A DNA stretch of 64,000 bases from the IMG/VR virus record IMGVR_UViG_3300045988_117831. One strand, written 5' to 3'. This stretch comes from a virus. This document shows, in pieces, positions 1 to 64,000 of this stretch. How positions within the stretch are numbered: position 1 is the first letter of the stretch; each line of letters begins with the position of its first letter. The position numbers and the translations under genes are program-made. The notes beneath the pieces were generated by a model that was given only the letters and a program-made list of their open reading frames with translations, did not search any database and had not been told where the DNA came from.

Positions 1-1
1 C

Positions 2-1816
2 TTCCGTGAAAAGTATGAGATCGCGTCCGCCTGCATGGGCGACCTCGAAATTCACCCATCCCACTCTGGAGTCCACGCGGCAGGCATCCTGGTCTGCAAC
101 GATGAAGTCATCGACTTCTGTACGGTGACTTCCGAAGGCGTTGCGCAGCTCGACAAGCCCGATTCGGAATATCTGAATCTCCTCAAAATTGACGCGCTTG
201 GACTTCGAACTTTGGGAGTCATCCAGGACGCGAACTGCGTGACCGCGCAAGAGTTGTACGACTTGCCTTTGAACGACAAGGCGGTTCTGGACGTTCTCAA
301 TGAAGACAAAATGTCCGGCATCTTCCAGTTCGAAGGGCAGGCCGTTCGCTCGGTAGCAAACGCGATCAACATCACCGCGTTCGAGAACATCGACCACATC
401 ACGGCGCTCACCCGTCCGGGTCCGTTGTCTTCTGGTATGGCAATCAAGTATATCAAGCGCGTGGCCGGCCGCGAGCCTGTGACCTATACCATTCCGCAGG
501 TCGAGCAATATCTGTCAGGGACATACGGCGTTTTCCTATATCAGGAACAGATCATGTCCATCGTCAAGGACATCGGCCAGTTCGACTGGGAGCAAACATC
601 GGCAATCAGGAAAGCCATGTCTGCGCGAAAGGGTGAAGAGTTCTTCAACAAGCGCCGGGAATTGTTCATCGAGGGTGCCAAGACCATAGGCGTCGCCCCA
701 GACGATGCTCACCGTGTGTGGCAGGAAATGGTGACTTTCGGCGCCTGGGGATTCAACCGCTCCCACTCGGTAAGCTATGCCGTGGTGACATACTGGACCT
801 GCTACATGAAGCGATATCATCGCCTGGAATACGCGGCCGCGTGTCTTCGGGCGGCGAAAGACGACCAGCAAACTGTGTCCATCCTTCGCGAATTGGCCAA
901 GGAAGGCGTAGAATATACGGCCCTGGACCCGGAGCATTCCGAACTTAACTGGGTAGTGGCGGATGGACGCTTGATCGGCGGCATCATGAACGCCAAAGGC
1001 TTTGGCCCGGCGAAGGCAGAGAAGTTCCTGCGCCTTCGTGATGACGTCAAGGCCGCGAGGATCGCCCTGGCCAATTGCCCGATATCGGCACAGGATGTTG
1101 AGGACAAGGCTGCTGATGTAGCAGCTCTGGAAGCCCAGATTCTTTCGGCGAAAATCAGCCAAGACAAAGAACTGGAGAAACTGTTGAAGGCCGATCTGAA
1201 GGAGTTGAAGGCCGATCTTAAGGGGCTGAAGGCTCAATATAAAGAGCTGGCAGGCACCCACCTGAAGACGCTTCAGGATTGGGAGAAAGTCGCCGCGAGT
1301 CTGTCGAATTCTGAAGTTCAATTCGCAGATTTGAACGAAGCTCACACGCTCTGGGGTCATGCTTATGACAATCCGGAGCTGGTTGGAGTAACTTCCGGAA
1401 ACCCCATTCGGAACATTCGGGATATCCGCGATGGAGATGATGGTCTGGTCATTGTCAAGATGGTGAAAAAAGTTCTGTCTGATGAGAACGAACCGATTCG
1501 CCAGAAGAAGAGGGCCGATCAAGGGAAAAACCCGGTGTACAAGGGCCAGTCGCAGTTTCTCGACATCATGTGCGTTGATGACTCGGTTGATCAGCCGATA
1601 CATTTCAGAATTCGGCCTGAAAAATATCTGCAATACGGAAAGCAGATTGCTGAAGGGACGCCGACAGGTTCTTGGTTCCTCATCAAAGGCTGGAAGCTCA
1701 GCGGAATCGATATGTTCATCGTGAAGGCCGTCAAGCGGATTTTGACCGAACGCGAAAAAGCAAAGCTGGCAGCGCAAGCAGAGAAAGTTTCCAAAGAGGG
1801 CGAAGGTGATGAATGA
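2..1816 (+). CDS. dnaE: DnaE-type DNA polymerase III alpha subunit-like replicative polymerase, C-terminal ~605 codons (5' end lies upstream of the window)
   Basis: The reading frame is open from position 2 with no start codon. Motifs match Pol III alpha in order: HAAG..IDF, KIDALGLRTL, FQFEG, TRPGPLSSGM, YQEQIMS, and the fingers motif FGAWGFNRSHSVSYAVVTYWTCYMKRYH (cf. FAGYGFNKSHSAAYAL..). The C-terminus has a coiled-coil KADLKELKADLKGLK repeat. Confidence 0.88.
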   Translation, partial: FREKYEIASACMGDLEIHPSHSGVHAAGILVCNDEVIDFCTVTSEGVAQLDKPDSEYLNLLKIDALGLRTLGVIQDANCVTAQELYDLPLNDKAVLDVLNEDKMSGIFQFEGQAVRSVANAINITAFENIDHITALTRPGPLSSGMAIKYIKRVAGREPVTYTIPQVEQYLSGTYGVFLYQEQIMSIVKDIGQFDWEQTSAIRKAMSARKGEEFFNKRRELFIEGAKTIGVAPDDAHRVWQEMVTFGAWGFNRSHSVSYAVVTYWTCYMKRYHRLEYAAACLRAAKDDQQTVSILRELAKEGVEYTALDPEHSELNWVVADGRLIGGIMNAKGFGPAKAEKFLRLRDDVKAARIALANCPISAQDVEDKAADVAALEAQILSAKISQDKELEKLLKADLKELKADLKGLKAQYKELAGTHLKTLQDWEKVAASLSNSEVQFADLNEAHTLWGHAYDNPELVGVTSGNPIRNIRDIRDGDDGLVIVKMVKKVLSDENEPIRQKKRADQGKNPVYKGQSQFLDIMCVDDSVDQPIHFRIRPEKYLQYGKQIAEGTPTGSWFLIKGWKLSGIDMFIVKAVKRILTEREKAKLAAQAEKVSKEGEGDE

Positions 1817-2219
1817 TCGCGAAACGAAAGCGGCGAATGCGTTTAAGCAGCGCTCGCTCGGCCGAATCCTGATCGACTTTCTGGAGACGCGGCGGTCTGG
1901 CATGTCCGATTCGATCTGCCTGAATCGTCGAGGTGTCCAGTTCTGGGTCGAGTTCAAGGCTTTGGAGGAGTGGCCGAAACGCGCTTCCACCTGCCCAATG
2001 GCCAGATGTTTCGAACCTGGGCAAATCCCTTTTCTTCGGGAGCGGATCGGCTGGGGTGGCCGGGGCTTCGTCCTGGCCAAGATCGGAACCGATTGGCTGC
2101 TGCTGAATCCTATGCTCGATTTGTTCGAGCTTAACAGCCGCGACTTGGTGGAAGTTGCGAGCTATGCAGAAGGACTGGATAACATTGTTCAGTTCCTCGC
2201 CGATTTGGAGAACAAATGA
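1806..2219 (+). CDS. VRR-NUC-like (PD-(D/E)xK) nuclease domain protein
   Basis: 137 aa. The pattern G-x-SD..L..(13)..F-V-E-F-K..Q..F resembles the VRR-NUC core. It overlaps the downstream SNF2 helicase gene by 4 nt (ATGA), a common phage pairing. Confidence 0.45.
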   Translation: MMNDRETKAANAFKQRSLGRILIDFLETRRSGMSDSICLNRRGVQFWVEFKALEEWPKRASTCPMARCFEPGQIPFLRERIGWGGRGFVLAKIGTDWLLLNPMLDLFELNSRDLVEVASYAEGLDNIVQFLADLENK

Positions 2220-3775
2220 AAGCCAAAACATATCCCGTCAAGGGCATGAAGACCGAGGCCATGCAGCACCAATTCAATGCCCTGGCAGCGTCCCTGAACA
2301 AACGGAACTTCGCATACCTGATGGAGCAGGGCACCGGGAAGACTTGGACGACTTTGGCCGATGCCGTTCGCCTCTTCCTACAGGGGCGCGTGGACGCGCT
2401 GCTCATCGTCGCCCCCAAGGGCGTCCACACCAACTGGATTCTGCGCGAGATTCCCACCCACGTCGCGATCAAGACTTTGAGCGTGGATTGGCGCGGCCGA
2501 CCGACTTCCAAAAAGGCCAGGGCGCGCTTGGACCGTCTGTATTCCGAGACGTTCGCAGATGAAAAAGTTCTTCGCGTCTTCGCCATCAACGTTGACGCAA
2601 TCAACCACCAGGCTGGCTATGATGAGGTCGAGCGATTCCTTGATACATTCAAAGTTTGCGCAATTGTGGACGAGTCAACGAGGATCAAAAACCCACAAGC
2701 CAAGCGTGCGAAAAAGATAGTAAAGCTGGGCGAGAAGGCCGTGGCCCGTCGCATCCTTTCCGGAACTCCTCTGACGCGGGCACCGACCGATTTGTTCATG
2801 CAGTTCCAATTCTTGCGGAATGGAATTCTGGGGACTAAATCCTATCGGGCGTTTGTGGCCGAATTTTCCGTCTTGGTGCCCAGTGACGATCCTCGAATGA
2901 TCGCTATCATGCGCAAGCTGGAAGGGAAGCAAACCATGCCGCCGCAACTCGTCGAAAAAGACGATTATGGGCGCCCGGTATTCCGGAACCTGGACAAGCT
3001 GCGATCCCTGATCGAGCCGCACAGCTTCCGGGTCACGAAGAAGGAAGCATTGCCATTCCTGCCGGACAAGGTGTACAAGCGCATATACTTCGAAATGTCG
3101 CCGGAGCAACGAAAGGTTTACCAGCGCGTGGAAGAAGACTACCACTTTGTTCTCCAGAACGAAGATTTCATGCTTGATGTATCTTTCGATGCTGCGGCAG
3201 CGCGTTCGAAGCTCAAGCAAGTTGCGTCCGGCTATATCAACGTCTATGGTGAGCCGGTGATCCTGCCGCCCGAAGACAACCCGCGATTCGCCGTGTTTAC
3301 TGATCTTCTGGAGGGTCTGCTGGAGGAAGACCAGGAGCGCTCCATCATCATCTGGGCCATGCGCATTCAGGAAATCGACCAGATCAAGGCGTATCTGGAG
3401 GCCCAAGGAATTTCGTTTGGCACATACTACGGCGAGACCAAAGAGGCCGAGCGGGAAAAATTGATCGACGATTTCCAGGCCAAGCGCGTCCAGGTGTTCC
3501 TGGGCAACCCGGCCGCAGCAGGGATCGGGATCACGCTCACGGCCGCAGACGTGGCCATCTACTACACGACCGACGAAGACAACGAGCTGCGGATGCAGTC
3601 CGAAGACCGAAATCATCGAATCGGCACCGTCAACTCGGTTCTGTACTTCGACCTGATCTGTCTGGATTCCATCGACGAGAAAATCCAGGTCAGCTTGGAG
3701 TGGAAACGCAACCTGGCAAGTTATGTCGTTGATGGCGTGTTTGAGGCTGACGTTAGCACTCGCGACGAAATTTAA
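2216..3775 (+). CDS. SNF2-family DNA helicase/ATPase
   Basis: Walker A EQGTGKT, motif II DESTRIKN, SNF2 C-terminal helicase motifs (..AAAGIGITLT.., SEDRNHRIGT). 519 aa. Confidence 0.9.
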   Translation: MKAKTYPVKGMKTEAMQHQFNALAASLNKRNFAYLMEQGTGKTWTTLADAVRLFLQGRVDALLIVAPKGVHTNWILREIPTHVAIKTLSVDWRGRPTSKKARARLDRLYSETFADEKVLRVFAINVDAINHQAGYDEVERFLDTFKVCAIVDESTRIKNPQAKRAKKIVKLGEKAVARRILSGTPLTRAPTDLFMQFQFLRNGILGTKSYRAFVAEFSVLVPSDDPRMIAIMRKLEGKQTMPPQLVEKDDYGRPVFRNLDKLRSLIEPHSFRVTKKEALPFLPDKVYKRIYFEMSPEQRKVYQRVEEDYHFVLQNEDFMLDVSFDAAAARSKLKQVASGYINVYGEPVILPPEDNPRFAVFTDLLEGLLEEDQERSIIIWAMRIQEIDQIKAYLEAQGISFGTYYGETKEAEREKLIDDFQAKRVQVFLGNPAAAGIGITLTAADVAIYYTTDEDNELRMQSEDRNHRIGTVNSVLYFDLICLDSIDEKIQVSLEWKRNLASYVVDGVFEADVSTRDEI

Positions 3776-3869
3776 TATGTAAATCAGTAGCCGTATCAAG
3801 GAAGATGCGGCATAATATCTACTCAATACTTGGTTCAAGTAAGGGAACATCACTAAGTTGGAGGCGGAC

Positions 3870-4490
3870 ATGAAAGAGCAAGAGCTTGAAATCCCGGAAT
3901 ACTTGAAAGAGAACGCGCCGGGCGAAATCGACTATTTTGGCGTCATGGATGAAATGGCGGTTGAAGCCACCGACATCGGCCATCGACTGCTGAACCTGGT
4001 GGACAAGGCTTCGCAGCTGGACGTCGAAATCCTCGATCTTCAAAAGGCGCTGGCCGAAAAGGAAGAGGAGCTGAAAACCCTCAAGCGCAACACCATTCCG
4101 GAGCTGCTGGAGGAGCTTGGTCAAAAGACCACTACTCTGGCTGACGGTCGCACGGTCAAAGTCGAGCCGAAGGCCATCATTTCCGTCAAAGAAGAGAACA
4201 AATCGAAGTTCTGGAAGTGGCTGGAAGAAACCGACAACGACGGCATCATCAAGACCAAGGTTCTGGCCGAATTCGGTCGCGGCGAAATGGAAGATGCGAA
4301 GAAGGCGGCCGAGGCTATCATTGAGGCCGGCTATGACGCCACCATCAACCGCGATGTCCACTACCAGACCCTCCAGGCGTTCGGTCGCGAGTATTTGGAG
4401 AAGGGCGAAGAGCTGCCAGATTTCATCGGCGTGCACGAATACAAAGAGGCCAAAATCACGAAACCGAAGGTGAAAAAGAGCAAATCTTAA
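3870..4490 (+). CDS. coiled-coil Lys/Glu-rich protein, Siphovirus-Gp157-like architecture (recombination-module accessory?)
   Basis: GGAGG SD sits 5 nt upstream of the ATG at 3870; the ORF-track M at 3858 is a TTG. There is an N-terminal coiled coil and a basic C-terminus. It lies next to a putative annealing/ssDNA-binding gene. Confidence 0.45.
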   Translation: MKEQELEIPEYLKENAPGEIDYFGVMDEMAVEATDIGHRLLNLVDKASQLDVEILDLQKALAEKEEELKTLKRNTIPELLEELGQKTTTLADGRTVKVEPKAIISVKEENKSKFWKWLEETDNDGIIKTKVLAEFGRGEMEDAKKAAEAIIEAGYDATINRDVHYQTLQAFGREYLEKGEELPDFIGVHEYKEAKITKPKVKKSKS

Positions 4491-4502
4491 TATGTAATTT
4501 GC

Positions 4503-4530
4503 TTTACTTAGTTGCAACTTCCGTTATTAT
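4503..4530 (+). promoter_or_regulatory. sigma70-like promoter of the conserved TTTACT family (TTTACT-16 nt-TATTAT)
   Basis: TGCTTTACTT box plus TATTAT, about 45 nt upstream of the ATG at 4579. Same -35 box as eight other copies in the window. Confidence 0.5.
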
Positions 4531-4578
4531 AAACCCACAGTTAGCGATAACTGAAATTCGACAAACAAGGAGCCTAAC

Positions 4579-5478
4579 ATGGCTGGTAAGAAAACCGAAA
4601 CTTCCGAAGCAACCGAAGAAACCAAGGCCGTAGCAGTTGCCACCGGTGGCGGCGCCGTCGCAACTACCGAAGTTCCCGACTTCATGGATTTGGGATCGTA
4701 TGACGGCGCAGGCTTCGAAGGCGCCGATGCCGAGTCCTATGCCATCCCCTTCATCCAGGTTCTGCAGAAGATGTCTCCCCAGGTCGATGAAGATGACCCG
4801 AAGTACATCGAAGGCGCGAAGGCCGGCATGTTCCTGAACACCGTCACCGGCAAGATTTACGACGGCAAGACCGGCCTGCTGATCATTCCGGCCGCGTACC
4901 GCCGCGAGTTCATCCGCTGGGCCGGTCGCGAGGCCGAGGGCGGTTTCAAGGGCGCCATCAGCGTCGAAGACTTCAAGGAAATGATGAAAGACCCGACCAA
5001 GGTGAAGGAAGTCGAAGGACGCCTGTACGCGCCGAACGAAGACGGTTCGGTCAGCGACAAGAAGTCTGACTACTTCGCCGACACCCGTGGTCATTACGTC
5101 ATCGTCATCGATCCGGACACCGGCGATTTCGGCCAGGCTCTGATCTCCCTGTCGTCTTCGCAGATCAAGGCCTCGAAGAAGCTCATGACCGCGCTGTCCC
5201 AGAAAAAGGTTCAGACCCCGCAGGGCCTGCGCACCCCGCCGACTTTCGCCAACCTGGTCCGCATGACCACCGTAGGCATGTCGAACGACAAGGGCAGCTG
5301 GTCCGGCGTCCAGTTCGAGCTGGAAGGCCTGGTGAAGAACCCGGATCACTTCAAGGCTGCGGCCGACCTGTACAAGTCGTTCGTCGGCGGCGAGGTGAAG
5401 GTGGACTACAGCAAGCAGGAACAGCCTCGCAGTGACGCCGGTGGCGTCGGCGATGCGACCGAAGCCGAAGAGTTCTAA
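4579..5478 (+). CDS. hypothetical protein with low-complexity N-terminus and acidic C-terminal tail (possible ssDNA-binding / single-strand annealing protein)
   Basis: 299 aa, strong SD AAGGAG. The tail ..GDATEAEEF-COOH is SSB/SSAP-like. Position is in the replication operon directly after the Gp157-like gene. No catalytic motif recognised. Confidence 0.6.
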   Translation: MAGKKTETSEATEETKAVAVATGGGAVATTEVPDFMDLGSYDGAGFEGADAESYAIPFIQVLQKMSPQVDEDDPKYIEGAKAGMFLNTVTGKIYDGKTGLLIIPAAYRREFIRWAGREAEGGFKGAISVEDFKEMMKDPTKVKEVEGRLYAPNEDGSVSDKKSDYFADTRGHYVIVIDPDTGDFGQALISLSSSQIKASKKLMTALSQKKVQTPQGLRTPPTFANLVRMTTVGMSNDKGSWSGVQFELEGLVKNPDHFKAAADLYKSFVGGEVKVDYSKQEQPRSDAGGVGDATEAEEF

Positions 5479-5491
5479 ATCACCGGCCGGA

Positions 5492-5524
5492 GAAAGGCGC
5501 TGTAATGGCGCCTTTCTTTTGAGG
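5492..5524 (+). terminator. intrinsic terminator
   Basis: Hairpin AAAGGCGC-tgtaatg-GCGCCTTT followed by CTTTTG. Confidence 0.6.
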
Positions 5525-5531
5525 AGTCGAA

Positions 5532-6137
5532 ATGGACTGGAAAGACATAGGTAGTAAGATCGGCGCGGCAGCCCCGGCGTTGGGATCGCTCCTGGGTGGG
5601 CCTGCAGGCGCCGCCGTTGGCTCTATCGTCGCGACGGCGCTGGGGTCGAAGGCCGACCCAGCCTCAGTCGCGAGCGCTCTAGACGCGAATCCGGAAGCTC
5701 TAGCGCGCCTCGCCGAACTCCAGAGCGCCGAGCGCGTTCGTCTCCAGGAGCTTGCGATTCAAGCCGAACAAAATCGCCTTCAGTCTGAGCAGAATCAGCT
5801 CCAGGCCGAGCTTAGCCAGTTCGCCGCAGAGGCGGCAGACAGGGATTCGGCGAGGAGGCTTGCCGCGCAGCAGAACGATTTCGTTCGCCCGGCGATTACA
5901 TTCGCTCTTCTGACAGGCTCCATTCTCATCATCATCGCAATCTTCACCTTCGGCCGCGAGGCGCTGATGGACCCGACTTCCTCTGTCGCCATCGGCACAA
6001 TCATCGGCTATTGGTTCGCCGAACTGAAGTCTGTTATGGCCTTCTATTTTGGCACAACCAAGGACGGATCGCGCCAGAGCACGGCATCCATCATCAACGC
6101 AGTCAAATCCCAAATACAGAAGGAATCGAAAGAATGA
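5532..6137 (+). CDS. Gly-rich N-terminal, 2-3 TM C-terminal membrane protein, resembling the '3TM holin' (GTA-holin-like) family
   Basis: GAGGAG SD. N-terminus LGSLLGGPAGAAVGS, an Ala/Gln coiled region, then hydrophobic segments PAITFALLTGSILIIIAIFTF and VAIGTIIGYWFAEL. Confidence 0.55.
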   Translation: MDWKDIGSKIGAAAPALGSLLGGPAGAAVGSIVATALGSKADPASVASALDANPEALARLAELQSAERVRLQELAIQAEQNRLQSEQNQLQAELSQFAAEAADRDSARRLAAQQNDFVRPAITFALLTGSILIIIAIFTFGREALMDPTSSVAIGTIIGYWFAELKSVMAFYFGTTKDGSRQSTASIINAVKSQIQKESKE

Positions 6138-6688
6138 ACATCGAACAAATCATGAGCCGCGAACTTCACGACCTGGTGGTTAAATGGGCTTCCGACCGTA
6201 ACCTGATCAAAGGCTCGTCTGCGAAAGATCAATTCCTGAAGTTGGTCGAAGAGTTCGCAGAAGTATGCGAAGCCTGGGTTCAGAACAACCCGGTCGATGT
6301 GAAAGATGGCATCGGCGACGTAATGGTGGTTGCCACGATCATGGCCGCGCAACTCGGCGAAAATCTGTTCGATCATCTGTCGGCCTTCATCGAGAGCGGC
6401 GAAGTACATCCCACCTACGGCGACGATTTGCAGCGCCTCGGCGATCTGGCAGGCGCTCTGGCACGTGGAAATCATGGGTTGGCCATCAAGAGCCTGGTAT
6501 CGGCCGCCATGACTCTGTTCGACGTGACGGAAGAGCCTGACACCACCATGCTCGCCTGCTACGCTGCTGCCTACGACACCATCAAGGATCGCAAAGGCGT
6601 CATGTACGACGGCGTGTTCATCAAGGAGTCGGATGAGCTCTATGCGTCGATCATGGCCGAACTGAACCACGCCAACGAAACCATCTGA
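6134..6688 (+). CDS. mazG: MazG-like all-alpha NTP pyrophosphohydrolase
   Basis: EExxE-type motif KLVEEFAEVCEAW and downstream DGIGDVMVV. The ATG at 6134 overlaps the upstream stop (ATGA) and has an AAGGAA SD. The ORF-track start at 6011 is internal to the upstream gene. Confidence 0.7.
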   Translation: MNIEQIMSRELHDLVVKWASDRNLIKGSSAKDQFLKLVEEFAEVCEAWVQNNPVDVKDGIGDVMVVATIMAAQLGENLFDHLSAFIESGEVHPTYGDDLQRLGDLAGALARGNHGLAIKSLVSAAMTLFDVTEEPDTTMLACYAAAYDTIKDRKGVMYDGVFIKESDELYASIMAELNHANETI

Positions 6689-6705
6689 GCCGGCTTACCG
6701 CCATT

Positions 6706-6733
6706 TAGCCCGGTTCGCCGGGCTTCTTTTCTG
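6706..6733 (+). terminator. intrinsic terminator
   Basis: GCCCGG-ttcg-CCGGGC followed by TTCTTTTCT. Confidence 0.6.
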
Positions 6734-6742
6734 GAGAACTGT

Positions 6743-7654
6743 ATGAAACCCATGCTCGCATCGAATTTTGACCCGAAGCTGCTGGAAGGCCAACTGCCGA
6801 TGTATTTCTCGCCGAAGATCGATGGATTTCGCTGCTTCGTATTCGAAGGCGAGGCGCTGACTCGTCAACTCAAGCGGCATAACAATCAATCGATCTACGA
6901 ATACCTCAGCGATAAACTGTTCAACGGCCTGGACGGCGAGCTGGTCTGCGGCGACATCAGCGACCCGAAAGTTTTCCAGAAGTCGTCCGGCGATCTTCGC
7001 CGCCACAGCGGTGAGCCGGACTGGTCTTTCCATGTGTTCGATGATTTCACCGATCATCGTGCACCGACCGAAGAGCGCCTAGCCAGGGCGGCCGAGCGCG
7101 TGAACTTCCTGCGTAACTGCCTCGGCTATGAGAGGATTCACCTGGTCGAGCAGGAACTGGTGACTTCCATCGAACAGTTCAGCGAAGTCGAGCGCCGCCA
7201 CACGATGCTGGGATTCGAAGGGTCCATGGGCAAGCGCGCTGATGGACTGTACAAGTTCGGTCGCTCGACTGCCAAGGAAGGGCACTGTGTGAAAGTCAAG
7301 CGATACGACTACGATGAAGCTGAGATCATCGACGTGGAAGAGTTGATGCACAACAACAATGAAGCTTTCATCAATGAACTTGGCCACACGGCCCGCTCCA
7401 GCCACGCAGAAAACCTGTCGCCGTCCGGAATGGTCGGTGCGTTCGTCTGCCGCAACGAACGTCTGTGGCCTGGAGTCACCTTCAACGTGTCGGCCTCCAG
7501 CCTGACCCACGACGAGAAACAGCGCCGCTGGAATGACAGGGAGTATCTCAAGGGCCAGGTCATCCGGTTCAAGCACTTCTCCCATGGCGCCAAGGACAAG
7601 CCGAGACACGCCGTCTTCGATTGCTGGCTGGACGGGTGGGGCGGAAGTCACTGA
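6743..7654 (+). CDS. ATP-dependent DNA ligase (small phage type)
   Basis: N-terminal MKPMLA. Motif I SPKIDGFR (KxDG), motif III DGELVCG, motif IV FEGSMGK, motif V CVKVKR. 303 aa. Confidence 0.85.
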   Translation: MKPMLASNFDPKLLEGQLPMYFSPKIDGFRCFVFEGEALTRQLKRHNNQSIYEYLSDKLFNGLDGELVCGDISDPKVFQKSSGDLRRHSGEPDWSFHVFDDFTDHRAPTEERLARAAERVNFLRNCLGYERIHLVEQELVTSIEQFSEVERRHTMLGFEGSMGKRADGLYKFGRSTAKEGHCVKVKRYDYDEAEIIDVEELMHNNNEAFINELGHTARSSHAENLSPSGMVGAFVCRNERLWPGVTFNVSASSLTHDEKQRRWNDREYLKGQVIRFKHFSHGAKDKPRHAVFDCWLDGWGGSH

Positions 7655-7679
7655 TCCTAGCGTACACTAGATCGAAATA

Positions 7680-7725
7680 AACCCGGACGCCTTGTCCTAC
7701 AGGCGATCCGGGTTTTCTCGTTTTA
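7680..7725 (+). terminator. intrinsic terminator
   Basis: CCCGGACGCC..GGCGATCCGGG hairpin followed by TTTTCTCGTTTT. Confidence 0.65.
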
Positions 7726-7933
7726 ATGTCGACAAATTAAGCCTTAGACCGGACCCGGCCGCCAGAGTTCCTTGGCCAGAAAGAAGGCGATTTAATATCG
7801 CGGTGCGTATCGTTAAACAGTTAAGCGCGAGCATTTTCGTCGAGTTATAATAACGCCCGACCCTTCCGACTAACACAGCGCATCCCCAAGCCATTATCGG
7901 GGTGAGGAGAAGACCGCAGACAGAGGACTAAAC

Positions 7934-8185
7934 ATGAAACGCAAAGAGCATCGCAAGCGCTTTCGGCCAAGAATCAGCCCAAGACTCCGGGAAGAGTTGA
8001 TATCCGTTCTGACCAAGATCATAGGCGAGACAGTCAAGGACAAGGTAGTAAGAGCGCTGTTAATCGGCGTTCTGAGTTCACTAGGGAACTATGTGGATTC
8101 GGTAACTCAGGAGGAGTCCGCCGCGCCGGTCGAGATCAAGATGGTTGAAGAGGCAAAGCCAGAAAGCAAAAAGGCCGCTGAATAA
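7934..8185 (+). CDS. small basic hypothetical protein (83 aa), isolated transcription unit
   Basis: ORF with SD (GAGGA), flanked by terminators on both sides. N-terminus is Arg/Lys-rich. Confidence 0.5.
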   Translation: MKRKEHRKRFRPRISPRLREELISVLTKIIGETVKDKVVRALLIGVLSSLGNYVDSVTQEESAAPVEIKMVEEAKPESKKAAE

Positions 8186-8200
8186 GCGGCCTTTTCTTTG
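8168..8200. terminator. bidirectional intrinsic terminator between convergent genes
   Basis: AAGGCCGC-tgaataa-GCGGCCTT has T-runs on both strands. The stop codon of the 7934 gene lies in the loop. Confidence 0.65.
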
Positions 8201-8209
8201 GGTGGAATG

Positions 8210-8872
8210 TCAGGAGCCTTGATTGATCGCGGCGATGGTCTTCATATAGCGGTTGATCCGGAGCTGGCCGTGGTTCGCATCGTTAGGCGCGGCGCCGTTG
8301 ATGGTTTTCACGACCAGGGAGAAGTTGTTGGACTCCGCCATGGGGATACAGCGATTGCGCCAGAAGAACCAGGCAGAAGACATCGACGCGCCGGCCGGAG
8401 TTTCCAGAAGCTCCGGTTTCTCCAGAACGTCCATGCCGGAGTCTTCGGCGAACAGGGAATAGTTCGACTTCCCGGTCAGCTGGATCAAGCCGCGCCCGCG
8501 ATACTTCCAACCATCGCCATCCTGCTCGCATCCATTACCCATGCGATCCGCGTACACGTTGTTGGCGATGGCGACCGGGTTACGGGCCAGGCGGTTCGCC
8601 AGAGCGTTCGGGACATACGGGCGGACTCGCGGGTCTACTGCGTACCGGCGAGGCCAGGTGTTGGCCAATCCTTGAGCGCTGTAGTTGAGATTCTCCACCA
8701 GACTTACCAGTCCGCCGGACTCGACGCCGATGTTGGCGAGGTAGGCCGCGATGGCTCGCGGTGACTCGATGTGGAACTTGTCCATGGCCGCCTGGACGTC
8801 ATCCAGCCACTTGATCGCCCGATCCGTGGTGCATCCGGTTCCTGTGATCAAAATATCCTTCGTTATTTTCAT
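8210..8872 (-). CDS. endolysin, glycoside hydrolase family 19 (chitinase-like lysozyme)
   Basis: GH19 catalytic-region signature ..GCEQDGDGWKYRGRGLIQLTGKSNY.. 220 aa. It is the last gene of the - strand virion/lysis operon. Confidence 0.85.
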   Translation of the reverse strand: MKITKDILITGTGCTTDRAIKWLDDVQAAMDKFHIESPRAIAAYLANIGVESGGLVSLVENLNYSAQGLANTWPRRYAVDPRVRPYVPNALANRLARNPVAIANNVYADRMGNGCEQDGDGWKYRGRGLIQLTGKSNYSLFAEDSGMDVLEKPELLETPAGASMSSAWFFWRNRCIPMAESNNFSLVVKTINGAAPNDANHGQLRINRYMKTIAAINQGS

Positions 8873-9300
8873 CAGTACTCCTGATTTTTGAACATTGTTT
8901 TCAAAGCCATGGGAAGTCGCGGCCGATCCCCGCTATTCCAATCGCGAATCTGCTGCCTCCAGTAAACAAGGGCTGCGATCAGCCCAGGTCCATCCGTGGG
9001 TTCGATACCCAGCCGCCTCTGCTCGTCGTGACGATCTATGGGCCAGCGGGTATCACGAAGGATAGCCCGCTTTTCCCTGGCCCGTATAGCGCCCTGCAAG
9101 GCCTGCTCCCGCTTCGCATCGACCGGGGCGATAGGTCCGTGCGCCCCGGATAGGATCGCAGCGTGGATGGCCCTTCCGTGGGCCTCCACGTCGTGCGGAT
9201 TGGCGGTGAAAGGAACTTCTCCAATCCCCTCGAAAGTAACCATGGCGTGGATGTTTACCGCGTCCAGCCAACGTGGGTTTCTGATCCGCATCCATTTCAT
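8872..9300 (-). CDS. hypothetical protein (142 aa) between tail fibre and endolysin (fibre assembly or lysis accessory?)
   Basis: ORF coupled to the endolysin start (ATGA overlap). No TM segment, no recognised motif. Confidence 0.5.
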   Translation of the reverse strand: MKWMRIRNPRWLDAVNIHAMVTFEGIGEVPFTANPHDVEAHGRAIHAAILSGAHGPIAPVDAKREQALQGAIRAREKRAILRDTRWPIDRHDEQRRLGIEPTDGPGLIAALVYWRQQIRDWNSGDRPRLPMALKTMFKNQEY

Positions 9301-9301
9301 G

Positions 9302-12190
9302 TTACGTTACCCGCTGGAATAGGGATGCCGAGTCGCCGTTGGTGGAGTCTCGGTTATACACATACCCCATGCAGCGCCAGGTGCCCGTCGGACGGGCGCT
9401 GCTGCGATAGGTCGAATCGCAGGACGAATAGAACAGCTTGGAACTGTCCATGATCGTTCCGGGGGCAATGGACGCTGCCGGCGCGGAGGTGTCCAATACG
9501 GCAAGGATCGCGTAGGAACCGACGCCGCCAAGACCTACCTGAACCAGCGCCTGGTTGATGTAGTTGTTGTAGTTGCCGGAGTGGATGATGGGATATGCTA
9601 CGCCGCCCATTGTGCCGCCACCGATCTTTACCACGTTGTCCGCATCCAGGCCGAAGTTGACCTGATATTTCTGCGACGAATGGAACGTGATGGCGGCTGC
9701 GGTATTGGTGACGCTGTTGTTTTCCACAACCAACGCACCGACCTGTCCGGTTGATGCGATTTCGGACGCCCCATAACTGAATATTGTAGGGGATGACGTC
9801 GTATTGCGAGCTGCCAAAGTCGCCTTGGTGTCTGGGTTGAAGTTTCCCGACCTCCAGATGGTCTGCCCGTTCCAGTTCGGCGCGGCAGCGTGGGATGACC
9901 ACAGGCTCATGAGGTTGTTGGAGTCGGCAATCTCGAACGCGACGGCACCTAGAGAATAGCCGCCCCATTTCAGCTTGTTGTCCGTGTCCAGGCCGAACAG
10001 AACGCCTCGTGCCCCGTTACGAACAAACGAAATTACAGCAGCACGATTCCCGGTCGGCGTCGAAGCCTCATAGTTGAAGAACGACATAGCCGCGTCGCCA
10101 TAACTTGTCATGGCGGCTATCCCTACGTCCTTCGCGGCGCTGTTTACCATCCTGGTGTATTGGCTATCGTTGAATGCGCCCAACGTAAGCTTAGTGTTCG
10201 GATTGAAGTTCCACGGACCCCAGAACTCGACATTCCCCCAAATCGGGCGCGCAGCCATTGTGTTGATATGGGTTAGGATGTTGGATTCGTCGGTGATCAC
10301 ATAGGAGTTATTGTCGAGCGACCAGCCGGCCCGCTTGAGCTGTCCATCCTTGTCCATGCCCAGATACCATCCGGTCTGGGAGTTGTCGAAATAGATCGCG
10401 GCAGGCTCACCGCCCCCTTTTCCGAAGATTTGAATGGCAGCATTGCCATAGGATGCCGTCGTGGAGCCGGAACCCCAGGTGTTCATGTTGCCGGTGTTGC
10501 CGTTGGTATTCCGAATCCCGGTTGGGCCGGCGATTTGGTTCGTGGCATTCACCGTCAACTTGGTGGAAGGATCGAAGTTCCCAGAATCCCAAGGGGTGTA
10601 TTGACCGGCGAAGAGCGGACGGTTGTTGAATATGACGTTCGTGGACGCCCAGTCCCATCGCATGACCTGTGAACGATAGGAACCGTTCGGATTGGTGGTA
10701 TTGACTGCGATCACCGCGTTGTTGTTCGCGTCCACGCCTTGTGCAAAGGTGAATTTCCAACCGGGCTGATCGGCGGTGGTGTTCTGCCAAAGGGGGCCAG
10801 AGTTCGCGATGTACGCGAGGTTTTTCGCCACATCGAGTCGCGGCTGGAAGAAAGTCACGGAATTTCGGTTGAACAGGATGTCCTGGGTAGGCCCAGCAGA
10901 CCCCTGCCTCGAATAGAAAGCCAGCGATCCGTCTGCTTCAGATATCAGCCGATAGTCAAAATCTTTGGCGCGATTGCTGTTGAAGTGGAAATCGATGAAA
11001 GGCCGAGCATCGGACAGCTCCAGATTGGCGAACCACGGCGTTGTATCTTGGATAGCGACGTTCGGCTTGTTGACGACATCCGTCCAATCCACTTCGGTGA
11101 GCTTTTGGGACGCGACATAGTCTTTAACTTGCTTCCAACTCGGCGCCTGGTAGTCCTGATCGGCGTTGCCGACTTGGATGCGCGGCGCGCCTGCCAGAAT
11201 CCTCCAGCGGTCGCCTGCTGCGTCGAAGACAAGCTCAGCGATGAGTCCTTGGCCAAGTTCGCCGCCAGTGAGAGGGAAGTTGGCCGCGCCGACGATGGCT
11301 TTGGCGCCGAGTCCGGAGACGTTGATGGTGGAGGCGCCGGTGTTCATGGTGTTGAACTTGACCCGAAGAATCATGCCATCCACCAGGCCGCCTTGGAGCT
11401 GCGGAACTAGCGTCAACGTGTAAGCGTTCGCCGATCCGGCCGCGACTCCATAGGTGACCCGACCTTGTTGGAGGGCCATGACATTTACTGCGTACATCCA
11501 GTTGGTCCAGGCCCCGGCATTAAGCCCGCGCACAGCGACGTTCCCGACGTGGTCAGTGTAGCGTTGAACGCAGAATGTATTGGACCCGGATATCCAGGAT
11601 TTCGCCTCCAACATTCCAGCTGCTGCACCAGCCGAAGCGGGATATACGGGGGCGTTCTGAGAAGCGACGACCACTGAATCAGAGAAGAACTCCCACGTCC
11701 CATTCAACAGGTCATTGAAGTTGCGGCCGGTCGTGATGACTTCTCCGCCAGAAGATAGGCCTGGGCCTCCAGCCGGCATCGGGATGCTGGAGCGCATCAC
11801 CGACCAGGCGGGTTGTTCTTCCCAAGTCGTGCTGCTAAGAGGGTCGCTCGCATTGGCATTCACCATGGAACGATAGCGACGCATTATGCCGTCATTTCCG
11901 ACGCGCACGACTTCTGCATTCTGTTCGTAGCCGCCCGGCATGCCCTGAAACCACGGCGGCGCCATTTGACGCTGCCAGGCTTGCGCATTCTGGGTCGCGA
12001 TGAAGAAGAGTTGGTTTTGAATCTTTCGCTCGACCGCTTTGGCCTGCGGGTTGTTCGACGCCAGGCTGATTTCGTAGTCCGGCGTGTAGCCGTCGCGAAG
12101 GTTAGCGAAGCCAGTGGAAGAAGTCTGCGGGATCGGGTCTTTGTCGCCCTGCGCAGCAAACGGACTGGGTATCAGTTCGGGTGTGATCAC
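9302..12190 (-). CDS. tail fibre protein (962 aa)
   Basis: Gly/Asn/Thr/Ser-rich. Three internal repeats of type SGNFNP(D/N/S)TK(A/L)TL.A.N.. each followed by a beta-rich block. Position is after the baseplate genes. Confidence 0.8.
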   Translation of the reverse strand: MITPELIPSPFAAQGDKDPIPQTSSTGFANLRDGYTPDYEISLASNNPQAKAVERKIQNQLFFIATQNAQAWQRQMAPPWFQGMPGGYEQNAEVVRVGNDGIMRRYRSMVNANASDPLSSTTWEEQPAWSVMRSSIPMPAGGPGLSSGGEVITTGRNFNDLLNGTWEFFSDSVVVASQNAPVYPASAGAAAGMLEAKSWISGSNTFCVQRYTDHVGNVAVRGLNAGAWTNWMYAVNVMALQQGRVTYGVAAGSANAYTLTLVPQLQGGLVDGMILRVKFNTMNTGASTINVSGLGAKAIVGAANFPLTGGELGQGLIAELVFDAAGDRWRILAGAPRIQVGNADQDYQAPSWKQVKDYVASQKLTEVDWTDVVNKPNVAIQDTTPWFANLELSDARPFIDFHFNSNRAKDFDYRLISEADGSLAFYSRQGSAGPTQDILFNRNSVTFFQPRLDVAKNLAYIANSGPLWQNTTADQPGWKFTFAQGVDANNNAVIAVNTTNPNGSYRSQVMRWDWASTNVIFNNRPLFAGQYTPWDSGNFDPSTKLTVNATNQIAGPTGIRNTNGNTGNMNTWGSGSTTASYGNAAIQIFGKGGGEPAAIYFDNSQTGWYLGMDKDGQLKRAGWSLDNNSYVITDESNILTHINTMAARPIWGNVEFWGPWNFNPNTKLTLGAFNDSQYTRMVNSAAKDVGIAAMTSYGDAAMSFFNYEASTPTGNRAAVISFVRNGARGVLFGLDTDNKLKWGGYSLGAVAFEIADSNNLMSLWSSHAAAPNWNGQTIWRSGNFNPDTKATLAARNTTSSPTIFSYGASEIASTGQVGALVVENNSVTNTAAAITFHSSQKYQVNFGLDADNVVKIGGGTMGGVAYPIIHSGNYNNYINQALVQVGLGGVGSYAILAVLDTSAPAASIAPGTIMDSSKLFYSSCDSTYRSSARPTGTWRCMGYVYNRDSTNGDSASLFQRVT

Positions 12191-12194
12191 GTCA

Positions 12195-13709
12195 TTACTC
12201 CTGAATGACTTTTACATCGCAACCGGCGCAAGTCGGCATGATACCAACTGCCCGGTCATTCATGAGGTTGATCAATTGCGGCGACAAATTAAGCGCCGGA
12301 CCAACTCTGTATTCTAGCTTGAACGCCCCACTAGTGGGTAGGCCGATGTATGCAGGACTGGACAAATTGAATGTATCTTGAATCCCATCCCCTACTGCGA
12401 ATCTGGCCGGCTCGGCCGCAGTCCCACCTTTCCAGTCTCCAGTCCAATACGCTTCGGCTCCAGTCGGAAGAGGCTGGGTGAACTTGACCGTTCCGGTTTG
12501 GATGTTCTGCAGAACATAATCAGTGATGGTGGCAGGGGTTCCGGTGGTCGCCAAGTATCCAGTTGGAGTATCACCCAGTTCGATCTGAGCGCCCCAGATA
12601 AGCACGTCAATCGCCGCGCTGGAATTCGAATCAATCCAGCTGAAGTTGGTTTCTGCCGGAGCGACGTAAGCAGCGCGGAACGAAGAACTGACGGTTTTGG
12701 TCGTGAGAACGCAACGCCACCAGCCATCTTCCAAACGAATCATGCGAGCGCTTACCACGCTGCTGTCCAACATCTGATCGCTGATCACGTTCCCGGAATC
12801 CAGGTCGAAAACGGCATCGGCTCGACTGGGGAAATCGGCAGCCGATTGGACTGCAATGAAACGGGTGGATCCGGCTTTCGCGAAGAACGAAAACGTTACA
12901 GTGCTACCGGATCCCAGCGGCCCATCTATCGGCGCGGAGACGTAGGCGGTACTCCCGGCCGGCTTAGTAAGCTTGCACACCGTAGCGGAGCCGTCCGGGG
13001 CCGTAGCGGACGCCGTTTCGACCGTTACCGGACGGCCGCTCGCGGCCGGATCGACTCCTGGCCAATCGGCGTCGCTGGCAGGAGTCGATATCAGCACATG
13101 GTTCGTCCTGGGCGAGCTAGACAATAAAACCATCCCTTCCCAATCTTTCCGATATACGGCCAAATCCTCCACAGGACCATTCTCGCCGGTCGAGTCCATG
13201 AGGTAGAAGTACAACCCGGCCGCCTCGTCCCACGGCTCATCATCGTTGAAGATATACCGAAGCATGCGATTGATATATGCAATCGAGCCGTTCGAAATCA
13301 GCGCTACATATCTTAGCTGAAGCACTTTCCTGATTTCGTCCAAGTTGAGAATTTCGGCATTGCCGCCACCGTAGAAGTTGCCGCCAGGCGATGCGTCTGC
13401 CGGTGGCGGGACTTGTGTACCGCTATAGATGAAGTTCTGGCGTAGCCGACCGAATGCCCAAGAACTGTTTTTTGGATAAAGGCCGAACCCTTTCGAAGGC
13501 GTGCCGAGGATGATGCACCAAACCATAAGGCCGAACGGGTTGGCGGTCTTCAAGTTGAAAACGTCGCGCTCCCAGTTGGCCCAGAATTGGCGGCTGAATC
13601 TGTCATACCATTGCGCCTTTCTCTGGATCAGGCCGGTGATTCCAGGCGCCTGGTTATGGAGCCATTTCAGAGCTTGTTGGATGTCCGAATTGTACGCAGG
13701 CAGAGTCAT
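12195..13709 (-). CDS. baseplate wedge / tail-fibre-associated protein (gpI/gp48-like N-terminus with C-terminal putative binding domain)
   Basis: 504 aa immediately after the baseplate J gene. The N-terminal W-rich region (FWANWERDVF..GLMVWCIILG) resembles baseplate wedge subunit 2 proteins. Confidence 0.55.
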   Translation of the reverse strand: MTLPAYNSDIQQALKWLHNQAPGITGLIQRKAQWYDRFSRQFWANWERDVFNLKTANPFGLMVWCIILGTPSKGFGLYPKNSSWAFGRLRQNFIYSGTQVPPPADASPGGNFYGGGNAEILNLDEIRKVLQLRYVALISNGSIAYINRMLRYIFNDDEPWDEAAGLYFYLMDSTGENGPVEDLAVYRKDWEGMVLLSSSPRTNHVLISTPASDADWPGVDPAASGRPVTVETASATAPDGSATVCKLTKPAGSTAYVSAPIDGPLGSGSTVTFSFFAKAGSTRFIAVQSAADFPSRADAVFDLDSGNVISDQMLDSSVVSARMIRLEDGWWRCVLTTKTVSSSFRAAYVAPAETNFSWIDSNSSAAIDVLIWGAQIELGDTPTGYLATTGTPATITDYVLQNIQTGTVKFTQPLPTGAEAYWTGDWKGGTAAEPARFAVGDGIQDTFNLSSPAYIGLPTSGAFKLEYRVGPALNLSPQLINLMNDRAVGIMPTCAGCDVKVIQE

Positions 13710-15004
13710 ACGAAAGTCACCCGAACGTTACCAACGGAAATGGTAGCCTGGCCGAATGCGCTCATGACGTATTCCGAAGTGAAATCGCCCGGAGCCGGAG
13801 CCGGCGAGCCAGCCGCGACGCACGCGACCTGGCAGAGTTTGATGTAGATGCCGGGAATTTCGCGAGCGATGGCGCCGGCGACTTCGAATGCCGACAGGCT
13901 CGCGCCAACCACCAGCCCCTCTTCCCCTTCCACTTTCCCCTGGGCGTAATTGACCACTGCGTTCTGAATGGCTTCCGGAGCTACAGAGGAGGAACCTTGC
14001 TGGACTGTTACGTTAACATATCCATCGTACATAATTGGAGTGGTCCACTTCACGACATACTTTCGACCGGACGCCGGATCGCGCACAGGAACGCCATTCG
14101 GACCGTCCACCGGGACGCCGTTGTTCGTCGCACCATAGTCCCATGGAGTTCCGCCGTTATGAGCGGCCCACAACGCATCGGCGACTGCTTGTTTATCCGG
14201 GTTTCCGGCGACGCAGACCCAAACAGCATACGGAAGGGTAAACGAGACTCCATTCACCACTTGAACGGCGCCGGTGTTGTTCTCGATTACGTTCACCGAC
14301 GTGACGTTTGGAACGGCGCTCACATACGCCTTGATGGCCATAGTCGAGTTGCGGCCTTGGATGGCCAATCGATTAACGCGGGCATTCTTCAACTCTGCAT
14401 CGCTCATTTGGCGGCTGCCCGGATCGACGCGAGTGGAGGCGATGACTTTTGCTCCGGACCATCCAATTGTTCCGTCGATGATGATGAGATTCCCGACCGG
14501 CAGAGGAATGTTGCCATACTCCTGCGATTTGATATCGATGGTCGCGACACCACCAGCAGGGATCGTGACATCGCTCATCACTGTGAAGATCGCGCCGGCC
14601 GGAGTCTGGACCCTAGACCCGGTGGAAATGCGGGTTTGGCTGCGGCCGGTGACTTGAACTCCATAGCCGAAGGTTGACAGATCAGAACCGCGCTCGATCC
14701 CCATCAAGGCACAGATCGCGTCCAGGAACGTTCCGAATGAAACGTTCGGGTTTATGGTATTGGCAATTCGCGCTTCATTCCGCATGACACTGGAACGGGC
14801 GATGGCCTCGGCCGCGACAAGCGATCCCTGCGGAGTGCTCGCGGCCAAGTTGATATTGGCACCGAGGGCGGCGCGGAACTCGGCCTCAACGTCGCTCAGA
14901 ACGTCGGCGGTATCTGCGACTATCACACCAGTATCGACGATGTAGTTGTAGTTAGCCATTACAACCCCCCCCGCTGTTAAATCAGAAAAATCAAAACTTG
15001 CCAT
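13706..15004 (-). CDS. baseplate J-like protein
   Basis: Size and sequence character match the Baseplate_J family. The true start is the ATG at 15004, with AAGGAG 7 nt upstream; the ORF-track start at 15022 is a TTG. Confidence 0.75.
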   Translation of the reverse strand: MASFDFSDLTAGGVVMANYNYIVDTGVIVADTADVLSDVEAEFRAALGANINLAASTPQGSLVAAEAIARSSVMRNEARIANTINPNVSFGTFLDAICALMGIERGSDLSTFGYGVQVTGRSQTRISTGSRVQTPAGAIFTVMSDVTIPAGGVATIDIKSQEYGNIPLPVGNLIIIDGTIGWSGAKVIASTRVDPGSRQMSDAELKNARVNRLAIQGRNSTMAIKAYVSAVPNVTSVNVIENNTGAVQVVNGVSFTLPYAVWVCVAGNPDKQAVADALWAAHNGGTPWDYGATNNGVPVDGPNGVPVRDPASGRKYVVKWTTPIMYDGYVNVTVQQGSSSVAPEAIQNAVVNYAQGKVEGEEGLVVGASLSAFEVAGAIAREIPGIYIKLCQVACVAAGSPAPAPGDFTSEYVMSAFGQATISVGNVRVTFV

Positions 15005-15014
15005 GAAAATCTCC

Positions 15015-15704
<690 letters not shown>

Positions 15705-15728
15705 CTAGTATAGCCTTCCCAGGCCCGG

Positions 15729-16268
15729 TTAGGAATTATCCTTTTTGATTCTGTTGTGCGATGCTTCGGACGCCAAGGCCTCGTTCACGCTCTTCGCCGT
15801 CATGATGTCTATCATCTTAAACGCATCTTGAGTCGAATAATACTCTTCCAACTCGCGCATAGAGGCTGAGCCGTTCGCGACCAAGCTCGCAACTACAGAA
15901 GGTGAATGTGCCGTCTTCACGCTTTTGATATCTTCGACAAATCTGGATGGAATCTTGACTCCGGTCCAGTCTTTGAGAAAACCAAAGTTCCAGTCGATTA
16001 CCACTTCGGACAGAAGTGCAAGAACTTGTACGGGAGCTATTACTTTCGCTCGATCAACGACATAAAGATTGATGTTCGCAGCAGTCAATGGAAGCCAGAT
16101 GCCTTCCGGATGGTCTTCCGGATGCGCCAATACATCAGTACCCTTGAGCAATTCTTCTGGCGGCACGTTCTGAATTTCCGACATCATGCTGAGCCCATCG
16201 ACAGCAGAGAATTGCCGCGAAGTATAGTGAACTCCGAACATGTTGAATGATTTGATTTCCCTGGCCAT
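15729..16268 (-). CDS. putative baseplate/tail assembly protein (179 aa)
   Basis: Positional only, between the TMP-proximal gene and the spike. Confidence 0.45.
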   Translation of the reverse strand: MAREIKSFNMFGVHYTSRQFSAVDGLSMMSEIQNVPPEELLKGTDVLAHPEDHPEGIWLPLTAANINLYVVDRAKVIAPVQVLALLSEVVIDWNFGFLKDWTGVKIPSRFVEDIKSVKTAHSPSVVASLVANGSASMRELEEYYSTQDAFKMIDIMTAKSVNEALASEASHNRIKKDNS

Positions 16269-17131
16269 TATGCTGCTGGACTCCCCATGACTTTGATATA
16301 GAACGGCCGATCCCGACTGGCCAAATCGTATTCCAGAGCAGTTATTACATAGTTACCATTAACACTTGGATTCATGAGAGATTCGACCGCTACGCCTCCA
16401 GCCACACGAATCGATGGCTCAAACAGACACTGGAATTCCACGCCCCATTCAGACAAAGATGGAATTCCAACAAACGAGTTGACGTTGGTCACCTCATCCG
16501 GACGAATGACTTTATCGCGGTCCTTCACGATCAATATGTCATCATCGACGAACGCGGCCACGTCCGGCATGTACATATCCTGAATCGACGCCAGGATTGC
16601 CGACGCGACAGTGATAGACCGGCCCGGATTCTTCAGAACTTGATCGTTGTAACTGGTATCGCAGATGAAGTTCAATCCCATTTCGTTCGCGCCCCACTCG
16701 ACGAACTTGACAAACGTCGTGTTGGCGGGCGGCATATTCCGAATGGTCTTCGTCCTGTCGATTTGCCTGGTATAGCACTGGATGCGGATTCCAATGTCAG
16801 GTGGCGGAGAAATGATATCGACAATGGCAACTTCGCCGACAAAGACTCTGGAAACTTGCTCGCGCCCCTGGTCAGAGTAGCCGGCTTCCACCGACACCTT
16901 GATCATCAATTCATCTTCCCTGCCCACTTGACGTTGCCGGTGCTTCCACGCGGTGAACTGCGACAGAAGAGACTCGCGCAGCTGAGTGGTGAGGCCGAAA
17001 ATTTCCATCGTCGCCCGGTTCTGAATCCGCAACGCAGCCTTCATAATCCGGACCCGAACATCCAGATCTTCGCGGATGACTTCGGGTCCATAAGGCATGT
17101 TGAATGTTACTCGCAGAATTCTCTTTTTCAT
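16268..17131 (-). CDS. putative distal tail / baseplate hub protein (287 aa)
   Basis: Immediately downstream of the tape measure gene with a 1-nt overlap; positional inference. Confidence 0.5.
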   Translation of the reverse strand: MKKRILRVTFNMPYGPEVIREDLDVRVRIMKAALRIQNRATMEIFGLTTQLRESLLSQFTAWKHRQRQVGREDELMIKVSVEAGYSDQGREQVSRVFVGEVAIVDIISPPPDIGIRIQCYTRQIDRTKTIRNMPPANTTFVKFVEWGANEMGLNFICDTSYNDQVLKNPGRSITVASAILASIQDMYMPDVAAFVDDDILIVKDRDKVIRPDEVTNVNSFVGIPSLSEWGVEFQCLFEPSIRVAGGVAVESLMNPSVNGNYVITALEYDLASRDRPFYIKVMGSPAA

Positions 17132-19707
17132 CAGTAGAGTATCTTAGTTGCGGAATCGTTTTGAGCGTCCTGGATTGCCGTAGTCAGCTGGTCTGCAGTC
17201 TGCTTGCTGAATATCTCACGAGCCTCTTCCGGAGAATTCGCGCCGGTGACGTTGACCAACATGTCGATCCGACCGATGGTCAGCTCCTGGCCGCGCTCTG
17301 GAGCGCTCTTCAGAAGTTGCTCGCCGTACGTCCTGAGAATATCCATTTCTCGCGATGCGGCGTTCACCTTGGCCGTGGCTTCGGCAAGCTTGGCTGGAGA
17401 CAGGAATACGTTGTTGGCTTCGGTCGCGGCGGCCTTGATCTCCTGTTGCTTGCCCAGGATGGCTTGGTTGTATCCGAACAGTAAGTCAGAACGGCTGATT
17501 TCGCGGCGCATGATCTGGTTGGGGTTAACGCCGATCACTTGCGCGATGGCTCCTGCAGTGAGTTGAGCCTGGATGTTCTGCTTGGTCTCGCCGCGAACTT
17601 GATTCGGGAACTTCCGGAATCCAGAATCTGCCCGGTCGGCCTCTTGACGTCTAGACATCTTGAGGATTTCGCCGTCGCTGCGGTCTGGCATGCGGTCGAT
17701 GATGCGAATTTCCGGTCGCACAACCCTGTCGTCATATCGACGGGCTTCGCGGCGCTCATCTTCCTTCTTGCCCTGGTCTGGGGTTTCCAGTCGCCCGCCA
17801 TCATAGGGACGAATGTCCATGTCGCCGCCTTCCGGGGCGAACGTCTCGTTGGCGACGGTCATGGCCGCAGCCTTCTGCTTGCGCTGAGCCTCTTCCATCA
17901 GCTCGATTGGAGCGCTCATTACCAAACCCGGATATGCGCGAGTCCTTGGGCCCCAGTTCTTCGGATCGAGTCCGCCATGATAGTATGTCAAGGCCAACCG
18001 CATGTCGCCATTTGCTCGATCTAGGTTTTCACGCAGTAGGCGCGTTCCGCCGAGGATGTTCTGGCGAGGGTCATATACGTCAGTGATACCATACGCCTTG
18101 GCGATTTCCGGCATCAGTTGCATGAGGCCTTTCGCTCCGGCTTCGCTGGTGGCCCTGGCGTTGAATCGGCTTTCGGTGTATATGAGTTTCTTGATGTCCA
18201 GCTCAGGAATGTTGTACATCTTCGAAGCATCTTTGATGATATCGTTGATGTACGATGGAACGGTGACCGGCTCTGCCTTGCGCTGCGGCGAGAACATGCG
18301 ATTGCGAAGAGACTGGGCGCCGATTGGCTCGCCGAAGACTTGTCCGGCCGCGCCACTCTTCGACTGATCATAGATCGCGTGCGGATAGACGCCGGTTGCC
18401 CGCGAAGTCGGCGCGGTGCTTCCCATACCGACCGCCCGACCAATTTCCCCCGCCCAGGCTGCCCAAGCTTGGCGCTCGTCAACGGCATTCGCGAACGACG
18501 ATACCGCGCCACTGAACATGTTGATCGCCACCGCAAAATCATTGGTAGACTTCGTGGTCTGGTCAGCCAGCTTCTCTAGCTCTTTCATGGACTTAGTAGC
18601 CTTGTCCTGGTCTTCTTGTTTCTTGGCCAGGTCTTCGCTGGTTTGAGCGCCGGGAACCTTGTCCTTGTCGATGAGCCCTGATTCTTCCATGCCGCGACGA
18701 GTCCCCCACGCTGCCAGGCGACCGAGCAGGGCGCCGGGGCTGAGGAGGGATAGGATATCACTGCCAACGGTCGCCTTCCCGAGCACTCCATCTTCCCAAC
18801 GGGATTTGGTGTCCTTCGCGAAGCTTTCCACTTCATTGGGAATAGCCTGGACTATCTTGTCGATGATTTCGATCAGCTTGGTGAACGCAGGCGCGAGCTT
18901 TTCGCCGACTCGGTTTTCCAGGGTGGTGAACGTCTGGTTGAGATTCGCCAGAGCATCGTTGAATTTCTGAATGTTGGACTCGCCCTGGACCCTGGACTGG
19001 AGTTCCGCAGTCGTCATCTCGGTGACTTTTCCCATGGCCGGGCCGATCTTAGCCAGGGTGCTCAGGTAGTCTCGCGAGACGCCAAGGGCATCAGCGTAGG
19101 CAGAAATTTCGTCCGGCTTCAGCTTGGCCATTTTCGTGGCCAGATCAGTAATGATGTCGTTGAGCGGCCGCATGCCCTTTTGGAAGCTCCCGACATCAAC
19201 GCCGGCCATACGCAGAATTCGCGCTTCCGGGCCGACTCGCCCGATATCGCGATAAGCACGCCGGAAAGTGTCTGCCAGATTTTTGGTCATCTCCGCGCCC
19301 TGCTCGCGGCTGATGGTTCCACCGGACTGGCGAACGAATTTTCTCTGGTACTCTTCCAAGCGTGCCGGGGCGATGCCGATGTCCATCGCCTGGATGCGCT
19401 GCTGATTGTACTGGTCCCTGGTGTTCATGAACGCCTTGACGCCGGCCGCGACCAGGGCCACGCCAGTGGCGCCTATCGCCAGTTGCGCGTTCATCCCGCG
19501 AATCGCGCTCGTCACAGAATCGATCTGCGGAACGACTCGGCCGAGTTCAGTGGCCGCGCCGTCTGCGAAGTGGCGCAAATCCTGAAGGCCACTCGTCGAT
19601 GCGCTGTTCACGCGCCTGATCTGGTTCTGGAGGCGCTCCAGATTGCGCTCGGCTCTGGCAGTATCGGCCTCATACCGAAGTATGAATTCATCCAAATCAC
19701 TAGACAT
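17131..19707 (-). CDS. tail tape measure protein with embedded soluble lytic transglycosylase (SLT) domain
   Basis: 858 aa, alpha-helical and Ala/Gln-rich. SLT motifs ..ESRFNARATSEAGAKGLMQLMPEIAKAYGI..ILGGTRLL..YYHGG. Confidence 0.85.
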   Translation of the reverse strand: MSSDLDEFILRYEADTARAERNLERLQNQIRRVNSASTSGLQDLRHFADGAATELGRVVPQIDSVTSAIRGMNAQLAIGATGVALVAAGVKAFMNTRDQYNQQRIQAMDIGIAPARLEEYQRKFVRQSGGTISREQGAEMTKNLADTFRRAYRDIGRVGPEARILRMAGVDVGSFQKGMRPLNDIITDLATKMAKLKPDEISAYADALGVSRDYLSTLAKIGPAMGKVTEMTTAELQSRVQGESNIQKFNDALANLNQTFTTLENRVGEKLAPAFTKLIEIIDKIVQAIPNEVESFAKDTKSRWEDGVLGKATVGSDILSLLSPGALLGRLAAWGTRRGMEESGLIDKDKVPGAQTSEDLAKKQEDQDKATKSMKELEKLADQTTKSTNDFAVAINMFSGAVSSFANAVDERQAWAAWAGEIGRAVGMGSTAPTSRATGVYPHAIYDQSKSGAAGQVFGEPIGAQSLRNRMFSPQRKAEPVTVPSYINDIIKDASKMYNIPELDIKKLIYTESRFNARATSEAGAKGLMQLMPEIAKAYGITDVYDPRQNILGGTRLLRENLDRANGDMRLALTYYHGGLDPKNWGPRTRAYPGLVMSAPIELMEEAQRKQKAAAMTVANETFAPEGGDMDIRPYDGGRLETPDQGKKEDERREARRYDDRVVRPEIRIIDRMPDRSDGEILKMSRRQEADRADSGFRKFPNQVRGETKQNIQAQLTAGAIAQVIGVNPNQIMRREISRSDLLFGYNQAILGKQQEIKAAATEANNVFLSPAKLAEATAKVNAASREMDILRTYGEQLLKSAPERGQELTIGRIDMLVNVTGANSPEEAREIFSKQTADQLTTAIQDAQNDSATKILY

Positions 19708-19710
19708 GAA

Positions 19711-20139
19711 TCACTCCGGCTTGTTGGCGAGTCCTTCGGCGATCTTCATTGCTGGACCAATGAGCTTGGACGCCTCGGCCAGAAATGCGATGGCCATCTG
19801 CGATCCGACTTGTTCCCAATAGTCCGGCCGGTCGGCGTGCGTGGCCGGGTCGATGCCATTGTGCTTGAGAACAGAGTTGAAAACCAGTTCCACGTTCTTC
19901 CAGTGGCCGAGGTGGTTGTTGATGACTGCCGCGGTGGTCAGCGGAATGCCGGTGTCATCGTCGCCAAGCAGCACTTTCGCATAGCCCAGGATTTCCATGG
20001 TGAAAGAGCGGCGGAAGTCGGAATCTTGGCTGACAGCGAATTCGACGAAACGGCGCTGGAGTTCCCAGCCATCCAATGCCGACCACGCCTCGATTTGTAC
20101 GCGAGTTTGACGGCCATCGGGAAGATTGATTTCAAGCAT
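19711..20139 (-). CDS. putative tail assembly chaperone (gene immediately upstream of tape measure)
   Basis: 142 aa; position only. Confidence 0.45.
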   Translation of the reverse strand: MLEINLPDGRQTRVQIEAWSALDGWELQRRFVEFAVSQDSDFRRSFTMEILGYAKVLLGDDDTGIPLTTAAVINNHLGHWKNVELVFNSVLKHNGIDPATHADRPDYWEQVGSQMAIAFLAEASKLIGPAMKIAEGLANKPE

Positions 20140-20148
20140 GATACATCC

Positions 20149-20742
20149 TCAGAAGTAGCTGGTCACGCGATTATATAGCGATTTTGCGGCCGAAGATATC
20201 GAATCGCCGATGGCGCCCAAATCCAGCAAATTAGCATCAGAAAGAGATTGAATCTGTACCCCATAAGTCGGACTATCTTGAGGGAACGCAGGATCGAATT
20301 TATTCAATACTGGAGGCTCAACCTGCTCGAATTCCATATTGATCTCAGCCGCGTTCAACATGTCTGGAGACTGATCTACATCGAGCGCCATGATGGCCAT
20401 TTTATCGGCCAATATCGACTTAGAAGTGATAGCGAAAGTCGAGGTGTTATCATTGAAGGCGTTCATGATACTTTCAACGGTGGACAGGTCCGGACAGATA
20501 GCATTGATGCGGAGTCGCACCGGTTGGATGATCTTTCCATTCTTCACATCAATGTCCAGAGCTTCGGTGTACACTTGAGCTTCCGTCTGGTCTTTCGTCG
20601 CCAGAGGTTTCGACACTACGGAAGCCGGCGAGTAAATTTCCACTTTCTTGACTTGAAGACTCTTCCAGACAGGAAGTTTGGTGACATCATCGCGTATGGT
20701 GAGAGTAGGCGTGTTGAGAATAGACTTGAGGAAAGAGTTCAA
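20149..20742 (-). CDS. tail-module protein, paralog pair member B (197 aa)
   Basis: Alignable with the 20751-21290 product (..I.V..ICP..D.V..I..D.....ITS..TPDMISA/SPDMLNA..), suggesting a tandem duplication. Confidence 0.55.
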   Translation of the reverse strand: MNSFLKSILNTPTLTIRDDVTKLPVWKSLQVKKVEIYSPASVVSKPLATKDQTEAQVYTEALDIDVKNGKIIQPVRLRINAICPDLSTVESIMNAFNDNTSTFAITSKSILADKMAIMALDVDQSPDMLNAAEINMEFEQVEPPVLNKFDPAFPQDSPTYGVQIQSLSDANLLDLGAIGDSISSAAKSLYNRVTSYF

Positions 20743-20750
20743 TTGGCACC

Positions 20751-21290
20751 TCAGAACAAGTCTGCGGCGTTCTGGACGCCGTTCACTGCGTAGTCGAACA
20801 GATCGCCGGCCGAGCCAACCACGTCTTCAGCTAGGGCCAGCCCTCGGTCGATCATAGAAGAGTCCCCTGCATTTCTGAATATTATAGGCTTGGGATTCTG
20901 GACGAGAACTTGGGAGAATGTCAGCCGCGCAGGAGTCGCCGATATCATATCCGGAGTCTGATTGAGCGCTTCGCTGGTACACATCATCCGTTCGAATACC
21001 ATGCCGCGAGTGATGACTTTGTACAGTGTGTCGCGATCCAGGAGCAATTGATTGATCTGATCGACGACATCAATTGAAGGGCAAAATACTTCGACGATGA
21101 TTTCCATAGGGTGGATCGTTCTGGAATCCATCTTGGTCGTACCATCTTCCAGCATGTGGCGTTGCCCTACAGAAGAAAACCGGGTGTTGGCCCGGCTTAT
21201 CCTCAAATCCGCAGCAACTAGCTGGTTTGTGTTTTGGTCCACAATCGAAAAAGATCGCGAACTTAGGAGGCTGGTGAAAATCCCCAACAT
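20751..21290 (-). CDS. tail-module protein, paralog pair member A (179 aa)
   Basis: See the 20149-20742 entry. Confidence 0.55.
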   Translation of the reverse strand: MLGIFTSLLSSRSFSIVDQNTNQLVAADLRISRANTRFSSVGQRHMLEDGTTKMDSRTIHPMEIIVEVFCPSIDVVDQINQLLLDRDTLYKVITRGMVFERMMCTSEALNQTPDMISATPARLTFSQVLVQNPKPIIFRNAGDSSMIDRGLALAEDVVGSAGDLFDYAVNGVQNAADLF

Positions 21291-21793
21291 CAGACCACCT
21301 CCAGTACCGATTGGATAACGTTAGAAATGGCTTGACGCGCAGTCTGGGCGCCAAGATAGCTACCGAAAACAAAAGTGTACGTGTTGCCTTTGCGTCGTCC
21401 GTTGTTCTGTATGGTGTCGATGGCCGGACCCTTGATGATAGTCCCATTGGACAGAACGGTGCGGCCGCCATCAGGAAGAGTGGCCACGAGAGTCGTCATA
21501 TCCGGGATGATGCCCGGAAGAAATCGGAATGATCCCTTTTTGGAATTGAGAAGGATGCGAAGGTTAATATCATCCTCGCTCCCTGCGATGACGGATACAG
21601 ATACTTCCAGAGGAGCAGCCTTGTCAAAGGCGAATAGGCCGCCGTCATAAAGCATCTCATATCCGAACGGCTCCAGCTCTTTGGAGGATATCGGACTCTC
21701 ATCATCAGCGAACTTCGACAAGGAAAACCCCATCGGGAACGATGAGGCGGAAACTATTACAATTCCTGTGCCGAAGCCGCTGACGTTGATCAT
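21290..21793 (-). CDS. tail tube-like protein, second paralog
   Basis: The N-terminus MINVSGFGTGIVIVSASSFPMGFSLSKFADDESPI parallels the tube protein at 22906-23358 (MINISAFGSICQFTASRTFPNGFTVTEFADDADPI) and is of similar length. Confidence 0.65.
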   Translation of the reverse strand: MINVSGFGTGIVIVSASSFPMGFSLSKFADDESPISSKELEPFGYEMLYDGGLFAFDKAAPLEVSVSVIAGSEDDINLRILLNSKKGSFRFLPGIIPDMTTLVATLPDGGRTVLSNGTIIKGPAIDTIQNNGRRKGNTYTFVFGSYLGAQTARQAISNVIQSVLEVV

Positions 21794-21802
21794 GTCGAGT
21801 CC

Positions 21803-22234
21803 TTACTTGCTGGTGGTTTTGCGAGAGGTGGCCTTGGCGGGAGCCGGGGCTTCCTCTTCAGCGGCCGGCGAGGCCGTTTCCTCGGCCTTTTCTACTGGGG
21901 CGGTAGTCGGGGCTTCCTCAGCGCCTTTCTCGTCGCCTTGGCCCGCTGCAGGAGCTTCCTGGGCGCCTTCCGGGGCCGATTCGGCCGCAGGAGCGTCGGT
22001 CGATACCGGAGCCGGGATGGTTCCGCCGTTGTCGACATTGGAATCGACGTTTACCGGGGGAACGGGAAGACCGGCCGGCGAGGAGTCGCCCTTGTCGGTG
22101 TTCTTTTCGCGGTCCAGGCCTTCCAGATCTTCGACAGACGGGTTAAACGAGGGCAGCGGGTCCAGGGGCGGCGGATTTTTGCCGTCCAGGAACAGTTGGG
22201 TGCCGTTGGCGTATTGGATGCGGATGGTACTCAT
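21803..22234 (-). CDS. Pro/Ala/Glu-rich low-complexity tail-module protein
   Basis: Start taken at the ATG giving MSTIRIQYANG.., which abuts the upstream stop; the longer ORF-track start overlaps the upstream gene. Confidence 0.45.
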   Translation of the reverse strand: MSTIRIQYANGTQLFLDGKNPPPLDPLPSFNPSVEDLEGLDREKNTDKGDSSPAGLPVPPVNVDSNVDNGGTIPAPVSTDAPAAESAPEGAQEAPAAGQGDEKGAEEAPTTAPVEKAEETASPAAEEEAPAPAKATSRKTTSK

Positions 22235-22235
22235 T

Positions 22236-22586
22236 TCAAACTCCTGTGGTAACAGGCCCGTGGATGGTGATGACTTTCGCATCGACGCCGAAGACTTCCC
22301 CGGTTATGTCGATGTCAAGCTGCTCGATGCCGGTCACATCCGGCGAGGATAAAATTGCATCCGCGATGGATTTGCGAGCGTCATCATAGCTTTTCTGCGG
22401 CGAGAAGATGTATTCGAAATATCCCACACCGGAGTTCACATCGAAAATGTTTTCGCCGGTGCGCATGAGCATCGCCGCCCGAACGTCCTGGGCGCACGCT
22501 TCGACATCCCTGAGGATAACCATGTTTCCATTGTCGTCCAAAAGGATATCGTTGTTCGTCCCGGTTCTGATCGTTGATGTGCTCAT
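22236..22586 (-). CDS. hypothetical tail-module protein (116 aa)
   Basis: ATGA-coupled to the upstream gene (start MSTSTIRTG..). Confidence 0.5.
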   Translation of the reverse strand: MSTSTIRTGTNNDILLDDNGNMVILRDVEACAQDVRAAMLMRTGENIFDVNSGVGYFEYIFSPQKSYDDARKSIADAILSSPDVTGIEQLDIDITGEVFGVDAKVITIHGPVTTGV

Positions 22587-22906
22587 TCTTTCCTCGTGGC
22601 AAGCGCCTGATACTCGGCGAATTCGGCGCCGTCCAGATAGAACAGGTTGATGCCGTCGCCGAACAATGTCCAATCGGCGTCGCGGTCGAAGACGAAATTG
22701 CCATAGTCAGGTCGGTACTGATGGCTGTATTGGAGAAGAGGAATCCCGCCGAAGCAGCGGACCCCATGGCAAACGATCACGCCGTCGCGGCTGATATCGG
22801 CATTCATCATGTCCATGTTCTGGTACAGGCGAATCTTCCAATAGCTGCTACCGGCGTTAAATGAGATCGCTTGATTGGGGACTGCTGTCAGCGGAATTTT
22901 CTTCAT
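22583..22906 (-). CDS. hypothetical tail-module protein (107 aa)
   Basis: Abuts the tube gene. Confidence 0.5.
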   Translation of the reverse strand: MKKIPLTAVPNQAISFNAGSSYWKIRLYQNMDMMNADISRDGVIVCHGVRCFGGIPLLQYSHQYRPDYGNFVFDRDADWTLFGDGINLFYLDGAEFAEYQALATRKE

Positions 22907-23358
22907 CAGCTAGTACCGGCTTTGATCACTTTTTCAAATCGGAACCGATACGGCTTGGTCTTCAGACGGCCGACGCTTGCCACCGCGTTGATCAGAACGC
23001 CGTCGATTGGGGTGCCGTTGGTGCAGGTGATTTTGCTGCCGTCCGGCATCGCCACGACCAAACCGACGACATCACGAGCGCCCGACTTGTCCTTTCCGGT
23101 GCGGTTGGCATCCAGCAGGACTGCCAGGTTGCGCTCGCCCTCGGTATTCGGAATGACGTTGACGACTACTTCCAGGATGTTCGCCCGGTTCCAAACTACC
23201 ATGTCACCGTTGAGACCGACGCCGGTATCGGCAGCGGTGAACGGCGGGCTGTCGATGGGATCGGCATCGTCGGCGAACTCGGTGACGGTGAATCCGTTCG
23301 GGAAAGTTCTGCTTGCCGTGAACTGGCAGATCGAGCCGAACGCAGAAATGTTGATCAT
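22906..23358 (-). CDS. tail tube protein
   Basis: 150 aa immediately downstream of the sheath gene; see paralog at 21290-21793. Confidence 0.7.
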   Translation of the reverse strand: MINISAFGSICQFTASRTFPNGFTVTEFADDADPIDSPPFTAADTGVGLNGDMVVWNRANILEVVVNVIPNTEGERNLAVLLDANRTGKDKSGARDVVGLVVAMPDGSKITCTNGTPIDGVLINAVASVGRLKTKPYRFRFEKVIKAGTS

Positions 23359-23416
23359 TGCTTATTCCTCACTCCATTTATGGAAGGTAGCGGCGGATCG
23401 AGTCCGCCGCAAACCA

Positions 23417-24931
23417 TTAGATCATCACGTCCGATCCTTCGACGAAGCGGATGGCATCGCCCTTCGAATAGATCAGCGTGTAGTTGGCCTTCCACTCGGT
23501 CAAGCCAGTGTTGCTGTTGGTATAGCTGGAGAAGGTGATGTTGATCCAGTAACCCAGGGTTTGGACTTGACGCCAGGCGCGGCGATCACCGGTGACTTGG
23601 GTGATGTACTGCTGCTGGACGGCGCTGATTTCCTTGCCGTAGGTGAACGTGCCGTTGGCTGTCGCCTTGTCCAGAACCGGCTGCAGCACCGCCAGGGTCA
23701 TCGCCTCGCCAGTGCTGCTCGCCGGGACCGCATTGACGTTCAGGAACAGGTCCAGGAGCGCTTGAGCGATAGCCGACTTCAGCCAGATTTCGTTGGCATA
23801 GACGTTCATGTCCACCGCATCGGTCGGACCGCCGCACAGAATGCCGCGCTGGTAGAACGCGAGTTGCTGGCCATTGGCCTGGGTGACGCCGATGTAGTTG
23901 CCCCGGCTCTTGTCGACGGTGTTCGCAACGGTATCGTCGGAAACAGTGATGTTGCGGCCAGGGAATTGGTAGTACATGTAGTTTTGCGAAGCGCCCGGCT
24001 CATCGTAGTTGGTGGCAGCCAGAATCTCGCTGGGGCACTGCTCCACGAAGTCGTTGGCAGCAGTCGCCGACAGCACGTTCAGGGCGGTCCCGGCGTTGCC
24101 ATTCACCAAGGTGAAAAGAGTGCCGAGGTTCGCCAGGGAAGTAGCGACCGTGTAGATGAACTGGTTGTTCTGAGCCGCGTTCCAGGCCGACACGGCCTTG
24201 ATCTGGTCATTGTCGAGCGGCGCACCGGCGAACAGGAACGAACCGAAGTTGTTGCTGACATTGGTGCTCTTGGCAACGGCCGCGTCGGGAAGATCGGCAG
24301 CCTGGCCGGCGACGTTGACGACGTTGGAGGTGGACCAGCCGAGGGCGGTGGACATGTCCTGGGGGTCGGCAGATTTCGCCACGGCCAGGACGCCGGTACC
24401 AATGGTGGCGCCGACCAAGGTGAACTGGTTGGCGTTCTGATTCCAGGTAACGGTAGCCTGGGCCAGCTGCGGGTCAGCGTTCTTGCGGATTTCGGTCTGG
24501 ATGATCGACGCCACGTTGTCCATAGAAGTCGCGGCGGACGTATCGATGGCGGTAATGTTCTGTTCGGCCGCGCCGACCATGATGGTCAGAACCCCTGCTG
24601 AGAAGCCGGCGAAATCGGCGATGGTCTTCGGCAGATTGTCACCAACAACCATCGGCGCGATGGCGGTGTTTACCCAGCGAGCGAAGCTGATGCTGGACGG
24701 CGAATTCACGCTTTTACTGATGAACTTGAAATAAGCCGCAGCCCGCTGATACTCTTCCGACTGCGCGCCGAAGTGTGACAGGACTGCGTTGGCGTTGTCG
24801 AACTCGATGACGATTCCGGGCGGGATGACGTTGTTGGTAGTCATGACGCGCAGAATCAGCTTTCGGCCTGCGACCGGAGCGCCTGCGCCTACGCCCGAAA
24901 TGATCCGGATATAACGGCTCTGACTGATCAC
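23417..24931 (-). CDS. contractile tail sheath protein
   Basis: 504 aa, typical sheath size and composition. N-terminus MISQSRYIRIISGVGAGAP..ILRVMTTN. Followed by the tube gene. Confidence 0.75.
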   Translation of the reverse strand: MISQSRYIRIISGVGAGAPVAGRKLILRVMTTNNVIPPGIVIEFDNANAVLSHFGAQSEEYQRAAAYFKFISKSVNSPSSISFARWVNTAIAPMVVGDNLPKTIADFAGFSAGVLTIMVGAAEQNITAIDTSAATSMDNVASIIQTEIRKNADPQLAQATVTWNQNANQFTLVGATIGTGVLAVAKSADPQDMSTALGWSTSNVVNVAGQAADLPDAAVAKSTNVSNNFGSFLFAGAPLDNDQIKAVSAWNAAQNNQFIYTVATSLANLGTLFTLVNGNAGTALNVLSATAANDFVEQCPSEILAATNYDEPGASQNYMYYQFPGRNITVSDDTVANTVDKSRGNYIGVTQANGQQLAFYQRGILCGGPTDAVDMNVYANEIWLKSAIAQALLDLFLNVNAVPASSTGEAMTLAVLQPVLDKATANGTFTYGKEISAVQQQYITQVTGDRRAWRQVQTLGYWINITFSSYTNSNTGLTEWKANYTLIYSKGDAIRFVEGSDVMI

Positions 24932-24946
24932 TGGATGATCTCCTGG

Positions 24947-25528
24947 TTATGTTACTCTGCTGCTAATCGATTGAAGCATGTGCGCCGTATCGACCAGCGG
25001 TCTGTTGAATCCCTTTCTCCTGACCGTAGATGCTGAGTTAGCCACCCATGGCCCGGTCCTGATGCTTCTGGCTATGTATCCTTCCAATGCCAGGCCGATC
25101 TGGGCAAGAGCTTGATCTGGAGTGATCTGTCCTCTGGCCAGCCTCATGGCTATCCGGTTCTGGATTGCGGCGCGATCTGCGGAAAACAAGTTCCAAGCAT
25201 ATCGCATAAACGGTCTAGCCGGGATGGTAATTCTGTGAGGCTTAGTTACCTCGGTTTCTCCCGGAAAGTCGTTTCTGACGAACCGAACGCCAACAAACCG
25301 GCCCCGAACAATGGCGTCCCTAATATACCTGGTCCCGCCCGGATGGTCGATAGTTCCGCCGTACTCATTGAGACGTGCGATTCTCGCGACTTGTATTCCG
25401 ACCGATCCGCCTGCCTTGTCAGGATATCGAGCCGTGGAATACCATCCGGCTGAAACGGACCTGCCGCGCATGGCTCTTAACATCTGGAGGTGCGCGGCGA
25501 TTAGCTCTGAATCGCGCCTCAGGCTCAT
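24947..25528 (-). CDS. putative head-tail joining / tail terminator protein (193 aa)
   Basis: Positional, immediately upstream of the sheath gene. Confidence 0.45.
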   Translation of the reverse strand: MSLRRDSELIAAHLQMLRAMRGRSVSAGWYSTARYPDKAGGSVGIQVARIARLNEYGGTIDHPGGTRYIRDAIVRGRFVGVRFVRNDFPGETEVTKPHRITIPARPFMRYAWNLFSADRAAIQNRIAMRLARGQITPDQALAQIGLALEGYIARSIRTGPWVANSASTVRRKGFNRPLVDTAHMLQSISSRVT

Positions 25529-26076
25529 ATGCCTATCAATACCCCATCGGCCGAATATGCTGCGTTTTCGTACAGGCGAATATATTGGTTGTAAGTTACA
25601 ACCATGTCAAAACTTGGGTGGAATTCGAACTGGTGATTGTCGTTCTCGAATGCCTCGTTGGAAATTTGAGACACGCGAAGAATGAGGAAGTCCAGTTCCT
25701 TTACGCGCTCAATTGTGGATCGAGCTTGGAAATAAGCTCTCACATAGTTGGCGATATCAGAAGCCGTAACCACGTGAGTGATTTCAGGATTCTGCCAATG
25801 AAGGGAACTGATCTGGAAAGTCGTCTCTACATGCTGTCGAGTTATTTCCACATATTTGCGGGCCGTGTTGTCCAGGTACCAATCGGTGGCAGGCCAGCCG
25901 CGAGGAATGTCAAACAGTTTCTGGAAAAAGATGGTCGGCCTGGTTGACGTCCCCTGTTGGGTCGGCTGAGCTTTCTGGACGACTTCAAAATCCGGGAACT
26001 GCAAAGCCTCTTGAGCAGATGCCATCGCCGCATTCAGCTCGACAACCATTTTCGCTATCAGTTCGCCGTCAAACAT
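25525..26076 (-). CDS. hypothetical neck/connector protein (183 aa)
   Basis: Start at MFDGELIAK.. with an AGGTGG SD; the longer ORF-track start overlaps the upstream gene. Confidence 0.5.
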   Translation of the reverse strand: MFDGELIAKMVVELNAAMASAQEALQFPDFEVVQKAQPTQQGTSTRPTIFFQKLFDIPRGWPATDWYLDNTARKYVEITRQHVETTFQISSLHWQNPEITHVVTASDIANYVRAYFQARSTIERVKELDFLILRVSQISNEAFENDNHQFEFHPSFDMVVTYNQYIRLYENAAYSADGVLIGI

Positions 26077-26083
26077 ACACCAC

Positions 26084-26482
26084 CTAGAAAGTCGGTTTCC
26101 CGTCATCAGTGAGCTTGGCCGCACCGATATCCACGGCCAGGCAAACTCCCCAGCCGTCCTGATAAAACCAGGAGCCTTGAGACTCCAGCTGAAAAACTCT
26201 TCCAGTCCAGAGGAACTGGTCACCGGCCATATTGCGATCCAAGTCAACCATATCAAAGTTGGCGAAGATCATAACATAATTCCGTTGGAACTCCAGATTA
26301 AACTGGGCATACTGATCGCGTCGGACTCGCTGGACAGACGCTGCCAGGTCGAAAGGCTCCCCGAACATGGAGACATACTGGGCTTGATCATTCTTCACTC
26401 GCTGCTCAAACTTGCGATATCTCACAATTTGAGTGCCGATGACCCCGAAGGCCATTCGCAGAAGATTCGCGCCAGGGATCAC
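26084..26482 (-). CDS. hypothetical neck/connector protein (about 133 aa, GTG start)
   Basis: GTG at 26482 overlaps the upstream stop (GTGA) with GGAGGG 8 nt upstream. The 232-aa ORF-track version has an Arg-rich N-terminus that lies antisense to the upstream gene and is rejected. Confidence 0.45.
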   Translation of the reverse strand: MIPGANLLRMAFGVIGTQIVRYRKFEQRVKNDQAQYVSMFGEPFDLAASVQRVRRDQYAQFNLEFQRNYVMIFANFDMVDLDRNMAGDQFLWTGRVFQLESQGSWFYQDGWGVCLAVDIGAAKLTDDGKPTF

Positions 26483-26946
26483 CAGAACGTCCCTCCAACC
26501 TTCCGGAAGCCTCGGCGCTCTGGAAGGCCGCCGATATAGAATCCGCCCACAGACTTGACGCTGAGGAGCGCCCAAAGCTCTTGGCCGTAAGGCGTCCCGG
26601 ACAGCCACCACTGCCAACCATTCTTGGCCGGGGGCGCGAGCTTGGCCACGCTGACCTCGCCGACCGTAGCGCTGGTGATGAAACCGCCTTGGGTCCCACC
26701 GGCAGTGACGCCACCTCCAGCCGCGCCCTGAACTTGCATCGTGGAAAGCGACAGGAGGTGGGCGGTCAGAAGATACAGGCACGCTTCCAGGGCTTTGCCA
26801 TTGAGAATCCGGTATGGCGAATCGCGATCAGAAATGAATTCGCACGCAATGTCGAAATACATCTGCAGGCGCACGTCCGGATAAGCGGCTGGATCAGCAA
26901 ACTCCGGAAACAGCGTGCGAAACTTATTTTCGTCGAAAATCACCAT
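26479..26946 (-). CDS. DUF4054-like head-tail connector protein
   Basis: N-terminus ..FRTLFPEFADPAAYPDV.. is typical of the DUF4054 family. Confidence 0.55.
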   Translation of the reverse strand: MVIFDENKFRTLFPEFADPAAYPDVRLQMYFDIACEFISDRDSPYRILNGKALEACLYLLTAHLLSLSTMQVQGAAGGGVTAGGTQGGFITSATVGEVSVAKLAPPAKNGWQWWLSGTPYGQELWALLSVKSVGGFYIGGLPERRGFRKVGGTFW

Positions 26947-26960
26947 GCCGAAACCCTCGG

Positions 26961-27398
26961 TTAAATCCGGAACTCTTGTTCCTGGGAAGCGCTGGCTGTG
27001 GTCACCTTGATTTTCTGCTGCAGGCGAGTAGCATCCAGAGGCTGGAATCCATCGCGCTCCATGGTGCGAGTCTCTTTGGAAATCCGCTGGTGGTCACTGG
27101 TGATGTCGGTCTTCACGACTCGCAGATAACCCTTCTCCATGTGACGCATGAAAATCTTATTGGCCTGAAGCAGCTCGAAATCCGAATCGCTCACGGCAGT
27201 GCAATCGCCCTGTGGGGTCCAGATCGGACGTCCTGCCTCGTCGGAAATCATGTCGCCGAAGCCGGAAGTTTCGGATGCGATGCCTGCGCGGCCGCGAATC
27301 AGAATCTTTCGCTGGAGGCGAGGATTGGACGGATCAGAGGTGTCATACGCATTGTAAGACACCGATTGAGTCATGGAGGAAACGATATAAACAGTCAT
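26961..27398 (-). CDS. hypothetical head protein (145 aa) downstream of the capsid gene
   Basis: Positional. Confidence 0.45.
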   Translation of the reverse strand: MTVYIVSSMTQSVSYNAYDTSDPSNPRLQRKILIRGRAGIASETSGFGDMISDEAGRPIWTPQGDCTAVSDSDFELLQANKIFMRHMEKGYLRVVKTDITSDHQRISKETRTMERDGFQPLDATRLQQKIKVTTASASQEQEFRI

Positions 27399-27499
27399 TG
27401 GCGTAGTCCTAGTAATTATGCCCTAACCGGCCCCTACAACCGAGTTAGAGTCAGAGTGAACAAAGGCCGGAAGCCCGGCCTTTGGTGAATAGGCATCTG

Positions 27500-28648
27500 T
27501 TAGATGCCGAGGTAGCGCACCACAGCCCACGGACGCTTGCACAGCGCACCGGCGGTGCCGTTGGAGAAGTCTTCCACGTACGACTTCGCCCGCTTTTCGA
27601 CACCCAGGGTGATGAACTTGCTCTGTACCAGCTGGCTGAACACGCTGCCGCCATCGGTGCTGCCATCGACGGCCGCGTTCACGTCTTCGACGAAGAGCAC
27701 CAGAGCATCTTCCGGCTCTTGGTTTTTCATCTGGACGCCGGACAATTCCGGAGCCGACACGATCCGCATTTTCGGATAGGTCTGTTCGATCCAGTCCGAA
27801 ACCGAAATGCCGTAAGGCGTGGTTACCGACAGGTAGTCCACCTTGCTGGTGGCCAGGGCCAGAGTGATCTTTTCCGCCTTCGGATCGATCTGATCTTGGC
27901 TCTGAATACGCAGCTGGCGAACGGCCTCGCGGATGTCGCCGATGATGCCTGCCCAGTCGGCAGTGGACCAGCCCTGGCTCGGCGGGGTCTGGAATGCCGG
28001 CAGGTTGGGATCGTTCAGGAAACCATAGGTGCGGTTGCCCAGGCCGCTCTGCCAGCCATAAAAGCCGATGGCGTTGCGGAAGATTTCCAGACCGATGGCC
28101 GCCTGTTGGCGTTTGGTTTCGGCGCTGTTCAGCCGGATGGCCGAGGCACGACCCTCTTCCAGGGTGCCCACCATCATACCCAGCTCGCCACGAACGATGG
28201 TGCGACGTTCGAAGTTGGCGTTCCAGCTGGTCAGCGGGATGTTGGTGTGGTCGCCGTATTCCACCGCAGTGCCGGCCGGCTCCACGATGCCCTGGACGAT
28301 TTCTTGATCTTCCCAGGAGCCAACGGTATCGATGCCGATGATTTCGTCGATCTTCCGTGCAGCGGTCATGACCTTCACGAAGCCCGGCAACCAGGTCTGC
28401 AGGAACTGGATGGGAGTCGGGATGGACGGCGTGGTCACCGGGGCGGTGAAGTTGCTGTCCATGGCCGAGCCGGAGCGGAACGCGCCGGCCTTCGCCAAGG
28501 CCTTGATCTGGTCCTGGACGACGGCGTGATCGAATACCAGGCCGATGCGGCGCAGAGACGCCACGGCGTCATTGGTGATGTTTTTCAGGTCGAAAGGTTT
28601 CGCATTGCGGCCTGCGAGGCGCGAATGGGTCTTGCTGATCTGGCTCAT
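27500..28648 (-). CDS. major capsid protein (DUF2184/encapsulin-like HK97-fold family)
   Basis: 382 aa. Position after the DUF2213-like protease/scaffold. Strong SD and the best - strand start context in the module. Confidence 0.75.
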
Positions 28649-28657
28649 GACGCCTCC

Positions 28658-29293
28658 TTACTGCGTGAGCTGGACGATGGTAACGCCAGCAACCAGATTC
28701 CCCGCCGACTGGGCCGGCAGACTGATGGCGTTAACGATGCGTGCGTTGGGAATCTGGACCAAGCCGGTCGGCATGGAGCCAGCCTTGAAGCCAACCAGGG
28801 CGCCGGCCGGCAGGCCAAGCGCGTTGTCGGCGGTAGGCAGGTTGTTTGGTACATAGGCGACCAGGTCACCATAGTCCAGGTCCAGGGCGGTTGCGGCGCC
28901 GTTGAAAATTTCGACGACCAGGCCGGTGGCCATGTCGAAGAACTCGCCTTCGGCGCCATCGGGCAGATCATAGCTGGGAGCCAGGGAGTCTCCGGCCGAA
29001 CCGAACAGCGCATAGTGCTTCGGATGACCGAGGACACCAAAGAAGTTGGCGCCGCCGATCACGACTTCAGAAGCGCGAGCCGCGATAGTCTTCGGCTGAC
29101 CTTCGCCGAGGGAGCTGACGTCACCGGCGTAACCGAAAGCGCGACTGATGCGGTTGGGGCCGGTGGCGGTGGCAGCCGGATTTACGGCAGACAGAGACAT
29201 GATTCGACCCGGCCGCGCCCGCTTCGGGCCGTCCTCGATCAGATCGCCCGGAAAACCAGGAGTGTACTGGCGGTAAACTTGTTTCTGGAACAT
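28658..29293 (-). CDS. hypothetical head protein between scaffold and capsid genes (decoration or scaffold-like?)
   Basis: 211 aa, Gly/Ala-rich. Confidence 0.5.
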   Translation of the reverse strand: MFQKQVYRQYTPGFPGDLIEDGPKRARPGRIMSLSAVNPAATATGPNRISRAFGYAGDVSSLGEGQPKTIAARASEVVIGGANFFGVLGHPKHYALFGSAGDSLAPSYDLPDGAEGEFFDMATGLVVEIFNGAATALDLDYGDLVAYVPNNLPTADNALGLPAGALVGFKAGSMPTGLVQIPNARIVNAISLPAQSAGNLVAGVTIVQLTQ

Positions 29294-29296
29294 GAG

Positions 29297-30730
29297 TTAC
29301 TCCCCCTTCAGGTAGCTGTCCAGCTCGGCGCACTGCGGAGCAGAACCGGCCGAATCCTGGGCTTTCGATTGACGGCTGGCCGCGCCGCGCGCGGCTTCGA
29401 CACCTTTCAGGTACATGTCGAGCGCCAGTGCTTCCTGGCCCTTCGCGCAGCTGATATTCAGCTTCTTCACGCCGTAAACAGCGACTTCAGCCGAGTCCAT
29501 AGCTCGGTGATCGAACGCACCAACCACGGAGCTAAGACGCTTGTAGAGGCGATCTTTAGCAGCAATGTCGCGATAGAGACCGCGAATTGCAGCATCTTGC
29601 GCGTTCTTCTGTGCCATTTCAGGAAGTTCCTCGCTGTTATCCTTGCCCTCACCACCATCGTCGCTGGCGGTTTGCGCGCCGCTGAGGCTGCTCTGCTCTT
29701 CCAAGCCCTCGACGACATCTTGACCTTCGCCATGCTCTTCGTCCGCCCCTTCGGCTACCGTGCCCTCCAGTCGAGCCAGAATGGCCTTGACTTGAGAGAT
29801 CAGTTCGGCGACTTCGCCTTCACCGGACATTTCGGATGCGGCACCTTCTTGATGCTCCGGCTCGACGGCGGCCACGGCCGGATCGACAACGGAAGGCTCC
29901 TCTTCCTGCTCTTCGTCATCCTTCTGAGCACCTTCCAGAGTCGGATGCTCGGTCAGGTGCTCGCTGTCGGTCGGTTCGGCCGGAGCTGCGCCTTCCTGAT
30001 GCTCCGGCTCCTGCTCTTCTTCGCCCAGGAACTTCTGGACAGACGCAGATAGCTTCGGCCACAGGGCGCGCAACTCTTCGACCGCCGAGTCAGCAGCTTG
30101 CCCTACGCGCTGGACAGGGGGCTTCCGCTTGGCTTTCTTGAGACTCATTTCATTACCCTCATCGGATGGTCTGAAATCAAAACTGAGATGGTCAAAACAC
30201 AGACCATCCAATACTCTGGCCCCCGGCACACGACCCTCTTTTACCAGGGCAATGTGGTTGCCGCGCATCTTGTCCTGGACGACTTCATAAGGTGTTCCGT
30301 TCCAGATGCCGGGTTGCTCAGTGTAGCGGCAACTATAGCCTAGGGACAGGTCTTCTTTGCCCCTTTCCAGCTGATTCTGCATGTTGCGGGAATAGATGCG
30401 GATATCGCCGCGTGCCCATGGGGCTTCGTAGTAAGCGTTGGATGTGATGATGCCCTCCACCCCTTTGTCTTCGGGGGCCACGCTATCGTCATCATCGTCG
30501 AATCCCGACAGCATCTCATGCTCGTCGATCAACGGGAGATTCTTCAGAGATTCGATGTACTCCGGATCGCTGACGGCAGACTCCGGGCGATATACGTTGA
30601 CAATCCGCGTCGGATCGCCCGGAAGACCGAGTTGACCAGCAGAATATTGGAAAACGCCATAAGAGCTGATCGGGCAGCCCTCTATGGTCATATATCCATT
30701 TTCGTCAATTTTTCTTTTCGACTTTGCCAT
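29297..30730 (-). CDS. prohead protease-like (DUF2213-type) N-terminal domain fused to an acidic scaffold-like C-terminal region
   Basis: N-terminal motifs ..VYRPE..LIDEHE..GNHIALVKEGR... The central region is extremely acidic with a duplicated EPEHQEGAA unit. 477 aa. Confidence 0.6.
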   Translation of the reverse strand: MAKSKRKIDENGYMTIEGCPISSYGVFQYSAGQLGLPGDPTRIVNVYRPESAVSDPEYIESLKNLPLIDEHEMLSGFDDDDDSVAPEDKGVEGIITSNAYYEAPWARGDIRIYSRNMQNQLERGKEDLSLGYSCRYTEQPGIWNGTPYEVVQDKMRGNHIALVKEGRVPGARVLDGLCFDHLSFDFRPSDEGNEMSLKKAKRKPPVQRVGQAADSAVEELRALWPKLSASVQKFLGEEEQEPEHQEGAAPAEPTDSEHLTEHPTLEGAQKDDEEQEEEPSVVDPAVAAVEPEHQEGAASEMSGEGEVAELISQVKAILARLEGTVAEGADEEHGEGQDVVEGLEEQSSLSGAQTASDDGGEGKDNSEELPEMAQKNAQDAAIRGLYRDIAAKDRLYKRLSSVVGAFDHRAMDSAEVAVYGVKKLNISCAKGQEALALDMYLKGVEAARGAASRQSKAQDSAGSAPQCAELDSYLKGE

Positions 30731-30869
30731 CGTTAATTCGAAGAGTCGTGGACTATGGCTGTATTATATACGCAGTACATCTAAGGGTAAATAAGCGGAA
30801 CAATAATTAGATGTAGCCGTGACTGTTAACTTACATTATAATTTGTATTATGATCTAATTACCAGTTTC

Positions 30870-31210
30870 CTCAGCCGCGAAAATCCGGTAATTTGGTCTC
30901 GGAAACTTGACGGGATTTGTCTAAGCCTACTGCCGCGAGGCTTTCAACTCCTAAACTAATTCAAATTACCAATTTACCGATTAAAAATTGAATTTCAATA
31001 CGTCTAGAGCATATAGATTGACGTTATATTATAACGTTACTTATAGATGAATTCTATTGGAACGTTACTTCTAATTTCCCAGGCTATATACTTTTGAAGC
31101 ATGCGGCTAAATCGGAAATTAGGAACTGGCTCTGTTAAAGCCTCGCGGCAGTAGGATTTCCAAATTACTGCTATTTTCCGTAAACGGTAATTTGCGGCTA
31201 TCCGGACTAG
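30870..31210. repeat. non-coding repeat element R1, homologous (~85% over an 80-bp core) to 50385-50690
   Basis: Core 30899-30978 (CGGAAACTTGACGGGAT..TGCCGCGAGGCTTTCAA..CAAATTACCAA). A perfect 19-bp inverted repeat at 30926-30944 and 31137-31155 flanks a ~190-bp AT-rich core. The core carries AACGTTACTT x2 and TATACTTTTG. Confidence 0.8.
31064..31092 (+). promoter_or_regulatory. promoter-like GTTACT-17-TATACT inside R1 (variant of the TTTACT family), + strand, no coding target
   Basis: Sequence only. It points antisense to the 31380-31586 gene. Confidence 0.3.
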
Positions 31211-31379
31211 AATTTTTAGTCAGAATCCAGATTTTTCTCAGTATCATCGGCCAAAGCCATCAAGATGGCGAAGCCGATGATTGCCAAATCGATGGCGGCA
31301 AACTTCAGGCTGAAGAATCCGCCGTGAATATTGGCCCTGATTACATCGACCACGAGTCGGCGCCGGCACGTCTTGCGGT

Positions 31380-31586
31380 TCATTTCACGAGCCTCGACAG
31401 AGAGTCCACCAGGGCGCGAAGATCGGCGACGAGCTCAGGCGAACAATCTTTCGCCGTCTTCCCTTTCTCACTGCGCTGGATGGAGTAAGCGATGGCCGCA
31501 GCCTGCTTTGGGTCCTTACCGGCTTCGATTTCCCGCTTGATGTTTTCAGAACGAGCCTCATTGGAATTGCCATGAACTAACGGCAT
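31380..31586 (-). CDS. small charged hypothetical protein (68 aa)
   Basis: GGAG SD; downstream of the MuF-like gene. Confidence 0.55.
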
Positions 31587-31604
31587 ATAGCGCTCCTATC
31601 GATA

Positions 31605-32444
31605 TCAAATGATCGGTATCTTTCTGCACCTACAGTTAATCGCCCATCCTGGCGGCCCCTGGTCTGCTTTCGGACCCTCCCAAAGTCTGGGGTCATTCAG
31701 CTTGAACCTCTTCCCATCTTTCTCCAGGTGGGTGTGGCGAGGAGTCTTGCCGGCAGAAGAGTGTAGCCACTCGAACTCCTCGACTCCATTTTCCGCCATT
31801 CTCTCATCGCTCAGAGAACTGTAAAGCTTGCTTGTTTGATCTCTTGCGATGAGTTCGATTCGATCTTCAGAAAACTTCCCGACTTTGCGAAGTGCGTTAG
31901 TTATGCCGGAAGTTCCTTGCTCTTCCGGATTCGGGGAAGTCAGAGACAGCATTACTGATGTGTAAATCTTCTCGTGGACTTCCTCTTGGATCTTGGTGAT
32001 GAGAGTATGATTGTAAGTGGTTGCGGCCTCCAGGGTGTTCCTGACGCTCTCATTATACGCAGCTCGTGGCTGATCGACGCCGGCCACCGACAAGCTGTGA
32101 AGGGTCGCGGCAGTGGCGGCTTCTTCGGTCCGGTTGACGAACTCCGGGGCGATCTTGGCCGCGAAACCTTCAAAAATGCGGCTCCATCGCTGCTGTAGGC
32201 TTCGAAGGGTCATCTTGAACAGGACGTTAACGGATTCGTCTCTGGCGAAGAACCGTTCGGCCGCAGGCTGGGACAGCGCCTTCTCAATCTCGTTTCGATA
32301 GTCGGAGATCATGAGCTTGGACATATCCTTCATCTGCTTTCGATACCAGGCCTCGATTCCTGCCGATGGAATTATGGGCTTCCCTCTTCCGACTGGAAGA
32401 GGTGCCCGGCGCTCGCGCTTTTTGGAGGCCTTGAATGCCATCAC
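31605..32444 (-). CDS. head morphogenesis protein, Mu gpF / SPP1 gp7 family
   Basis: C-terminal ..PPGWAINCRCRKIPI-COOH is typical of the MuF family. Overlaps the portal gene stop (ATGA). Confidence 0.75.
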   Translation of the reverse strand: MMAFKASKKRERRAPLPVGRGKPIIPSAGIEAWYRKQMKDMSKLMISDYRNEIEKALSQPAAERFFARDESVNVLFKMTLRSLQQRWSRIFEGFAAKIAPEFVNRTEEAATAATLHSLSVAGVDQPRAAYNESVRNTLEAATTYNHTLITKIQEEVHEKIYTSVMLSLTSPNPEEQGTSGITNALRKVGKFSEDRIELIARDQTSKLYSSLSDERMAENGVEEFEWLHSSAGKTPRHTHLEKDGKRFKLNDPRLWEGPKADQGPPGWAINCRCRKIPII

Positions 32445-34738
32445 TCGCCCCCGAATGGTTTGGTGGTGTCGCCGTTCGCCAGCCAGCGACGGAAAGCGGG
32501 CAGGTCAACTTCATGGATGGAGCCGAGACCATCCCAGCCCGGACGGAAGCAGGACAGATATCCGGACTTCGCATCGTTGATGTTGTTGAAGCCGAGCATA
32601 CACTTGTGCTCGTCAAACTGACCTTCCTTGTTCACTTGGTTGACGACGAAGACCCGTTTGGATCCCAGATTCGGACCGACGAAGCAATCGACTTCATCCC
32701 CATCAGCGCCTTTCGTTCCCTTGATGAACCCGTAGTGGTGTTTCATCTGAACTCGCCAACTCCCATCCTTTCCTTGCCGAATGCTTCCGCGCGGATTTTC
32801 GATCAAGGTGGTTATTCCATTCACCTTGATTCTCTGGAGTTCCGAATGATCACGAGGCCCGATGATGCGGTTGGACGAAAACACCGAAGGCTCCATGCCA
32901 GACACGCCAGGTTGGGACGTGCGCTTTAAGCCAGGCGCATCATTGTGCTCTATGTCTACGCCGTCCGGCGCCTTAATGTCGTCCAGGTCTTGGAGCTTCG
33001 ACAAAAGATCGACCAACAAGTTCCGCAGCTCGGCCTTGGGGTCCGGTCGCGACGGCGGTTCAGCGGCCTCGCTGGCCCCTTCCTCGGCCGCTTTCGCGAG
33101 AGGCTTAGTCCCGCGTGGAGCGGCGGGAACCGGGCCGCCTGCGCCCTCTACGGCGCCCGCCTGGGCTTCGGCTCGCTCGGCTTCGCCTTTCGCCTTTGTC
33201 GACTGTGCACCGGCCTTCTCGAATTCGGCCAGGTTTTCCGGAGACATGCCCGGTTCGGTTTCTGCCTGATCGTCGGTGAGTCGGTTGTAGCCGGAACGCG
33301 GATCGTCGCGCAGACGCTCGCGAACTTCATCCGGAGACACAACGCCAGAGTTGATGTAGATTTCGTCGGTAGCGGCTTTCTTGTTGTTCAATTCGGCTTG
33401 TTGCTGGCTGGACGTGGAGTCTACAGGATTCCAGACGATTTCCAGCTGCACATCGATTTCTTCCGACTTCGCCAGAAGCAAATAGTGGCGTTCAAGAAGT
33501 GGGTCGAATATGTGCTCTTGAATGGACTCCAGTTCTTCGTGATAAGAAATCGTTTCGTGCTCACCAGTGGCATTGAATCCTTTTGGAGAAGTGCCGAGGA
33601 GCTTCGTGGCTGGAGTCTTGGCGATGGCCGCGACCAGCTGATATTGGTTCATGATGATGCTGTCGAAGTCGGCCAGGTTCGTGTCGAACTGCTCCATGCC
33701 TTCGTCAATTCCCAGAACTTTCACGCCGTGGTTATCACGGTTGGCGATCCAGAACGCCAGGCGAGCGTTGAAGGCCTCTTCGTTCGCGATGGCCTTCTCC
33801 ACGTCAACGTGGATGGTGCTGGTTCGCTTCGACATGGCAAGCAGCGGGGCTTCGTTCGCCGTCCGTTCCGCTGCATACACGCGCTCATAGATTCTCTGGG
33901 TGAGCGGGATACCGCCGAAGATGTATGTAGGCTTCAGGATATCTGGCGGCTGCGGTCCACGAACCACCACTAGGTGGCTGCGGTGATATTTTTTGCCGCT
34001 GATAATCCAGAAATCCGGCTCATAGAAATGTTCGGAAGACGGATCTGCCGTCGAGCCAGCAGTGAGCTGCGGCATTGCCCAGTATGGATCGATCTGGGAG
34101 ATTCCCTTGTAGGAGCCGGGCGTGATTCCATCCGGATTGAACGGCTTTTCGTAGTAGTCCGGATCGTCAGACTCCACGACGAACAGCGCGATACGAACGC
34201 CGAAAACGTTCTTGAATCTGTTGAGTTCGACAAGGTTGTCTTTGACGCGAAACTCCATGTCGCGCCGGGCGATCAGCGCGCTTTGTTCATCGGATAGCTT
34301 CCTGCCGTCCGATTTGAGTTCCCATCCGTTCCGTGCTGCGTCTTCCCCAGACATGGAACAAGCTTTGTCCACCAACCAGTGCTGGGAAATGATTGCGCAA
34401 GCTTGGTATCCGATAAACCCTTGGGAATTGTACCAGTCCTGCAACATAGTCGGGACGACATAGGGATTCTGGCCGCCCGCAGCAGCCTTCGCGGCCGGAG
34501 TTGGTCCATCACCATACGCACTATCCATCGCTACAGATAGGCCCGGCTCCAGGAAATCTTTCACACTACGAATGACCGGGGTTTTCTCCGGCTCGACGTT
34601 CCAGCCGCGAATCCTTCCCAGCTTGATCATGGGGTCGAGCGGATCGTGTTGAGGGATTTGTGCGACTTTCTCCGGCGCCGATTCCGAACAGGCAGCATTA
34701 TCCTTTTTGCGCCCGAATATCCAGGAAAGTTTAAACAT
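32441..34738 (-). CDS. portal protein with long acidic C-terminal extension
   Basis: 765 aa. Position directly upstream of the MuF-like gene, and portal-like core. Confidence 0.6.
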   Translation of the reverse strand: MFKLSWIFGRKKDNAACSESAPEKVAQIPQHDPLDPMIKLGRIRGWNVEPEKTPVIRSVKDFLEPGLSVAMDSAYGDGPTPAAKAAAGGQNPYVVPTMLQDWYNSQGFIGYQACAIISQHWLVDKACSMSGEDAARNGWELKSDGRKLSDEQSALIARRDMEFRVKDNLVELNRFKNVFGVRIALFVVESDDPDYYEKPFNPDGITPGSYKGISQIDPYWAMPQLTAGSTADPSSEHFYEPDFWIISGKKYHRSHLVVVRGPQPPDILKPTYIFGGIPLTQRIYERVYAAERTANEAPLLAMSKRTSTIHVDVEKAIANEEAFNARLAFWIANRDNHGVKVLGIDEGMEQFDTNLADFDSIIMNQYQLVAAIAKTPATKLLGTSPKGFNATGEHETISYHEELESIQEHIFDPLLERHYLLLAKSEEIDVQLEIVWNPVDSTSSQQQAELNNKKAATDEIYINSGVVSPDEVRERLRDDPRSGYNRLTDDQAETEPGMSPENLAEFEKAGAQSTKAKGEAERAEAQAGAVEGAGGPVPAAPRGTKPLAKAAEEGASEAAEPPSRPDPKAELRNLLVDLLSKLQDLDDIKAPDGVDIEHNDAPGLKRTSQPGVSGMEPSVFSSNRIIGPRDHSELQRIKVNGITTLIENPRGSIRQGKDGSWRVQMKHHYGFIKGTKGADGDEVDCFVGPNLGSKRVFVVNQVNKEGQFDEHKCMLGFNNINDAKSGYLSCFRPGWDGLGSIHEVDLPAFRRWLANGDTTKPFGGE

Positions 34739-34772
34739 TGTAGTTCCACGTGGTTGTTGACTGTGTGCGCTT

Positions 34773-34801
34773 ATTATAGGGGAAACATCAAACGTTCAAA
34801 A
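34773..34801 (-). promoter_or_regulatory. candidate sigma70 promoter for the portal/head operon (TTGAAC-N16/17-TATAAT on - strand)
   Basis: AT-rich divergent region. Perfect TATAAT at + 34773-34778 (reverse complement). Confidence 0.4.
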
Positions 34802-34862
34802 GAGATTCAAACATATACATCAGATTAACAGTTGCAACTAATCAGTTATGAGAAAATAATTC

Positions 34863-34891
34863 TTTACGGGAACTTTTCGGCAGATTAGACT
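34863..34891 (+). promoter_or_regulatory. TTTACG-17-TAGACT promoter (TTTACT-family variant) for the + block starting at 34919
   Basis: CTTTACG -35 box, 17-nt spacer. Confidence 0.4.
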
Positions 34892-34918
34892 CTAATTATC
34901 AACCAATGGAGATTAAAC

Positions 34919-35320
34919 ATGAATACTCTTTTGCCAATCGTACATATCGTGTTGAAAGACGGCGAAGTTCTGGGCGTATTCGATTGCGACAAATCGGCAA
35001 GATTGTTTCGCGACATGAAAGGCGGCGTGCTGGATTCCTGGATGGTGGAATCGCAGAACAGCTCGCGTTCACGCCTCGTCACGAAAGAAAGCTATGAAGT
35101 CGGTGATCACGTCATATACCTGGACGAGCACGGAGAAGGACACGGCAAGGTTCTGGCGGTTGAGCCACGAGGCGAGCGTGCTGTCGGCGGACGGGAGCTG
35201 TACAACCTATATCAAATCAGCAGCGACGATCCGTCCGTGGAGATTTGGATGCTCGACGCAGACATCATCGGCATTTATCCCGACGAAAAGCGCTTTACTC
35301 CTGGCGAGCAGATGGAATAG
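34919..35320 (+). CDS. hypothetical protein (133 aa)
   Basis: GGAG SD; first gene of the + block. Confidence 0.55.
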   Translation: MNTLLPIVHIVLKDGEVLGVFDCDKSARLFRDMKGGVLDSWMVESQNSSRSRLVTKESYEVGDHVIYLDEHGEGHGKVLAVEPRGERAVGGRELYNLYQISSDDPSVEIWMLDADIIGIYPDEKRFTPGEQME

Positions 35321-35351
35321 ACTCTGCTCATCAACTAAAGAGGGTGACGAA

Positions 35352-35675
35352 ATGGCGAGTATCACCGTATGGATTGCTACTGCTTTCCTTTGCACTGGAG
35401 ACGGCTGCGTCCAGATGCCGGACCATACTAGCAGACGGTTCGACAGTAAGGCTCAGTGCGAAGACGTCATGCTAAGAGCGATTGATAAGATGTGGGAGCG
35501 GCACCAATTGGTCGTCCAGGCCGTTTGCACGCCTTATTTCCTGAGCAGCACTGAGACTCCCGGATTCTACAGTCCGCCGCCCCAGCCACCGACTGGTCTG
35601 AACCGTATGTGGGACAATTGGATTCGCGGCGGCGGTCTGCCATCCTATGAGCCAGGAAGAGGGTGGAGCGAATGA
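35352..35675 (+). CDS. small secreted/membrane protein with N-terminal hydrophobic segment, Cys cluster and Pro-rich C-terminus (107 aa)
   Basis: AGAGGG SD. N-terminus MASITVWIATAFLCTGDGC, later ..SPPPQPPTG... The ORF-track start at 35094 is unsupported upstream. Confidence 0.5.
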   Translation: MASITVWIATAFLCTGDGCVQMPDHTSRRFDSKAQCEDVMLRAIDKMWERHQLVVQAVCTPYFLSSTETPGFYSPPPQPPTGLNRMWDNWIRGGGLPSYEPGRGWSE

Positions 35676-35875
35676 AGCCGCGCCGTCCGGAAGTTCGGGT
35701 GAGCCTGGAAACCGCCCTCTGGATGTCGACATCCGCTGCACTCCTCGCGGCGATTATCGCCGGCGCGGTTTTCCCGCCTTCGACGATTCAATGTCCGGAA
35801 GAAAGACCGCCTGCGACCGAGCGTTTTCACCATCCGGAAAACAGCAAGTTCTTTCCTCACATACAAAAGGGATAG
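35672..35875 (+). CDS. small membrane protein (68 aa, one TM)
   Basis: ATGA overlap with the previous stop; GGTGGAG SD; TM segment ALWMSTSAALLAAIIAGAVF. Confidence 0.45.
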   Translation: MKPRRPEVRVSLETALWMSTSAALLAAIIAGAVFPPSTIQCPEERPPATERFHHPENSKFFPHIQKG

Positions 35876-35880
35876 TGAGT

Positions 35881-36192
35881 ATGAAGTATGTAGTCCTGAA
35901 GCTGACGGTCCGTGGCATGTCGCGTGAAGTTCCTGTGATCTTCCCCGACCTCATCAGTCATGTGAACATGGCCGCGAGTGCAATTGTGGCCCTCGATGCT
36001 GAGTGCGAAGACTTCAAGAAGGCCGGCGACAAAGTTGATATCACCGCAGTATCGGCAGGATTCCTGTCTTCGATGGATATCGATGCGAAATGCAACGGCC
36101 AGTCGGACTCTTTGGGCGGTCTGAAGTCGAGGGAATCAGAGGATGATGGTCTCATCCGAATGATCGACTATACCCATGGTTACGTCGGTTAA
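35881..36192 (+). CDS. hypothetical protein (103 aa)
   Basis: AAGGGA SD; starts MKYVVLKLTVRG... Confidence 0.5.
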   Translation: MKYVVLKLTVRGMSREVPVIFPDLISHVNMAASAIVALDAECEDFKKAGDKVDITAVSAGFLSSMDIDAKCNGQSDSLGGLKSRESEDDGLIRMIDYTHGYVG

Positions 36193-36433
36193 GGCGCGCT
36201 GCCTTTCATGCGACAGACGCGCCGTCTTGGACGAACGAAAACTGAAGTCGAAGCGCCCACCAGTCTGTAGATGGTGTGGAGGATCGACCTGGCGAATAGT
36301 CATGGAAGTTACCTGTTATAGTTCGTGTAGACCCTATCCCCACAGGGCTGGCTCGGTCGGATGCATTCTGGATCGATCAGGCTCAACAATAATCGTCGAA
36401 CTTCCTGGAGTCCCAGACGATTTTCCTTTTTGA
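36176..36433 (+). CDS. Cys-rich putative zinc-ribbon protein (85 aa)
   Basis: CLSCDRR..CRWCGG (CxxC..CxxC). Overlaps the previous gene by 17 nt. Confidence 0.35.
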   Translation: MVTSVKARCLSCDRRAVLDERKLKSKRPPVCRWCGGSTWRIVMEVTCYSSCRPYPHRAGSVGCILDRSGSTIIVELPGVPDDFPF

Positions 36434-36440
36434 GGTGAAC

Positions 36441-36731
36441 ATGGCTACTAAGGCCGATTTGGAACTGGAAGTTCAGCAGCTTCGACGAGTAGTGAAATCT
36501 CGCGAGCAAGAAATTGAAGAGTTGCACGGACGACTGGAGCGCCATCGAGACATCATTCGTCGCGTCCGGCTCTATCTTTGGAGCCGTCTGCTGATCCATC
36601 GCCGGACGGCCGAAACCCTGGAAGTCGGCGACAGCATCGCCAAGACCATCGCCGCGAAAACGGCACAAGGCCGCGAACGACGTTCTAGGCATCATTCAGC
36701 ATTTGAACGACTACTGCGACAGCTATGCTGA
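36441..36731 (+). CDS. hypothetical coiled-coil/basic protein (96 aa)
   Basis: GAGGTG SD. Confidence 0.45.
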   Translation: MATKADLELEVQQLRRVVKSREQEIEELHGRLERHRDIIRRVRLYLWSRLLIHRRTAETLEVGDSIAKTIAAKTAQGRERRSRHHSAFERLLRQLC

Positions 36732-36892
36732 GTACGACTACAACGACGGCGCTGAGCATGGGTTCAAGATCAATAGCGACATTTATTGATTGTCTTCGAC
36801 CCGACGAACGGTAGTGAGAAATCTCTACCGTTTTTCCATTTCTGGCGTATAGTCAACTCATCGAAACGAACTTTCCAAACAGGAGAATCGAC

Positions 36893-37825
36893 ATGAACGC
36901 AGCAGAGAATCTGTTCACCGGCTTCGAAGACCTGGGTGATGACTTCGCTACCGTAGAGATCAACAACGAAGCGCCGAAGACCCTGGAAGACGTGTCCATG
37001 GGTGCCCGCCCGAACTCCCGGAAGGAAGTGAAGCTGTATCGCGACAAGTGCACCAAATGCGCAGGCACCGGCCTGTACCGTGGCCCTTCGTCTTATGGTC
37101 GCGCCTGCTTTGCCTGCGGCGGCGTCGGATACAAAGAGTATAAAACCAGCCCGGAGCAGCGCGCCAAGAGCCGTGCTAAGGCGGTAGAAAAGCGCATCGA
37201 GAAAATCTGTAGCGCTGCGCAAGAGCGCGACCTCAAAATTAAGGCCTTCGAAGCCGCGCACCCGGACATCATCGAGTGGTGGACTGGAAATTCCTTCAGC
37301 TTCGCTCAGAGCCTTCAGGAGTCGTTGTATAAATACGGCTCCTTGACAGAAAATCAGATCGCTGCTGCGAAGCGCGCCATCGAAAACCTCGCCAAGTATC
37401 GCGAGAAAGTGGCCGCGCAGGAAGCTGCTGCGCCGACTCTGGACATTTCCGGCATCGAGAAAGCGTTTGAGAAGGCGAAAGAGTCTGGTATCAAGCGCCC
37501 GAAAATCCGCCTAGCTGGCGAAGGCGAGGAGCCGCTCATCGTTGTTGTGAAAGAGGCTAGCGCTCACAGCCGGAACGCCGGTAGCCTGTACGTCCTGGGC
37601 GACATCTACCTCGGCCGGATCACCAATGGCAAATTCATCAAGAGTCGCGACTGCACCGATACTGAGCACGACGACGTTCTGAAGATGTTCGAAAAGCCGA
37701 TGGAATCGGCAGTCGCCTACGGTCGGAAGACTGGTCAGTGCTCCTGCTGCGGTCGCGAGTTGACCAACCACGCATCCATCGAAATGGGCATTGGCCCGAT
37801 CTGTGCCGGAAAATTCTTCGGATGA
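36893..37825 (+). CDS. protein with N-terminal C4 zinc ribbon and C-terminal CxCCGR..GxGPxC zinc-binding motif (310 aa)
   Basis: CTKCAGTG..CFACGG at the N-terminus. The C-terminal GQCSCCGRELTNHASIEMGIGPICAGKF resembles a short phage zinc-binding module. Confidence 0.6.
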   Translation: MNAAENLFTGFEDLGDDFATVEINNEAPKTLEDVSMGARPNSRKEVKLYRDKCTKCAGTGLYRGPSSYGRACFACGGVGYKEYKTSPEQRAKSRAKAVEKRIEKICSAAQERDLKIKAFEAAHPDIIEWWTGNSFSFAQSLQESLYKYGSLTENQIAAAKRAIENLAKYREKVAAQEAAAPTLDISGIEKAFEKAKESGIKRPKIRLAGEGEEPLIVVVKEASAHSRNAGSLYVLGDIYLGRITNGKFIKSRDCTDTEHDDVLKMFEKPMESAVAYGRKTGQCSCCGRELTNHASIEMGIGPICAGKFFG

Positions 37826-37926
37826 TCTACACGACCATCAAAGCCATGGCCTGGTTCGCCCTTCTATGGGCGACCGGCTTATCAATCGTAACTCTCACAA
37901 TACATTTCTGCTACTGAGGATTATCC

Positions 37927-38514
37927 ATGAGCACCGTCCATGACCCGATGAAGGACAAGATCACTCTGCACGGCCTGGGGTTCATTCAGGTCCAACTTCC
38001 GGCCGGTCGCCTCCATGTTTGGCACCCGGAGCTGCCGCGTCGGCTTTGCTTCAATCACTCGGCCATCCACGATCATCGATTCGATTTCGAGTCTCTGGTG
38101 CTGGTTGGATCGATGGAGAACATCAACTATTACGAGGATCGCTCGGCTTGCCTCGGCGAAATGACTCACGAAGGTTATGAGCATTCTTCGGCTCGCCAGG
38201 CTTGCGGCGGTCGCGGCTGGAATCCTGTGGGCTCTGTATGTCTGCGCCAGAGGCAAAGATTTGTTATCGACGCCGGGCAGCAATATTCGATGTCTGCGTA
38301 CGTTCCGCACAGGACGAATCCGCTCGGTGACGGCCGCGTGGCGACTCTCATGCGGAAAGGCAGTGTTCATAAATGGCCTGCCACTTCCTATGTGACGCTG
38401 GGCGTCGATCCTGAAACCGACTTCGACCGTTACCAGTGGTCTGTTCCGACGCTCTGGGAAGTCGTCATTGATGTTCTCGGCGGCGCAGAGTTTCAAATCC
38501 CCTCCATCCCGTAA
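37927..38514 (+). CDS. hypothetical protein with His-rich cupin-like metal-binding motif (195 aa)
   Basis: ..LHVWHPE..IHDHRFDFESLVLVG.. (HxH..E..G spacing like cupin motif 1). Confidence 0.5.
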   Translation: MSTVHDPMKDKITLHGLGFIQVQLPAGRLHVWHPELPRRLCFNHSAIHDHRFDFESLVLVGSMENINYYEDRSACLGEMTHEGYEHSSARQACGGRGWNPVGSVCLRQRQRFVIDAGQQYSMSAYVPHRTNPLGDGRVATLMRKGSVHKWPATSYVTLGVDPETDFDRYQWSVPTLWEVVIDVLGGAEFQIPSIP

Positions 38515-38530
38515 CCGAAGGAATCTGAAA

Positions 38531-38968
38531 ATGAAAAAGTTCTGTGTCGACATCACTAATGGTCTGGCCGGCTTCATCATCTGGGGCGGCGCAATCGTCC
38601 TGGCTGCTACCGTCTTCGTCATCGGCCCGCTGGCCCTCCTGCTGACCGGCGCCTGGGTTGTGTGTACGTCCGTAGTGTTCGCCCTCTGGTTCGCCGTCGC
38701 CGGCATCTACGAAGAGTCGCAAAAGCAGACCGAGTATCTTAAATCCCTGGTGTCGCTCCAGGCGTGTGAACGCGGCATCGGCTACGGCCCAGGAGACGCC
38801 GGTTGCAGCGCTAGCGCTCCGGCCGTTCCCGTAGAGCCCAAGCTCAGCCATCCCAAACTGAAGCCGGGCGCACAGCTCGCGGCCGCTGTCTTGTTCTTTG
38901 CCGCCCTCATCCTCTTGCTGGTAGCAGGTGATTGGATCTGGAATTTCTTCCAGTCGATGCCGAAATAG
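38531..38968 (+). CDS. membrane protein, 3-4 TM (145 aa)
   Basis: GAAGGAA SD; hydrophobic segments at the N-terminus, centre and C-terminus. Confidence 0.55.
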   Translation: MKKFCVDITNGLAGFIIWGGAIVLAATVFVIGPLALLLTGAWVVCTSVVFALWFAVAGIYEESQKQTEYLKSLVSLQACERGIGYGPGDAGCSASAPAVPVEPKLSHPKLKPGAQLAAAVLFFAALILLLVAGDWIWNFFQSMPK

Positions 38969-38981
38969 TGGAAGAAAGTGC

Positions 38982-39010
38982 TTTACTTCCATTCTGAATG
39001 AAGGCAGAAT
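38982..39010 (+). promoter_or_regulatory. TTTACT-17-CAGAAT promoter of the conserved family, plus conserved leader
   Basis: GTGCTTTACTTCCATTCTGAATG is identical over 23 nt to the copy at 43098. Confidence 0.5.
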
Positions 39011-39054
39011 AGCTCCATTGAAATGCGAAACCCTTCAGACAAAAGGAACCGACC

Positions 39055-39834
39055 ATGGCCGACCAGAACGAATTCACCCCTGAAGCCATCGAGAAGGCGA
39101 AAGACCGCATCCGCAAACTGACCGCCATGGCAGCCGACTCTTCCAGTCCGCACGAAGCGGCCATCGCAGCCGAGCGTGTGAAGAAGTTGAAGGACAAATA
39201 TGACCTTCACGACTTCGAAGCTACCGGCGAGATTCGCGAAGAGTTCGATGAGCAAATTGCCACTCGTTACTATTCCGCAATCCCGAACTGGATGAAGTTT
39301 TTCTCAGTGGCCGTGGCGACGTACAATGACTGCATCATGGATTTCGCCGGTGGCATCAACAACCACAGAGCATCGGCTAAGGCATCCAGGAGCGCCCGCG
39401 ACGGAAGCACTACCAAGCGCTGGGGTCATGCCGTACGCTTCAAAGGCTACAAGTCGGACGTTGAGCTGGCGGTGAACATGTTCAACTCCCTGGTCGAGGC
39501 CATTGATCGTCTGTGTCGGGAGTATCAGAAGGCGCAAGGGTACGAACGTTTCAACGTAAAGGTTGCCGCGCAATTCAAACTGGCCGCGACCCAGGAAATC
39601 AGCTATCGCCTTCAGTCCATAACCAGGAAGCGTATGGAGCTGGTATCTTCTGCCGGAACGTCTCTGGTTGTGGTGAAGGAAGCTGCGGTTCACGAACATT
39701 TCGGCGATCCTGGCTACAAGAAGTCCAATGTTACGAAGCTCATGCGTCTGGACGATAGCGACGGTCGGCGCGCCTTCAATGCAGGGGCCAATGCCGGGCG
39801 CAATATGGAAATCGTTCGGTCGGTGGAGGATTGA
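39055..39834 (+). CDS. DUF2786-like N-terminal domain protein (259 aa)
   Basis: ..AIEKAKDRIRKLTAMAADSSSPHEAAIAAERVKKL.. matches the DUF2786 helix pattern. Confidence 0.6.
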   Translation: MADQNEFTPEAIEKAKDRIRKLTAMAADSSSPHEAAIAAERVKKLKDKYDLHDFEATGEIREEFDEQIATRYYSAIPNWMKFFSVAVATYNDCIMDFAGGINNHRASAKASRSARDGSTTKRWGHAVRFKGYKSDVELAVNMFNSLVEAIDRLCREYQKAQGYERFNVKVAAQFKLAATQEISYRLQSITRKRMELVSSAGTSLVVVKEAAVHEHFGDPGYKKSNVTKLMRLDDSDGRRAFNAGANAGRNMEIVRSVED

Positions 39835-40235
39835 TTATGAACTTCCCTAGCGACAAAGTGATGCTGCGAATCGTCCAATCCATCCTCGCGATCCTCATCG
39901 GGATCGCTTGGGCCTGCGCCGACTATGGAGTCGTGGCTGCTGAACTTCCTCCATCTCTGCAAGCCCATCCCGCGAGGCCAGGGCACAGCGAAGTCTCTGC
40001 CCGCGACCCTAGGTCGGTCGAGGCCGAAAAAGCGCGGGAAGAGGCCTTAGAATATGTCCTGTCGCTACGCCCGGAAGTTATCGAGGCGAAAGCCCGCTTC
40101 GCAGCTGAGGCGGCGCAGCACGGAATGTCAACCGAGAAATACGCTGAGATGCAGCGCCTGTCAAAGCTGATGTCCGGCATACTTGTGCCGTTTGCGTTCC
40201 TTGCGTTCATCTTCATCATGCTGCTCAGACTGTAA
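39831..40235 (+). CDS. membrane protein with N- and C-terminal TM segments (134 aa)
   Basis: ATGA overlap with the previous stop; C-terminal ILVPFAFLAFIFIMLL. Confidence 0.5.
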   Translation: MIMNFPSDKVMLRIVQSILAILIGIAWACADYGVVAAELPPSLQAHPARPGHSEVSARDPRSVEAEKAREEALEYVLSLRPEVIEAKARFAAEAAQHGMSTEKYAEMQRLSKLMSGILVPFAFLAFIFIMLLRL

Positions 40236-40278
40236 TAGGCCTGAGCAGCGAACAACCGCCAACCAAAAGAGAATCATC

Positions 40279-40662
40279 ATGAAGAAAGAACCGATTCGAC
40301 TCAGCTCCATGGCCTCGGCCCGTGCCATCGATGCGGAATTCGCATTCCGGATGGACGAGTTCATGGCGCGCGTCGCTAAAGAGCACGAAGCGCTCGCCGC
40401 CCGCGTCGCTAAAGAGCACGAAGCGCTCGCCGCCCGACTGAATGCCGAGCATCTGGTGCTTTGGGACGAAATCCGCGCTGTCGCCGGCCTGAGCGCCACC
40501 GACTTCCCGAACATCTCCATGGCGCACGACACTGCCGATGGGAAGCTCTATGTCATGGATGCCGACGAGCTGGAGCGCGTCCGCCAGGCATGTCCCTGCC
40601 CGGACTGCGAAGCCGCACGCGCCGAAAGCATGCCGTCGCAAGCCAGTGGAGGTATTCACTGA
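40279..40662 (+). CDS. hypothetical protein containing a tandem 11-aa duplication and C-terminal Cys pair (127 aa)
   Basis: AAAGAGA SD; ARVAKEHEALAARVAKEHEALAARL; ..CPCPDC... Confidence 0.5.
   Translation: MKKEPIRLSSMASARAIDAEFAFRMDEFMARVAKEHEALAARVAKEHEALAARLNAEHLVLWDEIRAVAGLSATDFPNISMAHDTADGKLYVMDADELERVRQACPCPDCEAARAESMPSQASGGIH
40369..40434 (+). repeat. perfect 33-bp tandem direct repeat x2 inside the CDS
   Basis: CGCGTCGCTAAAGAGCACGAAGCGCTCGCCGCC twice, in frame. Confidence 0.9.
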
Positions 40663-40877
40663 TGCCGATCAAGCTATCTTCCGTGCATGTACGGATCGCC
40701 GGGCCTGATGGCAGGGTCTTGGCCGAAGGCCGCGCCGAGTTCTCCGGAACTGCATTCTGGCTGGCCGCGCAACGCGAAATGAAGCTAAAGCACCTCGTCG
40801 GAACTTCCTTCGAAGGCGCCCTGACCTACCTGGCCGACAACGGCTACAACGTTACATTCAGCAAAGGTGAAAAGTAA
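40662..40877 (+). CDS. hypothetical protein (71 aa)
   Basis: GGAGGT SD; coupled to the previous gene. Confidence 0.5.
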   Translation: MPIKLSSVHVRIAGPDGRVLAEGRAEFSGTAFWLAAQREMKLKHLVGTSFEGALTYLADNGYNVTFSKGEK

Positions 40878-41260
40878 TGATCGAAAGACATGTAGTGGAT
40901 GCGGAAGTCGTCGAGCGGATTCGTTCTCTTCGCATTCGGTTCAACGTCCTGGACGAAACCCTGCAACGGGCCGTTGACATGGCCATGCTCAGCCACCAGA
41001 AAGCTCTGCAAGACCTGCGGACCTATGAGGCCCAGCTCTGGGACGCGCTCAACGCTCGTTACGGTCTGTCCGTCGAAAAGACCTATGACCTGCGGTTCGA
41101 AGGCGAAGAAGCCGTGCTGGTCGAGGTTCCGCCAGGCGATGGCCAAGGTGATGATTTCATCGTCGAGTCGGAAGCCGAAGCGCTCGCGGCCGGCCAGGAA
41201 GCCCTGGGAGTCGGCGAGGCCGTTGCGTCGACACTCAGCGCCAGGAACCGCACCGAGTAA
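40877..41260 (+). CDS. hypothetical acidic protein (127 aa)
   Basis: ATGA overlap with the previous gene; last gene of the + block. Confidence 0.5.
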   Translation: MIERHVVDAEVVERIRSLRIRFNVLDETLQRAVDMAMLSHQKALQDLRTYEAQLWDALNARYGLSVEKTYDLRFEGEEAVLVEVPPGDGQGDDFIVESEAEALAAGQEALGVGEAVASTLSARNRTE

Positions 41261-41263
41261 GAC

Positions 41264-41296
41264 CCGAAGCCCGGAGCGATCCGGGCTTTTCTATGT
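41264..41296 (+). terminator. intrinsic terminator closing the + block, convergent with terL
   Basis: GAAGCCCGGA-gcga-TCCGGGCTT followed by TTCTATGTTT. Confidence 0.6.
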
Positions 41297-42679
41297 TTAG
41301 AAGTCGAAGAAGCCTTTGGGCTTCCGGATCGGCAGAATGGCCGACATAATCACCGAGTCAGCGATGTTCGGTGACTTGATTTTGCGTTTCTCGCGCATAT
41401 CCTTCTTGGACTCGACTTTGAACCGGCCGTTCATGTCCAGGTCTTTGCGCGGTGACGAAAGTTCGATACACAGTTGATTTAGTTTGTCCGGGTGAATCGT
41501 TTCAGAGTTGATCGAAATCAATTCGTCAAATGGATAAACCTTTCCATGCTCAACCGCTTCATAAGTCTTCCGGAATCGGGTCGCGACTTCTTCCCACTTC
41601 TGCGCCTTGATGTTGCTGAAGTGGTCTTTGTTCTTGATAATCGTGTGCGGCAGCTTCATGTAGACGTCATCAGGCTTATCGACAGCGCCGCCCGCGTTGA
41701 ATGGGTCATAGATCAGTTTGAAGTCTGGGCTGGCATCGTTCAACTCGGCGAACTTCGAACCGACATGAGCGCCGACGCCGATGGAGTCATAAGTGACCGA
41801 TGCGCCTTTCATCTTCGCCAGGTTGTAAACGCGGCTGGACGACTTGAGCAGTTCATCCTCCAGGCCGTCCCATTCGTCAACTTCCATGATGACGTTGCCG
41901 TGCATGAGCGTAGTGGCGTTCGCATCCTCGCCGTCGTCCGCAACGTCGAAGCCGATGCGCTTCGATCCGGCCGGCTCCCAGCCGAGTTTCTTGTGGGCGT
42001 CGATGGCCGCGAGAATGAACTTGAGGTTGATGACGGATTTGTCGCCTCCAGTCTTCGGAATCCCGCCATAAATGTGCTCGGCCTGCTCCCGGTCGCGTTC
42101 ATAGGCTTCGTGAATCACTTTGAGCATCGTCTCACTGAGGAACGGATTTTCGTTCCAGTTGATCATCTTGACGCAGGAGTCTTTCGGGGGCTTGACCACG
42201 AAGTTCTGATACACGAAATCGGTGACTTCGTTAGGGTTGAAGATGATCCAGATTTCTGAGTTCTCTTTCCGGATGGTCGGCTCGATGACTTCCCACTGCT
42301 CCTGGGTCAGGTAGTGAGCTTCCTCAAGCCAGAGAATGTCGATGCCTTCGGTAGACTTGATTTCCGACAGGTTACGGGCGATCCCATAGAATAGGAATTC
42401 TGATCCGGTCATCTTGTGCTTGATCGAGTTCTTCGTGAAAATGAACTCGCCGTTGTACTCAGAATTCTCAATCTTGTCCTTGATCAACGTGTAGACCGAT
42501 TCGCTGATGCGGTTCTGAAACTGGCGAGCACAGAGGAACTTGAGTCTATAGTTGGCCGCGAGGTAAACGGCGATACCGCCTGCGTCGTGTGACTTCGAAG
42601 ACGCCCGGCCGCCATAAATGACTTTGTAACGGGCGCGAGTTCGCCAGACTGCTCGCAGTGCAGGGTTGAGTTTGTACAT
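41297..42679 (-). CDS. terL: terminase large subunit (Terminase_3 / PBSX-type)
   Basis: Walker A ..YKVIYGGRASSKSHD.., then ..ILWLEEAHYL.. and a C-terminal nuclease region. Start taken at the ATG giving MYKLNPAL..; an alternative GTG lies at 42742. Confidence 0.85.
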   Translation of the reverse strand: MYKLNPALRAVWRTRARYKVIYGGRASSKSHDAGGIAVYLAANYRLKFLCARQFQNRISESVYTLIKDKIENSEYNGEFIFTKNSIKHKMTGSEFLFYGIARNLSEIKSTEGIDILWLEEAHYLTQEQWEVIEPTIRKENSEIWIIFNPNEVTDFVYQNFVVKPPKDSCVKMINWNENPFLSETMLKVIHEAYERDREQAEHIYGGIPKTGGDKSVINLKFILAAIDAHKKLGWEPAGSKRIGFDVADDGEDANATTLMHGNVIMEVDEWDGLEDELLKSSSRVYNLAKMKGASVTYDSIGVGAHVGSKFAELNDASPDFKLIYDPFNAGGAVDKPDDVYMKLPHTIIKNKDHFSNIKAQKWEEVATRFRKTYEAVEHGKVYPFDELISINSETIHPDKLNQLCIELSSPRKDLDMNGRFKVESKKDMREKRKIKSPNIADSVIMSAILPIRKPKGFFDF

Positions 42680-42781
42680 TCTAATCAATCCGGTGTCAGC
42701 AATAGGTCGAGTATATCGACGCCGCAACAGACGGTCGAGCACAACCGTTCGTCGGTGAACATAATTTTATTGTTAATACAC

Positions 42782-42810
42782 TTTACTTCCATTCTGACCA
42801 ACGGCATAAT
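42782..42810 (+). promoter_or_regulatory. TTTACT-17-CATAAT promoter plus conserved leader
   Basis: Conserved family member, upstream of the ATG at 42850. Confidence 0.55.
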
Positions 42811-42849
42811 CTCTTCATCGAAACGAACAAACACCTGGAGGGTAAGACG

Positions 42850-43008
42850 ATGAACGCAAACCAGCAAATAGAAGCATTCTTCCTGGCTCGCAAAGCGGAA
42901 GGGTGCGGCAATAGCAGAGCCTTGGATGCGACCGTCGAGCACTTCGCACAATACAACCCTATGTACGTGCGGACTCACATTCGCCACTGCGCGCTTTGGG
43001 ATACCTAA
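42850..43008 (+). CDS. small hypothetical protein (52 aa)
   Basis: Below the ORF-track size cutoff, but has the promoter, a GGAGGG SD and an open frame. Confidence 0.45.
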   Translation: MNANQQIEAFFLARKAEGCGNSRALDATVEHFAQYNPMYVRTHIRHCALWDT

Positions 43009-43100
43009 TCAACATTCGGATGCGGAAATGCCTTCCATGGGAGGAAATATTCCTGACGGGCATACCGTTCGTCCACTTTGAGAAATATTTCACAATTCTG

Positions 43101-43129
43101 CTTTACTTCCATTCTGAATAGCGTCATAA
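43101..43129 (+). promoter_or_regulatory. TTTACT-17-CATAAT promoter plus conserved leader
   Basis: Closest to the family consensus; leader ..CTCTTCATCGAACGCGAAACACTCCAAAACAGAGGAA.. Confidence 0.55.
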
Positions 43130-43174
43130 TCTCTTCATCGAACGCGAAACACTCCAAAACAGAGGAACGCAGAA

Positions 43175-43321
43175 ATGACCAAATCCCAGATCAACGATCA
43201 AATCCGCTCCGCCAAGATCGCCATCAGCGAGGCAGAAATGGAAGGCCTGCGCGGCCAGGCTATGATCGCCCTGAAAGCTAAGCTGACCACCCTCAAAGCT
43301 CAGTACAAACTCGCCAAATAA
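43175..43321 (+). CDS. small hypothetical protein (48 aa)
   Basis: Promoter, AGAGGA SD and an open frame. Confidence 0.45.
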   Translation: MTKSQINDQIRSAKIAISEAEMEGLRGQAMIALKAKLTTLKAQYKLAK

Positions 43322-43333
43322 GGGGCCAGAAAA

Positions 43334-43636
43334 ATGACTAAGCAGATCAATATCGGCGTCAGCAACTTCGACGAAGCTTTCATCCAGCACATCATCAGCG
43401 GCGGTTTCCTCTTCGATGTCGACGAATATGAAGTCGCAGACCGCATCCTGCTGAATGTGGATGGCGAACCGGCTATCCAGTTCGAACTGAATGCCGAACT
43501 GTGGAACGAAGAGACTCTGGGCATTCCGATGGACATCGACAGTGACGAGTTCGCCGATGAGCTTCAAGATTGGGTCGAGTCTAAGGTAAATTTCGCCTTC
43601 GAAGAGTGGCTGAGCGCGGACGAAGGCGAAGAGTGA
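43334..43636 (+). CDS. acidic hypothetical protein (100 aa)
   Basis: AAGGGG SD. Confidence 0.5.
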   Translation: MTKQINIGVSNFDEAFIQHIISGGFLFDVDEYEVADRILLNVDGEPAIQFELNAELWNEETLGIPMDIDSDEFADELQDWVESKVNFAFEEWLSADEGEE

Positions 43637-43688
43637 TTACGATGCGGCTGGGATGGTCCCGGCCGCGACTTCTTATGAGGATTGTGTT

Positions 43689-44375
43689 ATGTCTAGCATA
43701 GTGTACTTCCAGTACATCACCGGCGCCATTCAGGTTCCTCTGGAAGTCGAAGTGGAGGCCGGCCAGCTGCAAATGGTCAATGTAGAAGTCGATCCTGATG
43801 GCTTCCGCAAATTCTGGCCTATTGCCGATAGTCTCCTCTGGGATCCAGAGGAGTGCAAGTTTCTGCCTCGCTACAAATCCAGATACATGACCGATGCCGC
43901 AGCGTATGCCGACCAGGCAGTGCTCGCCTTCGCAGCCGGCCAGTACTACCTGCGGATGGAGTCGAAGGAAGAGCGTAAAGACCCGGATGACGATCTGCAT
44001 GCGATTGAGCTTTCAGAAATGCGAGAGACGTGCAGAAAGGCGAAAGTCGAAAAGCATCAGCTGGTGCGCGAAAATACTCGCCTTGACGAATGCCTTCAGA
44101 ACTCCATCGCCCGCGAAAACCAGGTTGGCGAGACAAATCGCCAGCTCCAGCTCAGAATCCAGGATTTGGAGGCAGAGCTAGCATCGCAGAAGGCGCTCCG
44201 GGAAGAGCTGGACAAGAGCCTGGAAGGCAGCATCAAGAACGCCAATGCCCAGCACAAGACGGCGTGCGACGCCATGGAGCAGCTTACAAAAGCCAGGAAA
44301 GAAGCCGATTTCTATCGCCTCGGTATGCAGAAAGTAGCGGCTATCGCAAACGCTAAACCTTCTGAGGATAACTGA
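43689..44375 (+). CDS. hypothetical protein with C-terminal coiled coil (228 aa)
   Basis: GAGGAT SD before the ATG at 43689. Confidence 0.5.
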   Translation: MSSIVYFQYITGAIQVPLEVEVEAGQLQMVNVEVDPDGFRKFWPIADSLLWDPEECKFLPRYKSRYMTDAAAYADQAVLAFAAGQYYLRMESKEERKDPDDDLHAIELSEMRETCRKAKVEKHQLVRENTRLDECLQNSIARENQVGETNRQLQLRIQDLEAELASQKALREELDKSLEGSIKNANAQHKTACDAMEQLTKARKEADFYRLGMQKVAAIANAKPSEDN

Positions 44376-44377
44376 AC

Positions 44378-44566
44378 GTGCAGAAATACGCCATGTCCCA
44401 TATCCCTCGCCCAGGAACGCTCCAGTTCGAGTTCGAATGTCTCGCTGCGGCCCACTTCGGCATCAATGATGGCGCCTTATCTATGTCGTCCGATGGCGAG
44501 CGTTACTGCAACGAACACATCGACTGGCTCTGGCGGCAATTCCTGTCTTCAAAAGGTTTCAGATAA
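44378..44566 (+). CDS. small hypothetical protein (62 aa, GTG start)
   Basis: GAGGATAA SD 9 nt upstream. Confidence 0.4.
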   Translation: MQKYAMSHIPRPGTLQFEFECLAAAHFGINDGALSMSSDGERYCNEHIDWLWRQFLSSKGFR

Positions 44567-44580
44567 TCTGAAGAAAATGC

Positions 44581-44609
44581 TTTACTCGATGAGGTGGCTG
44601 AGGTATAGT
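44581..44609 (+). promoter_or_regulatory. TTTACT-17-TATAGT promoter plus conserved leader; -10 embedded in an 8-bp inverted repeat (GATGAGGT..ACCTCATC)
   Basis: Family member with a possible operator. Confidence 0.5.
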
Positions 44610-44651
44610 TACCTCATCGAACGCGAAACACTCCAAAAAGAGGATTGCGAC

Positions 44652-44903
44652 ATGACTAGCTCCAAATGGAACATCGGCAGAAACGACACCATCGCAGTCG
44701 AGGCCGTAAACAGCCGCGAAGATTTCCGCTGGAACGGCAAGGTTCGCGTCATCCACTACAGCGCCGGTCAAATCGTCAACATCATCGAGTTCTATCACCA
44801 CGATCTGGACTGGGCGATCAAGAATTTCGGCATCAAGCTGAAGGCTATCTCCAAAGGCCTGGAAATACTCCACACCTGCTACTTCGGGAAGTATGTCAAG
44901 TGA
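44652..44903 (+). CDS. hypothetical protein (83 aa)
   Basis: AGAGGA SD. Confidence 0.5.
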   Translation: MTSSKWNIGRNDTIAVEAVNSREDFRWNGKVRVIHYSAGQIVNIIEFYHHDLDWAIKNFGIKLKAISKGLEILHTCYFGKYVK

Positions 44904-45100
44904 TCGTCCAATTCGATTCCCAAGAAGAGAAAATCATCAGCCTGAGAACGCTGTCCAAGTATCGTCGCGCCGGTGGCAAGTTCGCGCCGGTGGACGGAAC
45001 TCAGACCGGTCCCTGGGGTCCAGTAGACAACGCGCTCTGGGCGAAGTTCGAAGCCGAAGTCAGGGCAGAATACATCCGCAAACAGGAGCGTAAAGCATGA
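44900..45100 (+). CDS. hypothetical protein (66 aa, GTG start coupled via GTGA)
   Basis: Open frame with translational-coupling geometry. Confidence 0.4.
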   Translation: MIVQFDSQEEKIISLRTLSKYRRAGGKFAPVDGTQTGPWGPVDNALWAKFEAEVRAEYIRKQERKA

Positions 45101-45312
45101 TCAAGCAAGACCTGTACAAGCAGATCGCCTTCGCGGCGATTGGCTCCGGCATCAAGATGTTCGTCAAGCTGTACTGCAACGATACCACCCTGGAAGTCAT
45201 CGGCGTCGAGGAAGCCCACATTGATGGGACGATTCGTCTGCGTTACACTGGCTACGCAGATGGAGTTGGCTTTAACTTCTTCGCCGACGAAATTGACGTG
45301 GTGATGGTATGA
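45097..45312 (+). CDS. hypothetical protein (71 aa)
   Basis: ATGA overlap. Confidence 0.5.
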   Translation: MIKQDLYKQIAFAAIGSGIKMFVKLYCNDTTLEVIGVEEAHIDGTIRLRYTGYADGVGFNFFADEIDVVMV

Positions 45313-45518
45313 GCAGGAAGCCGGCACCAAGCGGCTGGGCGCAACCCGGCAATGCTCGCAAAGTCCACTTCTTCACGTCGGACGGCCGCAGTCTGTGCAA
45401 GCGCTGGCTGTATCTCGGCAAGACTTACAGCGAGCTGCCCGACCTGGAAATCACCTGCGCGATCTGCGAGAAGAAGCGCCAGAGTCCTTTCGAGAAATAC
45501 TGCGACACCATTCTCTAA
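45309..45518 (+). CDS. hypothetical Cys-containing protein (69 aa)
   Basis: ATGA overlap; ..CAICEKK.. Confidence 0.45.
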   Translation: MSRKPAPSGWAQPGNARKVHFFTSDGRSLCKRWLYLGKTYSELPDLEITCAICEKKRQSPFEKYCDTIL

Positions 45519-45549
45519 CTTTCAAATCTTCCAAAACCGAGGAACAGTT

Positions 45550-46194
45550 ATGAAACTCTACCATGCAAAAGTCAGCCCTCCATCCTTCTATCGCCACAAC
45601 CAGACCGACGAAGAGCGGAAAGCCTTGGAAGCGGAATATGTCAGCAAGCTCCATGTTCTACTGGGGAACCTGGAAGGCGTAACAATCGGGAATCCTGGTG
45701 AGCGGAACTGGGAGCCGTCCACCTGGAGCAACGACGTTCCCGTGGTGTGTAATGAAATCGGCCTGGGTCGTCTGACCGCTTCAGCCTGGGATCTGGACAA
45801 GGACTATCCGTATACCATCATCAGCCTGGTCCTTCTCTGGGACGACATTGACCCGGAAGCTGCTCTGCGACCCATGCTGGAGCGTCTGGAGCTGGCCGCG
45901 AGCCGGTTGGCCGGTATGTCCGTAAGCTACATCAACCAACCGGAGATGGTGAGTGGAATCGAGGGTTGGAACTCACTCACAGGATCGGCCATACCTGGTC
46001 CGAATCTCCAGAACGTCAACCGTCTGCTGCTCAAGGAAGACTGCTGCACGGACGAACTCCAGTCTGCCCTGGACGCAGGATGGCGCCTTCTCGCCGTGTG
46101 TCCTCAGGAAGCGCGCCGGCCCGACTACATCCTGGGTCGGTTCGATCCCGTCCCGCCGACCGGACCGCGTGGCGCGGCCAGGAGCATCGATTAA
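45550..46194 (+). CDS. hypothetical protein (214 aa)
   Basis: GAGGAA SD before the ATG at 45550. Confidence 0.5.
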   Translation: MKLYHAKVSPPSFYRHNQTDEERKALEAEYVSKLHVLLGNLEGVTIGNPGERNWEPSTWSNDVPVVCNEIGLGRLTASAWDLDKDYPYTIISLVLLWDDIDPEAALRPMLERLELAASRLAGMSVSYINQPEMVSGIEGWNSLTGSAIPGPNLQNVNRLLLKEDCCTDELQSALDAGWRLLAVCPQEARRPDYILGRFDPVPPTGPRGAARSID

Positions 46195-46521
46195 ATGACC
46201 ATGGTAGGCCCGGCTGGCAAGCGCTATTGGCTCCGATATGAAACCAGATACTGGGAGTGTCTTGACGGACAAACCCTGCGGCTGGTCTTCGTCATCAACG
46301 GTCGCCGGTATGAGGTCAATCGACGAGTGAATGTCGACATCCTGTCCAGTCGGCGCAGGTTCGAATCTTTCGGCCGAGTCCTGGCAAGGATGGAAATCAG
46401 CCTGTGGTTCGCAGTGTGCGAGCAAGAAGGGCCATGGCGCGGTAGCGTAGCCATAAGCGATACCGCACTTTGGTTCCACCTGACGGGAGAATTGGTACAC
46501 AAATGCTTTACTCGGCGGTGA
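46195..46521 (+). CDS. hypothetical Arg/Trp-rich protein (108 aa)
   Basis: Abuts the previous stop. Confidence 0.4.
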   Translation: MTMVGPAGKRYWLRYETRYWECLDGQTLRLVFVINGRRYEVNRRVNVDILSSRRRFESFGRVLARMEISLWFAVCEQEGPWRGSVAISDTALWFHLTGELVHKCFTRR

Positions 46522-46536
46522 GAATCAGGGCATAAT
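46507..46536 (+). promoter_or_regulatory. TTTACT-18-CATAAT promoter plus leader with a CCGGCT..AGCCGG hairpin
   Basis: Family member; overlaps the 3' end of the previous ORF. Confidence 0.5.
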
Positions 46537-46586
46537 CTCTTCACCGGCTGAGAAGCCGGACCAGAAGTCCAAAAAGGAATCTCGAA

Positions 46587-46721
46587 ATGTACAGAACTCC
46601 CTCGTCCAAGTTCACTTTCATCTGCAACGGCCTCGCCCAGAATACTGAAGTGACGGTCCTGCTCCGGACGCAGAAACCGGAAGACGTATGGTGGTGGACG
46701 AAGCTCCAGCTGCGAACCTGA
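46587..46721 (+). CDS. small hypothetical protein (44 aa)
   Basis: AAAGGAA SD. Confidence 0.4.
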   Translation: MYRTPSSKFTFICNGLAQNTEVTVLLRTQKPEDVWWWTKLQLRT

Positions 46722-46730
46722 TTCGCATCC

Positions 46731-47117
46731 ATGAACGCAGCAATCCGCGCCGTCGCCGTACCATTAGCATCCTCGACGTGGACGCAGTGTCCATCCTTCA
46801 CAAACGTTAATCCATCGGCGCGGCTGGGATCGTCCTGGCCGCGCCTTCTCATAGGGTGTATGATGGCCAAAATATTGATGGCCTGTGAGTTGCTCGTCGG
46901 CGACGAAATACTCACTCATGTTGACGTCAACGATCCCGTTCGGCGTCGGGCCATAGTCCTGCGATCTGGAGCTGCGCCGCACAGCAAAGTAAGCATCGAA
47001 GTCTCGGCACTCATCGGCGCTGACTGGGTGGACTTCAAGCTCAAGTTGGCCAGGGACTATCCTACCATCTGCTTACATGACATCGACCCGATCCGCCCTC
47101 GCGGCGCTGCCCAATAG
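46731..47117 (+). CDS. hypothetical protein (128 aa); strand assignment uncertain
   Basis: An antisense ORF 46541-46915 of similar length exists; neither has strong signals. Confidence 0.3.
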   Translation: MNAAIRAVAVPLASSTWTQCPSFTNVNPSARLGSSWPRLLIGCMMAKILMACELLVGDEILTHVDVNDPVRRRAIVLRSGAAPHSKVSIEVSALIGADWVDFKLKLARDYPTICLHDIDPIRPRGAAQ

Positions 47118-47125
47118 GAGAACAC

Positions 47126-47347
47126 CATGGCAAAAGTTGTAAGAGTTGATGAGTTGAAACTGGCGACGAAATTCTGATTAAGCTCAGGGCGGATTCCGCA
47201 GCCAGGAACAAGGCAATTGTCCTTTCTGTCGAATGCTGGCGCGACGAAATCACCCTGGAGCTTACCTGCCCGGCCGGCGACTACTGGGAAGACTGGCGCA
47301 GTAAATATCGCGCATATGACAAAGTCGTTCTGTTGAAGCGCGACTAA
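47126..47347 (+). pseudogene. small gene apparently interrupted by a frameshift (ATG frame stops at 47176; open -1 frame continues to 47347)
   Basis: AGGAGA SD plus ATG at 47126, then MAKVVRVDELKLATKF-stop. The -1 frame reads ..ETGDEILIKLRADSAARNKAIVLSVECWRDEITLELTCPAGDYWEDWRSKYRAYDKVVLLKRD without a start codon of its own and ends at the terminator. Confidence 0.35.
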
Positions 47348-47356
47348 CAACAACAA

Positions 47357-47385
47357 GCCTCTGCCGAGTCGCAGAGGCTTTCTCA
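47357..47385 (+). terminator. intrinsic terminator
   Basis: GCCTCTGC-cgagtc-GCAGAGGC followed by TTTCTC. Confidence 0.65.
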
Positions 47386-47712
47386 TTGGAGGGCAGCTTA
47401 TGTCCGATAAAAGAACAAAGTGGCCATTACTGGGTGACGGTCAGTCCGACCGATCTGTCTAGCGCGTCGGCCGCGCAGCGACTCTGCGAAACGATCCGTC
47501 TGAACATGACGCGAGGCGTCGCATCCTACATCAAGTTCTACGGCTCGAAAGGCGAAGACCTGGTGACGCGAGTCATTCCGCACCAGTGCGAACTATTCGT
47601 CAATGACGAGTCGGGCACGAATCGGCGTCGAACGGCGATGATGATCGAATACGTCCGCTTCAAAGTTCCGGCCGGTATGTCTCTGGTCGAACACCAAAAG
47701 CAACCTTATTGA
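47386..47712 (+). CDS. hypothetical protein; start uncertain (ORF-track TTG at 47386 lies in the terminator)
   Basis: The open frame is coupled to the downstream gene (GAGGAG SD for 47723), but no good start codon or SD of its own was found. Confidence 0.3.
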   Translation: MEGSLCPIKEQSGHYWVTVSPTDLSSASAAQRLCETIRLNMTRGVASYIKFYGSKGEDLVTRVIPHQCELFVNDESGTNRRRTAMMIEYVRFKVPAGMSLVEHQKQPY

Positions 47713-47722
47713 GGAGCGAGCC

Positions 47723-48418
47723 ATGCTGTACATCTGGGAAGACCAAGATATCCACCACAACATCGAAACTCTGGCTTTCGTCGGCGAGTCCAGGTCCAAC
47801 TACACAATCATCGGATTCGAATTCGGTGATCTGTTCGCCATCGCCAAAGAGTCCACTGGTCAGATCGTGGTAAGCCCGCTGACTCGGCAAGGGATGGCGG
47901 AATGGCTCACCATGAACGGCCATATTCCTGCCGAGATCATCAGCCACGGACCCGGCAACCACAAAAACCCGTATGTCTGGGCGGACTCCATCGTCCTGAA
48001 CAATCTGCCGACCCATCCGAACATGCGCTGCGTTACCACTCCATTCACGGGCTTCGATCCAGCAGAACCGGGTGGCGACAAGACTGCCATAGGTCAAGTC
48101 ATCAAGGACAACCGATCCGCCGAAATGTTCGGCGACAATCCGTCGCAGCGGTCGCAGCGGTCCTTTGGCGGCATAGCGCCGAGTCTTCCTGATCTGCCCG
48201 ATCTTCCGGAGCCGCCCAGGGCGCCGATGGCTCCTCCAGGCCTGCCGGTTCCGCCCGCGCCTCATGCGCCAAAAGCGCCTCCAGCTCCGCAGGTAAGCAG
48301 GCAGTCGGAATCGCTGGCGCTTCGGTCGGGTGCGATCCCTTCCAGCCCGGCGCCCGCATCGGACAACGACAGGCCCGGCGATCCGCCCATCGAGCCTATC
48401 ACAGTCCCGACTTTCTGA
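47723..48418 (+). CDS. hypothetical protein with Pro-rich C-terminal region (231 aa)
   Basis: GAGGAG SD; ..LPDLPDLPEPPRAPMAPPGLPVPPAPHAPKAPPAPQ.. Confidence 0.55.
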   Translation: MLYIWEDQDIHHNIETLAFVGESRSNYTIIGFEFGDLFAIAKESTGQIVVSPLTRQGMAEWLTMNGHIPAEIISHGPGNHKNPYVWADSIVLNNLPTHPNMRCVTTPFTGFDPAEPGGDKTAIGQVIKDNRSAEMFGDNPSQRSQRSFGGIAPSLPDLPDLPEPPRAPMAPPGLPVPPAPHAPKAPPAPQVSRQSESLALRSGAIPSSPAPASDNDRPGDPPIEPITVPTF

Positions 48419-48516
48419 CATCACCCCAACGCCAACAAACACCGCAGCCTGCTCTGCGGTGTTTTCACATCAGACAACCGTTCGTCGGCTTTGTGATCAA
48501 TCTGATGAAATAGATG

Positions 48517-48545
48517 TAGACACGCAGCATCGACCTAGGCATAAT
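48517..48545 (+). promoter_or_regulatory. TAGACA-17-CATAAT promoter plus conserved leader (variant -35)
   Basis: The -10 and leader CATAATCTCTT..TTCCAAAACAGAGGA are conserved. Confidence 0.45.
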
Positions 48546-48607
48546 CTCTTTCAACGGGGCGACAAACTGAAGCCCAAACGAAATCTTCCAAAACAGAGGA
48601 TCGCAAA

Positions 48608-49225
48608 ATGACCAACTCCATCAAAACCTTCGGCGACATCCAGAACGCAGAAATGAAAGAACTGGTCGCCTTCTACAACGCTCACAACGCCGATGCGACT
48701 GTCAAGCGTTTCTCTGACCGCAAGACTGCTGAGCGTCGCTGCCTCGCCATCCTGAATGCTCTGCCGGCCGAGGAAGAAGCCTTTCAGGAAGAGGAAGCCC
48801 CGGCCAAAGTCTACAAAACCCGCACTTCCAAGAAGAAGAAGGAAGAAGAGAAGGCCGAGGAAGAGAATCTGAAGCCTGAAGAAGAGATCACCGAAGAGGA
48901 AGCGCTGGAAGAAATCCGGAAGATGCGCGAAGAGGCCAAGAACGCTCCGGAGAAAGCCAAAGAGTCCAAAGACCTGTCGGCAGCCATCGCCAACTCCTGG
49001 AAAGACCCGGAAGTTTCCAAGAAACGCACTCAGCGCCATGGCGTGGCTGTGACTGTCAAAGGCAAGCGCGGCGAGTTCCGGTCCACCAACGCAGCATTCA
49101 TCGAGTTCGGCCTGCCTTCTTCGAAACACATCCGCTTCCGCATGCAGCTGAAGGCGGCTGGCAAAATGACTTTCGAGCACGAAGGCGTCAAATACAACTT
49201 CGAAATCATCGAAGCTGGCGAATAA
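48608..49225 (+). CDS. hypothetical protein with central KE-rich acidic linker and conserved C-terminal domain (205 aa)
   Basis: AGAGGA SD; last + strand early gene. Confidence 0.55.
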   Translation: MTNSIKTFGDIQNAEMKELVAFYNAHNADATVKRFSDRKTAERRCLAILNALPAEEEAFQEEEAPAKVYKTRTSKKKKEEEKAEEENLKPEEEITEEEALEEIRKMREEAKNAPEKAKESKDLSAAIANSWKDPEVSKKRTQRHGVAVTVKGKRGEFRSTNAAFIEFGLPSSKHIRFRMQLKAAGKMTFEHEGVKYNFEIIEAGE

Positions 49226-49236
49226 GGCGCCCAAAA

Positions 49237-49271
49237 GAAAGCCCCGGATTCTGAACTAGAGTCCGGGGCTT
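49237..49271. terminator. bidirectional intrinsic terminator
   Basis: AAAGCCCCGGA..TCCGGGGCTTT has T-rich flanks on both strands. Confidence 0.65.
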
Positions 49272-49391
49272 TGTCGTTTCTGAGGGTTAGGCTACGACTT
49301 CCTAGAACCGCCCTAGAATCGTTTTCGTCCCTTCCCGCTACCGTCGCCTTAGTTCGGTCCGATTCGGGCCTAGAACGATGTTATTTTATGT

Positions 49392-49961
49392 CTAAATGGG
49401 GTTGGCGCGGTCTTCCTCGGTCGGTTCCGGAGACGGAGACGGGAAATCTCCCTCTTCACCTTCCGGCACATAGCCATTGGCTTCGGCCGCAGCAGCGACG
49501 GTCGCGGTCTGAGCCTCGGCTTCTGATGCGTAGAAATCGGCCAAACCGCGACCGATCCGGGTCTTGCCCGACTCGTCCACGAACGTGATTTCAGCCAGAA
49601 CGTTCAATTCCTTGATGGCCGACAGACGGCTGGAGTCCTTGACGGTGGGGTCACGAACCATTTGGAGGAGTTCGTGGAGCGCCGTCTTTGGATTCCACAA
49701 ATCGGACGTTTTGGTCGCGTTCAACTTGGCCTTGAACTGCTTGCGATAGTACGGGTTGGACTCCATCGCGAAGATGCGGGCCTGCGCGGGACCGTCCATA
49801 TGCTCCTCGCCCCAGATGGCCCGGAAGACCCGCCAGGAGCTGTAACCTTGGACGCGCAGGTCGATGTACAGGTCGAATCGCTTTTGGTTGATCGCCGCGA
49901 AATGCGGGTCTGCGAATTCCTGTGGCGTGACTAGATCGTCGGGGCTGTAGAATTTGGTCAT
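49392..49961 (-). CDS. possible terminase small subunit-like DNA-binding protein (start uncertain)
   Basis: ..KRFDLYIDLRVQGYSSWRVFRAIWG.. then ..SRLSAIKELNVLAEI.. resembles the HTH and oligomerisation pattern of P27-type small terminases. Alternative starts: GTG at 50042 (no SD) or ATG at 49961 (weak SD). Confidence 0.35.
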   Translation of the reverse strand: MTKFYSPDDLVTPQEFADPHFAAINQKRFDLYIDLRVQGYSSWRVFRAIWGEEHMDGPAQARIFAMESNPYYRKQFKAKLNATKTSDLWNPKTALHELLQMVRDPTVKDSSRLSAIKELNVLAEITFVDESGKTRIGRGLADFYASEAEAQTATVAAAAEANGYVPEGEEGDFPSPSPEPTEEDRANPI

Positions 49962-50384
49962 TTGGTGCTGCGTCCCTGAGTTCGATTCTGGAGTCGTCGT
50001 GGTGGCTTGGTTGGCGGATGGCCCTGGTGCTCTGCGCGACACTGAGTATGGCGCGATTGTACTATGGGGCCAGGGATCGCGTCTATGGGCTGCTTGTGGG
50101 TGGCCTGTAGGTCTGGGTGGGTTTGATGGTGAATGAGTGTTAGGTGGTGTTATAGGATGTTATATGGGCGGTCTGCTGGTGGGTGAGGGTCGAGTCGGCG
50201 GTTGGTGGGTGAGGATGGCGGTGAGGGTTTGGATTGAGTGTTAAATCGAATGTTAGAAATATGTCCAGCTGAGCGATTCTGTCGCGCTCCCAAATTTCCG
50301 GTTCCGTTCGTCGAGTTTTGGCACTTGCCGCTTAGTCCGCCGTGGTGTTGCCGCGACCCATGGATTGGAAGTCCGGAAGTTTCC

Positions 50385-50690
50385 GGCGACCCTGCCGCGA
50401 ACTGGCTGGAATCGGAAACTTGACGGGATGTGTACAAGCTTAGTGCCGCGAGGCTTTCAAATACTAAAGTATACCAAATTACCAAATTACTATTAATTTA
50501 ATTAATTTTAAAGATAGGTAACGTCCGTGATAGATTTTTTCTATTAGGATTGTGCAATCGATTTTCGCTGTAGTATACTTTTGCGGCTGCATCCGAAACC
50601 GGAAATTATCCGTTAAAGCCCTTCAAACCCACGCGGCACTAAGGCTAGGCCCTAATTACCGGTTTCGTAAATTACCGGTAAGCTCGACGC
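50385..50690. repeat. non-coding repeat element R2, homologous to R1 (30870-31210)
   Basis: Core 50411-50490 is 85% identical to 30899-30978. An imperfect inverted copy at 50615-50644 matches 50438-50456. Shared AT-rich core with TATACTTTTG (50574-50583) and AATTACC motifs. Confidence 0.8.
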
Positions 50691-50874
50691 GGCCGACCCC
50701 AAAAATCCAGTCAGAATCGGCGATTTTCCACAATTCATCCAATCACCACACAAAATCCTCGATCCACCGTCCACGAACTTTCCATAACGCAACATCACCA
50801 CCCCATCCTAATTACCGGATAGCTTCCGAATCTCACTCGTCCACCACCGAAATTAATGTACGCCGCACCAAAGA

Positions 50875-50903
50875 AAAAGACCGCCCGAAGGCGGCCTAGT
50901 CCA
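50875..50903 (-). terminator. intrinsic terminator for the primase-helicase operon
   Basis: On - strand: GGCCGCC-ttcg-GGCGGTC followed by TTTTTCTTT. Confidence 0.7.
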
Positions 50904-50922
50904 AGTACACTCCGCCACTACA

Positions 50923-52662
50923 TCAGAAATCCTCGCCCAAAATCTTGGCTCGCTCGGCCCGGACTGCCCGAATTTTTGCCATGGCAGCCTCATCAGTGAT
51001 GTCCGGGTCGCCCTTTCTCAGCAAGTACACAAGCGCATCATTGAACGGCGGCAACGTCGTGTGCATGCCATTCGTCCATCCAGGTGCAACCTTATCGACA
51101 GGTAAGCACCAACCAGCAAGGCCGTTCTTATTCGGGATGAATCCCAGCGCCTTCAGGTGCGGAGTAAGGTGACGAGAAATCGGCTTCTTCCTGGCGAGAA
51201 TATCGAACCATTTCAGAATGGAAACGGTGTCAGCCCTCCATCCAGGATTCTTGGCATTCCTGCCAGGCTTGATCTCTTCGAACTCGCAACTGATCAGAAC
51301 ATTGATCAGATACATGTCAATCGTATCGTCACGAACCACGCCACGCGCATTCTCCATTTCCGAAATAGAGAATTTCTGGACTTCGCGGTTCGCTTCCGAC
51401 ACCATATCCAGGTATCCATCGACACCATGCTCTTCGATCCATGCGCGGCATTCAGCCATCGCTTGCCAGAATTTGCGGCCGAAGTCGGTGAAGTCCACCT
51501 TGAACGGTTCATTACCATCGCCCGGCTTAACCCAGTTCGGCTTTCCATCTTCGTCGGGAAGTTGTGCCACGAACATCGGATAGAATCGACGGTTGCCGGA
51601 GTCGTCCCGCTGGAGTCCATCGTATCCGTTGCCGTCCATGATGGTGATCCATTGTCGCTTGATCGTTTCGCCAGGCTCAAACTTCTGGTCGAATGTATCC
51701 GAAGATCGCACCAAGAACTCCTTGATGCGTTCCATATCGCCCTTTTTGAAGCCGGACATTTCCCCGACGTTCGCAATGACCGAGTTGCCGGTGATATTGC
51801 GCAGGAATGGCGTCTGGTCGTGTCGGCTCAGATCGAGCTGGACTGGAGCCAGATCGCGACCGCCAGACAGTTCTTTGCAGATCAACAAGCCGAAATATGA
51901 TTTCCCCGCATCCTGCCCACCAATCAACGCCAGCGAGATCGGCGCCGAGATTCCAGGATAGTTGATGCGGCAGTACAGGCTCAGCCAGAAATACCTGCTT
52001 ACCATCCGGTTCAATTCGGTGTCGAACGGCTTGAAAAGATCGATCAGCAACGTGCTAATTCGCTCTTCGCCGTCCCAATCCGGTATCTTCTTCTCAAACG
52101 TTTCGATCAAAGAGTTGCGGCGATATCGACGCGCCCACACGCAGCAAGTCTCAATCGTCTTCTTAATCGAGGGATCGTCCAAGGCCGCAGCCGCGAGGGC
52201 GTCCATCAGGTCAATCGGATCGAGGGTCTTGTTGTTGAACGCCACGCCGCGATGGTCCACCAGCCGGCCGCGAAACTCGTCGAAGTGCGGGTGTGGGACG
52301 GTTCCGTCGCCCTTACAGAACAACGTATCATAGACCGCGAGGTAGTTGCTGTCTGAAGTCGAGCTGTACTTGGTGATAAAGTCATCGAACGGTCCTTTCA
52401 CCAGCCGGCTGACCGGAAGATCAAAGGCCTGGTCGAGCATCAACAACCGCGCTCGCTTCCTCAAGTCTGGTTCAGCATACGCCTCGGCGTATCTTGCCGC
52501 CTTTTGCGCGCGATGCGTTTCGTTCCTCGCAATCGCATCATCGGCCGCCTTGCTCGCGGCGGTCATCAAAGGGTCCATTCCAGCATCTTCTATCTGCGTG
52601 AGATCAAACTCACTGGACCCTGATTCGCCATCATCAAAAATATTATCTTCGTCGATAATCAT
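50923..52662 (-). CDS. VirE / P4-type primase C-terminal domain (D5-like) P-loop helicase
   Basis: Walker A LIGGQDAGKS and the signature ..DDSGNRRFYPMFV. 579 aa. Confidence 0.8.
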   Translation of the reverse strand: MIIDEDNIFDDGESGSSEFDLTQIEDAGMDPLMTAASKAADDAIARNETHRAQKAARYAEAYAEPDLRKRARLLMLDQAFDLPVSRLVKGPFDDFITKYSSTSDSNYLAVYDTLFCKGDGTVPHPHFDEFRGRLVDHRGVAFNNKTLDPIDLMDALAAAALDDPSIKKTIETCCVWARRYRRNSLIETFEKKIPDWDGEERISTLLIDLFKPFDTELNRMVSRYFWLSLYCRINYPGISAPISLALIGGQDAGKSYFGLLICKELSGGRDLAPVQLDLSRHDQTPFLRNITGNSVIANVGEMSGFKKGDMERIKEFLVRSSDTFDQKFEPGETIKRQWITIMDGNGYDGLQRDDSGNRRFYPMFVAQLPDEDGKPNWVKPGDGNEPFKVDFTDFGRKFWQAMAECRAWIEEHGVDGYLDMVSEANREVQKFSISEMENARGVVRDDTIDMYLINVLISCEFEEIKPGRNAKNPGWRADTVSILKWFDILARKKPISRHLTPHLKALGFIPNKNGLAGWCLPVDKVAPGWTNGMHTTLPPFNDALVYLLRKGDPDITDEAAMAKIRAVRAERAKILGEDF

Positions 52663-52809
52663 GTTAGGTTTGCCGCCTTCTGCTTTACATGATCGGATTC
52701 AACATTGCCTCTACACATTGAGGCGAAAGGGACGGCTATTATCTCCTACCTAAACCGGCATAGCTAATAAGTTCCGTCCCCATCCGAAAATTTCTGTACC
52801 GTTCGTCGA

Positions 52810-52995
52810 TTAAAATACGTCAAACGCAACGACGAACCAGAACGTCAAAGCAGAAAGGCCGAAGAAGAAGCACAGAAGCGACGCGAGGAAGTTTGCGACT
52901 TGTATTTTCCATCCCTTTAGGCCTTCGAAGAAGATGATAAGGCCGAGGAACAGCAAGCCGATGGCGGTAATCAGGATTCCAGGATCGTTTTGCAT
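52810..52995 (-). CDS. small 2-TM membrane protein (61 aa)
   Basis: Two hydrophobic helices ILITAIGLLFLGLIIFF and LLCFFFGLSALTFWFVVAF. Confidence 0.5.
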   Translation of the reverse strand: MQNDPGILITAIGLLFLGLIIFFEGLKGWKIQVANFLASLLCFFFGLSALTFWFVVAFDVF

Positions 52996-53000
52996 AGTTA

Positions 53001-54077
53001 CTACTCCTCGCCGATGTGACGGCGGTTAATGCGTTCCAATTGTTCTACGATATAGGGCAGGACGACTTCATCGGTGAAGGCCGCCCATGTCCGTCGATGC
53101 TCTTTGCGGCAAGTATCGTGCCCGCATCCGAACACATATTCGTGCTCGGCGCCAGGTATCGGTCCGCGAAAGTATGCGCCGAAAGGATCGCCGTTGGTGT
53201 GCTCGTCGCCCCAGGGACAGCGGATGCGGTATTTGCCGGACATATTCTGCTGGACCTGGCCGCCTGCCGCTTCTCCCATCTTGTATTTCGTGCAGATGTG
53301 CTCGGCATACTTCAGCCATACTTGGTCATACACCCAATCGTCGCGGTTTATCTCCACCTTCTTCATCTGTGGCATAATGATGCGGACGCCGAAGGCCTGC
53401 GCGATTTCCTCTGGCGAGTAGCGCTTGGAATAGTCGGCGCTGTACAGGCGCACGAGTTCGGGTTTGCCGTTTTCGTCGGCATATTTGAACTTGCCGTCTT
53501 TCCCGCGCTTGTTGTTGAAGCCGAATGGCATCCGGCCGTAACGGCTGACGTCCTTGACGGTGTTGTCGCCGCCTTTCTTTAGCACCTGGTCCACGAACGA
53601 ATAGAGCAGCGCCTTGAACTGGAGCATGTGGGACATCGGCTCTTTGAAGAAATACCAGAACTGGTAGTTGTTCGGCGAAGTCTCTACAATCGCGGTCGGC
53701 TCTAGTCGCTCGCGGAACTCGTCGCGGTCGAAGTCGCCCTTGGACCCTTTGCCTGAGCCGATGTCATCGACCATCAACGCCAGGCCGTGGCCGAAAGAGG
53801 CTTCGCCGCGCCAGTATCGCATCTGGCCGGTCTTCGGGTTGGGCGTCTTGATGGATGACGAGATGCAAGCGTAGGCGTTGGATCGGGAGTTTATGTATTT
53901 CCCTTCCTTCCAGGGCACAGGCCACCAGCCGGCGTTGAGCTTGCGGCCGTTCTCGTCGGTTTGGACTGTGGCCTCTTCAGCGTAGCCGACCATTACCCGT
54001 TCGTCGTCCGGAATCCCTCGGCCGAGTTCGCGCAGGAACTCTTCGGCCTGGGCCAGTCTTATTTCGTGAGGCTTCAT
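53001..54077 (-). CDS. archaeo-eukaryotic-primase-type primase-polymerase (PrimPol) with C-terminal Cys/His zinc module
   Basis: AEP motifs LALMVDDIG (DxD), ETSPNNYQFWYFF (motif II-like), RYGRMPFGFNNKRG. C-terminal CPWGDEH..CGHDTC. Confidence 0.7.
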   Translation of the reverse strand: MKPHEIRLAQAEEFLRELGRGIPDDERVMVGYAEEATVQTDENGRKLNAGWWPVPWKEGKYINSRSNAYACISSSIKTPNPKTGQMRYWRGEASFGHGLALMVDDIGSGKGSKGDFDRDEFRERLEPTAIVETSPNNYQFWYFFKEPMSHMLQFKALLYSFVDQVLKKGGDNTVKDVSRYGRMPFGFNNKRGKDGKFKYADENGKPELVRLYSADYSKRYSPEEIAQAFGVRIIMPQMKKVEINRDDWVYDQVWLKYAEHICTKYKMGEAAGGQVQQNMSGKYRIRCPWGDEHTNGDPFGAYFRGPIPGAEHEYVFGCGHDTCRKEHRRTWAAFTDEVVLPYIVEQLERINRRHIGEE

Positions 54078-54523
54078 GCAAGTCGCTCCGGGCGCCCCTT
54101 GCGTCGTGGCACTCCCACAAACTGTCGCGCAGCGCTCGCCTTTCTGGCGGAGTTTAGGCCATCTTCATGGATTCGGCTCCATGCTTCCATGATCTTGTGC
54201 TGCCGCGCCTTTTCGAGCGCCGGGGGAATCTTCGCATCATCGATGCCGCGCACCCACATGAACATCAGGAACGTCGCCAGGTCCAAGAGGTTGTTCTCAT
54301 TTCCCTTCAGCGCATGTTCGGCGAATCCGTTGATCAGAATATCTTCGTCGCAGTCGATCCAGCCGCCTCGGCCTTTATCGCGGGAGCGCTGCATTTTCTG
54401 GCGGATCGCCGTTGCGAACATGGACACGGCATACTCGTCCTGGGCTTCGGGCTGTGCTTTCCGGAGAACGTCGAGGCTGGTCATGATGACTCCATCTACT
54501 GGTGAAGGTTTCTTCTGTTCCAT
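54074..54523 (-). CDS. hypothetical protein (149 aa)
   Basis: ATGA overlap with the PrimPol start. Confidence 0.5.
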   Translation of the reverse strand: MEQKKPSPVDGVIMTSLDVLRKAQPEAQDEYAVSMFATAIRQKMQRSRDKGRGGWIDCDEDILINGFAEHALKGNENNLLDLATFLMFMWVRGIDDAKIPPALEKARQHKIMEAWSRIHEDGLNSARKASAARQFVGVPRRKGRPERLA

Positions 54524-54546
54524 TACATGAATTCCTTACTTGGCAC

Positions 54547-55851
54547 TTACCGCTCGCACCCGCAGCGGGCAGGATGGGCCTGTGGTTGCTGGCACGGCTG
54601 AGGATGCGCGGCCGGATCGATGGGTGAGGGAGCTACGGCGAGCATTTGCCGGTAAATCTCGCCGATGCTGTTTACCGCGTCATAACGCAGGGACTGACCG
54701 ACATAGGTCATCTGCGATGTCGGGTCCATCGGTACGAGCTTCCACCCCTCCGGCACGCTGTGCTGAGCCGAGCTGCCGGGCGCGGCGATAAACTTCCCAT
54801 CTTCAAACGCCGTAGCCAATTCGGTCGCTACCCGCTGACACTGCTTCAAGTGGCCGACGAACAGTTCACGCGTTCCATCCCCCGCACGCACGCAGTATGG
54901 CCAGAAACCCTTCCCAGTTTTTTCTACGCGGTACCGCTCAAGCCCGAACACCTCCGGCACAACATCCGCCCTTGCGCGCAGTGCTGCGACTTCCTGCCTT
55001 AGCGCCTGGGCCTCGACCTGCCGGCGGCGCTCTGCCTGAACGTCGAGCCATGCTTTCGGCACGCTGTGCTGAGCGGGGGCGGCCATGGCGCGCAAAAAGT
55101 TCTGAATTGCTCGCATATCTTCATCGCTGGGTTCGTTACGCAGATACAGCACTACAGCTCTGGGATGTTCGGCATCGCGACCGATGCCAGATATTTCCGG
55201 CACGCTGGGTTGAGCCTTGGCGACCGCTAGCGCCTCGTTGAGCCGGAACCCTTCGTGCACCCAGTCCGTCAACTTCCCTTCCAGCTCCGCGACCCTGGCC
55301 AAGGCGGCGTCGCGTTCCACTTTATAACGACAATAAGGATGGCCGTATTCATCGCCGACTACGCCGTCACAATAGCTCGCGGCCAGCTCGCTCCCGCGCT
55401 TTTCGGATTCGGCCAGTGCCTTTTCCAGCCGGCCGATTTCTTCAATGGCGTCTGCAAGCCTATTCGCATCGGTCTTTTCGAACTTAGGGGCAATTTGAGG
55501 ATTATCTTCGATTGGCTTCTGCGACCATTCGCTGATCCACCCCTGGCCGCGGCCATTGCAAACAGTACACTTCCCCCGAAGCAACGTCTGACCGATTCCC
55601 TTGCAAGCGGCGCACTTCCCCAGAAACCCGACTTCGACGCGCTCAATCCCGGCCTTGGTGAGCGTCCATTCCATCCTAAGATGGCCGGTGCCTGCCCAGT
55701 TTTCGAATTCTTTCGCCTTTACATACCCCATCTGCCGAAGTTCATTTAGCGCCTGATTGTTGGGGCCTGTGAAGGCCGGCTGATCGGGATTGTTATACAG
55801 ATATAACAATGCGGTTTGATGGTGGTGATTCAAAGTCGGTTTATTATACAT
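54547..55851 (-). CDS. protein with DnaJ-type CxxCxGxG zinc finger, coiled coil and triple AQHSVP repeat (434 aa)
   Basis: GAGGTG SD before MYNKPTL... Motif CAACKGIGQTLLRGKCTVCNGRGQ. CGGCACGCTGTGCTGAGC repeated three times at about 54763, 55058 and 55198. Confidence 0.55.
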   Translation of the reverse strand: MYNKPTLNHHHQTALLYLYNNPDQPAFTGPNNQALNELRQMGYVKAKEFENWAGTGHLRMEWTLTKAGIERVEVGFLGKCAACKGIGQTLLRGKCTVCNGRGQGWISEWSQKPIEDNPQIAPKFEKTDANRLADAIEEIGRLEKALAESEKRGSELAASYCDGVVGDEYGHPYCRYKVERDAALARVAELEGKLTDWVHEGFRLNEALAVAKAQPSVPEISGIGRDAEHPRAVVLYLRNEPSDEDMRAIQNFLRAMAAPAQHSVPKAWLDVQAERRRQVEAQALRQEVAALRARADVVPEVFGLERYRVEKTGKGFWPYCVRAGDGTRELFVGHLKQCQRVATELATAFEDGKFIAAPGSSAQHSVPEGWKLVPMDPTSQMTYVGQSLRYDAVNSIGEIYRQMLAVAPSPIDPAAHPQPCQQPQAHPARCGCER

Positions 55852-55861
55852 GCCATTCACC

Positions 55862-56647
55862 TCAATTACAGATGGCGATGTTGAGAACTTTATCGCGCCC
55901 GGCCGCGAACTTCTCCAGGAAGTCCACCAGGTCATTCAGGATGGTCCCCGCTCGACCTAGCTTGTGGCCGATCAGGAGCTGCGCGACTCGGTGTCCGACG
56001 AATTTCCCCGAAGGAATCTTCGGCCATGTTTCGCCGATGCTTTTGAGTACTGCATCAGTATAGGTTTTGTCCGCGCCGACTTTGTGGTGATCGAGGATCG
56101 TGCGATCACGAACGTATCGATTGATGATCCGCCGCAGGAACTCGTCTTCAGTCCCGGCCAGGGCGCCGCACTCGCGGAGTTGGCGCAGGAGACGCCACCC
56201 CAAGTTCCGCTCCCACTTTTCGGCGAACTCTTCGGCTTCGGCGAATGACGCTCGCATGATGTGATCGACTGGAATAATGACGGCGCCGCCTTCTTTCGTT
56301 CCGGCTTCCATGACCGCCCATTCGCCATGCTCGCGATGCTCGATGAAGCCGATCAGCATGCCGATGAAAGCTCCATCTTCCGGAACTCCGGTCACGCGAA
56401 CGACGGAATGGCGCGGGAAGGCTTTCGATCCATAAAGGCTGGACTGTGAATTGACCCATCCGGCCTTGGCCAAGTCGGATGCTTCGGCGTGGATCAGCTC
56501 GCGACGGATGCGAACGGCCAGCGCCGGGTCCAGCTCGCGGCTGCGACGCAGGAAACCGGGCTTAAGGTTCGGGTCGCGGGTCTTGTCGACATTGGGATTC
56601 GGATTACCGACCGGGAGTTGGTCGCGGGAAATCTTGCATTCTTGCAT
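55862..56647 (-). CDS. hypothetical protein (261 aa), first gene of the - strand replication operon
   Basis: AGAGGA SD. Confidence 0.55.
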   Translation of the reverse strand: MQECKISRDQLPVGNPNPNVDKTRDPNLKPGFLRRSRELDPALAVRIRRELIHAEASDLAKAGWVNSQSSLYGSKAFPRHSVVRVTGVPEDGAFIGMLIGFIEHREHGEWAVMEAGTKEGGAVIIPVDHIMRASFAEAEEFAEKWERNLGWRLLRQLRECGALAGTEDEFLRRIINRYVRDRTILDHHKVGADKTYTDAVLKSIGETWPKIPSGKFVGHRVAQLLIGHKLGRAGTILNDLVDFLEKFAAGRDKVLNIAICN

Positions 56648-56691
56648 TTAATGTATCCTCTGTTTTGGAGGGCAGTACAGGCGGCGGCTCT

Positions 56692-56720
56692 AGTATCGGC
56701 CACTTTCCTGCCGAAGTAAA
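56692..56720 (-). promoter_or_regulatory. TTTACT-family promoter plus conserved CTCCAAAACAGAGGA leader on the - strand
   Basis: Reverse complement reads CTTTACTTCGGCAGGAAAGTGGCCGATACT..CTCCAAAACAGAGGATACATTA-ATG. Confidence 0.5.
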
Positions 56721-56815
56721 GTTGGATTAAATTCGCTCGCTTTGGCGAGTCAGCTGATAGTATACTCTTCCTGCGCAGAGGTAAAGCATAACTGTACGTT
56801 ATAAAGGAACATTCG

Positions 56816-57238
56816 ATGGCGGAACATATTTTAACTCACGAAGGCACTGTGGTGTTCGAGGGGCGATCCCGAACGGTCAAGCTCCGGCGCGGCAACCACC
56901 ACTGGGTAGACTTCGATAGACATCGCTATAGCCCAAAGGACGGCCGCGCCGCTTCCCAGGCTATTAAGGGGGCGGTCCTGGTCCTTTCGACCGTCCGCTG
57001 GCTCCCTGGGGCCAAAGAGGCCGCAGAGCAGGCGAAGGCTTTCCCGTATAAAGGAAGGGTCCACGCGCTTGGAGCTGCTTGGCATTATGTTCTGCTGCGG
57101 CGCACGAAGAACTTCTATGTCGATCCGCAAGGCCGCAAGTATCGTCGTAGCACTGGCTGGTCTGTGGACGGCGTGCTTAAACTGAGCCTCGATTCCATTA
57201 AACCTAGCGTTGGAGAACGCAAATATGTCAGCATCTAA
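56816..57238 (+). CDS. hypothetical protein (140 aa)
   Basis: AAAGGAA SD. Confidence 0.5.
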   Translation: MAEHILTHEGTVVFEGRSRTVKLRRGNHHWVDFDRHRYSPKDGRAASQAIKGAVLVLSTVRWLPGAKEAAEQAKAFPYKGRVHALGAAWHYVLLRRTKNFYVDPQGRKYRRSTGWSVDGVLKLSLDSIKPSVGERKYVSI

Positions 57239-58412
57239 CTTCACCGTCGATCAGATCGAAGAGCGATTCGGCTTTCGACCAAACAGTCAGCAGATCGACG
57301 CGATCAATTCCGTTGTGGACTGGTATCGCGGTTGGTGTGATCGAGCGCACCGCCGCCAGGTCTATCGACTCGCTGGTTTCGCCGGAACTGGTAAGACTTC
57401 CATCGCGAAGATAATCGCCGAACTTTGCTGCTCGATGGACTGGACAGTCTTCGTCGCGCCAACCGGGAAAGCAGCAGCGCGGCTTCGCGAGAAGGGTTGC
57501 ACCAATGCCCGGACCCTCCACAGCTTCATCTATCGGCCGATTGGTGAAGATGAAGACGGCGAAATCATGTTTGCCAACAAAGACTCGCTCGACGAGAAGC
57601 CGAAGTTGGTCGTGCTCGACGAGTCGTCCATGATCGGCGAGTGGGATGAAGAGCGCTTGCTGTCGCACCGAATTCCGGTTCTGGAGATTGGTGACTTTGG
57701 CCAAGTTCCTCCTGTGCGCGGCGTCCAGATTTTCCATGAGAACAGCTGTGACACCATCATGACCGAAATCGAGCGCAACGCCGGCAATATCGTTCGGGCG
57801 TCGATGTTCGTCCGCCAGGGCAAGCGCCTACCCTGCCGCGAGTATGACGACATTCTGGTACGGGCCGGATTCGACATGTCGGACGACGAAATGCGGACGT
57901 TCTTGGACGATGATGGCGTGATCCTTTGCGCCTACAACAATACTCGCCGCCGTTTGAACGCCAGGGCGCGCCGCATCCTCGGCTACAAGGGTGTACAACC
58001 GGAAATCGGCGAGAAGCTGGTGTGCACCGGGAACCAGCACGAATATGGCATCATGAACGGCGAGCAAGCAATTCTGCTGGACTTCAAGCCGGTCCCCGAA
58101 GGCCAAGAAGATGATGACGAGCCGGATGAAATGCTGTTTGCCAAAGTTCGCATTATCGGCACGAACTATGAGCGCTGGGTGAAGTTCAATCCTCTTAGCT
58201 TTTCGGTTGAGGAAGATGTGCGGCTGGAGGCACAGAAGGCCATTGGCGGATTCGACTTCGGCTGGGCGATGACATTCCACAAGTCGCAGGGATCGGAATG
58301 GAAGCGGGTCGCAATGTTGGAAGAAAACTTGCCTTCAATTCCTTACAGCCAGTTGATGTATACTGGCATAACTCGCGCAATTGAATACTTGTTGTTTTTG
58401 CGTAAGAGTTAA
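57225..58412 (+). CDS. SF1 DNA helicase, RecD/Dda-like
   Basis: Walker A GFAGTGKTS; motif II VLDESSM; C-terminal ..FHKSQGSEW..YTGITRA. Confidence 0.8.
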   Translation: MSASNFTVDQIEERFGFRPNSQQIDAINSVVDWYRGWCDRAHRRQVYRLAGFAGTGKTSIAKIIAELCCSMDWTVFVAPTGKAAARLREKGCTNARTLHSFIYRPIGEDEDGEIMFANKDSLDEKPKLVVLDESSMIGEWDEERLLSHRIPVLEIGDFGQVPPVRGVQIFHENSCDTIMTEIERNAGNIVRASMFVRQGKRLPCREYDDILVRAGFDMSDDEMRTFLDDDGVILCAYNNTRRRLNARARRILGYKGVQPEIGEKLVCTGNQHEYGIMNGEQAILLDFKPVPEGQEDDDEPDEMLFAKVRIIGTNYERWVKFNPLSFSVEEDVRLEAQKAIGGFDFGWAMTFHKSQGSEWKRVAMLEENLPSIPYSQLMYTGITRAIEYLLFLRKS

Positions 58413-58573
58413 AAACTTCGCTAACATAAATAAGTTCCCTGGAGTCTGGACTTTCCCGAAAGAAAAATATTTAGAGAAGTTCAGGCGAAAGGTATTCCCT
58501 TCTTCAATTAGTTTAGAGATAATCCTCTCACAGGCCAATAAGCCATCCATTTAAACATTCCCGGAGTAAGAAC

Positions 58574-59467
58574 ATGGAACAGAAAGACCAGAACGAGCAG
58601 ACCCAAGGCGAAGAGCTGACCAAGGAACAAGCAGCCGCCCTGCGCAAGGCCGAGAAGGCCGCTGAGCGTCAACGTAAAGAGCGCGAGCGCGCCGAGAAGG
58701 CCGAGGCCAAGGCCAAGGAAGCCGAACAGAAGAAAGCCGAGCGCGAAGAGAAGCGTAAGGCCGAGCGCGAGAAGAAAGAAGCCGAGCGCGCCGAGAAGGC
58801 GAAGGAAAAGGCCGCAGCCAAGGAAGCCGAGCGCGCTGAAAAGGCCAAGGCGAAGGAAGCCGAGCAGGCCGAGAAGGCGAAGGCGAAGGAAGCCGAGCGC
58901 GAGCAGAAGAAGGCCGAGAAGGAAGCCGAGCGCGCCAAAAAGGCCGAAGAGAAGAAGGCCGCCCAGGAAGCTCAGAAAGTAGCTCGCGAAGAAGAGCGCA
59001 AGCGCCTGGCCGAGCAGAAGAAGGCTGAGCGCGAAGCCGAGAAGCAGCGCCGCAAGGAAGAGCAGGAAGAGCGCCGCAAGAAGGCCGAAGCCCGCCGCGA
59101 AGACCTGAAGTCCAACGGCTCGCGTCGCCCCCGCGCCACTCACTTCATCCCGACCGGCGACGGCCATGGCACTCCGCAGGCCTTCTCGACTCGCGGCAAG
59201 GTGTTCGCATACATCAACGAGCACTGCACCGTTGGTGAGCCGGTCGAAATCGAATCCTTCGGCGATAAGGTGGCCCATCTTCTCTATGGCACCTCGGTCC
59301 GCAGCTACCTGAGCAAGCTGGAAATCATGGGCTGGGTCGATCTGGTTGCCATCGCTTCGAAGGAAGACGAAGCTGGCCAGGGCGATGACGAGAAGGCCGA
59401 TGACGAAGGCCAGGAGCACGGAGGTGAAGATCAGGGCGCCGATGGTTCCGAAGGTGAGGAGGAGTAA
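58574..59467 (+). CDS. highly charged Lys/Glu/Ala-repeat protein with globular C-terminal domain and acidic tail (297 aa)
   Basis: About 170 aa of AEKAKAKEAE-type repeats, mirrored by nucleotide repeats at 58660-59100. Confidence 0.6.
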   Translation: MEQKDQNEQTQGEELTKEQAAALRKAEKAAERQRKERERAEKAEAKAKEAEQKKAEREEKRKAEREKKEAERAEKAKEKAAAKEAERAEKAKAKEAEQAEKAKAKEAEREQKKAEKEAERAKKAEEKKAAQEAQKVAREEERKRLAEQKKAEREAEKQRRKEEQEERRKKAEARREDLKSNGSRRPRATHFIPTGDGHGTPQAFSTRGKVFAYINEHCTVGEPVEIESFGDKVAHLLYGTSVRSYLSKLEIMGWVDLVAIASKEDEAGQGDDEKADDEGQEHGGEDQGADGSEGEEE

Positions 59468-59492
59468 GCCGCCGCTCCTCTGAGCCTGAATC

Positions 59493-59527
59493 GTCTAGCT
59501 CTTCAAGGGACTCATGAAAATGGGTCC
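59493..59527 (+). terminator. intrinsic terminator
   Basis: AAGGGAC-tcatgaaaatg-GGTCCCTT followed by TTTTATCC. Confidence 0.65.
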
Positions 59528-59538
59528 CTTTTTTATCC

Positions 59539-59568
59539 TCTCAAGTTTTGTACTCTCAAGTTTTGTAC
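59539..59568 (+). repeat. 15-bp tandem direct repeat x2 (TCTCAAGTTTTGTAC), candidate operator
   Basis: Perfect duplication immediately upstream of the 59587 gene. Confidence 0.85.
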
Positions 59569-59586
59569 ACTCATAAGGGACACATC

Positions 59587-60588
59587 ATGATTCCTGATCA
59601 GAAAGTAATCATCGTAGGTGCCGGACTCGCCGGACTGATCGCCGCGCATCGCTTTCCTCAAGCCCAAATCATCGACGCGGCGACGCCGGAGAACAAGGAG
59701 CGCCACAACGCACTTCTGCGATTCCGCTCGCCAGTGATTGGCCAACTCACCGGCATCCCGTTCCGCAAAGTCACTGTACACAAAGCTATCTACATCGACG
59801 GCGAGTTCATTTCCCAGCCGCGCATCGACCACTGCAACATGTACTCCAGGAAAGTAACGGGCGGCCTGTCGGACCGGTCCATCTGGAATCTGGCGACTGA
59901 AAAGCGTTGGATCGCACCGGCCGACTACTATGAGCAGCTGGTGGCTAAGCTTGCGAATCGTATCACTTGGAGCCGTCCTTTCGACGCCTCTTTCTTCCAG
60001 TATCTTCGCCGGCAAGATGACCACGTGAATATCATCAGCACCGCGCCGTTCCGCGCCAATCTGGCTGCGGCAGGGCTGGACCTGGGAATCGACCCGTCAT
60101 TCGGTGAAGGAACCTCCATCATCGTGAGTCGATACAAGCTCTCCATCCCCTGTGATGTCTTCCAGACCGTGTATTTCCCTGGTCCTAAAGTGGGAACGTT
60201 TCGAGCGTCCATCACCGGTGATACTCTGATCGTCGAATCCATCACTAAAGGGATAGTGGAGACTTTAGATGGTAAAATCGAAACCATCGAATGGGACAGC
60301 GACTGGGATATGGATTACGTTTGCGCGGCCTTCGGCATCAGAAGGAAACAGCTCATCGAAGATGGCGAGCCGACCATCCAGACCAAAGGCAAAATCATTC
60401 CGCTCGGTCGCGACGAGCGCGAATCCATGATCTGGAATCTCACCCATGAGGCTGGCATCTTCTCGCTCGGCCGGTTCGCTACCTGGCGCAACGTCCTTCT
60501 GGATGATCTGGTTTCGGACATGGACGTCATCGAGCGCCTGATGACTTCTTCGTCTTATCAGAAGGCCAAGAAAATGTTCGTGAAGTAA
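59587..60588 (+). CDS. FAD/NAD(P)-binding Rossmann-fold protein
   Basis: AAGGGA SD; N-terminal VIIVGAGLAGLIAA dinucleotide-binding motif. Confidence 0.6.
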   Translation: MIPDQKVIIVGAGLAGLIAAHRFPQAQIIDAATPENKERHNALLRFRSPVIGQLTGIPFRKVTVHKAIYIDGEFISQPRIDHCNMYSRKVTGGLSDRSIWNLATEKRWIAPADYYEQLVAKLANRITWSRPFDASFFQYLRRQDDHVNIISTAPFRANLAAAGLDLGIDPSFGEGTSIIVSRYKLSIPCDVFQTVYFPGPKVGTFRASITGDTLIVESITKGIVETLDGKIETIEWDSDWDMDYVCAAFGIRRKQLIEDGEPTIQTKGKIIPLGRDERESMIWNLTHEAGIFSLGRFATWRNVLLDDLVSDMDVIERLMTSSSYQKAKKMFVK

Positions 60589-60601
60589 TTTACAAAAGTG
60601 C

Positions 60602-60630
60602 TTTACTTCTGGATCAGGTGGGCGTAATAT
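60602..60630 (+). promoter_or_regulatory. TTTACT-17-TAATAT promoter plus conserved leader
   Basis: Family member upstream of the ATG at 60676. Confidence 0.5.
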
Positions 60631-60675
60631 TCCCTCATCGAAACGCGAACCCCTTCAACCAAAAGGAATCGACAA

Positions 60676-60906
60676 ATGGCCCGCGAAGTAACCTTCTCCA
60701 CCGACAAGAACCACACCAAAACCTACGCCACCAAGGCCAATCTCGAACGCGCTATCGCCAAGGCCGAGTGGCTCGGTGAAGGCGCCCGCTACTTCATCCA
60801 TATGACCGAGGACGGCCGCCTGACTCCTGTGTTCCTTCTGAATAGCCTTCCTGCAGGGGCTGGTGCCGTGTGGTGCGCTCAGCACGGCTGGAACGTGGTA
60901 GGTTAA
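60676..60906 (+). CDS. hypothetical protein (76 aa)
   Basis: AAAGGAA SD. Confidence 0.5.
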   Translation: MAREVTFSTDKNHTKTYATKANLERAIAKAEWLGEGARYFIHMTEDGRLTPVFLLNSLPAGAGAVWCAQHGWNVVG

Positions 60907-61124
60907 TGGCCGTCGATCCTCGCGAAGCAGCGCTCAAGCGGGCGCTGCTAGCTTTCTTCCGGGACACCGATGCCCTTGGCGGCGGGAGTCTCACCATAAC
61001 GGCCCGAATCGTCGGGCCAGAGGGCGACAGGAAGTTTCGCGCCAGTTATTTCCTGAATGGCGAGAAGTTAAGCCTGTCAGATATAATCGCTAAAGTGGAG
61101 GCCGAAGATGGGCCGGATCATTAA
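60906..61124 (+). CDS. hypothetical protein (72 aa)
   Basis: TAATG overlap with the previous stop. Confidence 0.4.
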   Translation: MAVDPREAALKRALLAFFRDTDALGGGSLTITARIVGPEGDRKFRASYFLNGEKLSLSDIIAKVEAEDGPDH

Positions 61125-61326
61125 TATCAAAGCAGTCATTTCGCGCACCACCGAGCGCGATTCTATGGGGTCTCCGTACATCCATGAGTCTTACCGCACT
61201 TTCTCTTTCTCCGCTTCCACCACACTGGTCGCGGCCATCGACTGGGTGAAAGGCCAGTGTCCGGAAATCGTTGACATGCTCATCTACGAGCCGGAAACCG
61301 TAGCTGCTCAGCAGGAGCGCTATTGA
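61108..61326 (+). CDS. hypothetical protein (72 aa)
   Basis: GGAGG SD. Confidence 0.45.
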   Translation: MGRIINIKAVISRTTERDSMGSPYIHESYRTFSFSASTTLVAAIDWVKGQCPEIVDMLIYEPETVAAQQERY

Positions 61327-61592
61327 TGTACTCACCAGACCATCCTGAAGAGGTTCCCATGTCTTTCCTAGAAATGCAAATCGACCCGCCGCAAACGCGA
61401 CAGACAGCGCCGTCTTTCGTGCTGGTAGGCATCCTGTACCTGATTGGCGATGGGCGCCTGGACGATAAGCCTTTCACTTCGTTCAACCTGTCGTTCGGCA
61501 GTCGAGAAGAGGCCGAGCGCGCCCGCGATAAGATTCGTGAGCACTACCTCGACCGTCGAGATATCCGCGCCGAAATCATCCGCTGCTACTGA
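61323..61592 (+). CDS. hypothetical protein (89 aa)
   Basis: ATGA overlap. Confidence 0.45.
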   Translation: MMYSPDHPEEVPMSFLEMQIDPPQTRQTAPSFVLVGILYLIGDGRLDDKPFTSFNLSFGSREEAERARDKIREHYLDRRDIRAEIIRCY

Positions 61593-61599
61593 GGCGATC

Positions 61600-61806
61600 A
61601 TGGCTATTGAACTCGTATACAGAACCTCTGATGGAACCGTCTTCTCGTCAGTTCATGAGGCTGAAGAGTATGAGTCTCGTCTGGAGGCCTGCGAACTGCT
61701 TAAGGAAGAGATGGAGCAGTATGGACTTCGTAAGGAGCAAGCCCAAGGCCTGGCACTTGCTCTCACAGAAAAATTCACCTTCACGCCAATTCCGGAAGAT
61801 TTCTGA
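61600..61806 (+). CDS. hypothetical protein (68 aa)
   Basis: GAGGCG SD. Confidence 0.45.
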   Translation: MAIELVYRTSDGTVFSSVHEAEEYESRLEACELLKEEMEQYGLRKEQAQGLALALTEKFTFTPIPEDF

Positions 61807-62723
61807 TGAAGATTTCTCTGATCAGTTACACCCAGAACGCCTGGGAACTCCTCCTGGGGACGAAATCCACCCGCATGCGCGGCCAAGACCCGGCGACCAT
61901 GACCGAAGCCGAAAAGCTTGACCACTGGAAGTACATGCTGGACACCATCCGCTCGCCGTTCGAGTTCGTGGACTTCATTTTCCAGATCGAGGGTGTCAGC
62001 AAGAACTTCACCCATCAACTCGTTCGGACTCGTACCGGGGCTTACCAGCAGGAAACCAGTCGCGCTCTGGAAATCAGCGCCGTCGTTCAGCCGGAAGCCT
62101 TCCGCTGGGAATTCGACGAACCGGCTACGGTAAATGGCGAGCCTGACCCGACCTACCATGTCCGCGAAGAGCTGAACCGTCTGTGGCATGACGCCATTGC
62201 CGACGCGCAAACCAGCTACCAGAAGCTTCTGGAGGCCGGCGCGTCGCTCCAGGACGCTCGTGCCATCATCCCTTCCAACATGGAAACGAAGATCGCGGCC
62301 AAGTTCAATCTGCGGACTCTCAGCGACATGGCGAAGGTTCGCCTGTGCGTTCGGACCCAGGGTGAATATCAGGAAGTATTCCGCGAAATGCGCCGGCTGG
62401 TTCTGGAAGTCTATCCTATGTTCGACAGCCTGCTCCAGCCGCACTGCGTCGCCACCGGCTCCTGCGCCTTCCCGCGCTATGGGTCGAAGGTGATGAATGA
62501 AGAGGAAATCCAGCAGAAATCCTATGACCGGTTCATGGCCGCTCTGGAGACAAAGCCAGGTCAGATTCCTGTGATTGATGTTCCGTTGGAACCTATCTAC
62601 CAGTGCAAGTTCTATCGCCCCTGGATGGATCGCTCGGCCGAGCAGGAAGAACTGCGCCGCGATTTCTGGGGATCGGAAAAACAAGAGGCCAACCCTGTGG
62701 CCGTCAATGGGAAGTCCATGTAA
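61806..62723 (+). CDS. thyX: flavin-dependent thymidylate synthase ThyX
   Basis: ThyX signature region ..FTHQLVRTRTGAYQQETSRA.. (RHR..S..R-like) and ..ARAIIPSNMETKIAAKFNLRTLSDMAKVR.. Confidence 0.8.
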   Translation: MKISLISYTQNAWELLLGTKSTRMRGQDPATMTEAEKLDHWKYMLDTIRSPFEFVDFIFQIEGVSKNFTHQLVRTRTGAYQQETSRALEISAVVQPEAFRWEFDEPATVNGEPDPTYHVREELNRLWHDAIADAQTSYQKLLEAGASLQDARAIIPSNMETKIAAKFNLRTLSDMAKVRLCVRTQGEYQEVFREMRRLVLEVYPMFDSLLQPHCVATGSCAFPRYGSKVMNEEEIQQKSYDRFMAALETKPGQIPVIDVPLEPIYQCKFYRPWMDRSAEQEELRRDFWGSEKQEANPVAVNGKSM

Positions 62724-62725
62724 CA

Positions 62726-62916
62726 TGAAGATCATTGTCGAGAAAGTTGGCGACATCGCACAAGTCGAAGTGACCAACGGCAGCGAATCCATTCGCATCA
62801 CGATGAACGTGCAATCGTTCGATTTCATCCAGAATGGCGAAGTTTTCCGCCTCACTTCTGATGGGACGTTCATCGATAGAACCGTCACCCAGAAAGCAAC
62901 CAGTAAGGAAATCTGA
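62726..62916 (+). CDS. small hypothetical protein (63 aa)
   Basis: Coupled to the thyX stop. Confidence 0.4.
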
Positions 62917-62918
62917 AT

Positions 62919-63935
62919 ATGGAACGCAAACCAAAGAATGGCATCATCATCTTCGACCTGGACGGCTGCGTATTCGACGATAGCCACCGCAAGAGCTTCG
63001 CCTTGGAACGGCAATGGGACGAGTATCATTCTCGTCTCGACAAGGACACTCTCAACCCGCACGCTGTAGGTCGCATCAGGAATGCCATCGACGCCGACCT
63101 CATGATTTTCTTCGTCACCGGCCGAACCGACAACCACTTTTTCCAGACCAGGGCCAAGCTCCACCGCGAACTCGGCATCGCCGAACATCGCGAGTATGAA
63201 CTCATCATGCGGCCGTATGGTAACACCGAGCCGGCGTCTCAGTTCAAGCGGGCAGTCGCGCTCGACATCCTGAAGAAAATCGAAGGCGTCACCAAGATCG
63301 TCGCGGCGTTCGATGATCGCCAGGACATCATCGATGCCTACAATAGCCTGGGGATCGACTCCTACATCCTGAACCTGGAAGGTTGCGATGCGCCGTTCTT
63401 CGCCGTCGCGGCCGATAGCGACCCCGATAGCGCGCCCAACGACATGGCAGGCGAGCCGTTCCCGGCCGCCCCGAACTCCGCCCCTACCCTCGACGAGGCG
63501 TTTGCGAAAGCCCCGTCTCCGCTCGCTGAAACGGCTCAGTCCGAAGACCCGACCGAAGACGCCGCGCCGTTCGCCATGGAATCCGTCTGGCCGGGCGAAG
63601 ATGATTCCCATCCAGATGATTTCGCGGAAGATGTTCTCAACAATCTGTACGCCGCAGCAGAAGTCTTCCGCGCCCGCCAGAGCACCTATGGTCGCAATGA
63701 TCTGATGTACGGAAAGATCATGGAAATCCTCTTCCCGAACGGCCTGGTGGCGAAGACCGCCGATGATCATCGACTCGCCATGTTCGTGATGCACATGGTG
63801 GGTAAACTCACTCGCCTGGCGAATAGCGGGTTCAAGGATGCCGATTCGGCCTTGGACTCGATCAACTATTCGGCGTTTGTTCACGCCACCATGCGCTCCG
63901 GCCGCATCACGCCGAAAGACGGACAGAAGGCGTAA
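62919..63935 (+). CDS. HAD-superfamily hydrolase (putative nucleotidase/phosphatase) with C-terminal extension
   Basis: HAD motif I IIIFDLDGCVFDD. Context is nucleotide metabolism. Confidence 0.6.
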   Translation: MERKPKNGIIIFDLDGCVFDDSHRKSFALERQWDEYHSRLDKDTLNPHAVGRIRNAIDADLMIFFVTGRTDNHFFQTRAKLHRELGIAEHREYELIMRPYGNTEPASQFKRAVALDILKKIEGVTKIVAAFDDRQDIIDAYNSLGIDSYILNLEGCDAPFFAVAADSDPDSAPNDMAGEPFPAAPNSAPTLDEAFAKAPSPLAETAQSEDPTEDAAPFAMESVWPGEDDSHPDDFAEDVLNNLYAAAEVFRARQSTYGRNDLMYGKIMEILFPNGLVAKTADDHRLAMFVMHMVGKLTRLANSGFKDADSALDSINYSAFVHATMRSGRITPKDGQKA

Positions 63936-64000
63936 ATCTTCAGCCGTCGCGATATACTCCTCAGGCCGGTCGCGAAAGCAGCCGGCCTTTCGACATAAGA

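What the first reader, a model, noticed from the sequence alone, without database searches (positions are those of the whole stretch)
30731..31379. 650-bp non-coding island inside the head-gene cluster built from a 19-bp perfect inverted repeat, AT-rich core and AATTACC iterons
Late head operons are normally tightly packed. Here the protease/scaffold gene is separated from the MuF-like and 68-aa genes by about 650 bp with no convincing ORF. The island has a perfect 19-bp inverted repeat (30926-30944 CCTACTGCCGCGAGGCTTT and 31137-31155), about 192 bp apart. The repeat brackets a ~35% GC core carrying AACGTTACTT twice, a palindromic GACGTTATATTATAACGTT segment and TATACTTTTG. At least five copies of AATTACC/GGTAATT surround the repeat. 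This architecture fits an origin of replication, a pac/TerS recognition region, a looped operator for a dimeric regulator, or a small MITE-like insertion. None of these is expected at this location.
Basis: seen in the sequence. Interest (0 to 1): 0.72.

Follow-up and report, generated by a model that had tools for sequence, protein, structure and literature searches.

The report
Second pac-like site before capsid genes
The gap in this Pseudomonas PB1-like phage's head-gene cluster holds a known promoter plus a diverged duplicate of the phage's DNA-packaging start (pac) region, and an E. coli phage genus has the same two-site layout, which points to an undescribed second site for the packaging or regulatory protein.

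Summary
The window is nearly a whole Pbunavirus (PB1-like) genome, ~99% identical to KPP12 and 14-1.

**Observation.** The 19-bp inverted repeat, AT-rich core and AATTACC repeats are real and non-random. The non-coding gap is 485 bp, not 650 bp, because 31216-31383(-) is a conserved small ORF (gp21).

**Known part.** The protease-proximal 70 bp is the sigma70 promoter P014, mapped in phage 14-1.

**New part.** Window 30870-31235 is a colinear paralog (63% identity) of 50384-50726, the region between the primase and small-terminase (terS) genes. There, a JG024 nanopore read-start peak and nucleotide 1 of six GenBank records fall at window 50560/50559, so that region is the pac site.

**Shared layout.** Both loci carry inverted CTA[C/G]TGCCGCG[A/T]GG arms and AATT[A/T]CC iterons, which are essentially confined to these two loci.

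**Conservation.** E. coli Wifcevirus WFH has the same two loci with a different iteron. The iterons therefore co-vary between the sites within each genus.

**Best reading.** Locus 1 is a DNA-level binding platform for the protein(s) that act at pac, probably TerS. It is seldom or never cut and may be regulatory.

**Rivals.**
- RNA processing stem: weaker.
- Replication origin: weaker.
- Shared transcription-factor operator: the strongest rival.
- MITE: rejected.

No binding or function has been shown.

The parts
30731..30755 (-). 5' untranslated leader of the protease/scaffold (DUF2213) mRNA
   Evidence: The 14-1 TSS P014 (13257+) maps to window ~30756, and the protease ATG is at 30730.
30756..30791 (-). 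Sigma70 promoter P014: TTTACC (30786-30791), 17-nt spacer, TATAAT (30763-30768), TSS ~30756
   Evidence: ONT-cappable-seq TSS in 14-1 (Putzeys 2024, Table S3). The 14-1 sequence is identical to the window here. The consensus scan scores 10/12. LBL3 and JG024 annotators also predicted it.
30776..30815 (.). 9-bp perfect inverted repeat TACATCTAA / TTAGATGTA bracketing the -35 box of P014; possible operator
   Evidence: the repeat finder pair I18. Function not tested.
30870..31235 (-). Pac-region paralog ('locus 1'): upstream flank, upstream arm, AT-rich core, downstream arm and downstream flank, colinear with 50384-50726
   Evidence: blastn gives 79 nt at 85%, E = 3e-20. Identity is 63% over 333 aligned nt. 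Global alignment z-scores: core 8.6, downstream flank 10.2, upstream flank 6.2; the reverse orientation gives 0.45.
31137..31158 (.). Upstream arm (in the direction of transcription): AATCCTACTGCCGCGAGGCTTT
   Evidence: The motif TGCCGCG[AT]GG occurs only at the four arms of the two loci, plus one chance site at window 82.
30923..30944 (.). Downstream arm: AAAGCCTCGCGGCAGTAGGCTT on the minus strand
30945..31136 (.). AT-rich core (31.8% GC). It holds AACGTTACTT x2 and the palindrome at 31020-31038. The position homologous to the pac cut is ~31072/31073.
   Evidence: The cut-equivalent position is inferred from the core-to-core alignment.
30971..30998 (-). Promoter-like TTGAAA-N16-TAAATT overlapping tandem iterons, at the position syntenic to the terS promoter P040
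   Evidence: Consensus scan 9/12. Predicted in the LBL3 record. No TSS was detected here in 14-1.
30857..30870 (+). Iterons AATTACC (30857-30863) and AGTTTCC (30864-30870)
30887..30893 (-). Iteron AATTACC(GG)
30901..30908 (-). Iteron variant AAGTTTCC(G). It lies in an 18-nt block, ATCCCGTCAAGTTTCCGA, that is identical in both loci.
30964..30978 (+). Tandem iterons AATTACC and ATTTACC, syntenic to 50477-50491 in the pac region
31073..31079 (+). Iteron variant AATTTCC
31114..31120 (-). Iteron variant AATTTCC(G) just inside the upstream arm, syntenic to 50601-50607
31186..31192 (-). Iteron AATTACC(G) outside the upstream arm
31216..31383 (-). gp21 small hydrophobic ORF: 55 aa here, 46 aa in 14-1 and SCUT-S1. 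It is coding, so it is not part of the non-coding island.
50384..50726 (-). 'Locus 2', the pac region and the paralog of the island. Arms at 50622-50643 and 50439-50460; core 32% GC.
50559..50561 (-). Packaging-initiation cut site: ...GCGAAAAT | CGATTGCAC... on the minus strand. Packaging proceeds toward terS.
   Evidence: The JG024 read-start peak at 59,376 and a ~15-kb pac fragment (PMC10913387). A fixed read termination in Ab27-29 (PMC4482731). JG024 59,376 and Ab27 nt 1 both map to window 50560. BrSP1 and Pa193 start at the same base; PB10 and PS44 start one base later; fHoPae01 starts at the same base according to the blast coordinates.
50456..50496 (-). terS promoter P040: TTAATA-N17-TGgTATACT. 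Its spacer is made of two tandem iterons, and the TSS falls in the downstream arm.
   Evidence: 14-1 TSS 59399(+). Consensus scan.
49392..49961 (-). Small terminase gene (terS)
   Evidence: phmmer against PDB 7UXE 'Small terminase', E = 5e-125.
50878..50897 (-). Intrinsic terminator after the primase gene, upstream of locus 2
   Evidence: Also listed in JG024 Table 3.

Best explanation
The island has two parts.

**(1) Shown.** Its protease-proximal ~70 bp is the host-type sigma70 promoter P014 and the leader of the protease/scaffold-capsid operon.

**(2) Shown.** The remaining ~365 bp (30870-31235) is a diverged, colinear duplicate of the phage's packaging-initiation (pac) region. That region lies 19.5 kb away, just upstream of the small-terminase gene. 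Both copies have the same order of sites:
- iterons of the family AATT[A/T]CC(G);
- an arm, CTA[C/G]TGCCGCG[A/T]GG;
- an AT-rich core;
- tandem iterons overlapping a promoter-like element;
- the inverted arm;
- an 18-nt block identical in both copies;
- further iterons.

**(3) Inferred.** The island works at the DNA level as a second assembly platform for the sequence-specific protein(s) that recognise pac. The most likely candidate is the ring-shaped small terminase, whose gene the pac copy precedes. At pac this complex directs the large terminase to cut in the AT-rich core, ~110 bp upstream of the downstream arm.

At the island, cutting is rare or absent, since no virion ends have been reported there. 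Binding would then titrate or position the protein in front of the capsid-protein operon. It would also occlude the internal promoter-like element. The effect would be to couple capsid-gene expression to terminase level, or to provide a back-up start site.

The identity of the protein and the consequence of binding are untested.
For: **Identity of the phage and fixation of the island**
- The region matches Pbunavirus genomes; the island is present in one piece in 295 of 299 records.

**Paralogy**
- blastn finds 79 nt at 85%, E = 3e-20.
- Identity is 63% over 333 aligned nt with syntenic motifs.
- The cores align colinearly with z = 8.6, against 0.45 in the reverse orientation.

**Motif exclusivity**
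- The arm motif occurs only at the four arms, apart from one chance site.
- AATTACC lies in the two loci in 8 of 9 copies, P = 9e-14. The looser iteron family is 19 of 47, P = 3e-21.

**Locus 2 is pac**
- JG024 long reads start at 59,376 and a pac restriction fragment is seen.
- Ab27-29 show a fixed read termination.
- Both map to window 50560.
- Further GenBank records begin at that base or one base later.
- The downstream gene is TerS, PDB 7UXE.

**Promoters**
- P014 and P040 are mapped TSSs in 14-1.

**The arms behave as sequence motifs, not as pairing partners**
- In most Pbunavirus genomes the locus-2 arms carry 2-4 mismatches to each other while keeping TGCCGCG.
- The same GCCGCG-type arms flank AT-rich cores in tabernarius, XcP1, an uncultured relative (L052) and WFH.

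**Co-variation of iterons between the two loci across genera**
- In E. coli Wifcevirus WFH both the protease-upstream gap and the genome-end/terS-upstream region carry GATACGGAT iterons.
- They also share a nearly identical ~48-nt block: ATCTTACGGATGATACGGATGATACGCGT[C/T]GCCGC[T/G]ATACTTTATA.
- The record's physical left end lies in the AT-rich core.
Against: - No DNA end, transcript end or protein binding has been reported in the island. JG024 and Ab27-29 each showed a single preferred end, at locus 2.
- No more than 4 of 299 records could start inside the island.
- A review reports that recombinant E217 TerS showed no appreciable DNA binding in vitro (PMC9611059). I could not read the primary paper to see which DNA was tested.
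- Island divergence between clades (10.9%) equals that of four-fold degenerate sites in the adjacent protease gene (10.9%). It is lower than in MuF and portal (36%). Purifying selection within the genus is therefore not demonstrated.
- Tabernarius and XcP1 lack iteron paralogy at the protease-upstream gap. Tabernarius shares only the GCCGCG hairpin.
- Within locus 1 the arms stay complementary through one double change, which would also fit an RNA stem.
Confidence: 0.55

Rival explanations
1. Shared operator for a dedicated transcription factor rather than for terminase. A phage- or host-encoded DNA-binding protein recognises the iterons and arms at both loci and controls the promoters embedded there: P040 for terS, and the promoter-like element and P014 for the capsid operon. 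On this reading the pac cut in locus 2 uses other determinants.
For: - Tandem iterons form the spacer of the mapped promoter P040 and overlap the promoter-like TTGAAA-N16-TAAATT in the island.
- The iterons in the L052 relative (TTATC-N-GATAA) are palindromic, which is typical of dimeric helix-turn-helix regulators.
- E217 TerS reportedly binds DNA poorly in vitro.
Against: - No candidate regulator gene is linked to either locus. The neighbours gp20 and gp21 have no Pfam match.
- The physical genome end lies inside the element in two genera, at a similar distance (~100-110 bp) from the downstream arm. This ties the sites to packaging.
Confidence: 0.2
2. RNA element. In read-through late transcripts the two arms pair into a 19-22-bp duplex closing a ~190-nt domain. 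This would be an RNase III-type processing or stabilising site separating the portal-MuF message from the protease-capsid message.
For: - The sense-strand RNA folds with the arms paired: -81.3 kcal/mol, z = -6.9.
- No terminator-like site lies in the island, and no TTS was mapped there in 14-1.
- Across 13 Pbunavirus sequences the locus-1 stem keeps 19-22 pairs. It shows one G:C to A:T double change and one G:C to G:T change that is a wobble only on the sense strand.
Against: - The antisense strand folds almost as well (z = -6.2), as expected for DNA dyad symmetry.
- There is only one compensatory event.
- At locus 2 most genomes have 2-4 mismatches in the arms. The mapped TSS lies between the arms, and a terminator precedes the upstream arm, so the duplex cannot form in most transcripts.
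- The arm primary sequence is conserved between genera instead of co-varying freely.
- Rfam gives no match, even at E = 1.
Confidence: 0.12
3. Replication origins. Both loci are iteron-plus-AT-rich-unwinding-element origins. One lies next to the primase gene, and the DNA ends at locus 2 are a coincidence or are replication-related.
For: - Iterons in both orientations flank a 32% GC core.
- Locus 2 directly follows the primase gene.
- Promoters are embedded, as in transcription-activated phage origins.

Against: - Ends are found in virion DNA with a pac fragment and a coverage gradient, which is the behaviour of a headful pac site.
- The published cumulative GC-skew minima of Pbunaviruses lie in the polymerase/replication gene block, not at either locus (PMC12390725).
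- No initiator protein is known.
Confidence: 0.1
4. MITE-like or other mobile insertion, or functionless spacer left by rearrangement.
For: - A perfect inverted repeat and low GC relative to the genome.
- Only neutral-level conservation compared with the neighbouring protease gene.
Against: - Homology between the two copies extends 50-80 bp beyond both arms, so the arms are not element termini.
- The island sits at the same place in 295 of 299 records.
- Equivalent islands at the same position in Wifcevirus and the L052 lineage carry lineage-specific iterons.
- The 19-mer arm gives only single, unpaired chance-level hits in 185,579 bacterial genomes, and none in Pseudomonas.
Confidence: 0.03

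Closest known systems
pac site of Bacillus phage SPP1 (pacL-pacC-pacR), recognised by the small terminase G1P (from my own knowledge of the literature; not re-read here)
   Same: - Protein-recognition boxes on both sides of a cleavage region.
- Located at or upstream of the terS gene and overlapping late promoters.
- Headful packaging proceeds in one direction from the cut.
   Different: - The flanking sites here are inverted copies of a 12-nt arm plus a separate heptamer iteron family.
- TerS binding has not been demonstrated.
- A second, apparently uncut copy sits in the head-gene cluster. SPP1 has one pac.
pac site of coliphage P1: hexamer repeats in two clusters flanking the cut (from my own knowledge)
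   Same: - Multiple short iterons in two clusters on either side of a central cleavage region of ~160 bp.
- The cut positions are set by the flanking sites rather than by the cut sequence.
   Different: - Different motifs.
- No evidence here for methylation control or IHF.
- The element is duplicated.
Phage T4 gene 16 pac-like sequence and its homolog in gene 19; Black's terminase 'synapsis' model (from my own knowledge; not checked here)
   Same: Two homologous terminase-related sequences in one genome, one at the terS gene and one among the structural genes.
   Different: - The T4 sequences are short and lie inside coding regions.
- Here both are several-hundred-bp non-coding elements with arms, iterons and promoters.
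- Synapsis here is pure speculation.
Putative Pbunavirus pac site at JG024 position 59,376 (Ipoutcha et al. 2024, PMC10913387) and the Ab27 genome end (Essoh et al. 2015, PMC4482731)
   Same: Both are locus 2 of this window (50560), of which the island is the paralog.
   Different: - Those papers report only a position.
- I found no description of the arm/iteron architecture, of the paralog in the head cluster, or of its conservation in Wifcevirus, in the papers I could search.
Sigma70 promoter P014 of phage 14-1 (Putzeys et al. 2024, PMC10914365)
   Same: The promoter-proximal part of the island has the identical sequence and position.
   Different: It accounts for only ~70 of the 485 bp.

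Membership tests
Headful packaging initiation (pac) site | A preferred virion DNA end or first cut maps in the element | tested here: not met
   For the island, the two published end-mapping data sets report a single site, which maps to locus 2. At most 4 of 299 GenBank records could begin in the island, while several begin at 50560 or 50559. This evidence is indirect; weak secondary cutting is not excluded. For locus 2 the feature is met.
Headful packaging initiation (pac) site | Lies in or next to the small-terminase gene | tested here: not met
   The island is 19.4 kb from terS, between gp21 and the protease gene. Locus 2 is 0.4-0.6 kb upstream of terS.
Headful packaging initiation (pac) site | Sequence homology to a site shown to be pac in the same phage group | tested here: met
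   The island is a colinear paralog of the mapped pac region. The same relation holds in Wifcevirus WFH.
Headful packaging initiation (pac) site | Specific binding by the small terminase | not testable with these tools
   This needs EMSA, footprinting or ChIP. E217 TerS reportedly shows little DNA binding in vitro.
Sigma70-dependent promoter | -35/-10 hexamers with a mapped primary 5' end | tested here: met
   TTTACC-17-TATAAT at 30763-30791(-). The 14-1 TSS P014 has the identical sequence.
Iteron-type replication origin | Iterons adjoining an AT-rich unwinding element | tested here: met
Iteron-type replication origin | Strand-composition switch or initiation mapped at the site; cognate initiator gene | tested here: not met
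   The published GC-skew minima lie elsewhere, and no initiator was identified. Initiation mapping is not possible with these tools.
MITE / transposon with terminal inverted repeats | The inverted repeats form the termini of the repeated unit; dispersed copies exist | tested here: not met
   Homology continues beyond both arms. There are only two fixed copies. No paired copies occur in bacterial genomes.
Structured RNA / RNase III processing stem | A helix supported by covariation and specific to one strand | tested here: inconclusive
   Locus 1 shows one compensatory pair and one wobble. The locus 2 arms are mismatched in most genomes. Both strands fold similarly. No Rfam family matches.

The most novel reading that the evidence does not exclude
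Pbunaviruses, Wifceviruses and probably related myoviruses keep a conserved two-site system. One site is the true pac site at terS. The other is an uncut pac-like twin directly in front of the prohead protease-scaffold-capsid operon. Both are read by the same fast-evolving DNA-binding protein, probably TerS. The twin would let the terminase small subunit double as a regulator that couples capsid production to packaging capacity. Alternatively, it would pair with pac to license concatemer cutting.
Probability: 0.3. Interest if true: 0.75.

Novelty: new variant of a known kind. Interest (0 to 1): 0.6.

Why it matters
**Biology**
- Pac sites are defined for only a handful of model phages.
- For PB1-like phages, which are widely used in therapy cocktails, only a candidate coordinate has been published.
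- This analysis gives that site an anatomy of arms, iterons and an AT-rich cut region.
- It also shows that a twin of the site is maintained in the capsid-gene cluster across at least two genera, with iterons that change together at both sites.
- If the twin binds terminase, it would be a new link between packaging and late-gene control.

**Practical points**
- Genome-engineering and rebooting designs that treat the 485-bp gap as a neutral insertion site may disturb a functional element.
- Plasmids or host DNA carrying either element could be preferentially packaged, which is relevant to transduction risk.

Tried and rejected
- **tRNA, tmRNA and Rfam.** Nothing found at the gathering threshold over the whole window, or at E <= 1 on the island.
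- **MITE test.** The 19-mer arm gave only single chance-level hits in 185,579 bacterial genomes.
- **IMG/VR scans with short exact patterns.** A 16-mer and a 14-mer returned mostly unrelated chance hits.
- **IMG/VR two-iteron pattern**. This recovered only the already known protease-upstream place of the L052 contig. I could not see that lineage's terS region.
- **Primase-based locus search.** It found only Pbunaviruses.
- **Purifying-selection test** against four-fold degenerate sites. It was ambiguous, because the adjacent protease gene is as little diverged as the island, probably a shared recombination block.
- **My first impression of two compensatory changes between the paralogs.** This did not hold across genomes. 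Most Pbunaviruses carry a locus-1-type upstream arm at locus 2.
- **FBPa35, which lacks the island.** It also lacks most of the essential protease gene, so it is probably a misassembled or defective genome and says nothing about dispensability.
- **PS44.** Its extra 2.6 kb could not be interpreted as simple terminal redundancy.
- **Papers not held.** The primary E217 terminase paper (PMC10026623) was unavailable. The microLife supplement was unavailable, but the bioRxiv version was held.
Full report
**What the window is**

The region and the island match about 300 GenBank Pbunavirus (PB1-like) phages of Pseudomonas aeruginosa. Identity to KPP12 and 14-1 is about 99%. The window runs opposite to the 14-1 reference, so the head genes lie on the minus strand. 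In order of transcription they are:
- portal, 32441-34738;
- MuF-like, 31605-32444 (Pfam Phage_Mu_F);
- gp20, 31380-31586;
- gp21, 31216-31383;
- the gap;
- DUF2213 head-maturation protease/scaffold, 29297-30730.

**Checking the observation**

It is perfect over 19 bp, and 22 nt at 95%, with 192 nt between the arms. Shuffled versions of the island give a mean longest reverse-complement match of 10 nt.

The core is 31.8% GC in a 55.6% GC genome.

Two corrections are needed. First, there are four exact AATTACC/GGTAATT copies, plus about five one-mismatch variants. Second, 31216-31383 is not non-coding:
- It overlaps the gp20 stop codon by ATGA.
- It is annotated in 14-1.
- It encodes a conserved small hydrophobic peptide, 46 aa in relatives.
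- Two 1-nt indels in homopolymer runs lengthen it to 55 aa in this genome.

The true gap is therefore 30731-31215, or 485 bp.

**The part that is already explained**

ONT-cappable-seq of phage 14-1 (Putzeys et al. 2024, PMC10914365) lists a sigma70-type TSS, P014, at 13257(+). I read this in Table S3 of the bioRxiv version. P014 drives gp22, the protease gene.

The site maps to window ~30756 on the minus strand, where 14-1 and the window are identical. The promoter is TTTACC-17-TATAAT at 30763-30791. No TTS was mapped between 14-1 positions 6661 and 35525, and no terminator-like site lies in the island. Earlier annotators of LBL3 and JG024 had predicted promoters here.

**The key new observation**

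A search of the island against the window found a second locus. 50412-50490 matches 30899-30977 at 85%, E = 3e-20. Reading that region showed the same architecture:
- arms at 50439-50460 and 50622-50643;
- a 32% GC core;
- TATACTTTTG;
- AATTACC repeats.

The two loci align colinearly over window 30870-31235 against 50384-50726, with 63% identity over 333 aligned columns. Against shuffles, the cores align with z = 8.6 in the same orientation but 0.45 in the reverse. The flanks outside the arms are also homologous, with z = 6.2 and 10.2. So the arms are internal landmarks of a polar ~350-bp unit, not its termini.

Motif exclusivity supports this:
- TGCCGCG[AT]GG occurs only at the four arms, plus one chance site.
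- AATTACC occurs nine times in 64 kb, eight of them in the two loci (P = 9e-14).
- The looser iteron family is enriched 19 of 47 (P = 3e-21).

The iterons are syntenic between the loci. There is one just inside the upstream arm, a tandem pair before the downstream arm, and AAGTTTCCG just after it inside an 18-nt block identical in both copies.

**What locus 2 is**

The gene downstream of locus 2 (49392-49961, minus strand) is the small terminase. It matches PDB 7UXE 'Small terminase' with E = 5e-125. The upstream gene is the primase, which is followed by an intrinsic terminator.

Two independent studies place a preferred virion DNA end here:
- Essoh et al. [quoted passage not shown]
- Ipoutcha et al. 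2024 found that 36 of 161 nanopore reads longer than 30 kb start at JG024 position 59,376 +/-5. They also saw a ~15-kb XbaI pac fragment and a coverage dip upstream.

I aligned both to the window. JG024 59,376 and Ab27 nt 1 fall on the same base, window 50560 on the minus strand (...GCGAAAAT|CGATTGCAC...). This lies in the AT-rich core, ~110 bp upstream of the downstream arm. Other records agree:
- BrSP1 and Pa193 begin at the same base.
- PB10 and PS44 begin one base later.
- fHoPae01 begins at the same base according to the blast coordinates.

Other work supports headful packaging in the genus.

The 14-1 TSS P040 lies between the cut and the downstream arm. Its promoter is TTAATA-17-TGgTATACT, and its spacer is two tandem iterons. 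P040 and P041 transcribe terS. Locus 2 is therefore the pac/terS control region, and the island is its paralog.

**DNA sites or RNA stem?**

The sense-strand RNA of the island folds with the arms paired (z = -6.9). The antisense strand does nearly as well (z = -6.2), as expected for dyad-symmetric DNA.

Across 13 distinct Pbunavirus locus-1 sequences the arms stay complementary. There is one G:C to A:T double change and one G:C to G:T change. This could reflect:
- RNA pairing;
- co-evolving half-sites;
- template-switch homogenisation of a quasi-palindrome.

At locus 2 the picture differs. The window carries a minority-or-equal haplotype with well-matched arms. Most sampled genomes (the JG024 type) have a locus-1-type upstream arm (CCTACTGCCGCG) opposite CGCGGCACTAAG. 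That gives 2-4 mismatches, with only TGCCGCG perfectly paired.

In addition, the terS TSS lies between the arms and a terminator precedes the upstream arm. Most transcripts therefore cannot contain both arms.

Finally, the arm primary sequence recurs in distant relatives:
- The uncultured relative L052 (protease 51% identical) has CACCTAGTGCCGCGTGCG ... CTTGCGGCAGTAAGG, ~165 bp apart.
- Tabernarius has a 15-bp perfect GCCGCGC-containing repeat ~290 bp apart in its primase-terS gap. It also has a GGCGCGGCA-N16-TGCCGCGC hairpin upstream of its protease gene.
- XcP1 has GCCGCGAGT/ACTCGCGGC in its primase-terS gap.

Conservation of the sequence rather than of the pairing favours protein recognition.

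**Conservation of the two-site system**

Related phages also have a non-coding, AT-rich gap directly upstream of the protease gene:
- L052, ~450 bp, with at least eight TTATC[C/G]GATAA iterons;
- the L055/L057 lineage, with GTTGCGGA iterons and a 60-nt imperfect inverted repeat;
- XcP1, 370 bp, with no paralogy detected;
- E. coli Wifcevirus WFH, 422 bp at 34% GC.

WFH is decisive. Its gap carries at least nine ATCCGTATC/GATACGGAT iterons and GCCGCG arms around a very AT-rich core, followed by TTGCCT-17-TATAAT before the protease ATG.

The region around the WFH genome end has the same iterons. It also shares a ~48-nt block that is nearly identical to one in the gap. The record begins at the left end of a ~3.7-kb terminal repeat, ~360 bp upstream of terS (Korf et al. 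2019). Nucleotide 1 lies in the AT-rich core, ~35 nt after the upstream arm and ~100 nt before the downstream arm plus iterons.

So two genera whose protease and TerS are only ~40-44% identical each keep two loci that share a genus-specific iteron and a common arm. The simplest reading is a single, rapidly evolving DNA-binding protein that reads both loci, with both loci under selection to follow it.

**Mechanism**

Shown:
- the promoter P014;
- the paralogy between the two loci;
- the mapping of virion ends to locus 2;
- the exclusivity and synteny of the motifs;
- the cross-genus pattern.

Inferred:
- The island is a protein-binding platform shared with pac.
- The protein is TerS. Its gene follows pac, small terminases are the usual pac-recognition subunits, and its sequence diverges quickly. 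Against this, recombinant E217 TerS reportedly binds DNA poorly in vitro.
- Binding at the island is mostly non-cleaving and regulatory. Iterons overlap a promoter-like element syntenic to P040, and the element sits 80-450 bp upstream of the strong capsid-operon promoter.

A weak secondary pac function is not excluded. By homology the cut would fall near window 31045-31075.

**Rivals**

- A dedicated transcription factor acting at both loci is the strongest alternative.
- The RNA processing stem and replication origin readings have some support, but each conflicts with specific observations given under the rivals.
- The MITE reading is rejected.

**Novelty**

P014 and the candidate pac coordinate are published. 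[quoted passage not shown] A few records mark one arm as an unexplained repeat_region.

In the papers I could search, I found no description of the following:
- the arm/iteron anatomy of the pac region;
- its duplicate in the head-gene cluster;
- the conservation of the pair in Wifcevirus.

I class it as a new variant of a known kind (terminase-recognition/pac-type elements). It is of moderate to high interest to phage-packaging specialists and is directly testable.

Noticed in passing
window 50100-50250 and 50700-50860: The pac region is flanked by mirror-image strand composition. In the terS-sense direction a GT-rich stretch comes before it and a CA-rich, G-poor ~150-nt stretch comes after it, inside the ~400-nt terS leader. 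GC skew reaches +0.35 at 50001-50400. WFH has the same GT-rich upstream flank, and XcP1 has a CA-rich CCCCAGAACAA x4 repeat downstream. Function unknown.
   Followed up: partly
window ~50583-50790 (upstream half of the pac region): Pbunaviruses fall into two sharply different haplotypes here, while everything from ~50583 down to terS is nearly invariant. The mosaic boundary lies 20-30 bp upstream of the pac cut, as if the terminase-generated end were a recombination hotspot.
   Followed up: partly
L052 840-1500; L055/L057 1130-1450; L235 (WFH) 16007-16428; L217 (tabernarius) 1330-1483: A non-coding AT-rich island directly upstream of the DUF2213 protease gene recurs in relatives whose protease is 43-51% identical. 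Each has its own iteron: TTATCSGATAA, GTTGCGGA or GATACGGAT. Each ends in a sigma70-like promoter.
   Followed up: partly
L235 1-135 and L236 680-920 (WFH record ends): The WFH record starts inside the AT-rich core of its pac-like region. The published '3.7-kb terminal repeat' may therefore be the terminal redundancy of pac-initiated headfuls rather than fixed direct terminal repeats.
   Followed up: no
window 30776-30784 / 30807-30815: A 9-bp perfect inverted repeat (TACATCTAA / TTAGATGTA) brackets the -35 box of promoter P014. It lies outside the pac-paralogous part and is a possible separate operator.
   Followed up: no
window 31216-31260: gp21 ends differently in this genome. Two 1-nt indels in T and A runs replace ...MAFGR* (14-1) with ...MALADDTEKNLDSD*, moving the stop 27 nt into what is non-coding in relatives.
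   Followed up: yes
window 50150-50730 (minus strand); JG024 gp77, E217_00077, Epa7 gp27: Many GenBank records annotate a 170-220-aa 'hypothetical protein' across the pac region. It spans the mapped cut site and the P040 TSS. In this window it is broken, with only a 111-aa TTG ORF. It is probably not a gene.
   Followed up: partly
L211 (phiMoody, KT254131) locus 2: The record has a ~146-nt insertion containing an N and a second copy of the cut-site sequence (TACAGCGAAAATCGATTGCACAATCC...). This looks like an assembly artefact at a physical DNA end.
   Followed up: no
L203 (FBPa35, ON857938) 7840-8648: This record lacks the island, gp20, gp21, part of MuF and most of the protease gene, a deletion of ~2.3 kb. 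It also has other deletions. It is probably a misassembly or a defective genome.
   Followed up: partly
L234 (PS44, KM434184 65900-68871): The PS44 record starts one base after the pac cut but is 68,871 bp long. Its last 3 kb matches window 45266-42626, which should lie ~5-8 kb from the start. This duplication or rearrangement is unexplained.
   Followed up: partly
window 29297-30730 versus neighbouring genes: Between this genome and the SCUT-S1 clade, four-fold degenerate sites differ by 11% in the protease gene. In MCP, gp23, portal and MuF they differ by 24-37%. The island (11%) groups with the protease gene, suggesting a recombination block whose upstream edge is at gp21.
   Followed up: partly

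What the first reader, a model, noticed from the sequence alone, without database searches (positions are those of the whole stretch)
34739..41296. 6.5-kb opposite-strand block of about 14 small genes wedged between the portal gene and the large terminase gene
terL (41297-42679, - strand) is normally directly upstream of, and co-oriented with, the portal gene (32441-34738, - strand). Here a convergent + strand block separates them. The block has its own promoter (34863, and an internal family promoter at 38982) and terminator (41264-41296). It encodes several membrane proteins (35352-35875, 38531-38968, 39831-40235), two or three zinc-ribbon proteins (36176-36433, 36893-37825, 40279-40662), a His-cluster protein (37927-38514) and a DUF2786-like protein. 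This looks like an accessory or host-takeover island (superinfection exclusion, anti-defence, membrane remodelling) inserted into the packaging module. None of its products has a known function.
Basis: partly seen in the sequence, partly recalled or inferred. Interest (0 to 1): 0.58.

Follow-up and report, generated by a model that had tools for sequence, protein, structure and literature searches.

The report
Conserved Pbunavirus early-and-lysis gene block
The opposite-strand block between the portal and large terminase genes is real, but it is a conserved, already mapped part of PB1-like Pseudomonas phage genomes, and it includes a known RNA-polymerase-binding protein and the phage's outer-membrane lysis protein (spanin), so it is not a newly inserted accessory island.

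Summary
The window is a Pbunavirus (PB1-like Pseudomonas aeruginosa myophage). The + strand block at 34.9-41.3 kb corresponds to phage 14-1 genes gp17 to gp04. It holds 15 ORFs, all intact in divergent relatives. The 14 tested are under purifying selection; one is frameshifted here.

Portal and terL are correct. The promoters at 34863 and 38982 coincide with transcription starts mapped by ONT-cappable-seq in 14-1 (P012, P006). The terminal hairpin is real.

- The block is present in about 95% of roughly 300 Pbunavirus records and has normal GC and no flanking repeats.
- Smaller versions sit in the same place in other Lindbergviridae-like lineages (Carpasinavirus, Kylevirus, two metagenomic contigs). 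The outgroup Obolenskvirus keeps terS-terL-portal contiguous, so the separation is old.
- Two products have published roles. The 36893-37825 protein is 98% identical to 14-1 gp12, reported to bind the RNA polymerase alpha subunit. The 39837-40235 protein is the PB1-family unimolecular spanin with the AWAC lipobox.
- The experimentally defined Pbunavirus anti-defence island (14-1 gp80-88) lies on the other side of terL.

The remaining genes, including a cupin and a DUF2786/DUF7168 protein, are uncharacterised. Verdict: ordinary and already known.

The parts
32441..34738 (-). Portal protein gene (765 aa; Phage_portal_3 domain plus C-terminal InPase domain)
   Evidence: Pfam. Homologue of the Pa193 gp19 portal solved by cryo-EM (PMC11456595).
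34766..34815 (-). Portal promoter region, homologous to 14-1 P013 (sigma70 type; TTGAAC...TATAAT). Inferred TSS about 34765.
34849..34898 (+). Leading promoter of the block, homologous to 14-1 P012 (sigma70 type). -35 TTTACG at 34863-34868, -10 TAGACT at 34886-34891, inferred TSS about 34899.
34919..35320 (+). gp17 homologue (133 aa, acidic). Weak homologues are the first wedge gene in Kylevirus and in contig L013.
34995..35044 (+). Homologue of 14-1 P011, a non-sigma70 'CTGGG' promoter lying inside gp17. In this window the core reads CTGGA.
35281..35330 (+). Homologue of 14-1 P010 (50 of 50 bases identical). Inferred TSS about 35331.
35352..35675 (+). gp16 homologue (107 aa, 4 Cys, weakly hydrophobic N-terminus). 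dN/dS 0.03.
35672..35875 (+). 67-aa protein with one transmembrane segment (Ab27 ORF34)
35881..36192 (+). gp15 homologue (103 aa)
36176..36433 (+). 85-aa protein with two CxxC pairs (zinc-ribbon-like). Unannotated in many records but under purifying selection.
36441..36788 (+). gp14 homologue (coiled-coil), disrupted here by a 1-bp insertion near 36657. The open frame ends at 36731.
36803..36836 (+). Internal intrinsic terminator hairpin, homologous to 14-1 T004. It ends the gp17-gp13 transcription units.
36810..36860 (+). Homologue of 14-1 P009 (sigma70 type, -10 TATAGT), upstream of the gp12 homologue. Inferred TSS about 36861.
36893..37825 (+). gp12 homologue (310 aa): two CxxCxGxG motifs and a C-terminal DUF6011 domain. 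98% identical to 14-1 gp12, which is reported to bind the RNA polymerase alpha subunit.
37822..37917 (+). gp11 homologue, a 31-aa hydrophobic peptide. Intact in F8, Ab27, P23 and 14-1.
37927..38514 (+). gp10 homologue (195 aa), a cupin-fold protein with six invariant His residues
38248..38297 (+). Homologue of 14-1 P007 (sigma70 type), lying inside the cupin gene
38531..38968 (+). gp09 homologue (145 aa, three transmembrane segments). Called 'holin' in a few records without any experiment.
38968..39017 (+). Homologue of 14-1 P006, a member of the GCTTTACTTCC sigma70 promoter family. -35 TTTACT at 38982, -10 CAGAAT at 39005, inferred TSS about 39018.
39055..39834 (+). gp08 homologue (259 aa, DUF2786 + DUF7168). 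The only wedge protein shared by all five lineages examined. dN/dS 0.023.
39377..39426 (+). Homologue of 14-1 P005 ('CTGGG' motif, GCGCTGGGGT retained), lying inside gp08 upstream of the spanin gene
39837..40235 (+). Unimolecular spanin (132 aa): lipoprotein signal with AWAC lipobox (codons at 39906-39917) and a C-terminal transmembrane segment. Homologue of 14-1 gp07.
40279..40662 (+). gp06 homologue (127 aa), carrying an in-frame perfect 33-bp tandem duplication at 40369-40436
40662..40877 (+). gp05 homologue (71 aa)
40877..41260 (+). gp04 homologue (127 aa, acidic). A weak homologue is the last wedge gene in contig L013.
41266..41289 (.). GC-rich 10-bp hairpin between the convergent gp04 and terL genes. 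A T-tract follows on the + strand only.
   Evidence: F8 and PTLAW2 annotate terminators here. The longest 14-1 read from P003 ends at this position.
41297..42679 (-). Large terminase subunit gene, a solitary - strand gene between two + strand gene sets
42703..42752 (-). terL promoter region, homologous to 14-1 P002 (called sigma70 type). Inferred TSS about 42702.

Best explanation
The block is the Pbunavirus counterpart of phage 14-1 genes gp17 to gp04. It is a genus-core module of small genes, split into several transcription units and read by the host RNA polymerase, that sits between the portal and terL genes on the opposite strand.

Shown:
- The window's promoter and terminator sequences match those mapped in the near-identical phage 14-1. 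There, sigma70-type starts lie before gp17 (P012), gp12 (P009) and gp08 (P006) and inside gp10 (P007). The start before gp16 (P010) was mapped but not assigned a promoter type.
- Two further starts carry the phage-specific CTGGG motif. The tested example from this block, P011, is silent without infection.
- An internal intrinsic terminator follows gp13/gp14.
- The longest transcripts end at the hairpin that faces terL.

Inferred:
- The sigma70 promoters fire early. Promoter P001, from the same sequence family, is strong in uninfected E. coli and P. aeruginosa.
- They deliver gp12, which is reported to bind the RNA polymerase alpha subunit and inhibit host transcription.
- They also deliver the conserved DUF2786/DUF7168 protein, a cupin metalloprotein and several small proteins of unknown role.
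- The internal CTGGG promoters keep the distal genes expressed later. These include the unimolecular spanin, which is needed for outer-membrane disruption at lysis.

The block is therefore a mixed takeover-plus-lysis module fixed in the lineage. It is not a mobile or variable accessory island.
For: Identity and prevalence:
- The region is 84-99% identical to about 300 Pbunavirus records, and 285 of 299 carry at least 80% of the block in one place.
- Gene-by-gene correspondence to Ab27, 14-1 and F8 is clear.
- The 14 ORFs tested are under purifying selection, and the 31-aa ORF is intact in relatives.

Transcription:
- The published map of 14-1 has 10 TSS, 3 TTS and transcription units TU003-TU012 inside the block.
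- All of the 50-bp promoter regions are found at the homologous window positions.
- Promoter-family copies at 38982, 42782 and 43102, plus a related copy near 60590, are all on the + strand. P001 of this family is active without phage, whereas the CTGGG promoters P011 and P032 are not.

Products:
- The gp12 homologue is 98% identical to 14-1 gp12. Alpha-subunit binding and inhibition of transcription are cited in PMC10914365 and PMC6748951.
- The only AWAC lipobox in any of the six frames of the window lies in the 132-aa ORF 39837-40235, which also has a C-terminal transmembrane segment. This matches the PB1 u-spanin family of PMC6139136, including the listed lengths.

Age of the arrangement:
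- The same wedge with homologous genes occurs in Carpasina, Kyle, L011 and L013.
- terS-terL-portal is contiguous in Obolenskvirus AB1.

Not structural: no block protein is among the Pa193 virion components gp19-gp47.
Against: - No time-resolved expression data for these genes could be read. The ONT-cappable-seq samples pooled all time points, so 'early' is inferred from promoter type.
- The gp12 claim rests on secondary citations. The primary paper (Van den Bossche 2014) is not in the library.
- The u-spanin assignment is bioinformatic. Only the AWAC lipobox was tested, and that was in a T1 gp11 chimera.
- The terminal hairpin was not called as a termination site in the 14-1 data set.
- In this window the P011 core reads CTGGA, not CTGGG.
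- Twelve or thirteen of the 15 products still have no assigned function, so 'takeover plus lysis' describes only part of the block.
Confidence: 0.8

Rival explanations
1. The block is a recently acquired accessory island (a set of morons) for anti-defence or superinfection exclusion, inserted into a previously contiguous packaging module.
For: - It has its own promoters and terminator.
- The outgroup has contiguous terS-terL-portal.
- There is one indel hot spot. A methyltransferase gene sits between gp14 and gp12 in 14-1 and P23 but not here.
- One deposited genome (vB_PaeM_1662, marked UNVERIFIED) lacks 1.6 kb of the block. Some genes may therefore be dispensable.
Against: - The block is present in about 95% of Pbunavirus records at 84-99% identity.
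- The 14 ORFs tested are under purifying selection.
- GC content is ordinary, and there are no bounding repeats.
- The wedge and its gene order are shared with other genera.
- PADLOC gave no hits above noise.
- The experimentally defined anti-defence island is gp80-88, and the other named anti-defence genes (Bdi1, TadIII, ZadI-1, DadIII-1) all lie outside the block.
Confidence: 0.07
2. The block is mainly the phage's dispersed lysis cassette. The three-TMD protein (38531-38968) would be the holin or pinholin, 39837-40235 the u-spanin, and the small TMD proteins (35672-35875, 37822-37917) antiholin-like regulators. The endolysin is encoded 26 kb away, at the end of the tail operon.
For: - The u-spanin assignment is solid at sequence level.
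- A three-TMD, 145-aa protein lies two genes upstream of it, and some records call it a holin.
- No membrane protein is annotated next to the endolysin (14-1 gp47 is flanked by a tail-fibre-associated gene and a terminator; the window ORF list there shows none).
- The CTGGG promoter P005 lies just upstream of the spanin gene.
Against: - Pfam, PHROGs and NCBIfam give no holin family hit for 38531-38968.
- The UNVERIFIED genome 1662 lacks this gene entirely.
- Most block genes encode soluble proteins (gp12, cupin, DUF2786 protein, gp17, gp15, gp06-gp04).
- The main promoters are constitutive sigma70 types, which is unusual for lysis genes.
Confidence: 0.15
3. The block encodes morphogenesis or packaging helpers, such as a small terminase or assembly chaperones. 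On this view its position between terL and portal is functional.
For: - It lies between two packaging genes in every lineage examined.
- The DUF2786/DUF7168 protein is universally retained there and is very constrained.
Against: - TerS is assigned elsewhere in Pbunavirus (PBanzai_081, as in E217).
- The Pa193 virion and assembly components are gp19-gp47 only.
- In a different phage type (contig L012), the DUF2786/DUF7168 homologue sits among replication-proximal small genes.
- The fold occurs in many unrelated phages.
- The cupin's homologues lie in early regions of temperate prophages.
Confidence: 0.04

Closest known systems
Phage 14-1 / PB1 genome region gp04-gp17 (Pbunavirus, Lindbergviridae), with its ONT-cappable-seq transcription map (Putzeys et al. 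2024, PMC10914365)
   Same: The gene order, promoter sequences, internal terminator and flanking portal and terL genes are the same. Over the region, identity to 14-1 is about 93-96% in two aligned pieces. gp12 is 98% identical at protein level.
   Different: This genome lacks the methyltransferase gene gp13. It has a frameshifted gp14 homologue, a 33-bp duplication in the gp06 homologue, and CTGGA instead of CTGGG at the P011 position.
14-1 gp12, an RNA polymerase alpha-subunit-binding transcription inhibitor (Van den Bossche et al. 2014, as cited in PMC10914365 and PMC6748951)
   Same: 305 of 310 residues are identical. The CxxCxGxG pair and the C-terminal DUF6011 domain are the same.
   Different: Nothing material at sequence level. 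Activity was not tested for this allele. The mechanism (inhibition versus redirection to CTGGG promoters) is unresolved in the literature.
PB1-family unimolecular spanins (Kongari et al. 2018, PMC6139136); prototype T1 gp11
   Same: It has an N-terminal lipoprotein signal with the family-specific AWAC lipobox, a C-terminal transmembrane anchor, and a length of 132 aa, as listed for KPP12, LBL3 and LMA2.
   Different: There is no sequence similarity to T1 gp11. The periplasmic domain is predicted to be helical rather than beta-rich. The gene lies far from the endolysin, inside a block driven by sigma70 promoters.
Pbunavirus anti-defence island (14-1 gp80-88: Bdi1, Bdi2, gp82, anti-END gp88; PMC13307970)
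   Same: Both are clusters of small genes on the same strand, driven by the same sigma70 promoter family, and both lie next to terL.
   Different: The island is a different locus, on the other side of terL (about 44.4-47.3 kb in the window). It is more variable: only 51 of 298 records reach 95% identity, against 174 of 299 for the block. No block gene has been reported as an anti-defence gene.
Canonical terS-terL-portal-MuF packaging/head module, for example Obolenskvirus AB1
   Same: terL is homologous (about 51% identical). The AB1 genes annotated as portal and head morphogenesis follow it in the canonical order. Their homology to the window's portal and MuF proteins was not tested here.
   Different: In this lineage the three packaging genes are dispersed. 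terL is a solitary gene, and an opposite-strand wedge separates it from the portal gene.

Membership tests
Pbunavirus gp04-gp17 core module | Nucleotide homology and collinearity with reference Pbunavirus genomes | tested here: met
   Identity is 84-99% over the full block, and 285 of 299 records cover at least 80% of it. Genes map one to one onto Ab27, 14-1 and F8.
Pbunavirus gp04-gp17 core module | Promoter and terminator positions as mapped in 14-1 | tested here: met
   All ten internal promoter regions and the T004 hairpin are found at homologous positions. One core motif is altered (the P011 homologue reads CTGGA).
14-1 gp12 family (RNA polymerase alpha-subunit binder, DUF6011) | Sequence identity to 14-1 gp12 and presence of DUF6011 | tested here: met
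   98% identity. DUF6011 scores E 9e-15, above the Pfam cut-off.
14-1 gp12 family (RNA polymerase alpha-subunit binder, DUF6011) | Physical binding to RpoA and inhibition of transcription | not testable with these tools
   Known only from citations of Van den Bossche 2014. The primary paper is not held.
Unimolecular spanin, PB1 family | N-terminal lipoprotein signal ending in the AWAC lipobox | tested here: met
   The sequence IGIAWAC ends at residue 27. It is the only AWAC in all six frames of the window.
Unimolecular spanin, PB1 family | C-terminal transmembrane anchor and the family's size | tested here: met
   A transmembrane segment spans residues 111-129. The length of 132 aa equals the listed KPP12, LBL3 and LMA2 u-spanins.
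Unimolecular spanin, PB1 family | Requirement for outer-membrane disruption at lysis | not testable with these tools
   Only the lipobox was tested, in a T1 gp11 chimera.
Holin (for 38531-38968) | Small membrane protein with 1-4 transmembrane segments and a charged C-terminus | tested here: inconclusive
   Three hydrophobic segments are present. A 55-residue loop between the second and third segments is atypical.
Holin (for 38531-38968) | Match to a curated holin family, or adjacency to the endolysin gene | tested here: not met
   Pfam, PHROGs and NCBIfam give no holin hit. The endolysin gene is at 8210-8872, about 30 kb away in the window.
Accessory island / moron cluster | Variable presence among close relatives | tested here: not met
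   285 of 299 records carry it. The only exceptions found are a methyltransferase indel and one deletion in an UNVERIFIED record.
Accessory island / moron cluster | Atypical base composition or bounding repeats | tested here: not met
   GC is 0.52-0.59, against about 0.55 for the whole window. No repeat pair bounds the block.
Accessory island / moron cluster | Own promoter and terminator | tested here: met
Known anti-phage defence or anti-defence proteins | Match to PADLOC models, or identity with published Pbunavirus anti-defence genes | tested here: not met
   PADLOC gives only noise-level hits. The published genes map outside the block.
Cupin superfamily (for 37927-38514) | Double-stranded beta-barrel fold with a His-rich metal site | tested here: met
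   The AlphaFold2 model has pLDDT 89. All top Foldseek PDB hits are cupins, although TM-scores are only 0.3-0.5. Six His residues are invariant across 29 homologues. The substrate is unknown.
DUF2786 / DUF7168 family (for 39055-39834) | Pfam domain matches above the gathering score | tested here: met
   DUF2786 scores 44.3 bits against a cut-off of 23.9. DUF7168 scores 39 bits against 25.5. There is no solved-structure relative.

The most novel reading that the evidence does not exclude
The terL-portal wedge could be an ancient, family-defining regulatory cassette. On this reading, the RNA polymerase alpha-subunit binder gp12 and the universally retained, highly constrained DUF2786/DUF7168 protein together reprogram host RNA polymerase towards the phage-specific CTGGG promoters. 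The cassette's placement would then couple the early-to-late switch to expression of the packaging genes, because it is divergent from the portal promoter and convergent on terL. In 14-1 the terL transcripts overlap the 3' end of gp04.

A weaker variant is that the cupin gp10 contributes to the recently reported thymidine hypermodification of Pbunavirus DNA, whose biosynthetic genes are unknown.
Probability: 0.08. Interest if true: 0.55.

Novelty: already known. Interest (0 to 1): 0.2.

Why it matters
Pbunaviruses are among the phages most often used therapeutically against P. aeruginosa, so correct annotation of their conserved genes has practical value.

This check places two functions inside a block that most GenBank records label entirely 'hypothetical'. 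These are the RNA-polymerase-binding protein gp12 and the unimolecular spanin. It also separates the block from the true anti-defence island next door.

It shows that the split of terL from the portal gene is a lineage hallmark and not a recent insertion. About a dozen conserved genes remain without a function, notably the DUF2786/DUF7168 protein and a cupin. Both are widespread in other phages and are reasonable targets for knockouts.

Tried and rejected
Searches that gave no functional lead:
- Pfam, PHROGs, NCBIfam and PADLOC scans of the block proteins gave only DUF6011, DUF2786/DUF7168 and unnamed PHROGs.
- Sequence searches of the PDB for gp12, gp08 and gp10 found nothing meaningful.
- The AlphaFold2 model of gp08 had no PDB fold match. 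In BFVD it matched only other uncharacterised phage proteins.
- Rfam found no RNA family in 34-43.5 kb.

Tools or sources not available:
- The primary gp12 paper and the E217 terminase paper.

Other points:
- The simple sigma70 scan picked a different, probably irrelevant site (34832-34860). It missed the experimentally supported promoters.
- I considered a small terminase hidden in the block. I rejected this because TerS is assigned elsewhere in the genus.
- I considered a link between the cupin and the sugar-like thymidine hypermodification. The only support is that sugar isomerases appear among distant cupin hits. Its homologues are common in temperate prophage early regions.
- I looked for att-like or bounding repeats and found none.

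Full report
**What the window is.** The 8 kb around the finding is 97-99% identical to many Pseudomonas aeruginosa myophages of the genus Pbunavirus (PB1-like; family Lindbergviridae). About 300 records match, and 283 of them cover at least 80% of the query. The annotations of Ab27, phiDCL-PA6, PTLAW2, 14-1 and F8 map gene for gene onto the window. The block corresponds to 14-1 gp17 down to gp04, read on the window's + strand.

**Check of the observation.**
- Flanking genes: 32441-34738(-) carries Phage_portal_3 (E 4e-99) plus a C-terminal InPase domain. 31605-32444(-) is a Mu F-like head protein. 41297-42679(-) is a Terminase_3 large terminase.
- Gene content: 15 + strand ORFs lie between them.
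- Selection: against phage F8 (about 85% identity), the 14 tested ORFs show purifying selection, with dN/dS of 0.02-0.20. This includes the often unannotated 36176-36433 ORF, which scores 0.09 in its frame against 3.3 and 0.87 in the other frames.
- The 31-aa ORF 37822-37917 was not in that test. It stays intact in F8 with only conservative changes.
- Corrections: 35352-35875 is two genes, and only the second has a clear transmembrane segment. The 40279-40662 product has only three cysteines. The gp14 homologue has a 1-bp insertion near 36657.
- The DUF2786 call is right, and DUF7168 is also present. The 'His-cluster' protein is a cupin (see below).

**Promoters and terminators.** A published ONT-cappable-seq study of 14-1 (PMC10914365; supplementary tables in the bioRxiv version) lists ten transcription starts inside this block.
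- P012, P009, P007 and P006 are called sigma70-type.
- P011 and P005 carry the phage-specific 'CTGGG' motif.
- P010, P008, P004 and P003 are untyped.
- Three termination sites are listed, including the intrinsic terminator T004 after gp13.
- Transcription units run gp17-gp13, gp12(-gp10) and gp08(-gp07). A long read from P003 covers gp07-gp04 and ends at the hairpin facing terL.

All of these 50-bp regions are found at homologous window positions.
- P006 belongs to a sequence family (GCTTTACTTCC...CAKAAT...TCATCGAAACG). Other window copies lie at 42782 and 43102, with a related copy near 60590, all on the + strand.
- The 14-1 member P001 is strongly active in uninfected E. coli and P. aeruginosa. 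The CTGGG promoters P011 and P032 are silent there.
- The terminal hairpin at 41266-41289 is strong (-18.8 kcal/mol, z = -4.3). A T-tract follows it on the + strand only. It was not called as a termination site in the 14-1 data.
- In 14-1 the terL transcript runs about 95 nt into the 3' end of gp04.

**Genome context.** Beyond terL the + strand small genes resume (14-1 gp02, gp01, gp90...gp77).
- terL is therefore a single gene on the late strand, embedded in about 13 kb of opposite-strand small genes.
- TerS is encoded elsewhere (PBanzai_081, as in E217). The packaging genes are dispersed, and this is known for the genus.
- The experimentally defined Pbunavirus anti-defence island is 14-1 gp80-88, on the far side of terL. 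The other named anti-defence genes also lie outside the block.
- By the same megablast measure, the anti-defence region is more variable than the block. At 95% identity or more there are 51 of 298 records against 174 of 299. At 80% coverage or more there are 254 against 285.

**Is it an insertion?** Within the genus it is not.
- The block is near-universal, has ordinary GC, and has no bounding repeats.
- At deeper level, the same layout occurs in four other lineages. That layout is the portal gene, then an opposite-strand wedge, then a solitary terL, then more small genes on the wedge's strand.
  - Xanthomonas phage Carpasina has 4 wedge genes. Its record starts at terL, so the far side was not seen.
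  - Pantoea phage Kyle has 5 wedge genes.
  - Two 66-72 kb metagenomic contigs have 11 and 9 wedge genes.
- The DUF2786/DUF7168 protein is shared by all of these lineages (36-48% identity to the window protein).
- gp17-like, gp12-like and gp04-like proteins are shared by subsets, in the same relative order.
- The outgroup Obolenskvirus AB1 (terL about 51% identical) has terS-terL-portal-head morphogenesis contiguous and co-oriented.
- The separation is therefore derived but old, and Pbunavirus has an expanded version of it.
- Local plasticity exists. A methyltransferase gene sits between gp14 and gp12 in 14-1 and P23.
- One UNVERIFIED record (vB_PaeM_1662) has a 1622-bp deletion between 22-nt repeats at 37461 and 39083. 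It fuses the N-terminal 197 residues of gp12 in frame to gp08. It removes the gp12 C-terminus, gp11, the cupin gene and the three-TMD protein gene.

**Products with published roles.**
- gp12 homologue: the 310-aa protein at 36893-37825 is 98% identical to 14-1 gp12. Two papers cite that protein as binding the RNA polymerase alpha subunit and inhibiting transcription. One suggests it may redirect the polymerase to the CTGGG promoters. It has two CxxCxGxG motifs and a C-terminal DUF6011 domain.
- u-spanin: the 132-aa protein at 39837-40235 has an N-terminal signal ending in AWAC-Cys27 and a C-terminal transmembrane segment. AWAC occurs nowhere else in the six-frame translation.
- Kongari et al. 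2018 define a PB1 family of unimolecular spanins with exactly this unusual lipobox. The family includes 14-1, F8, KPP12, LBL3 and Ab27, at 132-133 aa. They showed the lipobox works when placed in T1 gp11.

**Other products.**
- Cupin (37927-38514): it has more than 200 homologues at about 55% identity, many in Pseudomonas chromosomes, with six invariant histidines.
  - In two prophage contexts it lies among early-region genes near the integrase.
  - The AlphaFold2 model (pLDDT 89) matches only cupins, such as dioxygenases and sugar isomerases, with modest TM-scores.
- DUF2786/DUF7168 protein (39055-39834): it is the most constrained gene in the block (dN/dS 0.023).
  - Its model (pLDDT 81) has no PDB match.
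  - It resembles uncharacterised proteins of many unrelated phages, including PhiW-14 and phiM12.
  - In a PurZ-encoding phage-like contig, the homologue sits among replication-proximal genes.
- The three-TMD protein (38531-38968) is labelled 'holin' in a few records, without evidence. No family model supports that label.
- No block protein is among the Pa193 virion components.

**Most likely mechanism.** On entry, host RNA polymerase-sigma70 transcribes the block from the P012, P009 and P006 homologues, and probably from the untyped P010 homologue. This step is inferred from promoter type and from the activity of family member P001.
- It would yield gp12, which acts on the polymerase alpha subunit (a published claim).
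- It would also yield the DUF2786/DUF7168 protein, the cupin and the small proteins.
- The internal CTGGG promoters, which need infection-specific factors, then sustain the distal genes, including the spanin used at lysis (inferred).
- Rival readings are a recent accessory or anti-defence island, a mainly lysis cassette, and packaging helpers. They are weighed in the rival-explanations section, and none fits as well.

**Verdict.** The 'inserted accessory island of unknown function' reading is only partly right. The feature is a known, conserved part of a heavily sequenced phage genus, so interest is low. The remaining open questions concern individual uncharacterised genes, not the arrangement.

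Noticed in passing
window 32441-34738 (-), residues 635-753 of the product: The portal protein carries a C-terminal Pfam InPase ('inorganic pyrophosphatase') domain (E 3e-43). The same fusion is present in the portals of metagenomic relatives L011 and L013. Its role in a portal protein is unclear.
   Followed up: partly
window 36441-36788, around 36657: The gp14 homologue has a 1-bp insertion in an A-run relative to Ab27, truncating the reading frame at 36731. This could be a real pseudogene or a sequencing error.
   Followed up: partly
window 40369-40436: A perfect 33-bp in-frame tandem duplication (11 aa, RVAKEHEALAA) lies in the gp06 homologue. It is absent from Ab27, 14-1 and F8.
   Followed up: partly
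window 35038-35042: The core of the P011-type phage-specific promoter reads CTGGA here, instead of the CTGGG found in 14-1. This promoter may be weakened in this phage.
   Followed up: no
window 37461-37482 and 39083-39104; locus L009 (vB_PaeM_1662): A 22-nt direct repeat pair, 1622 bp apart, matches the end points of a deletion in the UNVERIFIED record vB_PaeM_1662. The deletion creates an in-frame fusion of gp12 (N-terminal part) to gp08. It removes the gp12 C-terminus, gp11, the cupin gene and the three-TMD protein gene.
   Followed up: yes
window 36785-36793; L004 (14-1 gp13) and L010 (P23): This is an indel hot spot just upstream of the internal terminator. 14-1 and P23 carry a methyltransferase gene of about 0.5 kb here that is absent from the window.
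   Followed up: partly
window 42782-42817, 43102-43137, about 60590-60645 (+): Further copies of the strong sigma70 promoter family GCTTTACTTCC...CAKAAT...TCATCGAAACG drive the small-gene clusters beyond terL and elsewhere. The 'phage promoters' of the unrelated phage YuA share the GCTTTACTTC element (Table S3 of the 14-1 study).
   Followed up: partly
14-1 coordinates 2229-2359, equivalent to window about 41165-41295: In the published 14-1 data, the terL transcript (TU002) extends about 95 nt into the 3' end of the convergent gp04 gene. The longest block read stops 2 nt beyond the terL stop codon. The convergent transcripts therefore overlap by about 130 nt.
   Followed up: no
locus L012 (Nevskiaceae MAG contig, 47 kb): A phage-like contig encoding a PurZ-type adenylosuccinate synthetase and a dATP/dGTP pyrophosphohydrolase, which are hallmarks of Z-genome (diaminopurine) phages. 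It carries a DUF2786/DUF7168 homologue among its small genes.
   Followed up: no
window about 44400-47300 (+): This is the region corresponding to the published Pbunavirus anti-defence island (14-1 gp80-88). It is more divergent among relatives than the block under study.
   Followed up: partly
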